From: Macrostomum lignano
Lineage: Eukaryota
Direction: 5' to 3'
Assembly (NCBI GenBank): GCA_002269645.1
Contig: NIVC01000527.1
Coordinates: forward strand, 372,001 to 436,000
Length of the DNA stretch: 64,000 bases
The notes below the pieces were generated by a model, which was given only the letters and a program-made list of their open reading frames with translations, had not been told where the DNA came from and made no database searches. Both the position numbers and the translations under genes were made by a program. Shown in pieces: positions 1 through 64,000 of this stretch (position 1 is its first letter; each line of letters opens with the position of its first letter).

Positions 1-856
1 AACCCAAAAGTGCACAAATATGAGCTACAAAACCGTAAAGAATATAAGATTCATTCCCTAATGTCCTTCCTAGCTATTCTCCATATTCAATGGGTCTCCC
101 ATGCAGAGCGGAGTATCAATCTAATCAGCCACTTACTTCACACTTCACTTCCCAACCGAGGTTTAAAGAAAAATTTTCAACCCGTCAGTCAGCGCAGCCA
201 AAATCTTTAATTATTTGTTTGAATTTTATAGTAAGTCAGCACGTATAATTCGATTCAAAAATTTTGAGCCAACAGTATTTATTGCGTTGTATTGTACTTT
301 GTTCTTCTGGGTCGCTAAAAATATCTACCGCACGAATATTACTCATAGTAAGCGAAGGGTCTTTATGGTATTTTATACTTAAACGACCGATGGTGTTTGT
401 ACCTACCAGGTTAAAATGAGCCTTAGAAGCTCTTTGCTAGTGAAAATTAAAGTTTATTAAGTACTCCAATTCCTATAAGTTCCTGTGCTTTTAAAAAGCG
501 AGTTTTTTACTCTGCTTGGCTACTGGAAGTAGCTGTCTCGGAAGATACAAGTATTAATGTATGAAATATAAAATATTTAAAGTGTGATATGTAATTCTCT
601 GATTCAGGTAATATAGGTGTTGCAGCGATAAATCACTGAATAAATGAGTAATGCATTGAATGAATTCCTGATTGCACGCTAACCGCGCCCAACTCTGCTT
701 TACTTGCAGTGCTATCGTTCATTCTGCCGATTATGCATCATATTTCATGATATTCATCATATATTTTGCCTAATTTATTCATTTTTACAACCTAATGTGG
801 CTGATAAATATCTAGTATCAACAATTACTACTTATAGCTTTCTAATAATTTACAGC

Positions 857-1686
857 TGTCTCCCTCTTCCATCTATCTCCTTCTCTCCCTCTCCCACCTG
901 TCTCCATGTCTCCCTCTCCCACCTGTCTCCATGTCTCCCTCTCCCACCTGTCTCCATGTCTCCCTCTTCCATCTATCTCCCTCTCCCACCTGTCTCCATG
1001 TCTCCCTCTCCCACCTGTCTCCATGTCTCCCTCTTCCATCTATCTCCTTCTCTCCTTCTCCCACCTGTCTCCATGTCTCCCTCTCCCACCTGTCTCCATG
1101 TCTCCCTCTCCCACCTGTCTCCATGTCTCCCTCTCCCACCTGTCTCCATGTCTCCCTCTCCCACCTGTCTCCATGTCTCCCTCTCCCACCTGTCTCCATG
1201 TCTCCCTCTCCCACCTGTCTCCATGTCTCCCTCTCCCACCTGTCTCCATGTCTCCCTCTTCCATCTATCTCCTTCTCTCCTTCTCCCACCTGTCTCCATG
1301 TCTCCCTCTCCCACCTGTCTCCATGTCTCCCTCTTCCATCTATCTCCTTCTCTCCTTCTCCCACCTGTCTCCATGTCCCCCTCTCCCACCTGTCTCTATG
1401 TCTCCCTCTCCCACCTGTCTCCATGTCTCCCTCTCCCACCTGTCTCCATGTCTCCCTCTCCCACCTGTCTCCATGTCTCCCTCTTCCATCTATCTCCTTT
1501 TCTCCTTCTCCCACCTGTCTCCATGTCTCCCTCTCCCACCTGTCTCCATGTCTCCCTCTCCCACCTGTCTCCATGTCTCCCTCTCCCACCTGTCTCCATG
1601 TCTTCCTCTCCCACCTGTCTCCATCTCTCCCTCTCCCACCCGTCTCCCTGTCTCCCCATCTCCGTCTCCCACATGTCTCCCTTTCT
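857..1686. repeat. Pyrimidine-rich minisatellite, 25-bp unit (CTCCCACCTGTCTCCATGTCTCCCT) with interspersed variant units CTTCCATCTATCTCCTT
   Basis: Direct tandem periodicity in the sequence. It lies upstream of the GPCR acceptor at 1771-1772, so it is intronic. The overlapping ORFs in several frames are repeat artefacts. Confidence 0.95.
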
Positions 1687-1772
1687 TCGCTCTTTACGAC
1701 TAAATTCGCGATAGTTTCGCACCGTTTCAATTAGCTAAATTAAAGAAAATGAAACCTTGAATTTCTTCGTAG

Positions 1773-2267
1773 ATCCGCCTTGTGCTCAACTCGCTGCTGC
1801 AGTCGCGCTTTGACTGCGCACGCGACCTCTCCGCCGTCCACCTGGCAAGCATCAACCAGATCCTGGATCCCTGGCTGTACATCCTGCTGCGCAAGTCCAA
1901 CTTCCTGCGCGCCTGGCGCATTGTCCGCCGGTTTAACTGGTGCGGCCGGTCGACCGGGGCGGCGGATCGCGGCGGCGATAACGGCGTCGCCAGGCGGCGA
2001 AGGCGTCCGCCGTCGGCTCTGTTACTGCGTCGTTGCTGCACACAGCGGCTGGGCCTGGCAGCTGCTACGCTGCCGCAACGCCAGCTGGCTGCGGACGCCG
2101 CATCGCCGTCGCCGCCGCCAGACGGCGAGAACTGGCAGTGGCGAGTTGCTGGCCAGGCCCGCAGCCTGCCAGACCTGCGCAGCTGTCCGCAGTTGCGGTG
2201 CCGCGCCTGCGCCAGCCATCAGTCTGTGGAGGAGGCTGGGCCTGTGGGACACCTCCTAGCTTCATAA
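1773..2267 (+). CDS. Terminal exon of a prostanoid (prostaglandin EP4/EP3-like) GPCR: end of TM6, ECL3, TM7 and C-tail
   Basis: Acceptor tttcttcgtAG at 1771-72, phase 0. Translates IRLVLNSLLQSRFDCARDLSAVHLASINQILDPWLYILLRK..., stop at 2265-2267. ASxNxILDPWxYILLRK (DPxxY) is the prostanoid-receptor TM7 signature. Upstream exons were not found in the window. Confidence 0.8.
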   Translation: MRLVLNSLLQSRFDCARDLSAVHLASINQILDPWLYILLRKSNFLRAWRIVRRFNWCGRSTGAADRGGDNGVARRRRRPPSALLLRRCCTQRLGLAAATLPQRQLAADAASPSPPPDGENWQWRVAGQARSLPDLRSCPQLRCRACASHQSVEEAGPVGHLLAS

Positions 2268-3191
2268 GCATCGGAGCGTACCGACCAGCTTTGCTAATTA
2301 TAATTGGTTTGACCTGATTGAATGGCATTTATGGCTCTATTTACAGCTTCATGAAATACAGACCATTGAAACAGGTTTTTTGAAGTCATTCAGCCCAATT
2401 TAAACTTTTAGCCAGCCGAGTAATTTTCTGATTTTATTGACACTTTAAGCAATTGTTTGTAAATCCTTCAGCTCTCGGTGATTGCCGAATACTTGTGGAT
2501 GCTGAAATAAATAGATTTAATTACATATTGTATATATCTAATACTATTAAATTGCTTAATAGACCAATCTGATCCTTATGCTGAATTTCCTGCTCAAAAG
2601 AAAGAGATTCTTACAAAAATGGAAAATCCGCGACAAGAGATTTCAATATAGAATTGAATTCAATTCAACTCTGAAGGCTTCGTTCGTTTTAATCTTGAAC
2701 TAAATCTTTTGAGCCTGAAGGCTCAACAGCGTTCTCCACTGGGACTGCGAAGGTTGCAGCAGCAGCAGCTCTCGTGCGGCCATAAAAATCCGATTTGCAT
2801 CTTTCCAATCGGCTGCAGCTGCATTGTTAAGAGGTGATTAAAAGCTGAAATCAGTTAACAATGGAGGTTGTAAAAAATGGTTAATCAATTCCACGCCTCG
2901 CTTTGCAAGGAATCGGACGAATAGCCAGACTACCAAATTTGGACCGGCAAGCGCCCATTGCAAACCCATCTTAGTAGAAACTATTTTAATCGGCCGCTGA
3001 TCCAATCAATCTGCCGGAGCTGTCCAAGCGCAAGTATCGCGATGCCGATCTCATGCTGAAACAGCCAGCATAAATACCGCTTCTGGGGGGGGGGGGCTCT
3101 GCCTGTCCCAGTCTGTCAAGGCGGGGACTTTGGCTTTCTCTCAGTCAGCTTGCTCAGTCTAATTCAAGCCTTACTTGCCTAGAAATCAGCA

Positions 3192-5176
3192 ATGAAACTC
3201 TTTGCTCCCATCGTTCTGCTGGCCCTGCTGCCGTCTGGTAAGTGAACTCTTCACTCCAACTGTGAAGCTAAACTGCAACAAACCAGCATCCTTGACCTCC
3301 GCCCCATCATAACGCCAGCTTTCTCGCTGTACGGCCCGCTGGAGCACGCCATCGGTCTGTCGGACAATGCCAAGTTGTACATCATGTGCCAGCACAACCG
3401 GATCCGAGCTCAGGTGGCCAAGGGTGGAGATACTGGCTACAAGTCGCAGCCAAAGGCTGCCAACATGCAGGCCTTGGTGAGCTCTAGTTTAAACCCAGCC
3501 GTTTACGTACGACACCACACGCTCTTTTGATGGGTCCTTTGATGTTCCCCGACACCTAGGACCCCTCCGCCTGAAACTCACCCCTCTATATTGTTCATTG
3601 CTCATTACTCATCGCTACTTTATCAAGTGCTGGTGCGAGGAACTCGTCGCCAAGGCCCAGGAGCACGCCAGCAACTGCAGCGGCCCGCCGCACGACAAGC
3701 GATCCGGTCGGAAGACGGCCAACTTCCCGGATGTAGGCCAGAGCCTCATGAACACCTTGCGATCGTCGCCAATTGATGAGTGAGTTTTGAAATCCAACCA
3801 TGTTTTCTAAGAACTTGCAAAAATTGAAACCAAAGGGTTCCCTTCCGCACGGTAATTGGTTTTGAAAATTGTCGTAAGACTTTCGTCCGTGAGGAGCAAA
3901 CAAAATCAGATCGGTGGAACAGTCATCACTTCTTGTTGGCTCTGAGAACTCCTGTCCACTGTCGGCCTGATATATGACAATGCTCAAAAGTTCCCAGGTC
4001 ATCTGGTAATTTTCGAGTCACCTCAACTCTGCCAAAAAAATTCTATCCATCTATCCTTTTTCACATTGTTTTCGCTCTTTGCTCGTCATTAAGCGATCTT
4101 GTTGGACGTGCAGCTGTATGCCACTTGGGTGCATGCGATTCTGCAACACAATTGTACGTTACCGTTTTTCAGGGCTATGGAGGGCTTCCTTGAAGAGTGC
4201 AACGGCTACGACTTCGAAAACAACTATTGCGACACCGCCAAGGCCGGCCGGGCCCACGTCTGCGGCCACTACACGGCGCTGGTGTGGGCGGAGACGCAGT
4301 GCCTCGGCTGCACCTACGACCAGTGCTCCGGCAAGCCGCACGGCCGACTCGTCTGCAACTACGGCCCCGGCGGCAACATCGAGGGCAAGAAGCCCTACGT
4401 TAGTGGCGAGCCGTGCACCCAGTGCAAGAGCGGCCAGATGTGCCTGGACAACGGGTTGTGCAGCGACAAGATGAACTGCGCCGGTGACCGCTGCTCCGCG
4501 CCGCCCAGCACAGACAGCACCAGCGAGTGCAAGGACCTCAACCCGTCCTGCCCTGCCTACAGGGACTACCCCACCATCCGGGCCTGCGACGCCGATTCGC
4601 CCTACCTATTGTTCGCCCAGCAGAACTGCAAAGCCACCTGCGGCTGGTGCGGCGGTGTCAATGTTGGCAAAGTGTGCGCCAAATCTATCAACGTGACCAG
4701 CGACTTGTGCGAGAAGCTGACAACCATTGACAGTGAGTTGGTGCCACCCTGGCCAAACCGGGCTTGAGGCGGCTTGAGCAGCAATGCGGCAGAAATGTTA
4801 TCAGTGCACTCTCAGTGCACTATCACTGGCTGTGGTCTGTGACTTAGTGGGGTTGGTAGATGTGGGAGGCTTCAGCAATGAGCAAACTTTGGATGAGGCC
4901 ATTCCATAAATGTCACTATCACACCACACAGGGAGGGAGTGCAAAGTCGGCAACGGTCTTACCTACGCTGGAACAAAGAGCCAAACAAAGAACGGCGAGG
5001 CCTGCATCCCGTGGAAAACCAACGACGCCAGGACCAACTACTACAACGGTTTCGAGTTCCCGGACCGGAACAAGAACGACGCGCAGAATTACTGCAGGAA
5101 CCCCGCCTCGTCGGGCACCGGACCCTGGTGTTACACGGCTAGCAGCTGGGGCTACTGCGACATTCCCGACTGCTGA
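3192..5176 (+). CDS. Secreted CAP/SCP-domain protein with cysteine-rich hinge, ShKT domain and C-terminal kringle
   Basis: Phase-consistent exons 3192-3237, 3319-3477, 3629-3779, 4173-4732, 4932-5176. Signal peptide MKLFAPIVLLALLPSAFS. CAP motifs HNRIRAQVA, QPKAANM, GHYTALVWAET, LVCNYGPGGN. ShKT-like CKDLNPSC...C...NCKATCGWC. Kringle C...Y.G..S.T..G..C.PW...NYCRNP...GPWCY...WGYCDIPDC. Confidence 0.85.
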
Positions 5177-6003
5177 GCCTCAACAGCTCTAACCGACAAA
5201 GGACGGGATCTGATAAACAAACAATTTCAATGGCATTACAAAGTCTGCCAATTTACTTTTTGGTGAAAAATAAATTTGGGTTCAGTCAGAAGCAACTGCC
5301 GTTCGCCGTTTTTTTTCATTAGCCAACAGGACAAAGGCGGAAGGCGCGGGGATGGCGAGGACGACGAAGGGCAGGCGAAGCGAGCCCGCTATCAAGTACG
5401 AGTATATTTCGATAGTATTGAAGCATAAAAGAAACAAAATTAAGTAAACAGGAGTAAACAGGAGAAACAAAAATCATAGGATAACAGAAAAAGTGTGCGC
5501 CACGTACATAAAAGGCCAACCTCCCCGCCACCCCACGCACCCCCACACGCCGGCACATGAAGAACAGCCCGCGCAAGGCACGCCCGTCATCAGTACCCCA
5601 GCACTGAAATCACCAACTTGCATTATTAATGATGCTGAATGGTGGCTCAGGAAGTTACTCAGGAAAGTAAAGGGTTCTCAAAGCTGGAGGTATCGTGCGC
5701 TTGTGCATATCTAATGCACACGAAACGAAGCAATTTGTGACTACAAATATTTTGAATTACAGCTTACGAATGAAGACGAACTCCAGTAATAGAGTTCTCT
5801 CTGTGAATTCTCTCTGTGTTACTGCCGCTTTCAGTGCAGTGCTGATCTAAAGGGTGAATATGGCGGAAGCTGTGGCTGTTCGACATCACACGAGCGTTGA
5901 GATGAGACCTCGCTCCATCCATACCAGCGAATGCTCCCCACCAAAGCATCGTTGAGAGACCCCCGTTTGACACCACCGCGGGGCAGAGTCAATAAAATAA
6001 TAA

Positions 6004-6321
6004 TATAGCTTTTGTCATGCTATCTCAGCCTAGGGACATCCAATCTCAGCCAATATAGATTTCAATTGCAAACAGATCTCAATGCTATCATTTCTATAAC
6101 GTGACATGAAATGGCAACAAACAGCAATGAATGAACGCAGCAAGAAAAGTCAGTAAGAATCTGAAAAGTGGCTGAGATTGCATGTCCCAGGCTGAGATAG
6201 CATGGCCTTAAGAAGCATGTCTATGGTAAAACTTGACTGGCTTACGTAAAAAATCGCACTGTTGAGATGGGCTGGCTGAGTTTGGATGTCTCTAGGCTGA
6301 GATAGCATGACAAATACTATA
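6004..6321. mobile_element. MITE (non-autonomous DNA transposon) with ~47-bp terminal inverted repeats and TA at both ends
   Basis: Left 6004-6050 TATAGCTTTTGTCATGCTATCTCAGCCTAGGGACATCCAATCTCAGCC is the near-perfect reverse complement of right 6274-6321 GGCTGAGTTTGGATGTCTCTAGGCTGAGATAGCATGACAAATACTATA. An extra internal copy of the subterminal motif sits at 6170-6206. Confidence 0.8.
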
Positions 6322-6820
6322 CAAACGTATCACTCTAACAGTTTTTAATAATTCAAAATGCAATGAAAAGAATGGTTTTAAATTATTGAATAATAAGGGT
6401 TTGCTTTGTTCAATAAATGTGAAACCCCACGAGTGCTTCGGTTCTATTTGTGCAATGAAACGATATTAAAAATGGCACACTGCGTGCAGTGCGGTAAAAT
6501 AATTATTACTTATTTTTCTTCAAAGATTAAAATTGCTGGATTGATAAGTAAATAAGCAAATATACTCATATATTTCATCAATTACTCTAGCATTGAGGCA
6601 ATGAAATTCAACATGAAATTCTAAATGAAACAAAAAAGTTATAATTAAAATACAATCAGCCAGGGCTGATATTTCAAGCAGTTGTATGAAATTCTACATA
6701 ACAGTACTACTCCGCAAAATGTTTAGTAGTATATAAAGCGTTTAAAAATCATCTGGGTTAAAATTGAATATAAATAGCTAGTGCACTGCTAACGCTCGTT
6801 GAACAATGCAAATTTAAGCA

Positions 6821-7863
6821 TACCTCCACACTGAACTGGGGCTACCCTCCACACTAAACTGGGGCTACCCTCTACACTAAACTGGGGCTACCCTCCACAC
6901 TAAACTGGGGCTACCCTCCACACTAAACTGGGGCTACCCTCCACACTGAACTGGGGCTACCCTCCACACTGAACTGGGGCTATCCTCCACACTAAACTGG
7001 GGCTACCCTCCACACTGAACTGGGGCTATCCTCCACACTAAACTGGGGCTACTCTCCACACTGAACTGGGGCTACCCTCCACACTGAACTGGGGCTACCC
7101 TCCACACTGAACTGGGGCTACCCTCCACACTAAACTGGGGCTACCCTCCACACTGAACTGGGGCTACCCTCCACACTAAACTGGGGCTACCCTCCACACT
7201 GAACTGGGGCTATCCTCCACACTAAACTGGGGCTACCCTCCACACTAAACTGGGGCTACCCTCCACACTGAACTGGGGCTATCCTCCACACTAAACTGGG
7301 GCTACTCTCCACACTGAACTGGGGCTACCCTCCACACTGAACTGGGGCTACCCTCCACACTGAACTGGGGCTACCCTCCACACTGAACTGAGGCTACCCT
7401 CCACACTGAACTGAGGCTACTTTCCACACTAAACTGGGGCTACCCTCCACACTAAACTGGGGCTACCCTCCACACTAAACTGGGGCTACCCTCCACACTA
7501 AACTGGGGCTACCCTCCACACTAAACTGGGGCTACCCTCCACACTAAACTGGGGCTACCCTCCACACTAAACTGGGGCTACCCTCCACACTGAACTGAGG
7601 CTACCCTCCACACTGAACTGAGGCTACTTTCCACACTAAACTGGGGCTACCCTCCACACTAAACTGGGGCTACCCTCCACACTAAACTGGGGCTACCCTC
7701 CACACTGAACTGGGGCTACCCTCCACACTAAACTGGGGCTACCCTCCACACTAAACTGGGGCTACCCTCCACACTAAACTGGGGCTACCCTCCACACTAA
7801 ACTGGGGCTACCCTCCACACTGAACTGGGGCTACTCTCCACACTAAACTGGGGCTACTCTCCA
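6821..7863. repeat. Minisatellite, 23-bp unit (ACCCTCCACACT[A/G]AACTGGGGCT), about 45 copies
   Basis: Direct tandem periodicity, few substitutions. Confidence 0.97.
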
Positions 7864-8338
7864 TAGGGAATCCCGAAGTACTGCTTCATTACTCAATTTG
7901 CACTCAAGGGTGTAAGTTAAAAGGGTACATTTAAAATTTCGCTGGAATGTATATTGATATAAAATAAAAATGGTGTTAAACACAAAGATAGTTGAATTTT
8001 ATACAAAAATCACATCTACTAGGACGGACTCAATAAAATCGCAAAAAATGAAATCAAATTTTAATTCTCAAGCTGTGCAAGAAACCATGAGTTCTTTAAT
8101 GATAACAGCATATATAGTCACTGAGAATTATGGTAGAAATTTTTAAATATAATTTTATGGCAGAACCTGTGAGGAGAGACTGAGAGAGATTACTAAATCC
8201 TTATGGCAAAAGATTTTTACAATGAGTAAAATGAAACCCAGTAATTTGTTTGATTTTTCAGAGAGATATAGCTGTGTAAATACGAAGTATTTGTAACAAA
8301 ATTTGACAGTGGAATAGCAACTGCCAATCATATTTGGA

Positions 8339-9066
8339 ATGTCTATGGCCCTAATTCCCCGATCGTGTCTATGGTCCTAATTCCCCGATCATGTCTATGG
8401 CCCTAATTCCCCGATCGTGTCTATGGTCCTAATTCCCCGATCATGTCTATGGCCCTAATTCCCCGATCATGTCTATGGTCCTAATTCCCGACCATATCTA
8501 TGGTCCTAATTCCCTGATCATGTCTATGGTCCTAATTCCCCGATCGTGTCTATGGTCCTAATTCCCCGATCATGTCTATGGTCCTAATTCCCGACCATGT
8601 CTATGGTCCTAATTCCCGACCATATCTATGGTCCTAATTCCCCGATCATGTCTATGGTCCTAATTCCCCCGATCATGTCTATGGTCCTAATTCCCCCGAT
8701 CATGTCTATGGTCCTAATTCCCCGATCATGTCTATGGTCCTAATTCCCCGATCGTGTCTATGGTCCTAATTCCCCCGATCGAGTCTATGGTCCTAATTCC
8801 CCGATCATGTCTATGGTCCTAATTCCCCCGATCGTGTCTATGGTCCTAATTCCCCGATCATGTCTATGGTCCTAATTCCCCCGATCGTGTCTATGGTCCT
8901 AATTCCCCGACCATGTCTATGGTCCTAATTCCCCGATCATGTCTATGGTCCTAATTCCCCCGATCGTGTCTATGGTCCTAATTCCCCCGATCGTGTCTAT
9001 GGTCCTAATTCCCCGATCATGTCTATGGCCCTAATTCCCCCGATCATGCATATGGCCCTAATTCCC
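8339..9066. repeat. Minisatellite, ~26-bp unit (GTCTATGGTCCTAATTCCCCGATCAT), C-tract length varies (25-27 bp), about 28 copies
   Basis: Direct tandem periodicity. Confidence 0.97.
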
Positions 9067-9225
9067 CCTCGACTATGTTTAATGAAGCTCCCCTATCCTT
9101 TCGATTTGCTCCCAGATGTACTTTTTGACAACGCCAATGAACTAAGCATGCCAGGCAAAGGGGGATACACATATTTAAAATCTTTATGTGCAGTGTAGCA
9201 CCAATAGATAGCAGCCAGGCGCTTT

Positions 9226-12200
9226 CTATTCGCTTCCAAGCTTCTTGGCCAGCCTTATCAGCTCATAGCGATCTGGCAGTCGGCCGCAGAGCCTCAGTGC
9301 CTCTTCAAGGCTGCAGCCTTTGAACTGATGCAGATCGGCGTTGAGAAATTCCCATCCGCCGATCGGCCGGTCAACAAAAGCAATCGGAGCGCCTGTGAGT
9401 AGAATATAGTTTAGACTACTGTGAGCAGTAGACAAAAGAGCATACATTTTAGCGTACAAATTTGAAAACAAGCATAAAAAGTAGTATTGTTTTGCAAATT
9501 CGAAAAACAAATATTTTTGAGCAGAAGGACACGTTGATGTTATTTTAAACAGCTAGCTTTCCAGAGTATCACCTGATTTACCTGGAAGAAAAATAGCTAA
9601 AAATAGAAGCTTAGTAAGGAAACAACGTTAGGTGCGGTTTTTGCTGTAGTCAAGAAAGACTTCTATTTTGTGGGCTTGAGAGGCTGCTGTAGCGTACAAA
9701 ATTAGTGCCATGCTCGTTCGTCTCTCAATGTACATTGGCAACGCTTGTTCAGTCGAAAGTGGAACTTTGAATCCATTCAAGTCTAGTTTGCATTTGCTCG
9801 CGCGGGGGCGATTATAGTCAAGCAGTTAGTTGGGTGAGCTACAGCAGCACCAGCTCGTAAACTATGAGCAACTCTGCTTGAGATTTTTACAACCTTGTTT
9901 TCCGATGTATTTTTTATCTAATTTGGCACTCTATCAAACACAATCCGGCACTCTATCAAACACAATCCGGCACTCTATCAAACACAATCCGGCACTCTAT
10001 CAAACACAATCTAGCACTCTATCAAACACAATCCGGCACTCTATCAAACACAATCCGGCACTCTATCAAACACAATCTAGCACTCTATCAAACACAATCC
10101 GGCACTCTATCAAACACAATCCGGCACTCTATCAAACACAATCCGGCACTCTATCAAACACAATCCGGCACTCTATCAAACACAATCCGGCACTCTATCA
10201 AACACAATCCGGCACTCTATCAAACACAATCCGGCACTCTATCAAACACAATCCGGCACTCTATCAAACACAATCCGGCACTCTATCAAACACAATCCGG
10301 CACTCTATCAAACACAATCCGGCACTCTATCAAACACAATCCGGCACTCTATCAAACACAATCCGGCACTCTATCAAACACAATCCGGCACTCTATCAAA
10401 CACAATCCGGCACTCTATCAAACACAATCCGGCACTCTATCAAACACAATCCGGCACTCTATCAAACACAATCCGGCACTCTATCAAACACAATCCGGCA
10501 CTCTATCAAACACAATCCGGCACTCTATCAAACACAATCCGGCACTCTATCAAACACAATCCGGCACTCTATCAAACACAATCCGGCACTCTATCAAACA
10601 CAATCCGGCACTTCCTTGACTCGTCATTGCTCTGAACTTTGTGTTTCGCAGTCCCCTAATTTAATTGCTTGTGGCTCTAGACTTTCAACTAGGTTATTTC
10701 AGACTAAGCCAACTGCAAGTAATTAGCATCATTAGTTGAACGTATAATGCTCAGCGAGATCGAGATAATAAGAGCGGTTAAAGCCCCGAACGAAAGCGTG
10801 AGCCTTTCTGCCTAGCAGCACTACGAAGACAGAAATTCTCATCATTCTTTCTTAAGATTTGTTTTTAAGGCGACAAGACTACACAAAAGATAGGGTTAGA
10901 GAGCCGGAATAGGGACGTAGCCGTATTTTTTGAGCAGCAAATAAACGCAACAGTGCAGCCGAGTCTTGAGAGCTGACCTACAGTGCTCTTGAGTATTGCT
11001 CTGTATGTTGTCATAAACAATAAACAGCCACTGTGAAACTCTACAAGGCTGCTTTGATACACAGTTTTTGTTGTTTTTTTGCATGCGCTGAATTCTTAGT
11101 TAAAAAAATAGTTTAAGAATGTTTAGAATTGTGTTTTAGCTACATATTTTACTCACATCCGTTGCGACAGAGCTTCTCTAACAGGTGTCTAAATATCTGC
11201 TCGGATTGTAGCAGAGCGGACTCGACTAGAGGTCCGAGCAGCGAGTCGCCGTCGCCATCATTTAGAAACAAACAGCAATATTCAACACCCGAGAGGTCTT
11301 GTCGGTTCGCCAGAATCATTAGGGCTGTTTGGTTGTCGCAATTCGGCTGGAACAGTCCACTGCACGTGAATATGTCGCACAGGCTGTCATTGCGCAATAG
11401 GTTGACGTGGGCTGCCGTCACTGCGTCTCCACCGTTTGGTTTCAAAGCCATCTCAGGGAAAGAGATTTGCCTGCGTTCATTTGTGAGAGGGAATTATTGC
11501 AATAAGTTTTATTGTTGTGGGCTAAGGTGTCGGCAGTAGATCAAAAGTTTAGTCAAGAGTCAGCAGTTGATCAAGAGTCAGCAGTTGATCAAGAGTCAGC
11601 TGTTGATCAAGAGTCAGCAGTTGATCAAGAGTCAGCTGTTGATCAAGAGTCAGCTGTTGATCAAGAGTCGGCAGTTGATCAAGAGTCAGCTGTTGATGAA
11701 GAGTCAGCTGTTGATCAAGAGTCAGCAGTTGATCAAGAGTCAGCAGTTGATCAAGAGTCAGCAGTTGATCAAGAGTCAGCAGTTGATCAAGAGTCGGCAG
11801 TTGATCAAGAGTCAGCAGTTGATCAAGAGTCGGCAGTTGATCAAGAGTCAGCAGTTGATCAAGAGTCAGCAGTTGATCAAGAGTCAGCAGTTGATCAAGA
11901 GTCGGCAGTTGATCAAGAGTCAGCAGTTGATCAAGAGTCGGCAGTTGATCAAGAGTCAGCAGTTGATCAAGAGTCAGCTGTTGATCAAGAGTCAGCAGTT
12001 GATCAAGAGTCAGCAGTTGATCAAGAGTCAGCAGTTGATCAAGAGTCAGCAGTTGATCAAGAGTCAGCAGTTGATCAAGAGTCGGCAGTTGATCAAGAGT
12101 CAGCAGTTGATCAAGAGTCAGCAGTTGATCAAGAGTCAGCTGTTGATCAAGAGTCAGCAGTTGATCAAGAGTCAGCAGTTGATCAAGAGTCGGCAGTTGA

Positions 12201-14530
12201 TCAAGAGTCAGCAGTTGATCAAGAGTCGGCAGTTGATCAAGAGTCAGCTGTTGATGAAGAGTCAGCTGTTGATCAAGAGTCAGCAGTTGATCAAGAGTCA
12301 GCAGTTGATCAAGAGTCGGCAGTTGATCAAGAGTCAGCAGTTGATCAAGAGTCAGCAGTTGATCAAGAGTCAGCAGTTGATCAAGAGTCGGCAGTTGATC
12401 AAGAGTCAGCAGTTGATCAAGAGTCGGCAGTTGATCAAGAGTCAGCAGTTGATCAAGAGTCGGCAGTTGATCAAGAGTCAGCTGTTGATCAAGAGTCAGC
12501 AGTTGATCAAGAGTCAGCAGTTGATCAAGAGTCAGCAGTTGATCAAGAGTCAGCAGTTGATCAAGAGTCGGCAGTTGATCAAGAGTCAGCAGTTGATCAA
12601 GAGTCGGCAGTTGATCAAGAGTCAGCAGTTGATCAAGAGTCGGCAGTTGATCAAGAGTCAGCAGTTGATCAAGAGTCGGCAGTTGATCAAGAGTCAGCTG
12701 TTGATCAAGAGTCAGCAGTTGATCAAGAGTCAGCAGTTGATCAAGAGTCAGCTGTTGATCAAGAGTCAGCAGTTGATCAAGAGTCAGCTGTTGATCAAGA
12801 GTCAGCAGTTGATCAAGAGTCAGCAGTTGATCAAGAGTCGGCAGTTGATCAAGAGTCAGCAGTTGATCAAGAGTCGGCAGTTGATCAAGAGTCAGCAGTT
12901 GATCAAGAGTCAGCAGTTGATCAAGAGTCAGCAGTTGATCAAGAGTCGGCAGTTGATCAAGAGTCAGCAGTTGATCAAGAGTCGGCAGTTGATCAAGAGT
13001 CAGCAGTTGATCAAGAGTCAGCTGTTGATCAAGAGTCAGCAGTTGATCAAGAGTCAGCAGTTGATCAAGAGTCAGCAGTTGATCAAGAGTCAGCAGTTGA
13101 TCAAGAGTCAGCAGTTGATCAAGAGTCGGCAGTTGATCAAGAGTCAGCAGTTGATCAAGAGTCAGCAGTTGATCAAGAGTCAGCTGTTGATCAAGAGTCA
13201 GCAGTTGATCAAGAGTCAGCAGTTGATCAAGAGTCGGCAGTTGATCAAGAGTCAGCAGTTGATCAAGAGTCGGCAGTTGATCAAGAGTCAGCTGTTGATG
13301 AAGAGTCAGCTGTTGATCAAGAGTCAGCAGTTGATCAAGAGTCAGCAGTTGATCAAGAGTCGGCAGTTGATCAAGAGTCAGCAGTTGATCAAGAGTCAGC
13401 AGTTGATCAAGAGTCAGCAGTTGATCAAGAGTCGGCAGTTGATCAAGAGTCAGCAGTTGATCAAGAGTCGGCAGTTGATCAAGAGTCAGCAGTTGATCAA
13501 GAGTCGGCAGTTGATCAAGAGTCAGCTGTTGATCAAGAGTCAGCAGTTGATCAAGAGTCAGCAGTTGATCAAGAGTCGGCAGTTGATCAAGAGTCAGCAG
13601 TTGATCAAGAGTCGGCAGTTGATCAAGAGTCAGCAGTTGATCAAGAGTCAGCAGTTGATCAAGAGTCAGCTGTTGATCAAGAGTCAGCAGTTGATCAAGA
13701 GTCAGCAGTTGATCAAGAGTCGGCAGTTGATCAAGAGTCAGCAGTTGATCAAGAGTCGGCAGTTGATCAAGAGTCAGCTGTTGATGAAGAGTCAGCTGTT
13801 GATGAAGAGTCAGCTGTTGATCAAGAGTCAGCTGTTGATCAAGAGTCAGCAGTTGATCAAGAGTCAGCAGTTGATCAAGAGTCGGCAGTTGATCAAGAGT
13901 CAGCTGTTGATCAAGAGTCAGCAGTTGATCAAGAGTCAGCAGTTGATCAAGAGTCAGCAGTTGATCAAGAGTCAGCAGTTGATCAAGAGTGTAAGAAAAA
14001 AAATCTGACTTACAATGCAGGCTGCTCATAAGCGGTGGGGCCAGGACTCGGATCTGTAATGTTTGATCGGAGATATGCACAAAACATTGCAGAAGACTGT
14101 AATGTATTTTCGGAAGAAATTTTTTCTATTTCCATTTCCGAATTTTTAGCTATAGTGTAAGAATGAATTAAGCACTAAAGGTACTTTTTTCCTTTGTTAG
14201 AGTTGGAAAATGCACCCAGCCAGTCTCCTTACCATTTCTTTTCTCCTTCACTTGCAGTTCTTCGCTCTTTTCACTATTGACAACATCCCATAGCTGTTTT
14301 TCGATTGCCTCAACGCTTTTGACCTTTGGCTCATTATCTGGCGATATGTATCGCTGGTACAAGGCTTCTATAATGGCTATGGGATTTTCTTCAGCTAAAT
14401 TTCTCTTTTGCTCCTTCGGCGACTCCGGCTGCCAGTCGGCTCCATCGCTAGTGAACTGCAAGTTGTTCATTTGCTGGATCAGCTGGCTCCCAGATGAGGA
14501 AGTCTGGACACTTGTGGCCGCGGCAAGCAT
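9226..14530 (-). CDS. Four-exon gene, 272-aa protein with degenerate ankyrin-like repeats in its C-terminal half
   Basis: Exons (minus) 14530-14233, 14053-14014, 11470-11157, 9392-9226 join with canonical GT-AG sites and matching phases (1,2,1), giving 819 nt in one frame. Segments GGDAVTAAHVNLL, NCDNQTALMILANRQD and GDGDSLLGPLVESA...IFRHLLEK resemble ankyrin repeats. The family assignment is tentative. Confidence 0.65.
9925..10612. repeat. Minisatellite, 22-bp unit (GGCACTCTATCAAACACAATCC), about 31 copies, in intron 3 of the minus-strand gene
   Basis: Near-perfect tandem array. Two CTAG variant units near the left end. Confidence 0.97.
11552..13990. repeat. Minisatellite, 18-bp unit (GATCAAGAGTCAGCAGTT), about 135 copies, in intron 2 of the minus-strand gene
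   Basis: Direct tandem periodicity. Variants are TCG/TCA, GCT/GCA and rare GAA/CAA. The unit contains the palindrome TTGATCAA. Confidence 0.98.
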
Positions 14531-16684
14531 TTTTATCTTGTTGTCCTTTTTAGTTTATAATATTCACTGATTATTTAATTCGCTGAAAAGGTTGTTCACT
14601 CAATTTGTACTAAAGCTGCATTTTATAAAAAATAATAACAAATTGATAATTCATTAATCAAAAAATATTCTAAAATATTTTAGTTTATTTCAAATTAAAT
14701 GGCAATTCCAATTCAAGCAGTTAAATTTAGATGTAACATTTCATTTTAAATTGTAAAAATTAATGCTGCCAAAATTGAAAAAAGTTAATTTTTTGTACTT
14801 TGTCAAATGCTATAGGCTATGATTATAAAATTCTGAAAGTGCTGACTGCAATAAAATGTGCCAGCAGACAAATGAATACTTTTTAAGCGACACAATTATT
14901 GCATTTCTATACCTATTTATTATTACAGTATAAATTTAGGATAAAATAAAAAACTTTGCTTCTTTAACAATCACACCAGTTACTTTTGGGGTTGCAAATT
15001 AATGATAACTTCAAATAAACTAGGCCTATTTAACACAGAAACTACAGTTTAAACAAACAAAAAACCTGCCTATCCATTATTCTGAAATTATTTTTTTTTG
15101 ATCTCCAGCATTTTTTCGATAGATTATTTATAGACTTACAAGATTCAGTAGTGCAAAGACTAAAGAGTGAGCTTGAGATTCCTTTAGGAAGACAGGGATG
15201 AAGAGAATAGAGTCGAAGTTAATTAGTATCACTTAATTGCTAAATTAATTTAATTGTTAAGTCACTTCCGTATACTAAGTTCTACCTTCGATCTCCGTTT
15301 CGTATAAGTTTAAATTTTTATCTTTGGATTTTTCCTTGGACTCAGTGAAGTGAGAACGGTTTCACCCAAATTTAAAATAGCTAAATTATTAACCGTGGTT
15401 CGAAACTTTAATTAAAAGCTTTCAAATCCATATTTTAGTAAAGCTAAAGAGAAAAGATTCTTTGAATGACTTCACATAGAGTTGCACAGACTTTTTAAAG
15501 AGTTGTGATCTTTACTTTGTTATTATTCAACTAAAAAGAACGACAAAAGTATAATTCCACACAGCGTTTGGCTCTTTTGTATTTTACAATTTCTTTAAAA
15601 AACTAAAATAAGTGAAATTTTCTATTATAGTACATGTACATAATTTTTTGTAATGAAATGATGTAACTGAAATTGTGCTCTTAAATTTTCGCATAAAATC
15701 GAACTACACCGCAGAAATTCACTAAGTGATGCATTTTTTACATGGCGTTTATTATTTAATCCTGTCCTTCTAATCGTTTTTGAGATTTTTTTGAGAAAAA
15801 AACAGAGCAATATAGAGAGATTTAGATATTCGTGACTTGTCAAGAAAATTTGTAATTGATTAATCTTTTAGCTACTGTTCTATCTCTTAACATATATGCA
15901 TGTACAAAGTACATTCGATGTATGCACTAAAAAAAATCCAACGAAAATCCGGATTTAATCTGGCACTGCATCTGTCAGCCAGTAGCTTTGATTACAAGAC
16001 TTGAAGACTCTCAACCTCGCAGGCTCAAGGCCTAGCGATCGGCTACAGCTGTAGCTACGGTGTGCATGTACATGTACGTGGGTTGGACATGCAGACCAGA
16101 TAGTCCGTCCGTTGCATTTATTTCTCAAATATCCTTTTGAATAGCTTTAAGACAGGCCAAACACTGCAGTTCTTACCCGAACTCCGGTAGGCAGGCGCAA
16201 TCTTTCTCCTGTTCTCCGCTCGGTGTAAGTCCGGTGCAGCTAGGTTATATTCTTGCTGTCATTTTCAGTGTTCCAAAATATCATTTTAGAACGATGGAGC
16301 TATAGTGTCTCAAACCTTGAAACCTTTCTCGCTTTGGCAATTAGCATGAACTTCTACTACCTCTTTATGCTTACGCACTTATATTTAGACTTTTGCCATG
16401 GACATTCGTGTCTTAATATCTGTCATTCCACCCGCGGCAATACATGTAGCATGACGTAGCATGTAAAACGATTCTCCTGAATTGCTGAGCCAGCAGAATG
16501 CATGCAGCGACTCAGGCAAACACGAAATTCAAGAAAAGACGGGCCAAGCTAACTTATATTGTTGTGTTCCTTCTCAAGCACCCCTCCAGTCGACCTTCAA
16601 GATATTCAACGATTCCGCCAGAATATCTTTTACAAGCTAGTGAATTTAGTACCACTCTGTGCGCCTCAGTACAGCCCTGCTAAG

Positions 16685-16944
16685 CCTTCAAATTTCATCC
16701 GCACATCGACTGCATGCACTTTGGTGGTCACTGGCCTTCCAACTATATGCCGCGGAGCTTCTGGACCTTCAACAGAAACCACCTGGTCCTGGCCCTCAAC
16801 GTCAACGCAGCCAACGTGAGACCGAGCTGCAACTAAAAGCTGCTGAATTCTGATTCACTCTTGTCTCATCAGGTCGGTCGTCAGTGTTCAGAAGTGAAAT
16901 CATTCCAATTTCGGGTTTGCCATGGCGTGACCGTGGCTGATTAA
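16685..16944 (+). CDS. Probable last two exons of a small uncharacterised gene (…FKFHPHIDCMHFGGHWPSNYMPRSFWTFNRNHLVLALNVNAAN / VGRQCSEVKSFQFRVCHGVTVAD*)
   Basis: Exon 16685-16815 (AG...GTGAGA) has strongly C-ending codons and joins in phase 0 to 16873-16944 ending in TAA. Upstream exons (16347-16640) could not be resolved unambiguously. Confidence 0.35.
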
Positions 16945-19233
16945 GTTTCAGATCAATTTTTCATTATCGGCGACAATCTATTCTTCATGTGGCCGCATGC
17001 TGAGAGACATGCAATTTGTAGCTGCAAGAAAACCGAGTCGCATGTATTCATTAAAATTGTGATAAACGCAAGCAACTCTAACAAATCTGAGATTTTTCAG
17101 AGGCCATCTGACTTAAAACAATTAAATTCTAGGCAACAGTTTTGAGAATGCCTATGAGACTCGGCACAATATCCTTCATTTTCTACTGCGTTTAGACATG
17201 AAATTTGAGAGTTGATACCGGTAGCACAGAGAATCAACGATCATTTTCCTACTTTAAGTAGTGCTTACGCAAGTTCTTCATCTAAAAGCATGCCGAGGTT
17301 ATAACAAAGCAGCAGAGGTTGGATATTCCTAAGGGCTGATCTCAGATGAATTTTTGCGAAGACCAGACAATTAAGGTTCCTATCTAGTCGAAAAACTTTT
17401 ATTAGAAATAAGCTTTTGAAATAAATATTCAACTGTCCATTGAAAGCGATCCTGACACGTCCAGATGCAATGGTGTAACTTCGAGTGGTCGTTGTTAGTC
17501 CATGAAGCGGCAAAAAGGAACTGATCCCAAACCGATCCCAAAGGGTGACACAGCTTCGTCTTCGCCGTTGCCTGCTGTTGTAAGCAGTTTGCATACTGTC
17601 CAGCTGCCCTGTGACCATTTAGCTGAAATCAATTTAATCTGCATTGGTCCGCTATGCTGTACTCAGAGGCGTAGACAGGTGGTCAACAAACAACAATCTG
17701 AAGCTGTCCGATTAATTACTAAATAAGGAGTAACTAATGCGCTTGCTCAAGTAAAATGATTTCACTCGAAAGATTCAAGTTTCACTGCTGCATTGCAATG
17801 AACAATCGCGCTTGGTAGAACTATAGAGGCTTTGCGCATAGCAACTGCTCTCCCTGCATTATTGACTCCACCCGGCAGTCATTTAACCAGCGGCCTTCTA
17901 TTCGTACATGTATATTGCAATCGATTGAGTTTCTCGTTTGCCCTATTTCCATGTGCGCAGTTTAGCTGCAGCAAGGTATATACTCAAGCATGTAAGTGCA
18001 CTGATACAGTTTGTTTTATGCGAACGTAAGGCCAATACTCAGTGCCTGCTGGGGTTAATATTCTTTTATTTCTTTTGGTTGCATTTATGCAAATTCTCTC
18101 TTTAAAGTTAACGCCTCAATAGTCAGAAGCAGTCGCAATTCGCGAAAAAATACAAAGCTGTTCTGAGGAATTCGGCTGAGCTTCCTGGTCACGGGGACCG
18201 GCTAGCGTTTTACATGTAGACTCGGGACCGCAGGGTTCGGCTTGAAGGTTGAAACGCGAGAGCGGAAATCGCTTCTTTTGCATATGCAGCATAATGTTTC
18301 GATGCAGTCTTATGCGTTGGGCTCTCTTGCGCACACGCATGCTATCGAACTGAGCGGCCAGTGAAAGAGAAAATTCTAATCCAATTTCTAAGGCGATTCG
18401 CTCTGCCCACTGTTTCAGCCCTGAGCACACAATCATTGCATACTTGGCCTGGTTGTCTGAGATTTTTGGCTTCCTGGCCCTGCCTTCTATTCTGGCCGTC
18501 TTTCCGTGTCTTCTGTCTGTCTGTATTTGCGCACGCACGATCTATAGGTAAGGTTTAAAGCTCAGGGGGGTTGGCGATTAAAAGTAAGGGGCCAAGCTCA
18601 AGCCCGCGGACAATTTGTGTGAACCCTTGCGCTTCGCCCTCTCTGTGCTGCCTTTCGGCGCCTATTGGTTAGCACTGCATGGGGTTGGCAGCCGCACGAC
18701 TATGTAAAGCGACGACCCACCCCAACTTTCGTCTGGCAAGTTATTCTTCCACTCATCAACTGTCGCACTCGTCTAGCTTTTCCAATCGCAAAGTAGAGCT
18801 GACAATTGTAAGAACCGAGGACAAGCTTGTACAACAATCTTCAAGAATATAGTCTTGCCCGAAGCGTGCTGTTGTTCTCACCGATAGAATAATACGGTAC
18901 AAACGCTGCGCAGCAGCAGACAGTGTCCAAATCAGACAGAATTTTCAACTGCTCAGGAATTTTAACCTCGCGTCTGGTGTGACTCACTGTGAAGCGAAGC
19001 CGCAACTCTGTCACAAAAGAAATTCTGCAATCTAGGACGAGAACAGACGAGTGCTTGTGCAACGTGTGCTTTAAATTACCCCTTAGGCGTGGCAATAGAC
19101 GCCTTAAAACCATATCATCAGGGAGAGTTTAAAACCCTCGACAAAATGCAAGTAGGGGCGAGAGTAGCTCCGCACGGTAAGCGCGCACCTTAGAGCATGG
19201 TACAGCAGTGCTCTCTATAGTCTGCCGAACGAA

Positions 19234-21675
19234 ATGCTGCATCTGTACTATCAAGACTTTCTCGGAGTGCACTTGAATGGACGAAAGAACGCCTCCAGCG
19301 ATAGTCAAGAGCGGTTAGCTGCGCAGGAGCGTCTGGCAGCCCAGTGTGACACTAGCGCCGTCGATCAGCTCAACGAGGCTTTCTGCCGGTCCGAGCAGTG
19401 TCAGCACTGTCAGTTGATTGGCGAGGTGCGCGACTTTTCTGACTGGCGTGCCAAGGCTCTGAAAGAGCTAGCCCAGCACAACTCCGTGGTCAACTGTTGG
19501 GTGCACATCCTCGCCGCTCCAATTGACTGGAAGACTGTCCGGTACGATCCCTGTCTGTGCCCGTTTGCGTTCGGCTACTGGGGCCTGAGATGGCAGCCGT
19601 CAAATGTGGAAGCAGCCTGTCTGCTGATGGCCCAGTCGTTTGCGGTTGGCGTCGACGTTCATTTGAGACTATCAAACTCAGCCTCGCTCATTCCGTGCCA
19701 TTCGTTTCTGCTCCATGACTTCATTCGACTATATAAGCATCGCTCCTGGCCACAGGACAGCAAAAGCCAGCTGCTAAAGGAGAATGGAAAGCTTATACTT
19801 CAGCTCAACTACAAGTATTACTCGTTAGAGATTCTCCAGTTTGTATTATACTCGGCTTACGGATACATAATCAACCTCAGCGCAGAGGAAATCACAAGTC
19901 AGACATTCACTTTGCTGAAGTCGGTAGTGCAGCATTTCACAGGGGAGCCTAGATCAATCTGCAGGCACCTTGTTGACATTCCTGGCCTCCTTACAAACCT
20001 CATTGTGCTGCTCGATCGACTGGTTCGGCGATTAGATTTTTCAGACCCAGCGCTCTGTCAGCTGATTCCCGACATGGTCAGTCTGTTCCGAGTGAATCGC
20101 CTGTTTGATGAGCTCCGACAGAAGTTACTTGGCAGGTTGTACTCGGAAGCGAAAGCCCGTCTAGAGGACGGTGTCGCAGATGTTTCGATCTTGCGGCGAC
20201 TTCACCAGCCGGAGCGCTGCCACGAAGGCGACTGCATTTATCTGGACGTGGCGGTTAATCTCTTTAAAAATCAGGTACTGCGCCTCCAGCCGGTAGAAAA
20301 CGGAGGTCTAACCACATTGGAAGCAAGTCTGCAAGCTTATCTGTCCGATCTCGTAGATTTGTACGAGATTAATAAATCTGAAGCGATGATAAAGGCGACT
20401 CGGGATCTGCGATGTGTCGCGGGAATTTTGTGCCTCTTGGGCCCAACTTGTTCTGGCAGCGTTTCCAGTTTTCAAAGCTTTCTAACTCACGTGCTAGACA
20501 CATTGATGCTGCTTTTATGCGACCAGATTGTGCTAAACTTCAGCGAGGTTTTGCTGATTCACAACGCCAGATTTTCTAAGCGAGTCGCCTTTCAGTCCCA
20601 TCTGAGTCTTATTAGGCACCACAATATGCCTGACAACACATTTTGGAATCCGGTAGCCACCGCGAGCAAACAGAGAGGACTCGAATTGGTACTCGTGCAC
20701 TTCAGATTTGCAGTATCTTCCGCCCAAGCAATCATTCATCTAACGAAGCGTCTAAGGCATTCGGGCTCTGCCGACTTTACTGATATCGATCTCGATCTGC
20801 TGAACGGATTTTACAAAGAGCTGAGCAGCTCCGAACTATCCGACATCGTAGGATATCAAACTCTGGCCCGAGGCGTCGAGCAGTTACAACAGGCTGTTGC
20901 CAATGTGAGCGCACGCGACATGAGAAGCATCGCCTACGCTTCGTACTCAACAGTACGCATGCCGCGCATGCGGTTGGTTGCACAAACCGTAGCTTTGCTG
21001 AGCGACACCGCTGCCTCTCAACATAATATTGAGAAGCTGCTCGCGTCTGAAGTCAACCAGGCGTCAGAGGGTCGGCAAATTCTGTGCACGGAAGAGGCGC
21101 TGAAACGCCTGGTCCGAGAGCTCAACCCCGTACAGTTCTTCGCGAGACTGCAGCACAACACGGAACTGTGGAATCGACTCGAATCGTTCGACGCGTCGTC
21201 CAACTGTAGCTTCAGCGCAATCACCGCGAAACCGCAGCAGCACCAACCTGCCTGCCCCGATCATGGCTCCTACCATCAGGCATGCCTTCTGTGGGCCTGG
21301 TTCCGCTCGGTCGTGTCAGCAGTTGCCGTTCTCCGCCGGACCAGCCGCGTGTTCGCCTCACCGGACGCAGTTCGAGGCAGCGTAGAGCGCTTCATCGCCG
21401 TCAATGCGGACTTCTTTGAAGCGCACGCTGGCGACCTGCTGGAGAGTGGCGAGATGGAGCCGGCGCTCCACGACCTGCTGACCGACTTGCTAACCAAGAT
21501 TCGGCAGCGCAGACGAAGGGTCCAAGCCCTATCGCGTTTACCGCCACCGCCCGGGGCGGCTGCCCCAGGCCAGTCAGAGGTGGGTTCCGCAACAGCGGCC
21601 AGTGTAAATGGTTTGTCATTCGAATTGAGACTTCTGCCCAGCCTGTGCTTTCATTTTGTACAGCAGAAAGCTTAA
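19234..21675 (+). CDS. 813-aa largely helical protein with a BTB/POZ-like segment near the N-terminus
   Basis: 2.4-kb uninterrupted non-repetitive ORF. DVHLRLSNSASLIPCHSFLL and LEILQFVLYSAYGYIINLSAEEI match the BTB pattern (DV.L...F.CH+.vL ... F..LL.Y.Y.G.I.LS.E.V). An acceptor at 19219-20 precedes it, so the true start or end may involve extra exons. Confidence 0.7.
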   Translation: MLHLYYQDFLGVHLNGRKNASSDSQERLAAQERLAAQCDTSAVDQLNEAFCRSEQCQHCQLIGEVRDFSDWRAKALKELAQHNSVVNCWVHILAAPIDWKTVRYDPCLCPFAFGYWGLRWQPSNVEAACLLMAQSFAVGVDVHLRLSNSASLIPCHSFLLHDFIRLYKHRSWPQDSKSQLLKENGKLILQLNYKYYSLEILQFVLYSAYGYIINLSAEEITSQTFTLLKSVVQHFTGEPRSICRHLVDIPGLLTNLIVLLDRLVRRLDFSDPALCQLIPDMVSLFRVNRLFDELRQKLLGRLYSEAKARLEDGVADVSILRRLHQPERCHEGDCIYLDVAVNLFKNQVLRLQPVENGGLTTLEASLQAYLSDLVDLYEINKSEAMIKATRDLRCVAGILCLLGPTCSGSVSSFQSFLTHVLDTLMLLLCDQIVLNFSEVLLIHNARFSKRVAFQSHLSLIRHHNMPDNTFWNPVATASKQRGLELVLVHFRFAVSSAQAIIHLTKRLRHSGSADFTDIDLDLLNGFYKELSSSELSDIVGYQTLARGVEQLQQAVANVSARDMRSIAYASYSTVRMPRMRLVAQTVALLSDTAASQHNIEKLLASEVNQASEGRQILCTEEALKRLVRELNPVQFFARLQHNTELWNRLESFDASSNCSFSAITAKPQQHQPACPDHGSYHQACLLWAWFRSVVSAVAVLRRTSRVFASPDAVRGSVERFIAVNADFFEAHAGDLLESGEMEPALHDLLTDLLTKIRQRRRRVQALSRLPPPPGAAAPGQSEVGSATAASVNGLSFELRLLPSLCFHFVQQKA

Positions 21676-23180
21676 TCCGCTATTCTAGCGAACTATTGCA
21701 GGACATTTCAATCTCAATGCTACTGCTACTTGGTTTCATACTGTGCAGAGTTTTTAGATTGAAGTGGATAGAAGAGAGGGCACGTAAGACTCTGATTCGA
21801 TATACGCCATGCTAATCAAGAGAGAGAGATCAGTCTCGAGTTTGCATCAGTCCACAGGAAAACTAGTACATAGTTGTTTCAGTTGGATTTCCTTCACTAT
21901 CTAAGGAAATGTTTTACTCAGATTCCAAATTATCAGCGGCTTTAACGGCACAGACAGTCATGAAAATAAGTCACTATCAGTTTCTTGATGTCGTACAGTT
22001 GACGTCATTTTTATCCAATTAGAGTTATAATTGCGCCATTCATTTTTCTTTATGATAATACTGTAACAGCCGCTCACAATACAGCACCTCAATAATGAGC
22101 ACCATTACTCTCTGTGCAGTCTTTTTAAACTGGTCAATGTCACCATCTAACACTGCTGCAGTTTTTAATAAAAATCAAGTCATTTGCGTGCTTTGTTATA
22201 ATGATTTTATATATTCATATTGAACGCAACTACCATGTAATGAAAGTTGAATGCTGAACTCAGTGCGTCAAGTAAGGCTGCTTACTGTTCTGTCAGTGCT
22301 AAAAATTTTGTTTGAAATTATACCGTGTACTGAATTAATTTGAGGCTGGAAAATAAAACTAGGAAAAAATATTTTGACGTCCATCGCAAAGTGCCCAGTT
22401 CTAATTCTATTTATTTAGCTGCCTGCTGTGAGCTTCCGTTTCGCATTCAGGCTCTCATAGTTTGCCAGTTTGCTTTTTGCTGTCCGAGCCGAGCAAATAG
22501 TTATAAGCTTTAGCCAAATTTGGGGCAATAGTGAGCTGACTAGGGGTAAATATGCGTGGCAGCTCGCGGTTCATGCTGGAGCAGTAGCGCGTCTGAGTCA
22601 TGGACAGATAAATACGACTCTAATAGTGACATCAACTACTGTACGTACAATTGAGTGCGCTCATCTGCTTCATGGCACCTCAAGCTGTCTAGGCTAATTA
22701 TCTAATTATTTATCTAGGATAGTAGGTAAAATGCGTCAAAAACACCGCAGCAAGCATTCGGGCATCTGTTTCATTTATGGTCGCCCTGTTACTGATTGAG
22801 AGGCTTGTTTAAAAACATCATAAACCAGCATCTTTCTTCCAGGTGTTTGTTAAGAACGACATATTAACCAGCAAATATAAACATCTTAATTGTATGAAAA
22901 CTATTGTGTGATGCATTTTACTACTCACAGTAAGGTGTTAGTATAATTCGAAATATATTTTTATAAAATCATTTTAATTTTCACCAGCTGCATCTGCACT
23001 CAGCAACATTGAAAACCGCCGTCTCACAGCCTTGGCGAGAGCGATTGCACGACTTCAGCTCACTACACTGCGATGGTGCAAGTTTTTCCAACTCTCGCCC
23101 AGGCGCACTGGCTGAGACAGAATGTACTCTAACTGTGCACCGCTGACATTACATGTACTTTATATTTTAACATGTGCCAT

Positions 23181-23590
23181 GCAATAACAACAACAAATTA
23201 CGCAGCCTCGCAAGCAAACTCACAGAGCAGGGTGCGTCAGATGGGGCGCCGCAGAGCCTGAGAGCGAACGAAGTCCGCGCCTTTGGCAGTGTCAGGCGCC
23301 CCGGCGTCGCGTAGGAGGCAGTCCACGTATCGACGGGTTTAGGCTTGACCCCGCCTGAGCGGGCCCTGCAGGGTGAGCAGCAGGACGTCCTGAACAGGTT
23401 GGGGGCAGTAGCCTTCGGCCCGGATCACGTGGCCCGCCAGTTGAAGTCGCCGCCGGCGCAGGATGATGGACGGGCGCTGCTGCAGATCGTGCAGGGCCTC
23501 GGTCCCGACGCTCTCGTCAGCTCGAAAGGCCGCACGGAGCAGCCCTGAGTGCGCTGAGTCCAGCTGCCGCTCCAGCGTAGCCGTCAGCGT
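23181..23590 (-). mobile_element. 5'-truncated RTE-clade non-LTR retrotransposon (ORF2 C-terminus plus 3' UTR), with an in-frame stop
   Basis: Minus strand reads TLTATLERQLDSAHSGLLRAAF...SIILRRRRLQLAGHVIRAEGYCPQPVQDVLLLTLQGPLRRGQA*TRRYVDCLLRDAG, typical of the RTE ORF2 C-terminal region (RRL.LAGH..R ... G.R.RGR...YVD.L..D). It ends in a short (TTG)n tail. Confidence 0.75.
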
Positions 23591-25107
23591 TCAAGTCTTG
23601 CGTTGTAGAGCAGGACGGTTTCGACCACCGCCCATTCGCATTGTGCCATGCGGATGGAGAAGCTCTGAAAGCACGTCAGAGTGAACTCGCGCAGCCTCAC
23701 CAGCACGCATATGAACCATTTTTAGTATGTGGATGAAGATGCGTCTTATATTTCCAATTCTATTAATGCTCAACTAAGTTCTAAGTCGCCAGCTGCAGTT
23801 GCTTCAATAAGCATAATTACTCCGCCCGTCGCGTGCAGTCACGTGAGCCGGCAGGAGCGTGTCAGAGATAAAAGTGCAAATCCAAGGAAGCGAAAAGCCG
23901 GCGGCTGGCCAGAAACTCACTCCCTGAAGGCTTCTTCTGCTACGCCAAGCTTTAATTAGTAACAGAAAATGACGAGCACTGCTTTCAATGGTGAGACAGG
24001 GCGTCTTCGCGTCGGCAGTTTTCTCATCTCTGAAGTTCTCACATTTTCCTGCGAAGTTTTGCATTTAAAATAATCCAGAATGTACTTAGCCTTGTCAGTT
24101 GATGCATTTGATGCTGGACGGCTGATGGATGACGCTGCGTCAAGACTCTGCAGACAGGTTTGGAAGACATGGCAGACAGCTTTTTAAGGAAGGAGAAAAC
24201 ATGCTTTCTACACAAAGCCGATCAAAGTAAAAACACAGCACTAAAGCTGTTTGTACTAGTACTGTATCTGTCTTTGCGACAAAACATCCGACTCAAATGT
24301 TGAGTACTTTCTGCTGAGCATCGTTAGACAATGTATTAAAACTTCAGTTGTTGTTTAGCGCAGTAGCATCTGCAACTGTAGCCACCTGTTTGATGGTTCT
24401 TAGGCGCAAAAATAAGCGTTGAGGGTCGCCCAATGCAGTCTCTGATCTCTCTTGACTAGCTTCAGGCGCGACGGCTTAATGATGAAGGCGAGCTTATCAC
24501 GAGCGTATTAGAGACTCAATGCCTTTCCGATGCACATCGCTGCAATTTCTTGCTATTCGAATTGAGAATTACCTCAAACGTGACTGCTTCTCCATTACTG
24601 ACTAGAGTTTGGTAAGCCCACGCAGCTCATGCCAGATTAGTGTGGAGCAAAAGTACAAAAGTACAATTCTTTTGCTGCATAATGAAAACAAGTTGCTGAT
24701 CGGGATCCAGGGCATAAAGGGGAAAATAACACGAGAATGGCTTGGTTAAATTCCCAAATTGTGCCCAAACCAATGTGACCCGGGCATTCCTGTGGTGCAA
24801 GTGCAGCTGCGAGATTTGACTTCTTGCGAACGAGTAGCACTCTCGCCCCAAGACTAAAAGTCAACCCCATTCAGCTTTATTAATCCGGTTTTAGATTTAT
24901 GTAAATATTTCGGATCAGGAGTAGCGATAGACCGATCGATTCCGGCAACATGTGTGACAAGCTCTGACTATGGAGCTGGATTGCCTGACCTCCATTTCCC
25001 TAGAAACCAGAAACATAACATCACACCCAGCATCAATAGGGTGCTTCCGCGAACGGAAACTGGGTTGACATGACTATGGCGGTCTCATTTTAGCTGGCGT
25101 ACTTGCT

Positions 25108-25916
25108 GACGCCCCTCCTAGCCCCTCCCTTACACCCATTCTAGCCCCTCCCTCACACCCATTCTAGCCCCTCCCTGACACCCATTCTAGCCCCTCCCTT
25201 ACACCCATTCTAGCCCCTCCCTTACACCCATTCTAGCCCCTCCCTGACACCCATTCTAGCCCCTCCCTTACACCCATTCTAGCCCCTCCCTTACACCCAT
25301 TCTAGCCCCTCCCTTACACCCATTCTAGCCCCTCCCTTACACCCATTCTAGCCCCTCCCTTACACCCATTCTAGCCCCTCCCTTACACCCATTCTAGCCC
25401 CTCCCTTACACCCATTCTAGCCCCTCCCTTACACTCATTCCAGCCCCCTCTCTGACGCCCCTCCTAGCCCCCTCTCTGACGCCCCTCCTAGCCCCCTCTC
25501 TGACGCCCCTCCTAGCCCCCTCTCTGACGCCCCTCCTAGCCCCTCCCTGACACCCATTCTAGCCCCTCCCTTACACCCATTCTAGCCCCTCCCTTACACC
25601 CATTCTAGCCCCTCCCTTACACCCATTCTAGCCCCTCCTTACACTCATTTCAGCCCCCTCTCTGACGCCCAGTCTAACCCCCTCTCTGACGCCCAGTCTA
25701 ACCCCCTCTCTGACGCCCAGTCTAACCCCCTCTCTGACGCCCAGTCTAACCCCCTCTCTGACGCCCAGTCTAGCCCCCTCTCTAGCGCCTTACACTCATT
25801 TCAGCCCCCTCTCTGACGCCCAGTCTAACCCCCTCTCTGACGCCCAGTCTAACCCCCTCTCTGACGCCCAGTCTAACCCCCTCTCTGACGCCCAGTCTAG
25901 CCCCCTCTCTAGCGCC
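25108..25916. repeat. Compound C-rich minisatellite: 23-bp unit TAGCCCCTCCCTTACACCCATTC interleaved with a related 24-bp unit CCCCCTCTCTGACGCCCAGTCTAA
   Basis: Direct tandem periodicity with two related unit families. Confidence 0.95.
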
Positions 25917-26275
25917 TGAACCTTGAAGTTGCAGAACTGTACTTAAACTTGATCCCACAGCCTGTTGCCATCCAAGAGATGTTTCTGCTCAATTTATGGC
26001 ATACAGTTTTTTGCAGTTAAACAAATGAAAACCCGCGTTGACAGAAATTAAAAAGGCAGAGTGTAGCCGCTGAGCAGAGCAATCGGTTCAAAAATGAAAC
26101 GGACTTTCGTGGCGCTTTCATGCGTATAAACTATTTAGTGCTACTTACTGGGTGTTGCATACCTGTGTATCTGGCGACTGAAGATGCCTTGGTAATTCAA
26201 ATAAAATGCCTCGACACCTGTGCCCCAGAGAAGGTTTGCTTATTGTTGTTGGAGTTGGGGTTTATCACTCGTGAA

Positions 26276-26560
26276 GTTTATGGTTTTTGGAGTTTATGGT
26301 TGGTGGAGGTTTAGCGTTGGTGGGGGTTTATGGTTGTTAGGGGTTTATGGTTGGTGGGGGTTTAGCGTTGGTGGGATTTATGGTTGGTGGGGGTTTATGG
26401 TTGGTGGGGGTTTATGGTTGTTAGGGGTTTATGGTTGGTGGGGGTTTATGGTTGGTGGGGGTTTATGGTTGTTAGGGGTTTATGGTTGGTGGGGGTTTAT
26501 GGTTGGTGGGGGTGTATGGTTGGTGGGGTTTATGGTTGGTGGGGTCTATGGTTATAGGTT
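26276..26560. repeat. G/T-rich imperfect tandem repeat (TTTATGGTTGGTGGGGG variants)
   Basis: Recurrent TTTATGGTT[G/T]GTGGGGG motifs. The GGLWLLGVYGWW ORF is a repeat artefact. Confidence 0.9.
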
Positions 26561-26913
26561 ATTTAATTGAAAGGTGAAGTCTGTTGCTAGGTAAAGACCC
26601 ATCCTGTTACGCCACAAGGTTATCAAGTTTAGGCAAGGCATCAGCACCAGAGTAGCTAAATGTATTCCAGTTCGGAATGCAGCCTTCATTCAGGAGCGGA
26701 AACGAGCTGCACCTGGGATCTGATAAACCGTTGCACTGGCAAACTCAGATACTGCAGAATCTTGCAGAAGGCGTGCATAACAAATGCAAGCGCGGGGGCG
26801 ATCGCTGCACGCGTTTTTACGGGCCTCTGAAACCTTGTAGTTTCTTTCCTGCGTTACTGCTGCTTTGCTACAGCTTCTGAATTAACTAGTCTTCTGCCAC
26901 CACTACCTGTCCT

Positions 26914-27648
26914 GTCACTCTGCATCACTCTCAGTCACTCTCTGTGACTCACTCTCCTCAGTCACTCTCTGTGACTCACTCTCCTCAGTCACACTGTCAC
27001 TCTTTGTGACTCACTGTCCTCAGTCACTCTTTGGGACTCACTGTCCTCAGTCACTCTTTGTGACTCACTGTCCTCAGTCACTCTTTGTCACTCACTGTCC
27101 TCAGTCACTCTCTGTGACTCACTCTCCTCAGTCATACTGTCACTCTTTGTGACTCACTGTCCTCAGTCACTCTTTGGGACTCACTGTCCTCAGTCACTCT
27201 TTGTGACTCACTGTCCTCAGTCACTCTTTGTCACTCACTGTCCTCAGTCACTCTTTGTCACTCACTGTCCTCAGTCACTCTCTGTGACTCACTCTCCTCA
27301 GTCATACTGTCACTCTTTGTGACTCACTGTCCTCAGTCACTCTTTGTGACTCACTGTCCTCAGTCACTCTTTGTGACTCACTGTCCTCAGTCACTCTTTG
27401 TCACTCACTGTCCTCAGTCACTCTTTGTCACTCACTGTCCTCAGTCACTCTTTGTCACTCACTGTCCTCAGTCACTCTCTGTGACTCACTCTCCTCAGTC
27501 ATACTGTCACTCTCTGTGACTCACTGTCCTCAGTCACACTGTCACTCTTTGTGACTCATTGTCCTCAGTCACACTGTCACTCTTTGTGACTCATTGTCCT
27601 CAGTCACACTGTCACTCTCTGTGACTCACTGTCCTCAGTCACTCACTG
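26914..27648. repeat. Minisatellite, 27-bp core unit (GTCACTCTTTGTGACTCACTGTCCTCA) with 35-bp variants
   Basis: Direct tandem periodicity. The unit has an internal GTCAC/GTGAC inverted pair and TGACTCA. Confidence 0.95.
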
Positions 27649-28639
27649 TATCGCACTTCACTTCACTTTATGTCAACAGGCACTTATTGCTGCATAAAAG
27701 TAGTCCTTGGTGTTGGATTGTTTTCAAGACAAGGGGATCCTAACCGCCGCAATCCCAGTTGAACTGCTTCTATTTTCCTGCACCCCTCCAAATTGTCACT
27801 CCAGCCAGAATTCCAAGCACCTTTATATTATATGAGCGTAGCTTTGCGTGCATTCAAGTTTTTAAAAATTCCAACAATAGACTCAGCAATTCATCTCATT
27901 TCATCCGGATGAATGCGGTTGGAAATGAAGCATTCCATCTGCTTTTTTCTAAAATTGTTGCATTTTATTTAAAAGAATAGAGCGGAGCCAATGCAATTGA
28001 GAAAAAGTGCTGCTACTAAGTTCACGTACGTCCGAAGTACGCGCACTCAGAAGCTTAATGGATAATATCGCATCTCTATATCTTTGCCCGCCAGCCCCAA
28101 AGCCCATGACTTTCATAATAGGCAGGCGTACAGAAAATTCAGCACTCTTACTAAACTGGTCCACCTTTCAATTTTTTCTTACCCACACCCCCCCCGCTTT
28201 GCTTATCGCTGCCTCTTTGCTATTTGCCATTCCTCTCTTTCTCTGTCTGCAGCCCCTGCGCAGTTGACGCGGGAACTGTGCAATCAGGGGGCAGAGGGGG
28301 AGGGACAGAAAGAGAGACTATGTGGGGTTGGCTGGACGGACAGAGAGTCCCGCGGACCCCTCCTCACCTGTCGTTTCCCCCTCCACAACACCCGCACCTC
28401 AGCCGCCCGGCCTCCACCTCGTTGAAGTACAAAAAGACCCCAAGCCGGCGCAATCGCAAGAATAAGGGAAAGACAGAAGAAGTAGAGCCAGAGAAAGAAA
28501 GAAAGAGTGAGTGAGTGAGTTTAGACCGTCACGTCCAGACAGTCCCAGCCGCCTTGCCTGCCCCCGGGCCACTCCCACTAAGCTTTAGTTAAGCGGTCAT
28601 CTAGCAAGATCCGACGCGCAGTGAAAGCAGCCGGACGAG

Positions 28640-29043
28640 ATGGAATTCACCAGCTGCGAGGAGGCCCAGCTAGCGCTGGCCGCCGCGCCAGACGACAGCG
28701 CCAGCCTGATGCTAAACTGCCAGGCTTCGGCCCTGCAGCAGGCTGAGTCGGCCCAGTCCCTGGCCGCCAGCAGCAGCTGCAGCTGTAGCACCAGCGCCAG
28801 CACCAGCACCTGCGCCGATTTCAGCAGCAGCGGCGGCGAAGGCGCCGGCTTCGAGGAGTCGCCGGTGATGGCCGCCGCTCGACTGTCGCTAGCTTTCGAC
28901 TCCGGTCAGGCTGTACTCATGGGCCCGGCGTGCAGCCGAGACAGAGCCTGCAGTTCACTCAGTCTCAGTCTGCAGCACCAACAGCAGCTGGTGCAGCAGC
29001 AACAGAAACAGCAGCAGCAAAACCAAAAGCAGCAGCAGCAGCC

Positions 29044-29075
<32 letters not shown>

Positions 29076-29272
29076 TATTCCCAGCGCTTGGCCGCGGCGG
29101 GATGAGACCGCGCCAGTCTCAGCAGGTGCGCACCCGCAGCAACGCCATCTCGGCAAAGTCGATGTCCTCCTACCTGGCCGAGTACAAGGAGACCAAGAGC
29201 GCTTACTTTGACGGCGTTCTCACCGGTGAAATTAAAGTCAGACGAATCGCAGCACGGCCCAAGTACGACTGA
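28640..29272 (+). CDS. 210-aa low-complexity protein (Ser/Ala-rich N-terminus, polyQ tract, short ordered C-terminus), function unknown
   Basis: ATG-initiated GC-rich ORF with coding-like codon usage, preceded by a GA-rich leader. (CAG)n polyQ at about 28975-29075. No family motif recognised. Confidence 0.6.
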
Positions 29273-30357
29273 GACTCCCTCACTTATGCTGTGTTTAGTT
29301 TAGGTGATAAAATGTTTAGCTATTGTTCGTCTTGTCTTTATATTTATTCATCTTTATAGCTTGTAACGCCCATTTAGCTTTAGTCCAGCCGTTTGGGCTG
29401 GACTAAAATTTAAATTTTAGTTCAGATATATAGATACGCTGGTATCAACATTCGCTAGTTTGTAATGAGCTCTCCAATGACCCTAACTCAGCACCTCAAT
29501 ACGCGCATCTAGTATTCAATACACTCCTTCCCAGCAGGTGTACATACTGTTCGAGTAATAATTGGTATCAACCAGTCGCATTCCTTCACCCAACCGATCC
29601 GACCGTCTGCTAGGCATTTGTTTTCATTTATCGACTCTCTCTGCATCTCTTTGACGTGTACAAATTTCCCAGTTTCCAAATTGCCTGGCGCCAACCAGTG
29701 AGAGACCAGTTAATCTGTGCAATTAAATTTACTATGTGCAAAATGTTGCAATCAATATTCTTTTGTCGTTGCTTCTCAAAGTCGTTTTGATCTTGGCTGA
29801 ATAGTCAATGGTCACACATCACCTGTGGATTTCGGTCTCTCTGTCTCTGGCGTCCCCACCTGAAGTTTAGTCGCGCTACAGTTTCGCCAATGGCAGGTAG
29901 CATTTTTTGTAATCACCGTCGTTGTCAAAAGAAAATTATTTCGTGAATTCGCAGTGCAAGAAATCGATTAAATATAATTCTGACGCCTGCAAATGCTGCA
30001 ATTTCGATACACTCTTAGACTGCTAGTACTTTGTGATTTGCCTTCTGGGAAACTGTGTAAGGCCAATTCGCTTGAAATACTCTTCTACCACAGATCGACC
30101 GTTCGCCATTGCCATTCCAGCATCTGCCGCAGTAGGCTAGGGTTGGAAGCTACAGTGTTTTTTTGCTTGATATTTTGATGTCTTGACTGCAGCTTCGAAA
30201 TTAAGCCACACAGTCGACTGCAACTGCAACTAATGTCTGCATTTAAAAAACTGGGGGCTAAAAGCAGTACAAGTTACGCCAGAAAGCTACAGAATGCCTA
30301 CTGGCATAGAAGCTGCGCAAAGCTGCTGTATTGTTTTGACTTCTTGCGTTAGAGTGT

Positions 30358-30744
30358 TACTTGTGTTGCAGACTCGATCTGTGTTGCAGAGACTCGATCT
30401 GTGTTGCAGCGTCTCTGTGTTTCAGACTCGATCTGTGTTGCAGACTCGATCTGTGTTGCAGCGTCTCTGTGTTGCAGAGACTCGATCTGTGTTGCAGCGT
30501 CTCTGTGTTGCAGAGACTCGATCTGTGTTGCAGCGTCTCTGTGTTGCAGAGACTCGATCTGTTGCAGCGTCTCTGTGTTGCAGAGACTCGATCTGTGTTG
30601 CAGCGTCTCTGTGTTGCAGAGACTCGATCTGTGTTGCAGCGTCTCTGTGTTGCAGAGACTCGAACTGTGTTGCAGCGTCTCTGTGTTGCAGAGACTCGAT
30701 CTGTGTTGCAGCGTCTCTGTGTTGCAGAGACTCGATCTGTGTTC
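30358..30744. repeat. Minisatellite, 36-bp unit (GACTCGATCTGTGTTGCAGCGTCTCTGTGTTGCAGA) built from two related ~18-bp halves
   Basis: Direct tandem periodicity. The overlapping ORFs are artefacts. Confidence 0.95.
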
Positions 30745-32301
30745 CAGCAGCCTTGACCTCTGGGGCAGGGCAGCTCTCTATGCACTATAGCAGCTTATAA
30801 AAGTAAAGGTAGAGGAGAATATTTGCAAAGGCACGTGTCAGTCTGAGCTTGGAGACAGGGCAATTTACACGGAATCCGATATACCCAGTCCGCATTAAGA
30901 GAAAGCCCGCAAAATCGATTTGCATTAGAAGACGCGGGGGTGGAGGGGGGGTGCGGCTTCTCTGCTTGGCCAAATCTGTCCATCCAGACTACTCTGTGCC
31001 GAAATTTGAACCAATGCTTCTTCGCCTATAGCTCGATCCTTTCCAGCGCGTTTAGCCCACTATCCCGCCCTCCTGAAAAGATCCCGATCCCGCATCCTGA
31101 CTGGTGCCGCCATCTGCAACCCTAAGAAGACCCGCACCGTTTCCTTCCTGCAGCCCGCATTGTAGCCCAACCTGGGTTCAAATCTGAACTTTTACAAGCC
31201 TTTCCGTAATGATATTTCATTTCCCCTCTTCTTTCTTTCCTGTCCATCAGGAGGACGTGAGCCCAGTGTCCGCTATGCGTGGAAAAGGTCTTCCTTTCTA
31301 GCCCCTTGCTCGGAGGGGATTAGGAAAGCGAAAGAAGTCTCCCGAAAAAAGTACACACGATAGTCCCCTGCCCTAGGAGGGTTCGTCCTGATTCCCATGA
31401 CTGGGAGCTGCCCGCCCATCTAGGAATGCGCGGAGAATCTTGGGGAGCGGCCTAATATGTTCACCTTGCCAGTGTACCCTGGAAGTCAGATGCAGTCTAT
31501 TTATCTTGCCGGCATTGAAACTCCATGGAAAATTGGACATAGACTAGGAAATCTAATGTAAGTTAGCTAACAAAGGGTGAGGGTCGCATCAGGTCAGCTG
31601 ACCCACATCTACCCGCCCCGAGAGCTGGCTCACGAAATCGGAATTGAGTAGCCAGCCGTAATTTCTTTCTACCTTTCTCTCTTCTCTTGACTGAGCGGTA
31701 AAAGCTGGGCGCACTAAATACTGGATCAGGAATTAATGGTACTTCTTCATTTGACAGTGCATGCACAGAATGATCTGGAGATAGCAGGCAGCTTTCGGGC
31801 ACTGGGAGTAACTTTTGGCTCCCCGCCTCCTCTCCCCGAATCAAGAGAGAAGATCACATTTTCCGGCTGAGTCAGAGCCCTCGCTGGGTCGCAAAGTCAC
31901 TATTTTTAGTCTGTAAAACACGTACCAGCACATAGTACAAGATTGCAAATGATAAAGTCTGACTCAAACGCTGAACATGTCTTTCTTACTACTATGGCCT
32001 AGAGATACGAGTACAAAGTGCCTGATTACAAGCTAAAAAAATTGCACTGACTAATTGGCAAGCTTTTGTCTAGCCATGACCGAACAAGCCAGACACAAGC
32101 GAGGGTTCCGTACTGATTGATATGCTACCCAGTTACTAAGGGTTCTAAGGATTTGAAGACTCGGCGCTTGATTGCTTGTGCTAAAGAAGCGCTTGTGCTT
32201 AATAATTATGTTTTTGTCTTTGTTCCCGGCACTGTCAGGGTCCACAGAGTATTCTGTATATTCTGTCGTCAGGGTCAGTTTTAGGCTCAAAAGCTCTGGA
32301 T

Positions 32302-32701
32302 CAGGGGTCGGAAAATTTTTTTTACCTCAAGGACCAGATAAATAATCTGCTCCGGGCCAGATGAGTGAGGAAAAGAAAGGGAGAGGGAATAGAGGAGGGA
32401 GAAGAGGCGATGGGAGGTGAGAGAAGTGAAGAAATAGGAGAGGCAAGAGAGGAGATGAGACTGAGAGGAGAGAAGAGAGAGTAGCTTGTAGATGAGAGGA
32501 TATATGAAATTAAAGATGAAATGAGAGAAGAGATGAGAGAGATGAGAGAGAAGATGGGAAAACGAGATTAGAGAGACGAAGAGAGTAGAGAATATCTATA
32601 AACCTTGGGGTTGTTATCTATATCTATAAATCAGGGTTGCTATCGTGAAGCTTCAAAGGAACCAAGGGCCAGATAGAGAGGCCGGAGTTTGTTTACCCCT
32701 G
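32302..32701 (+). mobile_element. hAT-like (Charlie-type) MITE with a GA-rich core
   Basis: Ends CAGGGGTCGGAAAAT ... GTTTGTTTACCCCTG are imperfect TIRs. Subterminal GGGCCAGAT motifs. Flanks CTCTGGAT / CCTTAGAC loosely resemble the NTCTAGAN target of Charlie-type hATs. Homologous copies at about 60422-60640 and 63781-64000. Confidence 0.65.
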
Positions 32702-32889
32702 CCTTAGACAGACACAACTGAGCAAAACGTTTTTTTATTAATCACCAAATGGGATATCTGGACGATCTTAAAGTCCCATTTCAGTGCAAGAGTCAAAGGG
32801 TAATTTTTCTATACAGCTGTTGCAGACAGGGGGACTGCAGACTTCAAAGAATCCTATTTATTGCGCTCATACAAGGCGTCCTCCATATC

Positions 32890-33620
32890 TGAAGGTGACT
32901 GGTCCTGGCGAAGGAGTCTCTCATACCTGGAGGTGACACTGGCTAAGGACACTCTTCCATACCTGGAGGTGAAACTGGCTAGGGAATCTTCCATACCTGG
33001 AGGTGACACTGGTTAAGAAATCTTCCATACCTGGAGGTGACACTGGCTGGGGACTCTTCTATACCTGGAGGTGACACTGGCTGGGACTCTTCTATACCTG
33101 GAGGTGACACTGGCTGGGGACTCTTCTATACCTGGAGGTGACACTGGTTAAGGACTCTCTTCCATACCTGGAGGTGACACTGGTTAAGGACTCTCTTCCA
33201 TACCTGGAGGTGACACTGGTTAAGGACTCTCTTCCATACCTGGAGGTGACACTGGTTAAGGACTCTCTTCCATACCTGGAGGTGACACTGGTTAAGGACT
33301 CTCTTCCATACCTGGAGGTGACACTGGTTAAGGACTCTCTTCCATACCTGGAGGTGACACTGGTTAAGGACTCTCTTCCATACCTGGAGGTGACACTGGT
33401 TAAGGACTCTCTTCCATACCTGGAGGTGACACTGGTTAAGGACTCTCTTCCATACCTGGAGGTGACACTGGTTAAGGACTCTCTTCCATACCTGGAGGTG
33501 ACACTGGTTAAGGACTCTCTTCCATACCTGGAGGTGACACTGGTTAAGGACTCTCTTCCATACCTGGAGGTGACACTAGTTAAGGACTCTCCCATACCTG
33601 GAGGTGACACTGGTTAAGAA
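32890..33620. repeat. Minisatellite, 36-bp unit (CCATACCTGGAGGTGACACTGGTTAAGGACTCTCTT), about 20 copies
   Basis: Core 33137-33580 is essentially identical copies. Left-end copies are diverged. Confidence 0.97.
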
Positions 33621-35928
33621 CTCTTGACCTGAAGCAGATTTTTTTTAAATGTGTGAAAGCAACTTTAAACCATTTTTGAAACTGCAGGCCCACTTCCACT
33701 ACTGAAAGTAGGAATCCCAGTGCACAAGCCAAGAAAAGCGACTGCATTTTAAGCAACTACCATAAAATCTTCCGGCTGTTCGGTGAGGAAGACTGAAGGC
33801 TGTTACTGTTAGAAAATACATATCATCGAGACTTAAATCTTTAGCCAAAGAATTTGGAGCGGAGAGCACACCAATTAGATGTCAGTTGTCAGAAAAACAA
33901 AAGCAGCATAAAATTCTCTTGGTTTTAGTTTGAATGCACTACGAGCGCAGATATTGTTTTCAAACCCGGCAGACCCAAGTTAATAACAAGAGCCTGCATT
34001 TATCCGCGACAAGATTCGCTTTTTAGCAAATTTTTCAAACTGAATTCAAAGTCACCAGAGCCAATGAAACTTGTACGCTGTCGTCATCACTGATTTTTAA
34101 GCCTCAGAACCGCTAGCATCTAGCAGTGGAAAAGCAAGCCACAATGGGCACCCTGCTGTAACCAAAGCCAGGGCTTCTCTTGCCACTTGCTTGTAAACTC
34201 TGTGCTAAATTCGCTCCGAGCTGCCGCATCCGCTGCGCAGTTTCACTTTTCAGTGTCGTGTCGGGCAAAAAAAGAATCTGGATTGTGAAATAATGGCGAA
34301 TTGATGGCGTACACTGATGTTGACGCTCGTACACTCGTAAGGTCACCAACAGAGTTGAATGACGCCATCAGTGCATAGGTGCTTTGAAAGGCTCGTTAAT
34401 ATAGTCGTTAATTGAGCCGTCAAATCGCACAATTGATGCTGATGTACAAAGCGACAAAAACTATAGGCAAGCCGTGCGATCTGCAGGTGACAAATAGCCA
34501 CACTTGATAGCAGTGTTGACTAGCCTTAACTGTTACAGACGCTGTAGGTTGCAATCGAAACTCTGTTGCGTCGAAATATGGAATGGGAGTTGTCGGAGTA
34601 GGTACAAGATGTTTAAAAGTTCGTTTGCATTTGGATCAGGAAATTGGGACAGCCAACCGTTATTGGATCTGGCGGAAGGCGTTGCGTCAACATGTTTGAA
34701 GTCTCCCATGAATGATCGCATTTTAGCAACTAAAATCCGGGCTCGTGAGAAACTGCAGACACTGCGAATCCAGTTACATTTATAATGCTAACCCCGTGTA
34801 ACATGTAAAATTGAATGCGCAAAAAAATGCCACGATCCCGCGAGTGCATGCAATCTGCTTGTGCCGCGATCTGCGATGAGCTCTCTGCTATGCGAGCCCG
34901 AGCGGGCACCCGGAGTTGCCCCGCTTATCAAAATTGAATTCTGGGGCGGGCCGCCTACCGACAGCAAAGTACACTTGCGCCGGCTTAGTAGGTTGGGCAG
35001 CCAGACAAGCAGACAAGCAGGCAGGCAGGCCGCAAGCAAGTGCCTGTGCAGGACGCGTGTATTGTAACTCTTCTTTTGCCTATCTGTGCACCAGTTTTCG
35101 CTCGCATGTCCAGAAAATAGTATTTTGTACGCTTGCATGAATATATAAGCTAATGCACACAAAGCATTAAGACAGTCAATGGCAGTAAAGAGAAAAATTA
35201 TCTCGACCAACCAGTTGTTAGTTGAAGATTTTCTGCTTCGAGTGTAGTCGCTTCGATTGAAACTTTCAATAAGCACTCTTCCGAACAGGTCCGAGAATTC
35301 GAGTTCGAAGAAGTCAACAGTCGCCGAATGATAGAAGCTACTGGGCAGCCAGTTCGACTAACTGGGAGTCGAAGGAATTGCAGGGAAATATTATAAAAAT
35401 GTATCCAAGCAGTGTAAGTTCATGCAGTTGGTGTTTCGTTATATAACGGTACGTCCTGTCCTGTGCTAGCATTCGCAGCTCATTAGTGCCTAATACGCTT
35501 GTACGAGCTACAACCAGCTTTGGCATACAAAATTCTGGTTGTAAAGGCATCAAAGCCACAATTGAATTGATTAAAAGCCTATTAGCAGCCGATTAGAGGG
35601 GCCCAGATGCAACTAGCCCGTGCGGTCTGGCAGGCAGGCGTAGAACACGCACATACGGCAGCAGGCCGACTGTCTGAGCGATTTAACGCGTGTGGTAAAC
35701 AAGCCAACGCGCACTCGTGCGGTACAATTGCACTTGATTGCTCTCCGCTGAGGCACCAAAGTTTCTGCATTTATTCTTTATCTCTTGTTTCTCCTCAGCC
35801 TGACTGGAAGGTATCAAAGCAAATACCGAGGCTACTGAGTGTTTCTGCGCTTCGGTTTCTTGTATCTTTCTTATCGTGGACTTGCTCTCGGGACTTTGAG
35901 TCTTCAAAAGTTCCAAAGATCAAAATTA

Positions 35929-37588
35929 ATGCTAGCTAGAGGACTTGAAGTCATCCACTGGGAATTTAACAGTTCCAGTTTTCTGACTAACATGCCTTTC
36001 CTCATTCATACCCAGCACTCCGTTCTGGACTACTATCTGACGAGCGATTCCGCCCAACTGTCTGCTGCGGCGGCACCGGTCAAACAGGAGTCGAACCCGG
36101 GCCCTGGCATGTGCCAATCACCGCCGAGCGACTCGTCAGCAACAACACTGCTGTCTTCAGCGGAAACAGCCACATGGGAGTCGCAAGCGCAGATGATGCC
36201 ACAGCGTCGCAAAAGACGAAGTAAAATTCTGCTCACAGCTAACCCGACAGTTGAGCAGGCACAACTGTCACAGCACCTACAGAAGCAGCAGCTCCAGCAG
36301 CAGCAACAGTCGCAGCAGCAGTGCAGCGTTTGCGGCGACAAGGCTCTGGGCTTTAACTTTGACGCCGTCACTTGCGAGTCCTGCAAGGCGTTCTTTCGCA
36401 GAAATGCAGTGAAGGAAAGGGTGAGAAGGTCTAACTTAGTATTTTACAGGTAATTAGAGCACCATTGCTAAAGCTTTTAATGCCATTTTTAGCCGCACCA
36501 GTGCAACTTTGACAACAACTGCGAAGTGACCGTCGCCACGAGGAAATTCTGTCCAGCCTGTCGACTAAGCAAATGCTTCCGGGTTGGGATGAAGAAGGAA
36601 TGGATTCTGGGTGAGTCAAATTTGAGTGAGCTTATTTCAACATTTTTTCGTACGAGTGTTGTGTTTTTGAATCGTACATTGCATCGACGTCAACTTCTTA
36701 GGCGCTGAGCAGCTGCAGAAGCGGCGCGAGCGAGCCCACCGTAGCCCATGCAGCACGAGTTTGCAGCAATCCACGGTGCTGCAGCTACTGGCCCCGGAGG
36801 AGGATGAATCCGAAACACTGGCCTGGTCTGACAGGCGACCTTTGTCGCAGTCCTGCCGCTGGCTGCTCGATGCTGTGCGCTCCGCTATCAACGATGTCAT
36901 GGACAACGTAGGCAGCGACGACTCAGAGAAGATCCGCTCTAGCAACAGCTCCGCTCTGGAGACCCCGTTCGCCATCACCCTGTCTTTTGTAACGCGGTTC
37001 GTGAAATTTGTTAAGCTTCTGCCCGAGCACAGTATGATCGACCAGGCGGACATGATAGAACTCATCAAGGGCGGTGTGTTCCACTTCACCTTGATGCGGG
37101 GCGCCTGCACCTACAGCTCGGAGGAGGACAGCTTTCAATTCGAGTCAAACCAACTGGGCGGCCTGCATCGAATGCCGTTGGACAGCCTGTCCATGTCGCT
37201 GTCCTCCTGGCCTGCTGGGACGCAGTTGCTAAGCCGCTATCGGCAATTCCTGCGCTCTTCTTCAGCCGCCAGCGAAGGCGACAGGCTGGCTCTGACCCTG
37301 CTGCAGCTGGTTGACTTCTACAACCCATCGCGACCTCTGCTGCGCAATATGCGGCTCATCGACCGGCTGCAGAAAGGCTACATCCAGCTGCTTTGGCGCC
37401 ACGTGGAGCACACGTGGCCAATGGCCCGTTCGCGGGCTGTGTTCTTCGACCTGCTAAATCGACTGTCCGACCTGGACAGGCTCGCCACCGACTTCAGCAA
37501 CCTCTGCCACAGCGTCGGCTCCCTGGGCGATCATCTCGATCCTCTACTGGTGGAGGTGTTCAATCTGAGGGGCTCAGCGGCAGTGTGA
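35929..37588 (+). CDS. Hr96: Nuclear hormone receptor of the HR96/DAF-12/NHR-8 (NR1J) group
   Basis: Exons ~35929-36420, 36493-36610, 36702-37588, phase-consistent. C4 zinc fingers [29 protein letters not shown] and [37 protein letters not shown]-box ESCKA is diagnostic of NR1J. LBD with [17 protein letters not shown] and AF-2-like DPLLVEVF. The start codon is uncertain. Confidence 0.88.
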
Positions 37589-40113
37589 CAGTCCAGCTAG
37601 CCGGTTGGTATCGGATAGTTCTGATCAGATGCTCACCTACTGAGCCTAGCTCACAACTTGCTTATTTCATTCACTGGGAAAGGTAGACAGTGGGAAAGTT
37701 GAGCTCAGTTTTCACCTGAGCCAAATTAAAGTCTCAAATATTTTTATACGTAATATTAGAAACCCAAACAATCATTAATATATGTTGCATCATGTAATTC
37801 TGAGGCATTCATATTTCATTTTGCCACATCTAAGTGTAGCAGCAAGGTTGAGATCCTGTTCTCAAACTGAAAATAATTAGCATTTTCCTGTCTAGGCGGA
37901 GAAATTTAGCTTATAAGCCTCGGTAGGAGTTTCGATCTGAGATTCGATCTGAGAATGGATTGCAGCTATTCCATTGGTATTATGGGTGCGTTCGAGTGGC
38001 TTGATAAGTGCCTAAAATTTTGGATTAACTAAATCAATAATTAAGCTATAATTTAATGGCTAGCTATAACGCGACCCACAAGCACATCAGTTCGGCTTAA
38101 AAATGGCTAACTTGAAATTGAAGCCCTAAATATGACTTGCTGTCTTCCGGGGGAGTCCAAAAGCGTACATGTACAAGACTGCATGCTTTCATTCACGTGT
38201 TTTTGCCCAACCCTCACTTCATGAATGCCGTTGTTTATCAAACGTTTGCTTTGCAAATCGCAATTCGCTTGTAAATCATTTTTTTTCAAATGCGCTTTGT
38301 AGCTCGTAGGTTCCATTTCCGTTTGAGTTCGTTTCCAATTTAGCAAGTGGCTGCCAATGTGCAACAAAAGTTGCTTTATCGATTGAACCCGATTCCAATC
38401 ACGGATACGACGTAACCCCGCAACTGTTTCCCATTGTCGCGTCCTGTGCTATCCCGGCAATGAACCAATGCTCTAGCATTCGGTCGGGAAAAGCTTTCTT
38501 GGGGTCGGGGACGGGATCTCTGCATGGACGGGATTTGACCATTGTTACCAGAGCTTCCAAAATTACAAGGACTACATGTACTACTCTACTGCATCCTGTC
38601 GGCTTTAAGGGCTACAGGCTTCCGAACAACTTCTTATCTACATAGCTAGCAATTAAGCCATTTCTATTTGAGAAAAATCTTGAATATTTTGGTCTTAAAC
38701 TATTTATTTTTCCTTTTTGCCTTCGGGAACAACTTTAGTAGCCCTCCGACTACCCGAAAAAGTCAGCTAGCTACATGTAGCTATTAAAAAACTTCTGAGT
38801 GGAAGTTTTGTCCCGATGACTTGTCCTATACAGTCGGTGGTATTTCAATGTCGGAATTTGGAACAAGTCGGGATTTCCCTGGGTAAACGACAATAAAAGC
38901 TAAGTGCGGCTTGTGCTTTGATTTCTGAAGTTTTGAAGACACCAATTAATTGAAGCAATAAGTTACTCAAGCATTTTTTCAGCGAGCAACACTCCTAATT
39001 AACCCTGGCCTTCATTATTTCCCTTCGAAGCAATGAGCTGTTCGTTAGATAGTCTTGCTTCAGATGGTCTCTTGGCTGGACGAGCCACTGTACTTTTAGG
39101 GCCGGAATTTCCCCGAGTACTTTGCATCCTTTTAGATTTCCCTTAATACCAGGCTTTATGGAAAGATGCATCAAGAAAACTCTATTTACGAGTACCAACC
39201 AAGTAGGTACCAAGCACTATCATTGTAATTTTTGCATTCTCTTTTTAACAGCCCCAATCATTTAATTTTTACGTGTACTTTTAGTGTGCCAATGTACAGA
39301 ATATTTAACAAATAATAAAAATCTAACTTTTAAGACCATTCATAAAAGAAACATTCTCAATTAACTTTGCTCGTGTTAAATTAAAAAAACAAAGGTTTAT
39401 TAGACAATCGTCTTCTTTTGCAGTGTCCCAGTTTGAGCGGAAAATTTACCTTGATGGAACTGCATATTGTCAATTTTTCTGTACGATGAATAAAAATTTA
39501 TCTTGGGTTCTCGTTGACTTTAACATCATCTTTACGAGCTACACGATTTAACACAGCCGTTTTACGGCAAAATGATCACAGCTGGTCTCTGAGGACTGCA
39601 GGCCTCGATGGACAAGTCTTAAACGCATGAGGACAGTTTATTGAGGACTTTGATGACAGTAATAACTGATATCCGTGTTGTCGAGTTCGAAAGGACTGAG
39701 CAGCCAAATTATTATAGGCAGCCCAATTAGGGAGAACTCATCCCACAAAGACAGTCATAGCTTACCTGTTCCGTGCCAGAAAGCTACTAGCCCTTTTTGA
39801 TGCACATGTGAGAGCTTCGCTGCGGTAAAAGCAGCACAAAGGGATTTCCAGCAAAGCAGGTTCCCTAGCATTAATTAGTATTAATGATTCACTTCCTGAG
39901 TACTCCGCAAAGATTGTACAATCCTCAGAGAATGGCAGCCTTGTTAACCAAAAAGATTTTATTCTTTGAGGCACAAGTGGTTTGTCATGGAATTGACAAC
40001 TGCAGAGCTTCAATCCAACAGACTGCGAACAAAGCTAGATAACTTTACAAAGGCTGCAGCACGTTTTGATCATGTTTAGACACGACTCAGCCAGTTTTCT
40101 CCCTAATCCTCCC

Positions 40114-40121
40114 TATATAAA
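40114..40121 (+). promoter_or_regulatory. TATA box of the NIT-cyclase gene
   Basis: TATATAAA about 80 bp upstream of the ATG at 40194. Confidence 0.5.
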
Positions 40122-40193
40122 GGCAGCTCACGTTGGCGCAGTCTCAAAATTTAGCTGATAAGTTTCAAACTGGCCCGTGTTTTCGTTACGGCC

Positions 40194-42578
40194 ATGGGTA
40201 AGAAGGGAATGCTCAGGCCTGAGGTGAAAATCACTCCGGCTATCACGCCGTCTGTTTCATCGATGAGCAGCACCTTTATGAACAGAAAGGTGAGCGGCTC
40301 TAGCAACTCGCTGAACTCCGGCAGCGAAACCAGCGGCAATGTCAGCCGCATCAATCGCATAGTGCAGGAAAGGCTGCTCTACACATCCGTGCTGGGGAAG
40401 TGCTACAACTGGTTTTACAGCAGCAACGACCAGATTGGTGCGAAATCATGAAATTTCAAAATAATGTCAGCACGTATTTCATAATAAAAAGTTGCGGTTC
40501 ACTTTTTCTAAAATGTGCAAATTTCACATTTGCAGGCAAAAAGCGCCAGGTGGCCAAGATCATGTTCCTTCTGATGCTGCCCATAGCGGCCTTGGCTGGA
40601 GTGACAATCCGCAACCTAGTCGACTCCAGCAACGAGAGCAAGATGAAGTCGAACATACGAGACGCAATGCGCTTCGCTATGGAAACCGGCTCACTGATTG
40701 ACAACTTGCAGAAAGAACGAGATCGAGTCGCTCTCTTCATTTCGAGCAAGTCGTCCGAGACGCGAATCCTAATCGAAGAGATCTTTCGCCAGACAGATCT
40801 CAGTCTTGCGGCGCTGCGCTCGTGGAACCAGGACTCTGAAGAGCTCACTTTTATGACTGCGTTTGAAAGCAAAGCCGATTTCCAGAAGATCTTGGACATC
40901 AGACGGAGAGATATTAGCCTCAACCCGGATTTTCGCAACCCGCTGGAGGAGATCAGGTTTTATACAAACGACGTGATCAGAGTGTTCATCAACTGGATCA
41001 CGGATACTATTCAACAGAGTAAAGATGGCTCTCTGTGGAAGAATATGGTTGCCTACTTACTTCTAGTAATGGCGAAGGAGAACACGGGTGTTGAACGGAG
41101 TCTGGGAGGAATATTCTACGCCCAGGGTGGCTTCCGCATGGACAGCGAATACCAGTGGTACTTGCGCACTTACTTCCAGGGTCGAGCGCAGATCAAAGAT
41201 TCCAAGGAGTACAGTGATATTGTTCGCGAATTGACCAACCAGACGGCAGTGGAACTCGCCCCGGTCGTATCCAGCATTGAGACAATGCGATCAGAGATTC
41301 TTTCTCGCTCTGAGCCGCAAAACATGGGAGGCCTGGAGGCATCCACGCTGTGGTTGAACAACATGTCCATCTACATGGAAGGTCAGCAAGGATTGCTTGT
41401 CAGTCTAGGCGAATTCGCATTAAACTCGATTGCAACAGACAAGTTGGACGATTATAATTCTTTAATGCTCAACCTGGGTTTCTTCCTCATCGCACTAATA
41501 TCCAGTCCGATCGTCATTTTCATAGTTCACGCCATGATGGATGACATTAGCCAGTACTCTGGAGCCCTAATGACTCAGGCTTGCGCCATGACTAAGGACC
41601 GAGAGCGAGCCGACCGCCTGCTCTACGGCATGATGCCGCAGTCTATTATTGAGCAACTGCGCCTGAGGAAAAAGGTGTCCGCTGAGACTTTCACCGAGGC
41701 CAGCATCATGCTGGTCCGGCTCGCCAACTTTGCTTTTGTCGCCAACAACAGCCAGCCAGGACAGGTGATCGAGATTCTGAACGGTTTGTACAACATGTTC
41801 GACGAACGAATCGAGAAATTCGACTGCCACAAGCTGCAGACAAGTGGCGATTGGTTGCTCATAGTCAGCGGAGTACCCATTCGCAATGGCAGGCGACATG
41901 CTCACGAGCTAGCTGTTCTAAGCATCGACTTGAGGCACCACGCCCTGCACATCCGGGTCGCCCACATGCCAGGCGTTTCGATGCACCTTCAGATTGCAAT
42001 CCATTCAGGTGAGTTTTAGGCCATACCAATTTGTAGTTGTTTGCGAATTTGAAGGTTATCAGAACTTTGCTCGAAACAATAGTCGCAACATTGCAGGTCC
42101 TGTTGTAGCTGCCGTTGTGGGCGTGATTTTTCCGCGATATTGCCTATTTGGTACGACGTTGTTTGCCACTCAGAGCATCGAGGCCCAATGCGAACAGGGC
42201 ACTGTGCTGATTTCCGAGGCCACTCGCAACCTCATAGCCTTCGATAGCACTTTTGTAGCTGACTACAAGAAGACTGTCGAGGTGGGGGTAAGTCGTAACC
42301 GTCAGGTGATGCTTCAATAATGCTTAGCGACTGCGTTACGAACCGTTAGGATAACGTAAGAAAGTTTCTATCATTTTTAAGAAAATAAACCTTCAACCAT
42401 GCGGTACTGGTTCAGTACCAATTTTTTCTTTTTCAATCCAATCCAATGACAACATAATCTTTAATCGTTACAGCAGGAGGGTGAGACGGTACGCGTGCAC
42501 GAACTGAAGACAAAGAAAGGCTACGAAGAATCGCTGGGCTGCAGTCCTAACTGTCAGGGTGACAACGGCACCGCCTGA
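40194..42578 (+). CDS. Two-TM NIT-domain guanylate-cyclase-like receptor (NIT-GC) with a degenerate catalytic domain
   Basis: Exons 40194-40437, 40536-42008, 42097-42287, 42474-42578, phase-consistent. TM1 IMFLLMLPIAALAGVTI. NIT motifs LIDNLQKERDRVALFI and MAKENTGVERSLGG. TM2 LMLNLGFFLIALISSPIVIFIV. Coiled coil ERADRLLYGMMPQSI. Class III cyclase fold SGVPIRNG..HA, IHSGPVVAAVVG..FPRYCLFG. Confidence 0.88.
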
Positions 42579-44449
42579 TTCTCTGCGGGGTTGAGCCTCA
42601 TCATCGGACTTGGAAATGAGCAGTTTGTTGTGAAAAACTGCAACTGTGAATCAGCGAATAACATTCGAAACTAATCTTACGATAAATTGCAGTCACTTCA
42701 CAATTACTAATAGTAGTATACATGGACCAATAGTTTTGTAGTGGTGTCCTTCATGTTATGTCCTTGTTAGTTGGCAAATAGGGTTTAGTAAGAGCTCACT
42801 AAATAGCCTAATTCACAAAATGAGTAAATCTTATGAGTAAATCGTAAAGCATATGTTGTATTGGTAAAATTTTATTTTTGTCTATAAAACGCGTTTATAA
42901 TGGAAAACTAGTGAGCCTATAACAACCGCGGACGATAGTAAGCACTCGTATTTCACTTGTAAAATAGTTTTTTAGGATTTTTTAACGCTGCACTTAAAAC
43001 TGTCACAACGCTGTGTCGTGGAGTGAGGTGTTTTATTAAAATTCGAATTAAGAAGCTAACAAACTTCATTTTTTCTAGTTTCTGTATGCTTGTCAGCTCA
43101 ACAAGCAACAGATGAAATGCTATCCTTTCCTATTCAAAATTTTGCGCAATGATGGAGAAATGCCTCGAAAGGAGTCCATTGTAATGTAAAAAAATGTAAC
43201 CTGGGAAGTTCGAGCCTGCTTGACTTTAGTTACTTTAGTACGCTCGTAAAACGTCGAGTGCTAGGTAAGGCACTGATCAGAACCAATGCAAATTGCAACT
43301 GCGTCCAATCATAAATCATTTGCTTTAACAGACAAAATTAACCCTTGAATTCTTCGATTTTAACAGTCTTTTTGACTGCCAATTTCTCGCCAATATGGTT
43401 ACTTGATCCGGGAGAAGTCTTCCCCTTCAGCAAACAGTTTTTTAGTCCTCATAGCTACCTCCCCTCACTCCCCTTGCTTTCGTGAGTCAGCTGCAGCGGA
43501 CCCAGAATTTTAGTGGGGGCGAGGAGGGTGAAGCGGGGCAACGATCGGTGCCACCGCCCTAATCCCCTGGTGTGCGTCGGGCAGGCGCAACGGGCGAAGC
43601 GGATCCGTGCCAATTCAGGGGCTTGAGAAAGTCAACACACACACTGAGAGCAGCTGTCCACAACCTCTGCCGGCCAGCTCTAGACCATGCATGGCTCAGC
43701 TCTTGCCCCTTCCCCGTAAGGAGGAGGATTTCATTGGGAATCGCCGTAATATACGGCCGTTCCCCTCTCGACAGAACAAGGCGGTTCCCTTGCCTTTAAA
43801 ACCTCGTACGACTGGTCTGCGAGAGCCAAATATACTACATACCCCTACTTTAGTGTCTGCAAACCGCTGGATGCAAAGTTCCCTGTCTGGTCGGATCCGA
43901 GCACCCGTCCTGAATAATTTACGAGGCTCTGATCCCGGAACTCAGACTCGCGTTTGCAGTCTGTTTACACGTTCGCAACGGTAAGCTCTACAGAGACAGA
44001 TTAACTATGCAGCGCAATGTGACTTGCCTTCCTGTGTAGTGCTTTAACTCTGAGGCCTGTGCACAGTTTTGGTGTTGATACTTGACGGTTTAGTTTTAGC
44101 TAAGCTTCCTGAGTGACCCAAGAGAGCCACCAAACTCCAAAGCTCGTATTATTGTTGTGTTTCTGGTTGACAATCAATTGTTTTTAAAGTCAACAGGCGC
44201 GCATTATTACACCTTGCTTCTTATCTAAATAATCTTAATCTTAATTTGAGTTGGTCAACCTCTCCTGCTTAGCTCGTAAAAAATCTATACGAACATGTAG
44301 ATCCCATTGGATGTCAGACCTGACCAATAGAGATGCTGGGCCACGCAAAGTGGGGGTTGACAAAGTAAATATAATCACGTCGACGCAAAAACCTTAGCAA
44401 AAATAGTGAGCCGTGTCTACTAGTCCGCCCACAGCTAGTCTCGGCAGCC

Positions 44450-47400
44450 ATGGAATCTGTGAGTCATCGCCGAATCGCCGTACTGTTCGTGCAGCTCGCC
44501 TGTCTGCTGCTTGGAGCCAGCGTGAAGCCAGCCATAATAGGTACGATGCCTTAATTAGACTAAGTTACAACTAATAATTACCTTATTAGTTACCTTATAA
44601 TTAAAGTGCTTATCTGGTTACTAGCCTGAATGAACTTGTTTGCTCCCTTAAGCATGTGTTGTAGTTTTTTGGTCGCCAAGCCCCGCAAAACCTCCGCGAG
44701 CTTGCTTGTGGTTCAGAGGTTCTCCTCAGTGCAAGCATAGTTATTGTCACTGCAGACACCAAACATTATCGTGTGCTTTCACTGTTGCATGAATTTCACT
44801 AAATATTTGTATAGAGTATCTACTGTATTCCCTGTACCAGAATTTACTAGGCAGCAGAGTAGACCAGCGTCCAAAATGCGTCCTAATCTCACGCCAAAGT
44901 CTGTGGGTTCGATTGCTCAGTGTGCGACTGTGCGACTGTCGCTTTGGTTTGATGCAGTGCCCAAAGCCCCTGCGAACTATAACTGACTATATAGTTCCCA
45001 AATATTCGGGTCAGAATTTAATTACCTGCTACAACCAACATAAAGGCGAAATATTTTTCAATCAACTATAAATTACTTTGAATTGCACGTTGTAAACATA
45101 AACCGTTCGTTTATGCACCCCTCATTCTAGCCATAATAGGTCAGCTGATGTTTGTGTGACATCATCGTCCTGATTGTAGCGCCGAAAAGTTAAACCTTGT
45201 GAAATATTTGCCTTAACAAAGCGGCTTTTTAACTAAAAGTTATTCTAACTGAGAAAATTTTTATTTTATAAGAAAACTCCTACTGCACAATAGCACGCAC
45301 GTACTTAAACAAATGGTTTGCCAATAAAGTTTCTGATTTGCATCGAACTATTTCTAATGAATGACAATGGCAGCAGTGCCTCCATATTCGACGGGAATGT
45401 GCGATTTTCTGTTTACAAACCGAAGGCAGCTTTCTAAAACACATTTTTTGTTTAATTTTAGTTCTTGCACCTGGTAAATTTATTTAAGCACCATTGAACA
45501 ATAAAAATACTTCATTCTAACAGTGAATTCAAAGCTTCGTAACCATAACGTAACCTGTGTTGAGTTACGTAAAGGCAAAGCAGGTTATCCATACCTAAGT
45601 AGAAGACATCTATCAGACGGACACCACAGTATTAATTTAAAACATCTAATTTCAGGTGCTTCAAACAGTGCCCCGGACATGTACCTGTGCAGCAACCTCA
45701 ATACCAGCTATGTCACTCTGCCAGGTAACGCGTGCAGCAACACAGCCTCTTTCATTATCTACATCCTAGAGGAAGTACCCATAGGTACGTGTGTGATTTC
45801 ACGCTCCAGACTCCTGGATCAGTATTTTCTTTCATGCAAAGCAACCAATCGTACTCACAGGTGTTCCGCTGATTCAGTTCGAGGCGAGAGATCCAGAGAA
45901 TGACAACGTGGCAATGACGTTGGTCGGCAAGGATCAGTCCATATACTTCTTTAGCGTAGTGTCCTATCCCAACAACAGAACTGCCGTGCTCAAGCAAAAC
46001 AGCCGCCTGGATGCAGATGTATGATATAGCTATCACAGAGTAAAATTAATTTGCCGAACTCCAACTTTGCTAATAATTTTTAAGAAGGTTTGATTTTTAA
46101 AATCTTATCATTTCAGTCTCTCAACAAGATCAGTCTGGTGCTGCAAATCAAACTTAACGATGGAAATCTTAACGAGGTGAGCGCAAACGAGCGTAACGCG
46201 TCGTACGTACCCTGTATTGCTAATGTTTCCACTCCGTTGACTTCTGCAGATAACGAAGGACTTTGATTTAGTCATTGTGCGCGACATCAATGACAATCCG
46301 CCAGAATTTCAAAATCTTCCCTACCGATGGCTCATTCCCGAGGTACCAAAATTGTTTTTACTTTTTCTCCTCTTTACTTTCTCAATCAATGCTTCTCAAT
46401 GTTTTAAAGCAACAAAAACGAACCAAATATACTTTCCAGAACGAACCCCCTTCAAGCAATTTAAGTCTAACGATCGAAGTCGTGGACAGGGACCAGAGTT
46501 CATCCGGAATGCTTATTACGTACAAAGTAATTACTTCTCTGTAGGTTTTTTGAACAGTTCGATTAAAGCAAACATATATCTACGCTCGTAGAGTTAAGCT
46601 TTACCTCGGAAAACTGGAGTGTAGTTGGCAGGTGCACGAGATGGAGCGGCATGAAAATTATTTCCGATGCACAAATTTGCTCTAGAGCTTTGTTTCAAAC
46701 ATTGGATGGGGAAGGAAATTCCCTGCGTGTGCAAATACGCTCGCACAAGCATCCCTTCCCATCATATCCCATCCTATCCAGCTTACCTTTGTGAGCTCAA
46801 CTGTCAGCGGTTTTGCAAGCTTTGTGTTTGCATGTTAATACGTAGAAGAATGGGGTTTCAGTCCGATGATAGATGCGATGTCAAGTCATGCGCGGCATAA
46901 AACACAAACCGAACGGTTTCAGTACAGCGCGAGTAATTCCCATCTGATGCTCGTATGTTGTGTATAAGCTCGACATGATATACATTTAGTTCAAATCGAG
47001 ACGAGGTTTTTCAGTAGTGTTCATTTATAGCTGTTTTATCAGCCTAAATCAATGTAGAGGCCCCGATGGAGAGAGGAAATCTAATGAATAGTCTAATAAA
47101 TCGATGCACTGTAAATGAACCCCGTTGACCAAATGAAGGCTGAAGCTCCTTAATCACACCAATTCATGCAAACGGAATAGCCACCTGTAATGACGATGAA
47201 ACAAAAACCACTTGTCTCATTTGAAGGACGTATCCGGTTCAACTGCTAAAAATTTGTTCAGCCTGTCGGATCAGACGACCTCCACCTATTGCAATCCAAG
47301 CGGCAGCTGCGTGGGCCGACGCTTCACCCGCGTGCTGACTATCCTTCGAGCTCTAGACTACGAGGTGAGCAGCTTTTATCAGTTGTCGGTCAATGCCACC

Positions 47401-50400
47401 GACTTGACTGACGGCGGCACGACCACAGTCACCGACGTCATCATAAACGTCCAAGACAGACAGGACACGCCACCATTCTTTGATGGCATTCCCTATCTAA
47501 AGAACGTGCCCGAAAACTCACCCAGCGGTACTCTGGTCATCACACTGATCGCCAGAGATGGAGATAGAGGCGTGCCAAATTCGATTAGCTATCATTTAGA
47601 TGCTAGCAATGCGTTCTCAAAGTACTTCATCCTCAACAACGTCACCGGAGAGTTGCGCACAAGCTCAGTGAAACTGGACCGGGAAGGAGCCGACATCCTG
47701 GCCATATTTGGCACTATCGACCTGCCAGTGATCGCAAAGGAAATGTCCTCCGTGGTCCAGCCGGCCAATATCTCGCAGGCAGGCACAACGGTGCGCATTA
47801 CTGTTGACGATGAGAACGATTTTTTTCCTACTTTTGAGTACCCTGTTTACAACGGCAGCGTGCCGGAGAACACAATGGCGGGCGTTCCAGTTAATCTGTT
47901 CTCACAAATCAGCATTTCCGATCTCGACGCGGGTGATAATGGTGTTTTTAACTTAACCCTGATGCGCAATGGCCAAGTCTATCGTGACTTTGAAGTATCA
48001 CCGGTGACCATCAGCAGGCAAGGTGCCGTGTTTATAATGGTCAAGAATTCCAGCTTTCTTGATTATGAGACTGTTCAAAGCGTAACATTTCAAGTGAGTC
48101 AGATTTTCAATTTGTACGGTTGGCGCACGGCGCAAGTATAATCTACAAAAGTTCGCTTTGTACCTTACAGATAGTTGCGACGGAGACAAGAACAACTCAG
48201 AGATTTTCCAGCACGGCCACTGTTCAGCTGCAGATTCTTGACGTAAATGACAACCGGCCGGTGTTCAACCAGTCTGGCTACGCCTTTACTATTCCTGAGA
48301 ATTCGCCTATCAACACTTTTGTCGGCAGAGTTAAGGTCGGTAACATTTGATTAGGCAGGCTGGGAAAAAACTGTTGATTTCCTAATGAACCGTGATAATT
48401 TTTCCTTTCAGGCTACGGATGCGGACAGTGGAGCATTCGGAACAGTTTCTTATGCTCTGGACGGCACAGATGCGTTCAAGTATGATAACAACTTTTCTAT
48501 CATTCTGATTGTTAATTTTTTGTTTTTTTTCTAAATTGGTGAAAACGTTATTGGAATTTATAAAATATTTAAATATGTGCTTCAGATTTCGCATTAATTC
48601 AACAACTGGAGACATATTCGTTAATGTGGACGCGGACAAAAACCTGACTCTGCTGGACAGAGAGCGCTTTTCAACCATATTTCTCACTATTGAGGGCCGA
48701 GACGGAGGCGGGTTCGTAACGGCAGTTCAGATGGAAATTTTGTTGAGTGACCAAAACGATCAAGCGCCAGTTTTCACCAGATTAAGCTACTTCGGAGTTG
48801 TCAAGGAGAATTCTTTTACATTTGATTCGCCAGTTCAAGTTGAGGTAATTGTCGAGAGTTTTGTCTTTTAATGCGAAGGAATAACAGCAACATTAAAAAT
48901 TTGCCTTTTAAAATGTTTTAGGCAGCAGATAACGATTTAAAGGGAAGCAACAACAGCATCGTTGAGTACAGAATCATCGGTGGGGATTTGGGCGGTAACT
49001 TTAACATTGTCAGCACTAGCGGTCTTCTCATGATTAGGACGCCACTCAACTACGAGTCTCTGCCTTCCAGCATCGTAAATTTGACAATCTCGGCATATGA
49101 TCTGGGTGTGCCGTCTCTAAATAGCAGCATAAATGTACAAGTTACTGTGCTAGACCAGAACGACAACAGTCCGATTTGCACGTACGCACTTTTCAACGCA
49201 ACAGTGATGGAGAACGCAACTTCGGGCACGCAGATCCTGCAGGTGAATGCCACAGATGCGGACCCGCCTGGCTCCGAGAACTCTCGCGTCTTCTTTCGCA
49301 TTCAAACAGGTGCCGCTGACAAGTTCACAATCGATGGCAACACGGGTTGGATTGTGGTGGAGCGGGGTGCAGACCTGGACGTCACTCGGTATGGGAGCCG
49401 ATACAACCTGAGCATCATTGTGTACGATAACGGCACTCCACAACGCAACGGTACCTGCATAGCAGTAATATTTGTTCGAGACGTAAACAACCAACGGCCG
49501 TACTTTGAAGTTCCAACGAGGCGCGAGACGGTCCAGGAGAACTTATCACTGAATCAACCACTGCCCATAACGCCACAGTTTACAGCGAAAGATCCAGATA
49601 CTACTTCTAACCTGCAGTATTCTATACTATTCAGTCAGATGAGTGCCACAGAGGGCAACGGCCAGCAAGTGTCGGTTAGCAACTATAACTACACAGATTT
49701 GCTGTACGTTTCAAGTACAAACGGAACATTGTTCGTAAAAAACATTTTGGACCGCGAAAAAGCTCAAGAGATTCAAATTCCGATTTTTGTTCAGGACCTG
49801 GCAGCAGAAACGCCACTTCCAGTGCAGACAGCCACGGGTACACTTATTATAACCCTGTCCGATCTGAATGATGAATCTCCGGTGTTTCAGTTGCCTGCTG
49901 TGAACAATACATATCGTATTACTGTATCAGAAGGGCTGCGGCCACCGACAGATATCAGCTTGAAAGCACTTGCTACGGACCCAGACACATCGAATCCTCC
50001 TCTGGTTTATAGCATCAGTCCACCTAGTACGATATTCAGCATCGACACTAACACAGCCCAAGTGTCTTTGAAGACGGCATTAGATCGCGAAACGGCTGAT
50101 CAGCATCAATTCTTTGTGTTGGTCAACGACAGCATTCACATCACTACTGCAACAGTATACGTTAACGTTAGTGATTTCAATGATGTTACGCCTAGTTTCT
50201 ATCAATTTGCTTCGAATCTGAGCATATCTGAAGCAACCAGCGTCGGCTCGCTTTTGACTAGGGTGCTGGCATACGACAATGACACTGGTCTCTTCGGGAC
50301 TGTCCACTACCGAATTCTCAGTGGAGGTGGCGGAAAGTTTGCTCTAAATGACACCAGCGGCGAGCTCAGGCTGGGCCAGGCTCTCGATCGAGACGTTCCC

Positions 50401-53400
50401 GGAGGCGAAGAGTACAGTTTGCTTATTGAAGCATTTGACAATCCTGGAAGTGCAGACAGCCTTCGGACAAGCAGAGCAATGATGATCAGCGTACTTGATG
50501 TCAACGACAATCCGCCACGATTTGCTCAGGACAACTTCACGATCACGTCGTTACTGGAGAGCATGGATTCGAATCAGTTAATTCGGGAAATTAGTGCAAC
50601 TGACGCCGATACCGGTGTCAACGCGCAGATCAGCTTTTCTCTGCGTGCCATCCCAGGTCAAAACTCTGACGCCTTGAATCTATTCTTTGTGACAACAAAA
50701 CAATCTGGATCGGTATTCTCTGCAGCAATATGGACTCGAAAGAGTCTTACGAGAGCTGTCGGTTGGTATAACCTTACTTTACTAGCAACAGATGCTGGTA
50801 CTCCAACAATGACAGGATCCACCAATCTTACATTCTTCATTGCCGACGTAAACGATCACAGTCCGGTATTTGTCTATCCAAATCAGACACAGACGGTGAT
50901 CCAGGTAAATGAATCCACGAATGCTTCGAGCACAATCGGTAAGCCCCTTTTAGTAGCCAAGGCGATAGATCAAGACTACGGAAACAACACTATAGTTCGA
51001 TTCGACCTTACGTCAAGTAATGGTGACAACGCAGCATTTAATATAGATGCCGTCTCTGGCCTCCTGACAGTGGCCACAAACCTGAATAGAGAGGTCAAAA
51101 GCGAATACCGCTTCTCGATAAAAGCTTACGACCTCGGAGTGCCGCCGCTAACAACGATGGTCAACATAGTTGTTCAAGTTTTGGATGTGGACGAAAGTCC
51201 GCCAGTGTTTGGGCCGGATTCGCGGGTGCAGCAGCTGAGCGTGCCAGAGAATTCAGTTCCTTCGTCCCTCATCCCGGGGCTCACCATTTCTGGCGTTCGG
51301 GTTGGATCTATAGCGAAAGCTTCCGACCCGGATGTAACCGACAAGTCAACACCAATATGCTATTTTATGTTAGGTAAGTCTCGTCAGTATGATTAACTTA
51401 TAGCTTTTGAGAGGTGCAAAACTAAAATTCAGTCATCCTCTTCCGAATAAATGAATGCAGACCCAGTCTACTATCTGTTCTATCTAAATAAGACCAGTGG
51501 AGATTTGTACGTCTTGTCGGCGTTGGATCGCGAAGCAGCTCCTCAATACAATCTTCATGTTATTGCAGTTGGAGCGAGTCAGTGCAACTCAAGTAAGATA
51601 ACTTCCTTTTTTCTCGATAGACACGAATTCATGTCTAAATAGAAACGTTAAAACCCACTTACAGCGGCATACGAGTGGAAGAATGCAACAAACCATCGTG
51701 TGAAGAGGTACTTGGATACAACACCCATAGCCTACAATCCAAATAATGCCACAATGGCCCTGATTGTAGTCAATGTTGGTGACGTGAATGATAATCCACC
51801 AGTGTGGAAAAATTCGATTTACTACGGTGGAGTCAGAGTCACAGATCCGCCAAGCACCACAGTGTTCAACTTTGCCGAGTTTGTCACCGATGCGGACATC
51901 GGGAATAACAGCTTGCTCACATTCGGCATGACCGGACCAACGCCCGACAACCAGAAGCTGAGAACGCAACTTGCCAGCCGTGAAATCTTGGACTCCGTGT
52001 TCACTCTGGACAATAGGACTGGGGTTCTGAAGACCGGAGACAAAACATATTTCCAGGAAACCATGACCGGCGCCGTATCGTTCAATGTGACCGCATCAGA
52101 CTCAAAGTATTTGGCCACCACCATGTGCACAATTTACCTTCTGAGCCTAGAACAGCAGCTTATTGTCGTCATGAGTGGAGTTCCGGCAAATGCCACGCGA
52201 ATTCGAGACGCCTTCGTTAGCTACCTGTCTAATATTACAGGATGGCGAATTGTGGTCGATAACATTGTTACACATAAAAACGATGACGGCACTGCCGACA
52301 ATAGCAAGTGAGTACATGCAACTGTCGCAATTGGTACTAATCGATTTACATATATCGAAGCATTTTTCTTTGTGCACATTCTCACTTGTTTTCAGAACCG
52401 ATATGTACATCCATGCGATAAATCTTAAAGACAATAGCATTGTTCCCGCGGCAACTGTGCGAGACAAAGTCGACCTCCTGTGGCCTGAGATGGTTGCTAT
52501 TTACAAGACATTTGGCGTCCTCCAAGTCAAGCTGGCATCGCAGCCGGCCTCGTCTGACTCGATTCTGGAAATAATGCGGATCGCCCTGATTGTGGTGGCC
52601 TGCAGCCTGGCCATATTGCTGTTCTTTGCCTGCGTCTCGCTCTGGTCGTGCCGACGGATGTACCGTAGAAAGTTGAAGGCCGCCACCGCCGTTGCATTTG
52701 GTAATTGATTGTAGCGAGCGTATTTATGCTTTTATAAAAAGTCTGATTTTTAACGCTCCGTGACAACTTTTATTGCAGGCACGAATGGACACTCAAACGC
52801 TCCTAGAACACCTGGAACTAATATGCACACATACGAGGGGTAAGCTCAGACTAATAAGTTATCTAATTATTAGTGTGATTGTACTGGCATGCATTAGAGA
52901 GCCACAATTTCTCAAACACTTACACGTAGCACGCATGCTCATTAATATTTCTTCAGTTTGTCCTATTTCTAATCAGGTACAGGTATGTAGAGGCGTGTCT
53001 TTCTCCTCACAAATACCAAGCACAAACGTTTTTTTCTTCAATTTAAAAATTCGGCTGATCCCGTCCGCTGCGATCACAATTTTGTAGAGCTGATTTGAAA
53101 TCCTTTTTCACACCCCTTACACAGCTCGAATCCCATCTGGCTGGAGGCGTACAACATGAACCAGTACGACAACAAGAACTTTGAAAGGTATGCATGCGTA
53201 GATGAATGCTTTTTGGCTAAGTACCATGAAATTCAGGGGATTTGCCGACTTCTTGTAATTCTAAGTTGCTTCAAACAATAGCTCAACTGTTTTCTTGGCG
53301 GTGCGCCATAAAAGAAAGTCAACCTCTACACTATAGTTGGCACTTTGGGGCGAGAGAATTGGTTGCTAAGCTACAGAAAAAATCTGAATTCTGCTTCCTC

Positions 53401-54529
53401 CAAAGCCGAAACCAGCTGGTTTGTTTGCTCAAGCCCGCGGGGTTTTTCAAACAATAGCAGGCATTGCTTAGCATAGCAAAGCAATTGTGATTTCTTCAAT
53501 AACGTGAGCAATAACGTGACCAACGGGGCGGATCTGAAGCGTGATAAATCCGCCGATTTCAGCGCTAAGCCTGGCTTACTGGGCTTTGTTGAATCCAGCT
53601 GGCAGACCGGAGCCGCGACTTGCCTGGGAGAAAAGAATAAATCGTATGAGAATAAATACTAATAGCTCAAGAACAAAATCTTTTTATGGCTGAGGCAGTC
53701 ACGGCGGCTTGCAAGTTCTTTCTTGATTCTCACGCGGCGGCTTTCTAGCAGCCGACTCAGCCGCTACCTGGACTCCTGAGCACTTCAGAGCTTTATTATG
53801 GGCGTTTCTGCTTCTTTTGTATGCTGTTGAATTTCCGAAAGACTGTTTGAAATTCAGAAAAACTTTGCCGAGAAGTTTTTGCTGTGTGTTTGGCTTTTAC
53901 TGCCTTAGATTTTTTGCGTACTGCATTTATAAGAACTACATTTTCTAGTTTTAGCATAGACCAGAGAGCAGCCTCAAGCTTTCTGGGAACGTACGAGTTT
54001 TTATGTACTCATGGTTATATGTTTATTAATGTAAACGGGAGATGGCTTGATTCTGCAGGATTCATTCTACGAGGATGATTAGTGCACACGTTGCTAGATA
54101 AGGGTGTAAGGCATAAAGAATTAGAGTTAGGAGATTGTCGGATTGAACCGAGAATAAAAGGAATGATGAAAAACCAAACAAACTATAGGACTGTTTAATG
54201 AGAAAAGCTGGTAAAGTATAAAAAGCTTACGCAGTTACGCCAATCCTTTGCGCCATCGCAGCAGCGACAAAGGCGACTCCATCGACAGCAGCCAGATGGA
54301 GCCGGCCGATCAGCAAATTGAAATGCGCTTCGACGAAGTAGAAAAGACCATGGAGTTCCTCAACGACAACATCTCCGAGTCCGGCTCCACCAACTTCCGC
54401 AACAGCCGCGAGATGCTGTCCTCGGCGGTGGACGCTGGCCCGGACATTCTGGCCGAGCCGACTCCAGGCCCGGGCGACGATGGACTGGCACCTGTCAATC
54501 TGAACGGCGTCCCGGCCACCAGCATCTGA
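44450..54529 (+). CDS. Cad87A: Cad87A/CDH23-family non-classical cadherin, about 1975 aa, about 14 EC repeats
   Basis: 17 phase-consistent exons: 44450-44540, 45656-45784, 45861-46018, 46117-46176, 46250-46342, 46440-46526, 47227-48093, 48171-48335, 48412-48479, 48586-48844, 48922-51373, 51461-51592, 51665-52307, 52396-52700, 52779-52839, 53125-53187, 54235-54529 (5928 nt). Signal peptide, 13 DxNDN-type linkers, LDRE motifs, TM IALIVVACSLAILLFFACVSLW, and tail motif PGTNMHTYEGSNPIW typical of Cad87A/CDH23. Orthology is by motif only. Confidence 0.85.
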
Positions 54530-54766
54530 GAGCTTAGCAACTGAGTGCCCAATTAAATATTTCTCGTTACACACTAAGGCAGTAAATTTTGACTAATCAG
54601 CCTAATAATTTATCCGTTCACACCCTGTCATAAAAAATACGGTTAATGAAAAAAGTTACGAAAAATGTAATGCAAGTGTTCACAAAAATTGACTGATGTG
54701 TTATCAGGCATTTCCAAACCCCAGCTTCCTCACCCTCACTGTACATTTAAGTCTCGCTCGGGCCTC

Positions 54767-55260
54767 GGTTCCACTTTCCTACCCCATTAACCCTCCATTC
54801 TTGCCTAATGTACATTTATCGCTGAATCAAGCCCCTTCAACTTTCTTACCCCATTAACCCTCCATTCTTGTCTAATGTACATTTATCGCTGAATCAAAAA
54901 GCCCCTTCAACTTTCCTACCCCATTAACCCTCCATTCTTGCCTAATGTACATTTATCGCTGAATCAAGCCCCTTCAACTTTCCTACCCCATTAACCCTCC
55001 ATTCTTGCCTAATGTACATTTATCGCTGAATCAAGCCCCTTCAACTTTCCTACCCCATTAACCCTCCATTCTTGCCTAATGTACATTTATCGCTGAATCA
55101 AACCCCTTCAACTTTCCTACCCCATTAACCCTCCATTCTTGCCTAATGTACATTTATCACTGATTCAAACCCCTTCAACTTTCCTACCCCACTAATCCTC
55201 CATTCTTTCTCAATCTACGCTCGTACATTTTCGCTGAATCAAGCTTTTTCCACTTTCCAA
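54767..55260. repeat. Minisatellite, ~67-bp unit (CCCCATTAACCCTCCATTCTTGCCTAATGTACATTTATCGCTGAATCAAGCCCCTTCAACTTTCCTA), about 7 copies
   Basis: Direct tandem periodicity (spacing 67, 70, 67...). The last copy is diverged. Confidence 0.95.
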
Positions 55261-57114
55261 CCCCTCTGACCTTCACTCACTCGCCCGTTGTAAAAGGGGT
55301 CATTTTTAGCTACGGAATGGAGTCTAGTATCTTGTCTGACCAGTAGACTAGAAACTCCAGCTGTTCCATCCAAGTGGCCTGTTTGCACTCCTAAGTTTTT
55401 TATCCAGATTAGCTAAACTTGCTAATGGAGAGCTAAAATGTACTGCCAACGTGTTTTAAAAAGCATCACCAGATGGCCATTTAATGCGTCACATCGAACT
55501 CTTGAGGTGCAGCATGCAATTTTCGTTTTTTCAATACGCTTGCTATTTCGTCTATGCATCCCGTCTTTCTCATTTGCTAAAGAGCATTCACTTATTGGTT
55601 TAAACTACTAAACTGACATTAAAATTTGCTAGTCTGCGTAGGAATATGCAAGCCTGGAGGTCGGTTTTCTTAATTCTTATGTAACAAAAATTTTGTATAG
55701 AAATGCATAGCATGCTACTCGATCTATTGTAATATTACTCTGCAACAGTCAAAAGTAGCACGTCGATCGAGGGGCGGATTCCGCGACACTCGTGAGTGAA
55801 TTAGGAGAGAGAAATTTGCGTCCTCGCTAGGAGGGTGCTTGCGGTTCTCCCCAATTCCCTCAACTTTAGACTGACGCAGTGGCTGAGAGGTGACAGTTCG
55901 CCGCTCGTTAGGGGTTCCACTTTCGACTATAGCTGATATAGTTTGAATTAAATTAAAATAGAAATAAAAGACTTGAGATTAATCTGTATCTACTTGTAAC
56001 AGATTCCTTTAAATAAAAAATTGCATGCATTTTACTACACATGGTGTCGTCCTGCAATATCTATAATCTAACAATTGCCACTTAACTGTACAATGTATGT
56101 TACAGGCGCCAGCTATAATAAAAATTTCTTTCTCCTCCTGATACCCTGAGAAAGCGAACCCTTTTCACTGTTTTTTGTTATGCAGTATACGTTCGCAACT
56201 TAAATATATATTAGAGTCCAAGGCTAACCAAACACTTGAGCGATGGATGCAGGCACCATTGAAAAACGAATCTGAAACAAAACACATATTGGTAGCAATG
56301 TGCATTATATACGCTGCAAGTAGGGCGATAAATTTTGTTATGCATTCAATTAATTGCTTAATATTTGACTCCGGGTATTCAAGTAAAACAATGAAAACGC
56401 AGGAAGCAAATCAGAGCGTGAAAGTTATTGGTTATTGGGCTAAACTCAATTTGGCCTTTAAATGTACGTTTACATTGTTAGCATTGTTACAGTACAGTTG
56501 AGCAGGATTTAAAACTCAGGGAAAGCAGGCAACTTTGAAAACTGAGTAGTGATCAGAAATTGGATACCGGAAATAAGCGAAAGTACAGTGTGGCTTTTAC
56601 ACCGGTTTTTAGTGTAAAAGTGTAGAATGCACGACATTAAACAGGGTTCTACGAGGAAAAGTTTGAAAAATTGGACTAAAAATCCATTTAGAACATTGAA
56701 TTCGAGAGATGGAAGAACTATAATTTTGCTCGAAGTTTTTTTCAGGGGTATTTTTTCTCAACTCGGAGTTAATAAACTTGTGGAACCTTAGCGGACCAAA
56801 CACAACTACTGTGGTTTCAAATAATTTTCGGTATAAAGTACAAAAGGGAACGGAATCTCGCTAGCTAATGCAATTTGAAACTAAAAAAATGTCTTCAGAT
56901 AAATTTTCCATAATTCTGAAATGTCACGTCCTCCTACTACCAGTGGTCCTGGCAGGCGAACAAATGCTGCTGGTCGAACAGACTTATTTGACAAAGCGAT
57001 CAGTAGAAATGGTCACGGAATTCCTCGCTAGACTGCCAGAAATTCTAGCAGGGTCTAGTCAAAGTCAATGTATAGGCTACTCATACACACGAGGAACATG
57101 CAGTTGCACTCAGC

Positions 57115-59745
57115 CTAATCATCCACCCCGTCCCCATCTGGCGCCAGCTCAACGCACAGCCGGTCATTGCGCAGCCCCATAGAGAAGGTTCGGCCGGGCA
57201 GGTAGAAGTCGTGACTGTGCCGGTCGTAGCGCGGCCCAACGGAATCGGTCACGTGACAGTTGTGCGCCACAGCCGCCGCCGAGTTGGACATGACCAAGCA
57301 GGTGCGCACGGGCGCCTCGGCGAAGCCAACAAAGGTGGCGAAGTTGTTGCTGAGCTCGGCGTGCGCCTGGCTGACAAATTCAACGGAGTGGTGGCCCGCC
57401 CGGAGGCTCGCCTGAGCGTTGAGCGCCGCCCCGATGGAGTTCAGGACTCGGGAGGCTGCGTCCCGATTCCAAATGCTCACCGACAGGGAGCCGGAGACAC
57501 TCAGGGCCGCGGAGCCGGTCAGAGCCGCCTGCACAATCAGGCCGTTCTGCAGGTGCAGTCGGGTTGCAAAGTCGTGCAGCTGGAAACTGGCTTGCAAGAC
57601 GTTGACCGGCTCCTCGGGAGCATTCCACACGGCCGACATCAGCCCGGAGCTGCCCGTGAAGAAGCGCCGAGGCCGCAGCCACTCACCCAACACGCTCAGC
57701 TGCAGGCCGGCTGTGGCCTCCTCGAGGAGCTCGTCATCCGGACTGGCTGCGCTGCCCTGGCCGCCACCGCCGCTGTCCAAGAGGCTGTCGACGGCGTCCG
57801 CGTACAGTCTCACGCCGAGAATGTCCAGCCCCGCTGATTGGTCGGAACTGTTGAAGGCCAGGCGAAAGTCGGACAGGCGAATACCGCCGAGCTTGTTGCC
57901 GAGGAGGTCAAACTCAAAGCCGACGTTTCCGTCGCGAAAAAGCAAGCCCCGTCGGTAGGCGGACGAGGTGAGCGGCTCCAGAATTTCCTCTGGGCCGGAG
58001 GGCAGCTGCCGGCTGTGGCGCCGGCGAATCGGCAGCCAGAGATCTGCGCTCCGACGCAGGCGTTCGGTACATTCAGGACAGGCCACCGGGCCGCCCAGAG
58101 CCGCCGAGATGGCGTAGCGCATCGGGTTGCTGAGCGGTACGTGGCGCTGGCGGAGCAGCCCAACAAGGTGGCTTCGCTGCTGGACGTCCAGTGGGCCAGA
58201 GACTTGCAGAACGCGAAGTCGTGCCACGGTAGCCTGGGAGCCAGCGGTGCCGTTCGCCAGGAGGCCACGCAGAATCGGCGTCCGGTAGAGGGGGCTGGGG
58301 CAGTTGGACATGGCGGACAGGACCGCCAGCTGGCAGTCGATGTCCTCGACGGCTTCGCAAGCAGCCAGGCGGTCCAGCAGCAGGCCTGAAACGTCTGAAT
58401 TTCTTTTGTTTGCCGCCGCCCACTTTCTGCTAAGCGTTGCCAGCGCGTGCAGAGCGGACTGCGCAGCTTCAGTTCGTTTGGCGGCCTCGAGGCGTGCCAG
58501 GAGGTCCCGGGCTCGCTCCAGCAAGGGTCGGCCTACTCGGCTTACCTGGGCAACCGAGAGCAGCAGCCGCTCCAATACGGAGTCGTCAAGATTGTCAAGA
58601 TTCTTAGCAACAAAGTCGAACAGGGCGCCAAGGCAAGGTCTGGTGCCACAGGCCGCAAACAGTTCCAGCACCGCGGGAAGCTGCCACTTGCCCAACGCCA
58701 GCTCCAGTTGCCGCCGAAGCGCCGCCTGATCGCGCGCTCCGCGAGCCAGCGGTAGACCTTGCACCAGCGACAGAGCCTCTGCTGAATGGCTCGCCTGGCC
58801 GGCCGTCTGAGCTGCCAGGCGAGACAGGAACTCAGCCAGGCGAGCTGCGGTGTCCGGTCTGTCGGCTGTCTCTGGTGATGTTGGCAGGGCGACCTCTCGG
58901 GTTGGTCTGCCAGTAGACTGCAGGTAAGCGGAGAGGGTCTCAAACTCTGGGACAGGTGCAGCCGTGGCTGGCTCGGCTTTCAACAAGGTTAGACGGCTGC
59001 TGGACGTCACTCGGAGGCCAAAATCGCCGGGTAGTCGGAGAGGCAGCAGCTCGTGACTTTCGCTGGCTGACACTGACACTGGCTGGCCGTTGCTGTTATC
59101 GCTGAATTCTAGAACGGTGACCGAGCTGGCCGGGTTGCGGCGGCGGACGGCGAACAGCGGATTGACGGAGTCCCGCTCGCCGGACAGCTCGACGTTTTCG
59201 CACGCCTCGGCGCGCTTCTCCAGCCGCCGCTTTCCGTTCTCCGACGGCAGCGAGGTGAACGACAGGCCGCACTCTCCCATGGTGTCGGCGACTCGCTCCA
59301 CGGACTGGCCGTTGGCGTCCTGGTAGCGCAACAACGAGGCCACACCGCGGGCCAAATTCAGCCACAACTGTTCGACACGCTCCGGCGCGACCACGGAGCC
59401 GAACCAGGCCGGCATGCTGGGCTCCTGAGCGGTCAGCAGGAACTCCGAGTCGGCTGGCGGTTGTGCGTCAGTCGCTGCTGCCGCCAGGCCGTTGCTCATG
59501 GATGCCGTCAGGAAGCAAAGCCTCAGGGCTGACAGTCCATTGGCGAACTTCAGGCGCACCAAGCTCAGATTGGATTTGAAAACCAGCCGACCAGCGTGTT
59601 TGGCGTCTGTCTGCTGCTGCAGCTCGCTCAGTACAGTGTCGGTCTCGTACTGGTAGGTGTACTGCACGCCAGGCTCAAATGCGATGCTCAGCTGTGCGCA
59701 TACACAAGCCAAGTATAGCCAGCAGAGCGAATGACTGCGCAGCAT
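57115..59745 (-). CDS. MTTP: Microsomal triglyceride transfer protein large subunit (large lipid transfer protein family), single coding exon
   Basis: 876-aa ATG-initiated ORF with a signal peptide. N-terminal FEPGVQYTYQYETDTVL (vitellogenin-N barrel), central helical domain, and LQLSVLGEWLRPRRFFTGSSGLMSAVW matching the MTP C-sheet motif (L...G..LRP..FF.G...LM...W). Confidence 0.85.
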   Translation of the reverse strand: MLRSHSLCWLYLACVCAQLSIAFEPGVQYTYQYETDTVLSELQQQTDAKHAGRLVFKSNLSLVRLKFANGLSALRLCFLTASMSNGLAAAATDAQPPADSEFLLTAQEPSMPAWFGSVVAPERVEQLWLNLARGVASLLRYQDANGQSVERVADTMGECGLSFTSLPSENGKRRLEKRAEACENVELSGERDSVNPLFAVRRRNPASSVTVLEFSDNSNGQPVSVSASESHELLPLRLPGDFGLRVTSSSRLTLLKAEPATAAPVPEFETLSAYLQSTGRPTREVALPTSPETADRPDTAARLAEFLSRLAAQTAGQASHSAEALSLVQGLPLARGARDQAALRRQLELALGKWQLPAVLELFAACGTRPCLGALFDFVAKNLDNLDDSVLERLLLSVAQVSRVGRPLLERARDLLARLEAAKRTEAAQSALHALATLSRKWAAANKRNSDVSGLLLDRLAACEAVEDIDCQLAVLSAMSNCPSPLYRTPILRGLLANGTAGSQATVARLRVLQVSGPLDVQQRSHLVGLLRQRHVPLSNPMRYAISAALGGPVACPECTERLRRSADLWLPIRRRHSRQLPSGPEEILEPLTSSAYRRGLLFRDGNVGFEFDLLGNKLGGIRLSDFRLAFNSSDQSAGLDILGVRLYADAVDSLLDSGGGGQGSAASPDDELLEEATAGLQLSVLGEWLRPRRFFTGSSGLMSAVWNAPEEPVNVLQASFQLHDFATRLHLQNGLIVQAALTGSAALSVSGSLSVSIWNRDAASRVLNSIGAALNAQASLRAGHHSVEFVSQAHAELSNNFATFVGFAEAPVRTCLVMSNSAAAVAHNCHVTDSVGPRYDRHSHDFYLPGRTFSMGLRNDRLCVELAPDGDGVDD

Positions 59746-60421
59746 GCTTGCTTCGTTGGTAATGCAAAGTTCGCTTCGCTGGTAAAGTATTCACCCTTTA
59801 ACTTCTGGTCTCTCTCCGTTCCCGCGTGCAGTTCCAGATGCGCAGCTTTTAAGCCGGGACGAGCCGAACCCTGACCCCGCTGTCTGCCTCTCTCCCTCCA
59901 GTCTTTCAGGCCACGTCATCATTAACAAAGCCAGCTCTCGAAACCCTTGCAGCGCCGCAGATAAGGCGATCCGATCGCTCTCCTGTCCGTACATCTCTCA
60001 CCCCCACTCTCTCCTATCATGCAAACCTGTGTGCAGAGCCTCCAGCCGTAGCTTCCTGTGGCTGCCGGCAATGTGCGCTCGCTCAGATTCGATAAGGATA
60101 AGAGCGTTCAGACCGGCATTGGCTGGCCAGAGCGCTTGGTCAGGATTGCTGGATTGCTGTGCAGATACGGTTCGTATTGTGCAGACGTTGCACATTTTAC
60201 TGATCCATATCAGCATTTGACTCCTCTAGTATTGGTGCACGTCATTTCAGCGTATTTACACGCGTAATCCTACTGAACTCAGTAGTAGTCTAATCAAGTT
60301 ACGTGCATAAAAAACTCAAATTTACAACTGTGATACGAGGTTTGAAAAAAAGGATTGAATTTAGCTTCTGAATCAAAAACGGCCTGTTGCGCATTTGTCC
60401 CTCGTGGAGTTTTTTATCTAC

Positions 60422-60640
60422 GAGCTAGATGGGCAAAATCAGGAGAGGGGAGAGGTGAGAGAGATAAGACAGATGAGGTGAGATTAGAGATAAAATAAGA
60501 GAAGAGATGACAGAGAATATGAGAAGAGAGAGAAAAGGAGATGAGAGAGGAGAAAGCTGAGAAGAGACACAAACCTTGAGCGGGCCAGATTGCTATTGGA
60601 AAGTTTCAAAGGACCCGAGGGCCGGATAGAGGCTTTACGG
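60422..60640 (+). mobile_element. Degenerate copy of the GA-core hAT-like MITE
   Basis: GA-rich core followed by AAACCTTGAGCGGGCCAGATTGCTATTGGAAAGTTTCAAAGGACCCGAGGGCCGGATAGAG, homologous to about 32600-32680. TIRs are not clear. Confidence 0.55.
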
Positions 60641-61629
60641 AAGATAAACAAGACGGTGCGTCTGGGTGCTCACTGATCTCAGACATTTGGCAGACTAAAT
60701 TAGCTGTGGATCTCAGATTAATTTACTCAACTACTGGAATTACTACTGTTACATAAGACGTACATCGAACTGCCTTACTGGGCAAATTTGAAGCCCGTTG
60801 TGTTTTCTGCTCTTTGTTTTTCAGCGCAGATCTGGGCCCGTTGTTGGCGAGGCCACTGCAGCTGTTGGACGCCCGGAGACAATATCGAATTTCCAATGCC
60901 ATTAGGGCGAATCCACCGGCATGCAGGTGAGCCATGGAGCTGGGCTGGAAGAAAATTGAAAGCGGAGGAAAAATCGTTGAGCTTATCAGAAACAAGAAGC
61001 TTCGCTGCGAGAGCGGCGGAGGATGGGGAAGGGGAGTTCGAGCTAAACTAATTAGCAGGGGTTGCGGAGGCCGGAGCCGGGCCACCTGGAACGCGGCGGT
61101 AGTTTTCCAGCCGGGAGTGTCGAAGAGCTGCAGGCGCAGAAACCAATCGCGCGTGGCAAGAATTCGACAGCAATAATTCTTCTCCAGCCTGGGGAAACTG
61201 CCGGTGCGAGAGGAGCTCGATACTGCCGGAGCCTGGCACTCTCCTTCCTCCCTACTGAATTCGCAGTTTTGCCTCTTTATTCATTGGCTCTTGCTTGAGT
61301 TTAAGATTAACCAATGAAAATATGGCGACTCTATGGATGCTAATTCATGTATAGCTAGCGCTCTGAAGTGTCGCTTTGAAAAGTGAAAAGAAGCTGTCAA
61401 CTTGATTTATTATTTACTGAGTGGCTGAGCAAAGTGCCTTCTTTGCTTCGCTTGACTCGCATGTCAAATTGAGATTCCTCAAAAGTGAGCAAACACAGAG
61501 CTTCAACCTGGCTGGCAGCCGCTCATGCGGTGTCACGCCCAGTCAGCAACAACAAGTGGCAGTGCAACATTTCAAATAGGCTGCTGGCCCTGGAGCAGCC
61601 CGATAGAAATCTGCTAGCGGCTGTCCAGA

Positions 61630-62736
61630 ATGTCTCTGATCCTTGTTTTCCCGCTGCTTTTACTGTTCATGCCCGGCTGCTGCAGCCGGCTGCTGGCGGC
61701 CGCAGTCGGCAACGCGAACGCCACCTTCTTGGTGGCCGGCTCCGGCCAGGCCGGGATGTTCCTCAGACCCGACGGGCCGCAGTTCAAGGCTCCGCCGAGC
61801 CAAGAGCTGACGCTGCGCCAGCTCTATGACTGCTTCGCCGTTCTGGACGCCGTCTGCCTGACCGGCGGATTTGACGGCCTGCTCAGGCTCGACACAGATG
61901 GCAGGACAACCGCACAGTGGAACGCCGAGCACAGTCTGCTGAGCAGCCTCCGGTCCGCTCTGTTTGCCGCGCACAGTCCAGACCGGCCGGCCGAGCGGCT
62001 CGCCCTCTGCTTCATCCTGCAGACACCGGACATCTTCGACCAGACCCGGCCGAGACAGGACCCGGTGTGTTTGCACTTTGCTGGGGGCGGCTTCGACTTG
62101 GAGAAGGCCATCCTGCCGGCCCAGCGGACCCTGTGCCGCATCGGGGGCGGTGAGTCGGACACCGTGTTCTTCCTCTGTCAGCGCCCCGCGCCGCCACTGC
62201 CACCAACCACGCCACCACGGCCTGGGCGAGCGTCCGTGCTGGTGCCGGACCAGCTGGAACCTCTGCCGCCGGAAGAAGCTGCAGCATCGGCATCGGCGTC
62301 AGCGTCAGCAGCGGCGTCTGTCGCTCGAATTCGCTGCGCCCTGATGTGGTTGGCCGGCTCGCTGACAGCCCTGGTGGCTCTGCTGGCGGCCTGCCTGCTG
62401 CTGCACGCGGTCGCCCAGGGCCGCACCAGCCAGCGCCAGTCAACTGTGGCGGCCGCGGCGGAGGCCGCCGCACTGCCGGACGCCTCCCTGTTGATGTCGT
62501 CATCAACGCTGCCCAGATCAGCGCCAGCGAATCGGCGGCAGACTCAACACGGCGGCAGAGGCGCCGCCACCACCGAGAAGGCGGCGCTGATGCTGACCAT
62601 CGGGCGCGACGAGGACGAATTCGCGGCGTGCGGCGCGGACGAGGACAGGGAGACTGGGTCGCCGGCCGGCAGTCAGTGCGGCTTCTGCCGAGCGCATGGC
62701 GGTCGGCTGCCACCAGCTGCTGAGTGCCGCCTTTGA
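61630..62736 (+). CDS. Type I membrane protein with a degenerate C-type-lectin-like ectodomain, Pro/Ala stalk, TM and low-complexity tail
   Basis: 368-aa GC-rich ORF. Signal peptide MSLILVFPLLLLFMPGCCS. Cys spacing VCLTGG..L / VCLHF / LC...VFFLCQ resembles the CTLD consensus. TM LMWLAGSLTALVALLAACLLLHAV. The domain call is tentative. Confidence 0.6.
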   Translation: MSLILVFPLLLLFMPGCCSRLLAAAVGNANATFLVAGSGQAGMFLRPDGPQFKAPPSQELTLRQLYDCFAVLDAVCLTGGFDGLLRLDTDGRTTAQWNAEHSLLSSLRSALFAAHSPDRPAERLALCFILQTPDIFDQTRPRQDPVCLHFAGGGFDLEKAILPAQRTLCRIGGGESDTVFFLCQRPAPPLPPTTPPRPGRASVLVPDQLEPLPPEEAAASASASASAAASVARIRCALMWLAGSLTALVALLAACLLLHAVAQGRTSQRQSTVAAAAEAAALPDASLLMSSSTLPRSAPANRRQTQHGGRGAATTEKAALMLTIGRDEDEFAACGADEDRETGSPAGSQCGFCRAHGGRLPPAAECRL

Positions 62737-63780
62737 CAAAACAGCTTAGTTGACTTAGTTAACAAGAATCTTTACTGACTCTCTGTACATACAGTAGTAC
62801 GAGCTACATCAAGTTTATCTCCTAAAGTCTCGATTTATTGTTCAGTAAAAAGCAAAACGAGACGTATATGTACACTCGTATAGGAAGACCCTATTCATTC
62901 AATTCCTCGCCCAATATCAAGAAGCAATAGGCCCTAACTTGTCGTTTTGACTCGAAGCTACAACGTTAAGAAATATACAAAACCCTCCCCGAATTCACGC
63001 TGTCACGCGGCACGAAAATTAAGCAATGTCTTAAACTATACTGATTCCAGTAACATGTGCAGGAAGCACGAGCATGTAAAAGTGCCGTCACGATCGTCGT
63101 GCCACATCCAGGTCTAAATTTCATTGATAAATGCGTCTGTGGCATGCAGGGACATGGATTTTAATAAGAATCGAATCGGGCTTTAAATCAAGTTCAAACA
63201 CAGGCTCATTGTACTTGCGTATAGCCTTCTATAAGCTCGCAGTCGCCAAGGGCGTGTTCTCCTCTTTACCGTTTAGAGCGGAGCGAAGACACGCGACATA
63301 CAGCAGACATATGAAGCCCTGCATTAGCTGGGGAACGCGCAATCTAAATCAGACAAGGGAGTGGCCTGCGGTACTGCGGGGGGACAATAAAGGCTGTCTC
63401 AGTAAAGCATGAATGGATCAACGGCAGCCCTTCAGGGCAAAGAGGTCACTGACTGTATGCATACTAGACGCCCCAAGAGGCTGTACAGATAAATTGCAGT
63501 AATCTAAGTAATCGTTTAATAACAATAATAGCGTATTTTCTATGCATAACAAGAGCTGGATAAAGATGCCATATATGTGCAGCAATTTGACTTTCTAATC
63601 GTCAGGTACTCTCTGTGCCTTGGGGGGGGGGGTTGGCCCTCAACATGGCTGTGAATTGCACAACCCTCCGGTCAATTTTTCTACAGAAGTCGCCCTCAGA
63701 GCTGCTGCCGCCCCACTGATAAAGGCATCAAACCCGCTATAAATTTACGTAATTATCACTGCAGTCTCTTGAAGTTACAG

Positions 63781-64000
63781 TTACGATCGTAACAAATAGA
63801 TACCTCTCTCTCTATCCAGACCTCGGGTTATTATAAACTTCACAATAGAAATCCGGCCCACTCAAGGTCGTCTCTTTTCTTCTCTCTAATCTCCTCTCCT
63901 CTCCTCTGTTCTTTCTCCTATCTCCCTTCTCTTTCCTCTCCTCTCTCCCCATCCTCTGGCCCGCAGTCACGCGCTAGAGGTAAAAAAGTTTGCAGACCCT
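63781..64000 (-). mobile_element. Third copy of the GA-core hAT-like MITE, reverse orientation, TIR cut by the window edge
   Basis: Reverse complement reads AGGGTCTGCAAACTTTTTTACCTC...GGGCCAGAGG-(GA-rich)-ACCTTGAGTGGGCCGGATTTCTATTGTGAAGTTT...CCCGAGGTCTGGATAGAGAG, collinear with 32302-32701. Confidence 0.65.

Follow-up and report, generated by a model that had tools for sequence, protein, structure and literature searches.

The gene at positions 40194-42578 (+ strand) of the window, a 64,000-nucleotide stretch of Macrostomum lignano DNA, was found to encode a NIT-domain receptor with a class III cyclase domain in which six of the eight canonical catalytic residues are lost across both half-sites, Asp520 and Cys588 alone being kept. 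Read from the sequence, the NIT sensor, membrane helices, signalling helix, cyclase fold, dimerisation arm and C-terminal motif are all kept and the nucleotide- and metal-binding pocket is dismantled. We consider it rather probable that selection has maintained the gene as a catalytically dead member of the NIT-domain guanylate cyclase (NIT-GC) family. With six of eight residues lost, the protein most likely has a signalling or regulatory role that is not enzymatic.

Gene structure

The gene consists of four exons and three introns, all of the GT..AG type, and all features given here are on the + strand. Exon 1 (40194..40437) begins at the ATG and encodes a Ser-rich cytoplasmic N-tail (residues 1-81 and the first base of codon 82). 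Exon 2 (40536..42008) encodes TM1, the NIT ectodomain, TM2, the signalling helix and the first two-thirds of the cyclase domain. Exon 3 (42097..42287) covers the region of the dimerisation arm, where PRYCLFG is conserved, and the alpha4 motif in its degenerate form GTTLFATQS; exon 4 (42474..42578) carries QEGET in place of the KGKG phosphate-Lys motif, followed by the C-terminal motif and the TGA stop. Introns 1 (40438..40535), 2 (42009..42096) and 3 (42288..42473) are 98, 88 and 186 nt long, respectively, and the product spliced at intron 1 agrees with UniProt A0A1I8HH80. The spliced coding sequence of 2013 nt yields a protein of 670 amino acids that is 100% identical to A0A1I8HH80 (Macrostomum lignano). 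The sole mismatch is at the NAGNAG acceptor of intron 3, where the UniProt model uses 42477, 3 nt downstream of the 42474 used here, and is shorter by one Gln.

An in-frame TAG was read 14 codons 5' of the ATG, and a TATA-like box, TATATAAAGG (40114..40123), lies approximately 70 nt upstream of the start codon, where it matches the consensus and may serve as a promoter element. No second copy or tandem paralogue was found in the window by tblastn of the protein. Many minisatellites are present in the window. With an open frame and GT..AG introns throughout, the claim of the preliminary description that the reading frame and splice sites are intact was borne out.

Domain architecture and predicted fold

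A Pfam search of the protein placed NIT (PF08376) at residues 135-364 (E 2.4e-20, 74.4 bits) and Guanylate_cyc (PF00211) at residues 463-637 (E 1.1e-29, 103.7 bits); it gave no Pkinase match, and a kinase-homology domain is absent by this search. The protein thus runs from a disordered N-tail through TM1, NIT, TM2 and a short signalling helix to the class III cyclase domain. By hydropathy, NIT is flanked by two hydrophobic segments. TM1 (residues about 90-106; 40559..40609) is preceded by the basic stretch GKKRQVAK and is supported by hydropathy, flank charges and an AF2 helix, and TM2 (residues about 393-417; 41468..41542) contains the hydropathy maximum of 2.42. The flank charges place the basic N-flank on the predicted cytoplasmic side. 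Pfam and hydropathy agree with the TM-NIT-TM-helix-cyclase topology without a kinase-homology domain that had been described earlier.

The linker from TM2 to the cyclase domain is only 45 residues long. The signalling helix or coiled-coil linker (residues 420-462; 41549..41677), which includes RERADRLLYGMMPQSIIEQL and was aligned to the GC-A dimerisation helix, gave a weak HNOBA C-terminal match in Pfam; of its nine conserved columns, five are kept and four show conservative changes. The cyclase homology domain (residues 463-637; 41678..42476) is split by introns 2 and 3 and is catalytically degenerate.

The NIT domain (40694..41383) keeps LQKER143D and GVER269SLGG and all eight of the family-conserved NIT columns, and its Pfam score falls inside the 59-103 bit range of canonical relatives. 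The conserved NIT motifs are present, and the domain is a putative sensor of NO, nitrite or nitrate. A search of the NIT region against PDB sequences returned a marginal match to NasR 4akk (E 0.19), the alignment of which takes in the GxER motif, and N-x-S/T sequons occur in the ectodomain at N114, N316 and N357. The best full-length matches were NIT and cyclase proteins of nemerteans, hemichordates, molluscs, echinoderms and M. lignano (E 1e-117 to 1e-60), and by sequence homology the protein is assigned to the metazoan NIT-GC family. According to the excerpted text of PMC7400543, placozoan and other metazoan NIT-GCs combine PF00211 with NIT between TM helices, as is the case here, and the NIT arginines of metazoan NIT-GCs given there are kept in the flatworm protein as R143 in LQKER and R269 in GVER.

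In the AF2 model, which was built from a shallow input alignment of 14 sequences, pLDDT was 80-95 in the NIT and cyclase domains. Residues 1-78 were disordered, TM1 was helical, NIT was all-helical, and residues 347-447 formed one continuous helix. The predicted cyclase domain was superposed by Foldseek on the GC-A cyclase domain 9bcv with a TM-score of 0.91 and an rmsd of 2.1 Å. The pLDDT and TM-score of the model are consistent with the earlier statement that the fold is intact.

Catalytic residues

The catalytic site of class III cyclases is composite, with Asp, Asp and Arg coming from one chain and Glu, Cys, Asn, Arg and Lys from the other. Residues 430-647 aligned to human GC-A without gaps, save one residue near the end, in a phmmer search against the PDB. 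The catalytic positions were read from the GC-A alignment and from a 150-sequence family alignment, and the eight-residue class III cyclase catalogue in PMC6005667 was used as the yardstick for the residues. The pattern found at the eight positions was R476/Q516/D520/Q567/C588/F595/S599/no Lys, compared to the canonical D/E/D/R/C/N/R/K.

The motif FSDIVGF was replaced by LVRLANF, and more widely the P-loop-like FSDIVGFT by LVRLANFA, with Arg476 (41717..41719) standing for the first metal-binding Asp. The motif KVETIGD was found as KLQTSGD, in which Gln516 (41837..41839) takes the place of the guanine-specifying Glu and Asp520 (41849..41851) preserves the second metal Asp. The phosphate-binding Arg of RIGIHTG, equivalent to sGC alpha Arg574, is Gln567 (41990..41992). 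Arg586 and the base-specificity Cys, Cys588 (42141..42143), are kept. The change of GDTVNTASR to GTTLFATQS puts Phe595 (42162..42164) at the position of the ribose/transition-state Asn and Ser599 (42174..42176) at that of the transition-state/phosphate Arg, and no residue of VGQEGET matches the phosphate Lys of KGKG. Both half-sites are incomplete, the metal half being without Asp1 and Arg4 and the other half without Glu, Asn, Arg and Lys.

The four substitutions named in the preliminary description (Arg476, Gln516, Phe595 and Ser599) and their coordinates were reproduced exactly in the HMMER alignment to GC-A, and the loss from both half-sites was extended by two further losses that it did not contain, at Gln567 and at the phosphate Lys. 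An alignment with Asp, Asn and Arg at the canonical positions had been named as the outcome that would speak against it; the proper alignment has other residues there. Judged by the eight canonical residues, the domain would not be competent for cGMP synthesis. Because each site needs both residue sets and this chain supplies neither, as had been proposed, synthesis of cGMP or cAMP would be impossible for it as a homodimer or in any heterodimer.

Degeneration of the cyclase domain

The changes were concentrated in the active site. Its five motifs contain 39 family-conserved columns, of which 32 were changed and seven kept, whereas in the cyclase scaffold only six of 35 were changed, all six conservatively, and 29 were kept (Fisher p = 2.8e-8, for segments that were delimited by the authors after the data were seen, though they match known motifs). 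PRYCLFG and the dimerisation-arm strands are among the parts kept. Overall, 36 of the 74 conserved cyclase columns are kept; no other cyclase domain among 127 family representatives is as degenerate, 38 columns being changed here compared to a median of 5, and the loss pattern is not due to chance. The cyclase Pfam score of 103.7 bits compares with 194-232 bits in canonical NIT-GCs. The terminal branch of the cyclase domain was the longest of 118, and that of the NIT domain ranked an ordinary 24 of 70.

Downstream of the dead domain, the C-terminal motif GYEESLGCSPNC (residues 652-663; 42519-42554) was found, and the pattern G[FY]E.SL.C.P.C is common to Tubulanus, Haliotis, Lottia and the M. 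lignano paralogue A0A1I8GKN0. Over 218 residues, a single indel of one residue separates the domain from human GC-A. In substitution-only neutral simulations, a stop was gained in 90-98% of runs by 30-51% amino-acid change; survival of the open reading frame is a modest argument against neutral decay (p about 0.02-0.1, indels not being included). Homologue searches with the whole protein, an 8-sequence alignment and a 33-sequence low-complexity-filtered alignment gave 2, 3 and 11 matches, respectively, and none of these searches turned up an orthologue with more than 38% identity. The conservation pattern, taken by itself, suggests purifying selection.

Paralogue and degenerate relatives

Half-site and double-site degenerate NIT-GCs were common across phyla, and the flatworm protein is not unique among NIT-GCs. 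Degenerate half-sites were found in about 43% of NIT-GC family representatives, and 83 NIT-GC relatives included 22 alpha-like and nine beta-like half-site forms. Complementary alpha-like and beta-like degenerate forms occurred within the same nemertean species, and NIT receptors with dead cyclases were seen in the flatworm, bivalves, amphioxus and an annelid. No prior description of pseudo-cyclases of this kind, or of a Macrostomum guanylate cyclase, was found in literature searches.

The nearest relative by NIT domain was A0A1I8GKN0 (P0005; distance 0.61, rank 1 of 69), a canonical NIT-GC paralogue in M. lignano with D/E/D/R/C/D/N/R at the key positions. It is 34-38% identical overall to the pseudo-cyclase and shares the C-terminal motif. 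About 50 cyclase-domain residues are absent from its database model, in which an exon was probably missed. The signalling helix of the pseudo-cyclase is not especially near that of A0A1I8GKN0 (rank 6 of 149).

The bivalve proteins Mya arenaria WAR18751.1 and Dreissena polymorpha XP_052271935.1 likewise have the NIT receptor architecture and a comparably degenerate cyclase domain, which scores 97-113 bits in Pfam and differs at 35-36 of about 72 conserved columns. They are 45% identical to each other over the whole length and equally degenerate, and their dead cyclase domain is conserved about as well as NIT. In contrast to the flatworm protein, which reads RQD.. at the catalytic positions and keeps the first NIT Arg, the bivalve proteins read DGH../EAS.. 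and have lost that Arg (LQxET). By these sequence differences, the cyclase losses in bivalves and flatworm are independent. The two grouped together in whole-length NJ only; when NIT alone was compared, the grouping disappeared, the flatworm protein stood beside the canonical M. lignano paralogue, and the bivalves ranked 16th and 26th, which indicates long-branch attraction.

Comparison with known systems

Platynereis dumerilii NIT-GC1 and NIT-GC2 have the same architecture and fall in the same metazoan NIT-GC sequence cluster (Jokura et al., bioRxiv 10.1101/2023.08.02.551600; eLife 2023). The cyclase domain of NIT-GC1 was described as highly conserved, and in COS-7 cells an NO donor evoked a NIT-dependent cGMP rise (bioRxiv 10.1101/2023.08.02.551600). 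NIT-GC1 makes cGMP, whereas the flatworm protein is without six of the eight catalytic residues. The cited paper upholds the earlier remark that an annelid NIT-GC mediates NO-evoked cGMP, but this does not carry over simply to the flatworm: Platynereis has NOS, and flatworms including M. lignano are reported to be without a NOS gene (PMC10728431). For this reason, environmental or metabolic nitrate or nitrite, or a related small molecule, is more likely to be the ligand than NOS-derived NO. In the excerpted texts, Moroz et al. 2020 (PMC7400543) treat NIT-GCs as cyclases, do not give flatworms among the phyla, and make no mention of catalytic degeneration, dimers, heterodimers or inactive members; the excerpted text of Jokura et al. 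(bioRxiv 10.1101/2023.08.02.551600) likewise does not mention dimers, heterodimers or inactive members.

Partial catalytic loss with dependence on dimerisation is found in the class III chains of sGC alpha/beta and of C. elegans ODR-1/DAF-11, the latter an established obligate heterodimer (PMC6005667; PMC5225109). These chains keep one complete half-site that complements the partner. In contrast, the flatworm protein has by its sequence lost both halves, and therefore no partner could rescue a site; it would not be a subunit of that type. 

Discussion

Non-catalytic members of the receptor guanylate cyclase family, NPR-C/NPR3 and dominant-negative GC splice forms, modulate the signalling of catalytic members. 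The most likely single role of the M. lignano protein is that of a dimer partner, itself non-catalytic, for active NIT-GC paralogues. It would have been retained by selection as a non-catalytic module and would dimerise, via the signalling helix and the cyclase arm, with competent NIT-GC paralogues, of which A0A1I8GKN0 is an example. Heterodimers formed in this way would be without a functional site, and therefore ligand-dependent cGMP output may be tuned down or reshaped. That such heterodimers damp or reshape the cGMP output of the paralogues is a tentative proposal, to which we give somewhat less than an even chance. The maintained bivalve dead NIT-cyclases, the complementary nemertean forms and the ODR-1/DAF-11 heterodimer may, by analogy, be counted as precedents.

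The retained parts also fit a homodimeric receptor or scaffold that is not an enzyme, in which a NIT ligand would twist the helix and the dead cyclase and CxPxC tail would recruit or release an effector. The flatworm protein has preserved its sensor, helix, fold and C-terminal motif, and a dead bivalve domain conserved about as well as NIT suggests that it has a job of its own. Forskolin binds the degenerate site of mammalian adenylyl cyclase, and by analogy the neutralised, partly hydrophobic pocket of the flatworm protein (Arg476, Gln516, Gln567 and Phe595) might bind a different small molecule. However, no interaction motif was identified in the protein besides the C-terminal one and a candidate effector is not known, and we hold this reading to be unlikely, though on sequence data it and the heterodimer model are inseparable. 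More doubtful still is a decaying duplicate in the highly duplicated M. lignano genome, too recent to have lost its open frame. The failure to find a close orthologue in the homologue searches, a cyclase domain that is the most divergent in the family and a repeat-rich genome, of which the window minisatellites are an example, would fit such decay. Against it, divergence is specific to domain and motif (8/8 columns kept in NIT, 29/35 in the scaffold and 7/39 in the active site), the NIT branch length is ordinary and a clade-specific motif 3' of the dead domain is conserved. There are no stops or frameshifts, the splice sites are canonical, one 1-residue indel separates the domain from human GC-A, and in the neutral simulations 90-98% of runs had acquired one or more stops at a similar divergence. 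The frame disruption, lost splice sites and uniform neutral divergence that mark a pseudogene are thus not seen in the sequence.

Two further readings are very improbable. An intact NIT and a dead enzyme would suit a decoy or sink that lowers free NIT ligand in the manner of NPR-C, which has no cyclase domain and binds peptides. In the flatworm protein, however, the intracellular cyclase domain is not deleted but its whole fold is kept, together with a signalling helix and C-terminal motif that a pure decoy would not need and that NPR-C does not have. Its presumed ligand is a small molecule, and nitrate, nitrite and related small molecules would be so abundant and so diffusible that a membrane protein could not buffer them by stoichiometric binding. 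Of the three roles offered in the preliminary description (decoy, dominant-negative partner and non-enzymatic scaffold), the decoy is for these reasons the least plausible. As for a cyclase still active through a non-canonical catalytic arrangement, Asp520, Arg586, Cys588 and the overall fold are kept, but of the eight residues catalogued as essential, six have given way to ones unable to bind metal or phosphate, the P-loop-like FSDIVGFT is rewritten to LVRLANFA, and in sGC the single change Asp530Ala left no detectable activity (PMC6005667).

The result as a whole is a sequence-based prediction for one unstudied gene, and its preferred reading is still that of a maintained, non-catalytic family member. 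Dead paralogues are common in expanded receptor families. NIT-GCs were first recognised in 2020, and to our knowledge only one member has so far been shown to work, as an NO-dependent source of cGMP. With some hesitation, as a view that we hold to be rather doubtful, NIT receptors with dead cyclases may be recurrent, selectively maintained non-enzymatic receptors or subunits in invertebrates, within a NIT-GC family that is largely one of alpha-like/beta-like heterodimers and not of homodimers, and the M. lignano protein may be one that couples environmental nitrate or nitrite, or another ligand, to signalling without cGMP of its own. Should half-site or full degeneration hold for a sizeable part of the family, NIT-GCs would not be a simple set of homodimeric sensors. 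Which cells respond to NO, nitrite or nitrate, and in what manner, would in that case depend on how subunits pair and on regulatory subunits that are dead. The flatworm protein would be the cleanest extreme, with the sensor intact and the enzyme dismantled. M. lignano is genetically tractable, and an intact sensor with a dead enzyme in a tractable animal reportedly without NOS would therefore allow a direct test of NIT sensing without endogenous NO synthesis, and would also test the role of a cyclase fold that no longer cyclises.

Loss of catalytic residues from both half-sites

When the 670-residue protein encoded at 40194-42578 (+) was compared with the PDB by phmmer, residues 430-647 aligned to the human receptor cyclase GC-A with one single-residue gap only, close to the end of the alignment, so that residue placement was unambiguous. 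The changes proposed in the preliminary description, FSDIVGF to LVRLANF (Asp to Arg476), KVETIGD to KLQTSGD (Glu to Gln516) and GDTVNTASR to GTTLFATQS (Asn to Phe595 and Arg to Ser599), were all recovered in this alignment, and their codon coordinates were exact. Two losses that it had not listed were also found: Gln567 stands in place of the phosphate Arg of RIGIHTG, and VGQEGET offers no residue equivalent to the phosphate Lys of KGKG. Six of the eight key residues tabulated for class III cyclases (PMC6005667) are gone, both half-sites are hit, and only Asp520, retained in KLQTSGD, and Cys588 survive; the catalytic depletion was thus somewhat stronger than claimed. As judged from sequence, the protein is by descent a member of the NIT-GC family (metazoan NIT-domain receptor guanylate cyclases). 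It would lack catalytic competence, the functional criterion of the family, and with neither half-site intact it would not qualify as a complementing heterodimer subunit.

In an exhaustive HMMER search of 1.84 billion representatives, from which the 150 best matches were aligned, the family members were NIT plus cyclase proteins of nemerteans, hemichordates, molluscs, echinoderms, brachiopods, annelids, amphioxus and M. lignano, and no relative above 38% identity was found. Among columns with at least 85% identity in 50 canonical NIT-GCs, the protein kept 8/8 in the NIT ectodomain, 5/9 in the signalling helix (the other four changes being conservative) and 36/74 in the cyclase domain, which was the most degenerate of 127 representatives (median 5 mismatches). 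The Pfam cyclase score was 103.7 bits compared to 194-232 bits for canonical relatives, and the NIT score, 74.4 bits, fell among the usual values (59-103). NJ trees built per domain gave the cyclase domain the longest terminal branch of 118, and the NIT branch ranked 24th of 70. Within five active-site motifs (beta1 FSDIVGFT, beta2-beta3 YKVETIGDAYM, the Arg of RIG, alpha4 GDTVNTASRM and beta7-beta8 RG..KGKG..TYW), 32/39 conserved columns were changed compared to 6/35 in the rest of the domain (Fisher p = 2.8e-8, for segments delimited after the data were seen and matching known motifs). The six scaffold changes were all conservative (L/I, P/A, G/A, M/F, I/V and L/I), and the dimerisation-arm segment IHSGPVVAAVVG..PRYCLFG was nearly fully kept.

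Gene structure, topology and genomic neighbourhood

The gene consists of four exons (40194-40437, 40536-42008, 42097-42287 and 42474-42578, all +) with a CDS of 2013 nt. Its three introns measure 98, 88 and 186 nt and each has GT..AG ends, a TATA-like TATATAAAGG lies 5' of it at 40114 (+), and an in-frame TAG is found 14 codons 5' of the ATG. The product was 100% identical to UniProt A0A1I8HH80, annotated as 'Guanylate cyclase domain-containing protein' of M. lignano, a free-living flatworm. The two gene models differed in two respects only, the UniProt model starting at the upstream stop and using an acceptor 3 nt downstream (42477). This intron 3 acceptor is a NAGNAG tandem (42471-42479, ..acagCAGgag), and Gln637, present in our model, is skipped in the other.

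In Pfam, residues 135-364 matched NIT (PF08376, E 2.4e-20) and residues 463-637 matched Guanylate_cyc (PF00211, E 1.1e-29); only the HNOBA C-terminal helix was matched between them, and no kinase domain was detected in the protein. Hydropathy gave two membrane segments, at approximately 90-106 and 393-417, and the basic flank on the N-terminal side places NIT outward and the cyclase domain in the cytoplasm. The proposed receptor topology, kinase domain absent, was therefore borne out.

No second copy of the gene was found within the window, and the flanking genes are unrelated. Directly upstream is a nuclear receptor gene (35839-37588, +) with a C4 zinc finger in one ORF (zf-C4, E 1e-10), followed by an ORF that is a probable ligand-binding-domain exon and has no Pfam match. 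On the downstream side, a large FAT/protocadherin-like cadherin gene is represented by exons at 47212-52708 (+), which encode nine or more cadherin repeats (Pfam E 3e-85) and a transmembrane segment at the C-terminus. An 876-aa ORF (57115-59745, -), in a region of GC 0.63 (58-60 kb), matched the lipid-binding domain of the MTP large subunit, with a weak match to Vitellogenin_N, and by sequence is a large lipid transfer protein relative. An 813-aa uninterrupted ORF (19234-21675, +) had no Pfam match. Minisatellite arrays were unusually dense (857-1656, 6823-7863, 8339-9067, 9925-10612, 11553-13990, 25106-25917, 26276-27607, 30362-30748, 32911-33624 and 54769-55207). Their units, 17-67 nt long, occur in up to 135 copies; the largest array consists of 135 copies of an 18-nt unit (11553-13990). 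These arrays give rise to long spurious ORFs in all frames.

Degenerate half-sites across the family

By NIT domain, the closest relative was a catalytically canonical M. lignano paralogue, A0A1I8GKN0 (P0005), and the protein therefore looks like a flatworm-lineage duplicate with a diverged cyclase domain. The database model of A0A1I8GKN0 lacks about 50 mid-cyclase residues, between ..VASG and PVVAGVVG, probably owing to a missed exon rather than biology.

A half-site census was made of the 83 NIT-bearing representatives in which all eight key columns could be scored (from the family representatives P0004-P0142). Forty-seven were canonical, 22 were 'alpha-like' (metal half Asp/Asp/Arg kept, Asn/Arg/Lys lost; a few of these calls depend solely on the alignment-sensitive Lys column), nine were 'beta-like' (metal half lost, Asn/Arg/Lys kept) and five, the present protein included, had lost both halves. 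A degenerate half-site was thus found in 36/83 (approximately 43%). Alpha-like and beta-like forms occurred together in the nemerteans Tubulanus (P0012 and P0016) and Lineus (P0028 and P0015), the pattern expected of obligate heterodimers such as sGC alpha/beta and ODR-1/DAF-11. The family has so far been regarded as one of homodimeric cyclases, and these sequences suggest that it includes obligate heterodimers. Neither inactive members nor heterodimers were mentioned in the searched text of Moroz et al. 2020 (PMC7400543) and Jokura et al. (bioRxiv 10.1101/2023.08.02.551600), and literature searches on pseudo-cyclases gave nothing relevant.

Mya arenaria WAR18751.1 (P0096) and Dreissena polymorpha XP_052271935.1 (P0116) have cyclase domains as degenerate as that of the M. 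lignano protein. They share 45% identity along their full length, over 550 residues, and a very similar signalling helix, and in both the first conserved NIT Arg is replaced (LQxET for LQxER); by sequence, the pair is an independent conserved dead NIT-cyclase lineage. Grouping of the M. lignano protein with it in whole-length NJ was attributed to long-branch attraction, as it disappeared with NIT alone and the substitutions differ. In the annelid NIT-GC A0A8J1TRA6 of Owenia fusiformis (P0050), the metal site 1 Asp is independently Arg and Asn/Arg/Lys are kept; speculatively, an Arg might occupy that site through pairing with the Asp that is left.

Probable maintenance and possible role

In substitution-only neutral simulations of the coding segment, a stop had arisen in 90-98% of runs by 30-51% residue change. 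Indels would worsen these odds, yet the cyclase domain carries just one single-residue indel relative to GC-A. AlphaFold2 gave pLDDT 80-95 in the NIT and cyclase domains (from a shallow 14-row alignment), with TM 0.91 and rmsd 2.1 A to the cryo-EM GC-A cyclase domain. Reading frame and splice sites are intact and the fold is predicted to be so, as had been proposed. Downstream of the dead domain, a motif G[FY]E.SL.C.P.C (residues 652-663, 42519-42554) is common to the closest clade, namely this protein, P0005 and representatives from Tubulanus (P0003), Haliotis (P0006) and Lottia (P0009), with no match to it among the remaining 145 representatives; it is possibly a lipidation, metal-binding or targeting signal. 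Taken together, the motif-concentrated losses, the kept C-terminal motif, the simulations, the single indel and the predicted fold argue indirectly against uniform decay and in favour of selection having kept the fold and the sensor, with the active site abandoned. A functionless duplicate adrift is a less likely reading.

Class III active sites form at the dimer interface, with Asp/Asp/Arg from one chain and the base-specifying pair and Asn/Arg/Lys from the other (PMC6005667). Since this chain can supply neither set, no functional cyclase site should form in its homodimer or in any heterodimer of which it is part, and residual non-canonical catalysis is very unlikely. Tentatively, the most likely role is to dimerise with active NIT-GC paralogues as a non-catalytic partner; such pairing would lower or reshape their ligand-dependent cGMP output. 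Next, and somewhat less probable, is a homodimeric receptor whose dead domain and C-terminal tail would relay the signal to another effector. The ligand decoy among the roles first suggested is hardly credible: small abundant anions cannot be buffered stoichiometrically, and helix, fold and tail would be needless for it, yet all are kept. The core interpretation of a sensor with a dead cyclase domain is otherwise supported within the limits of sequence and structure prediction.

Platynereis NIT-GC1 responds to an NO donor (Jokura et al., bioRxiv 10.1101/2023.08.02.551600). No NOS gene was reported in 33 surveyed flatworm genomes, M. lignano among them (PMC10728431). NO made endogenously by NOS is therefore a less plausible ligand than nitrate, nitrite or NO of environmental or microbial origin, or than some other ligand. 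Dead paralogues are not rare in expanded receptor families. The present protein provides a clear pseudoenzyme case, testable in a tractable animal, and it draws attention to half-site degeneration across the family, a so far undescribed pattern.
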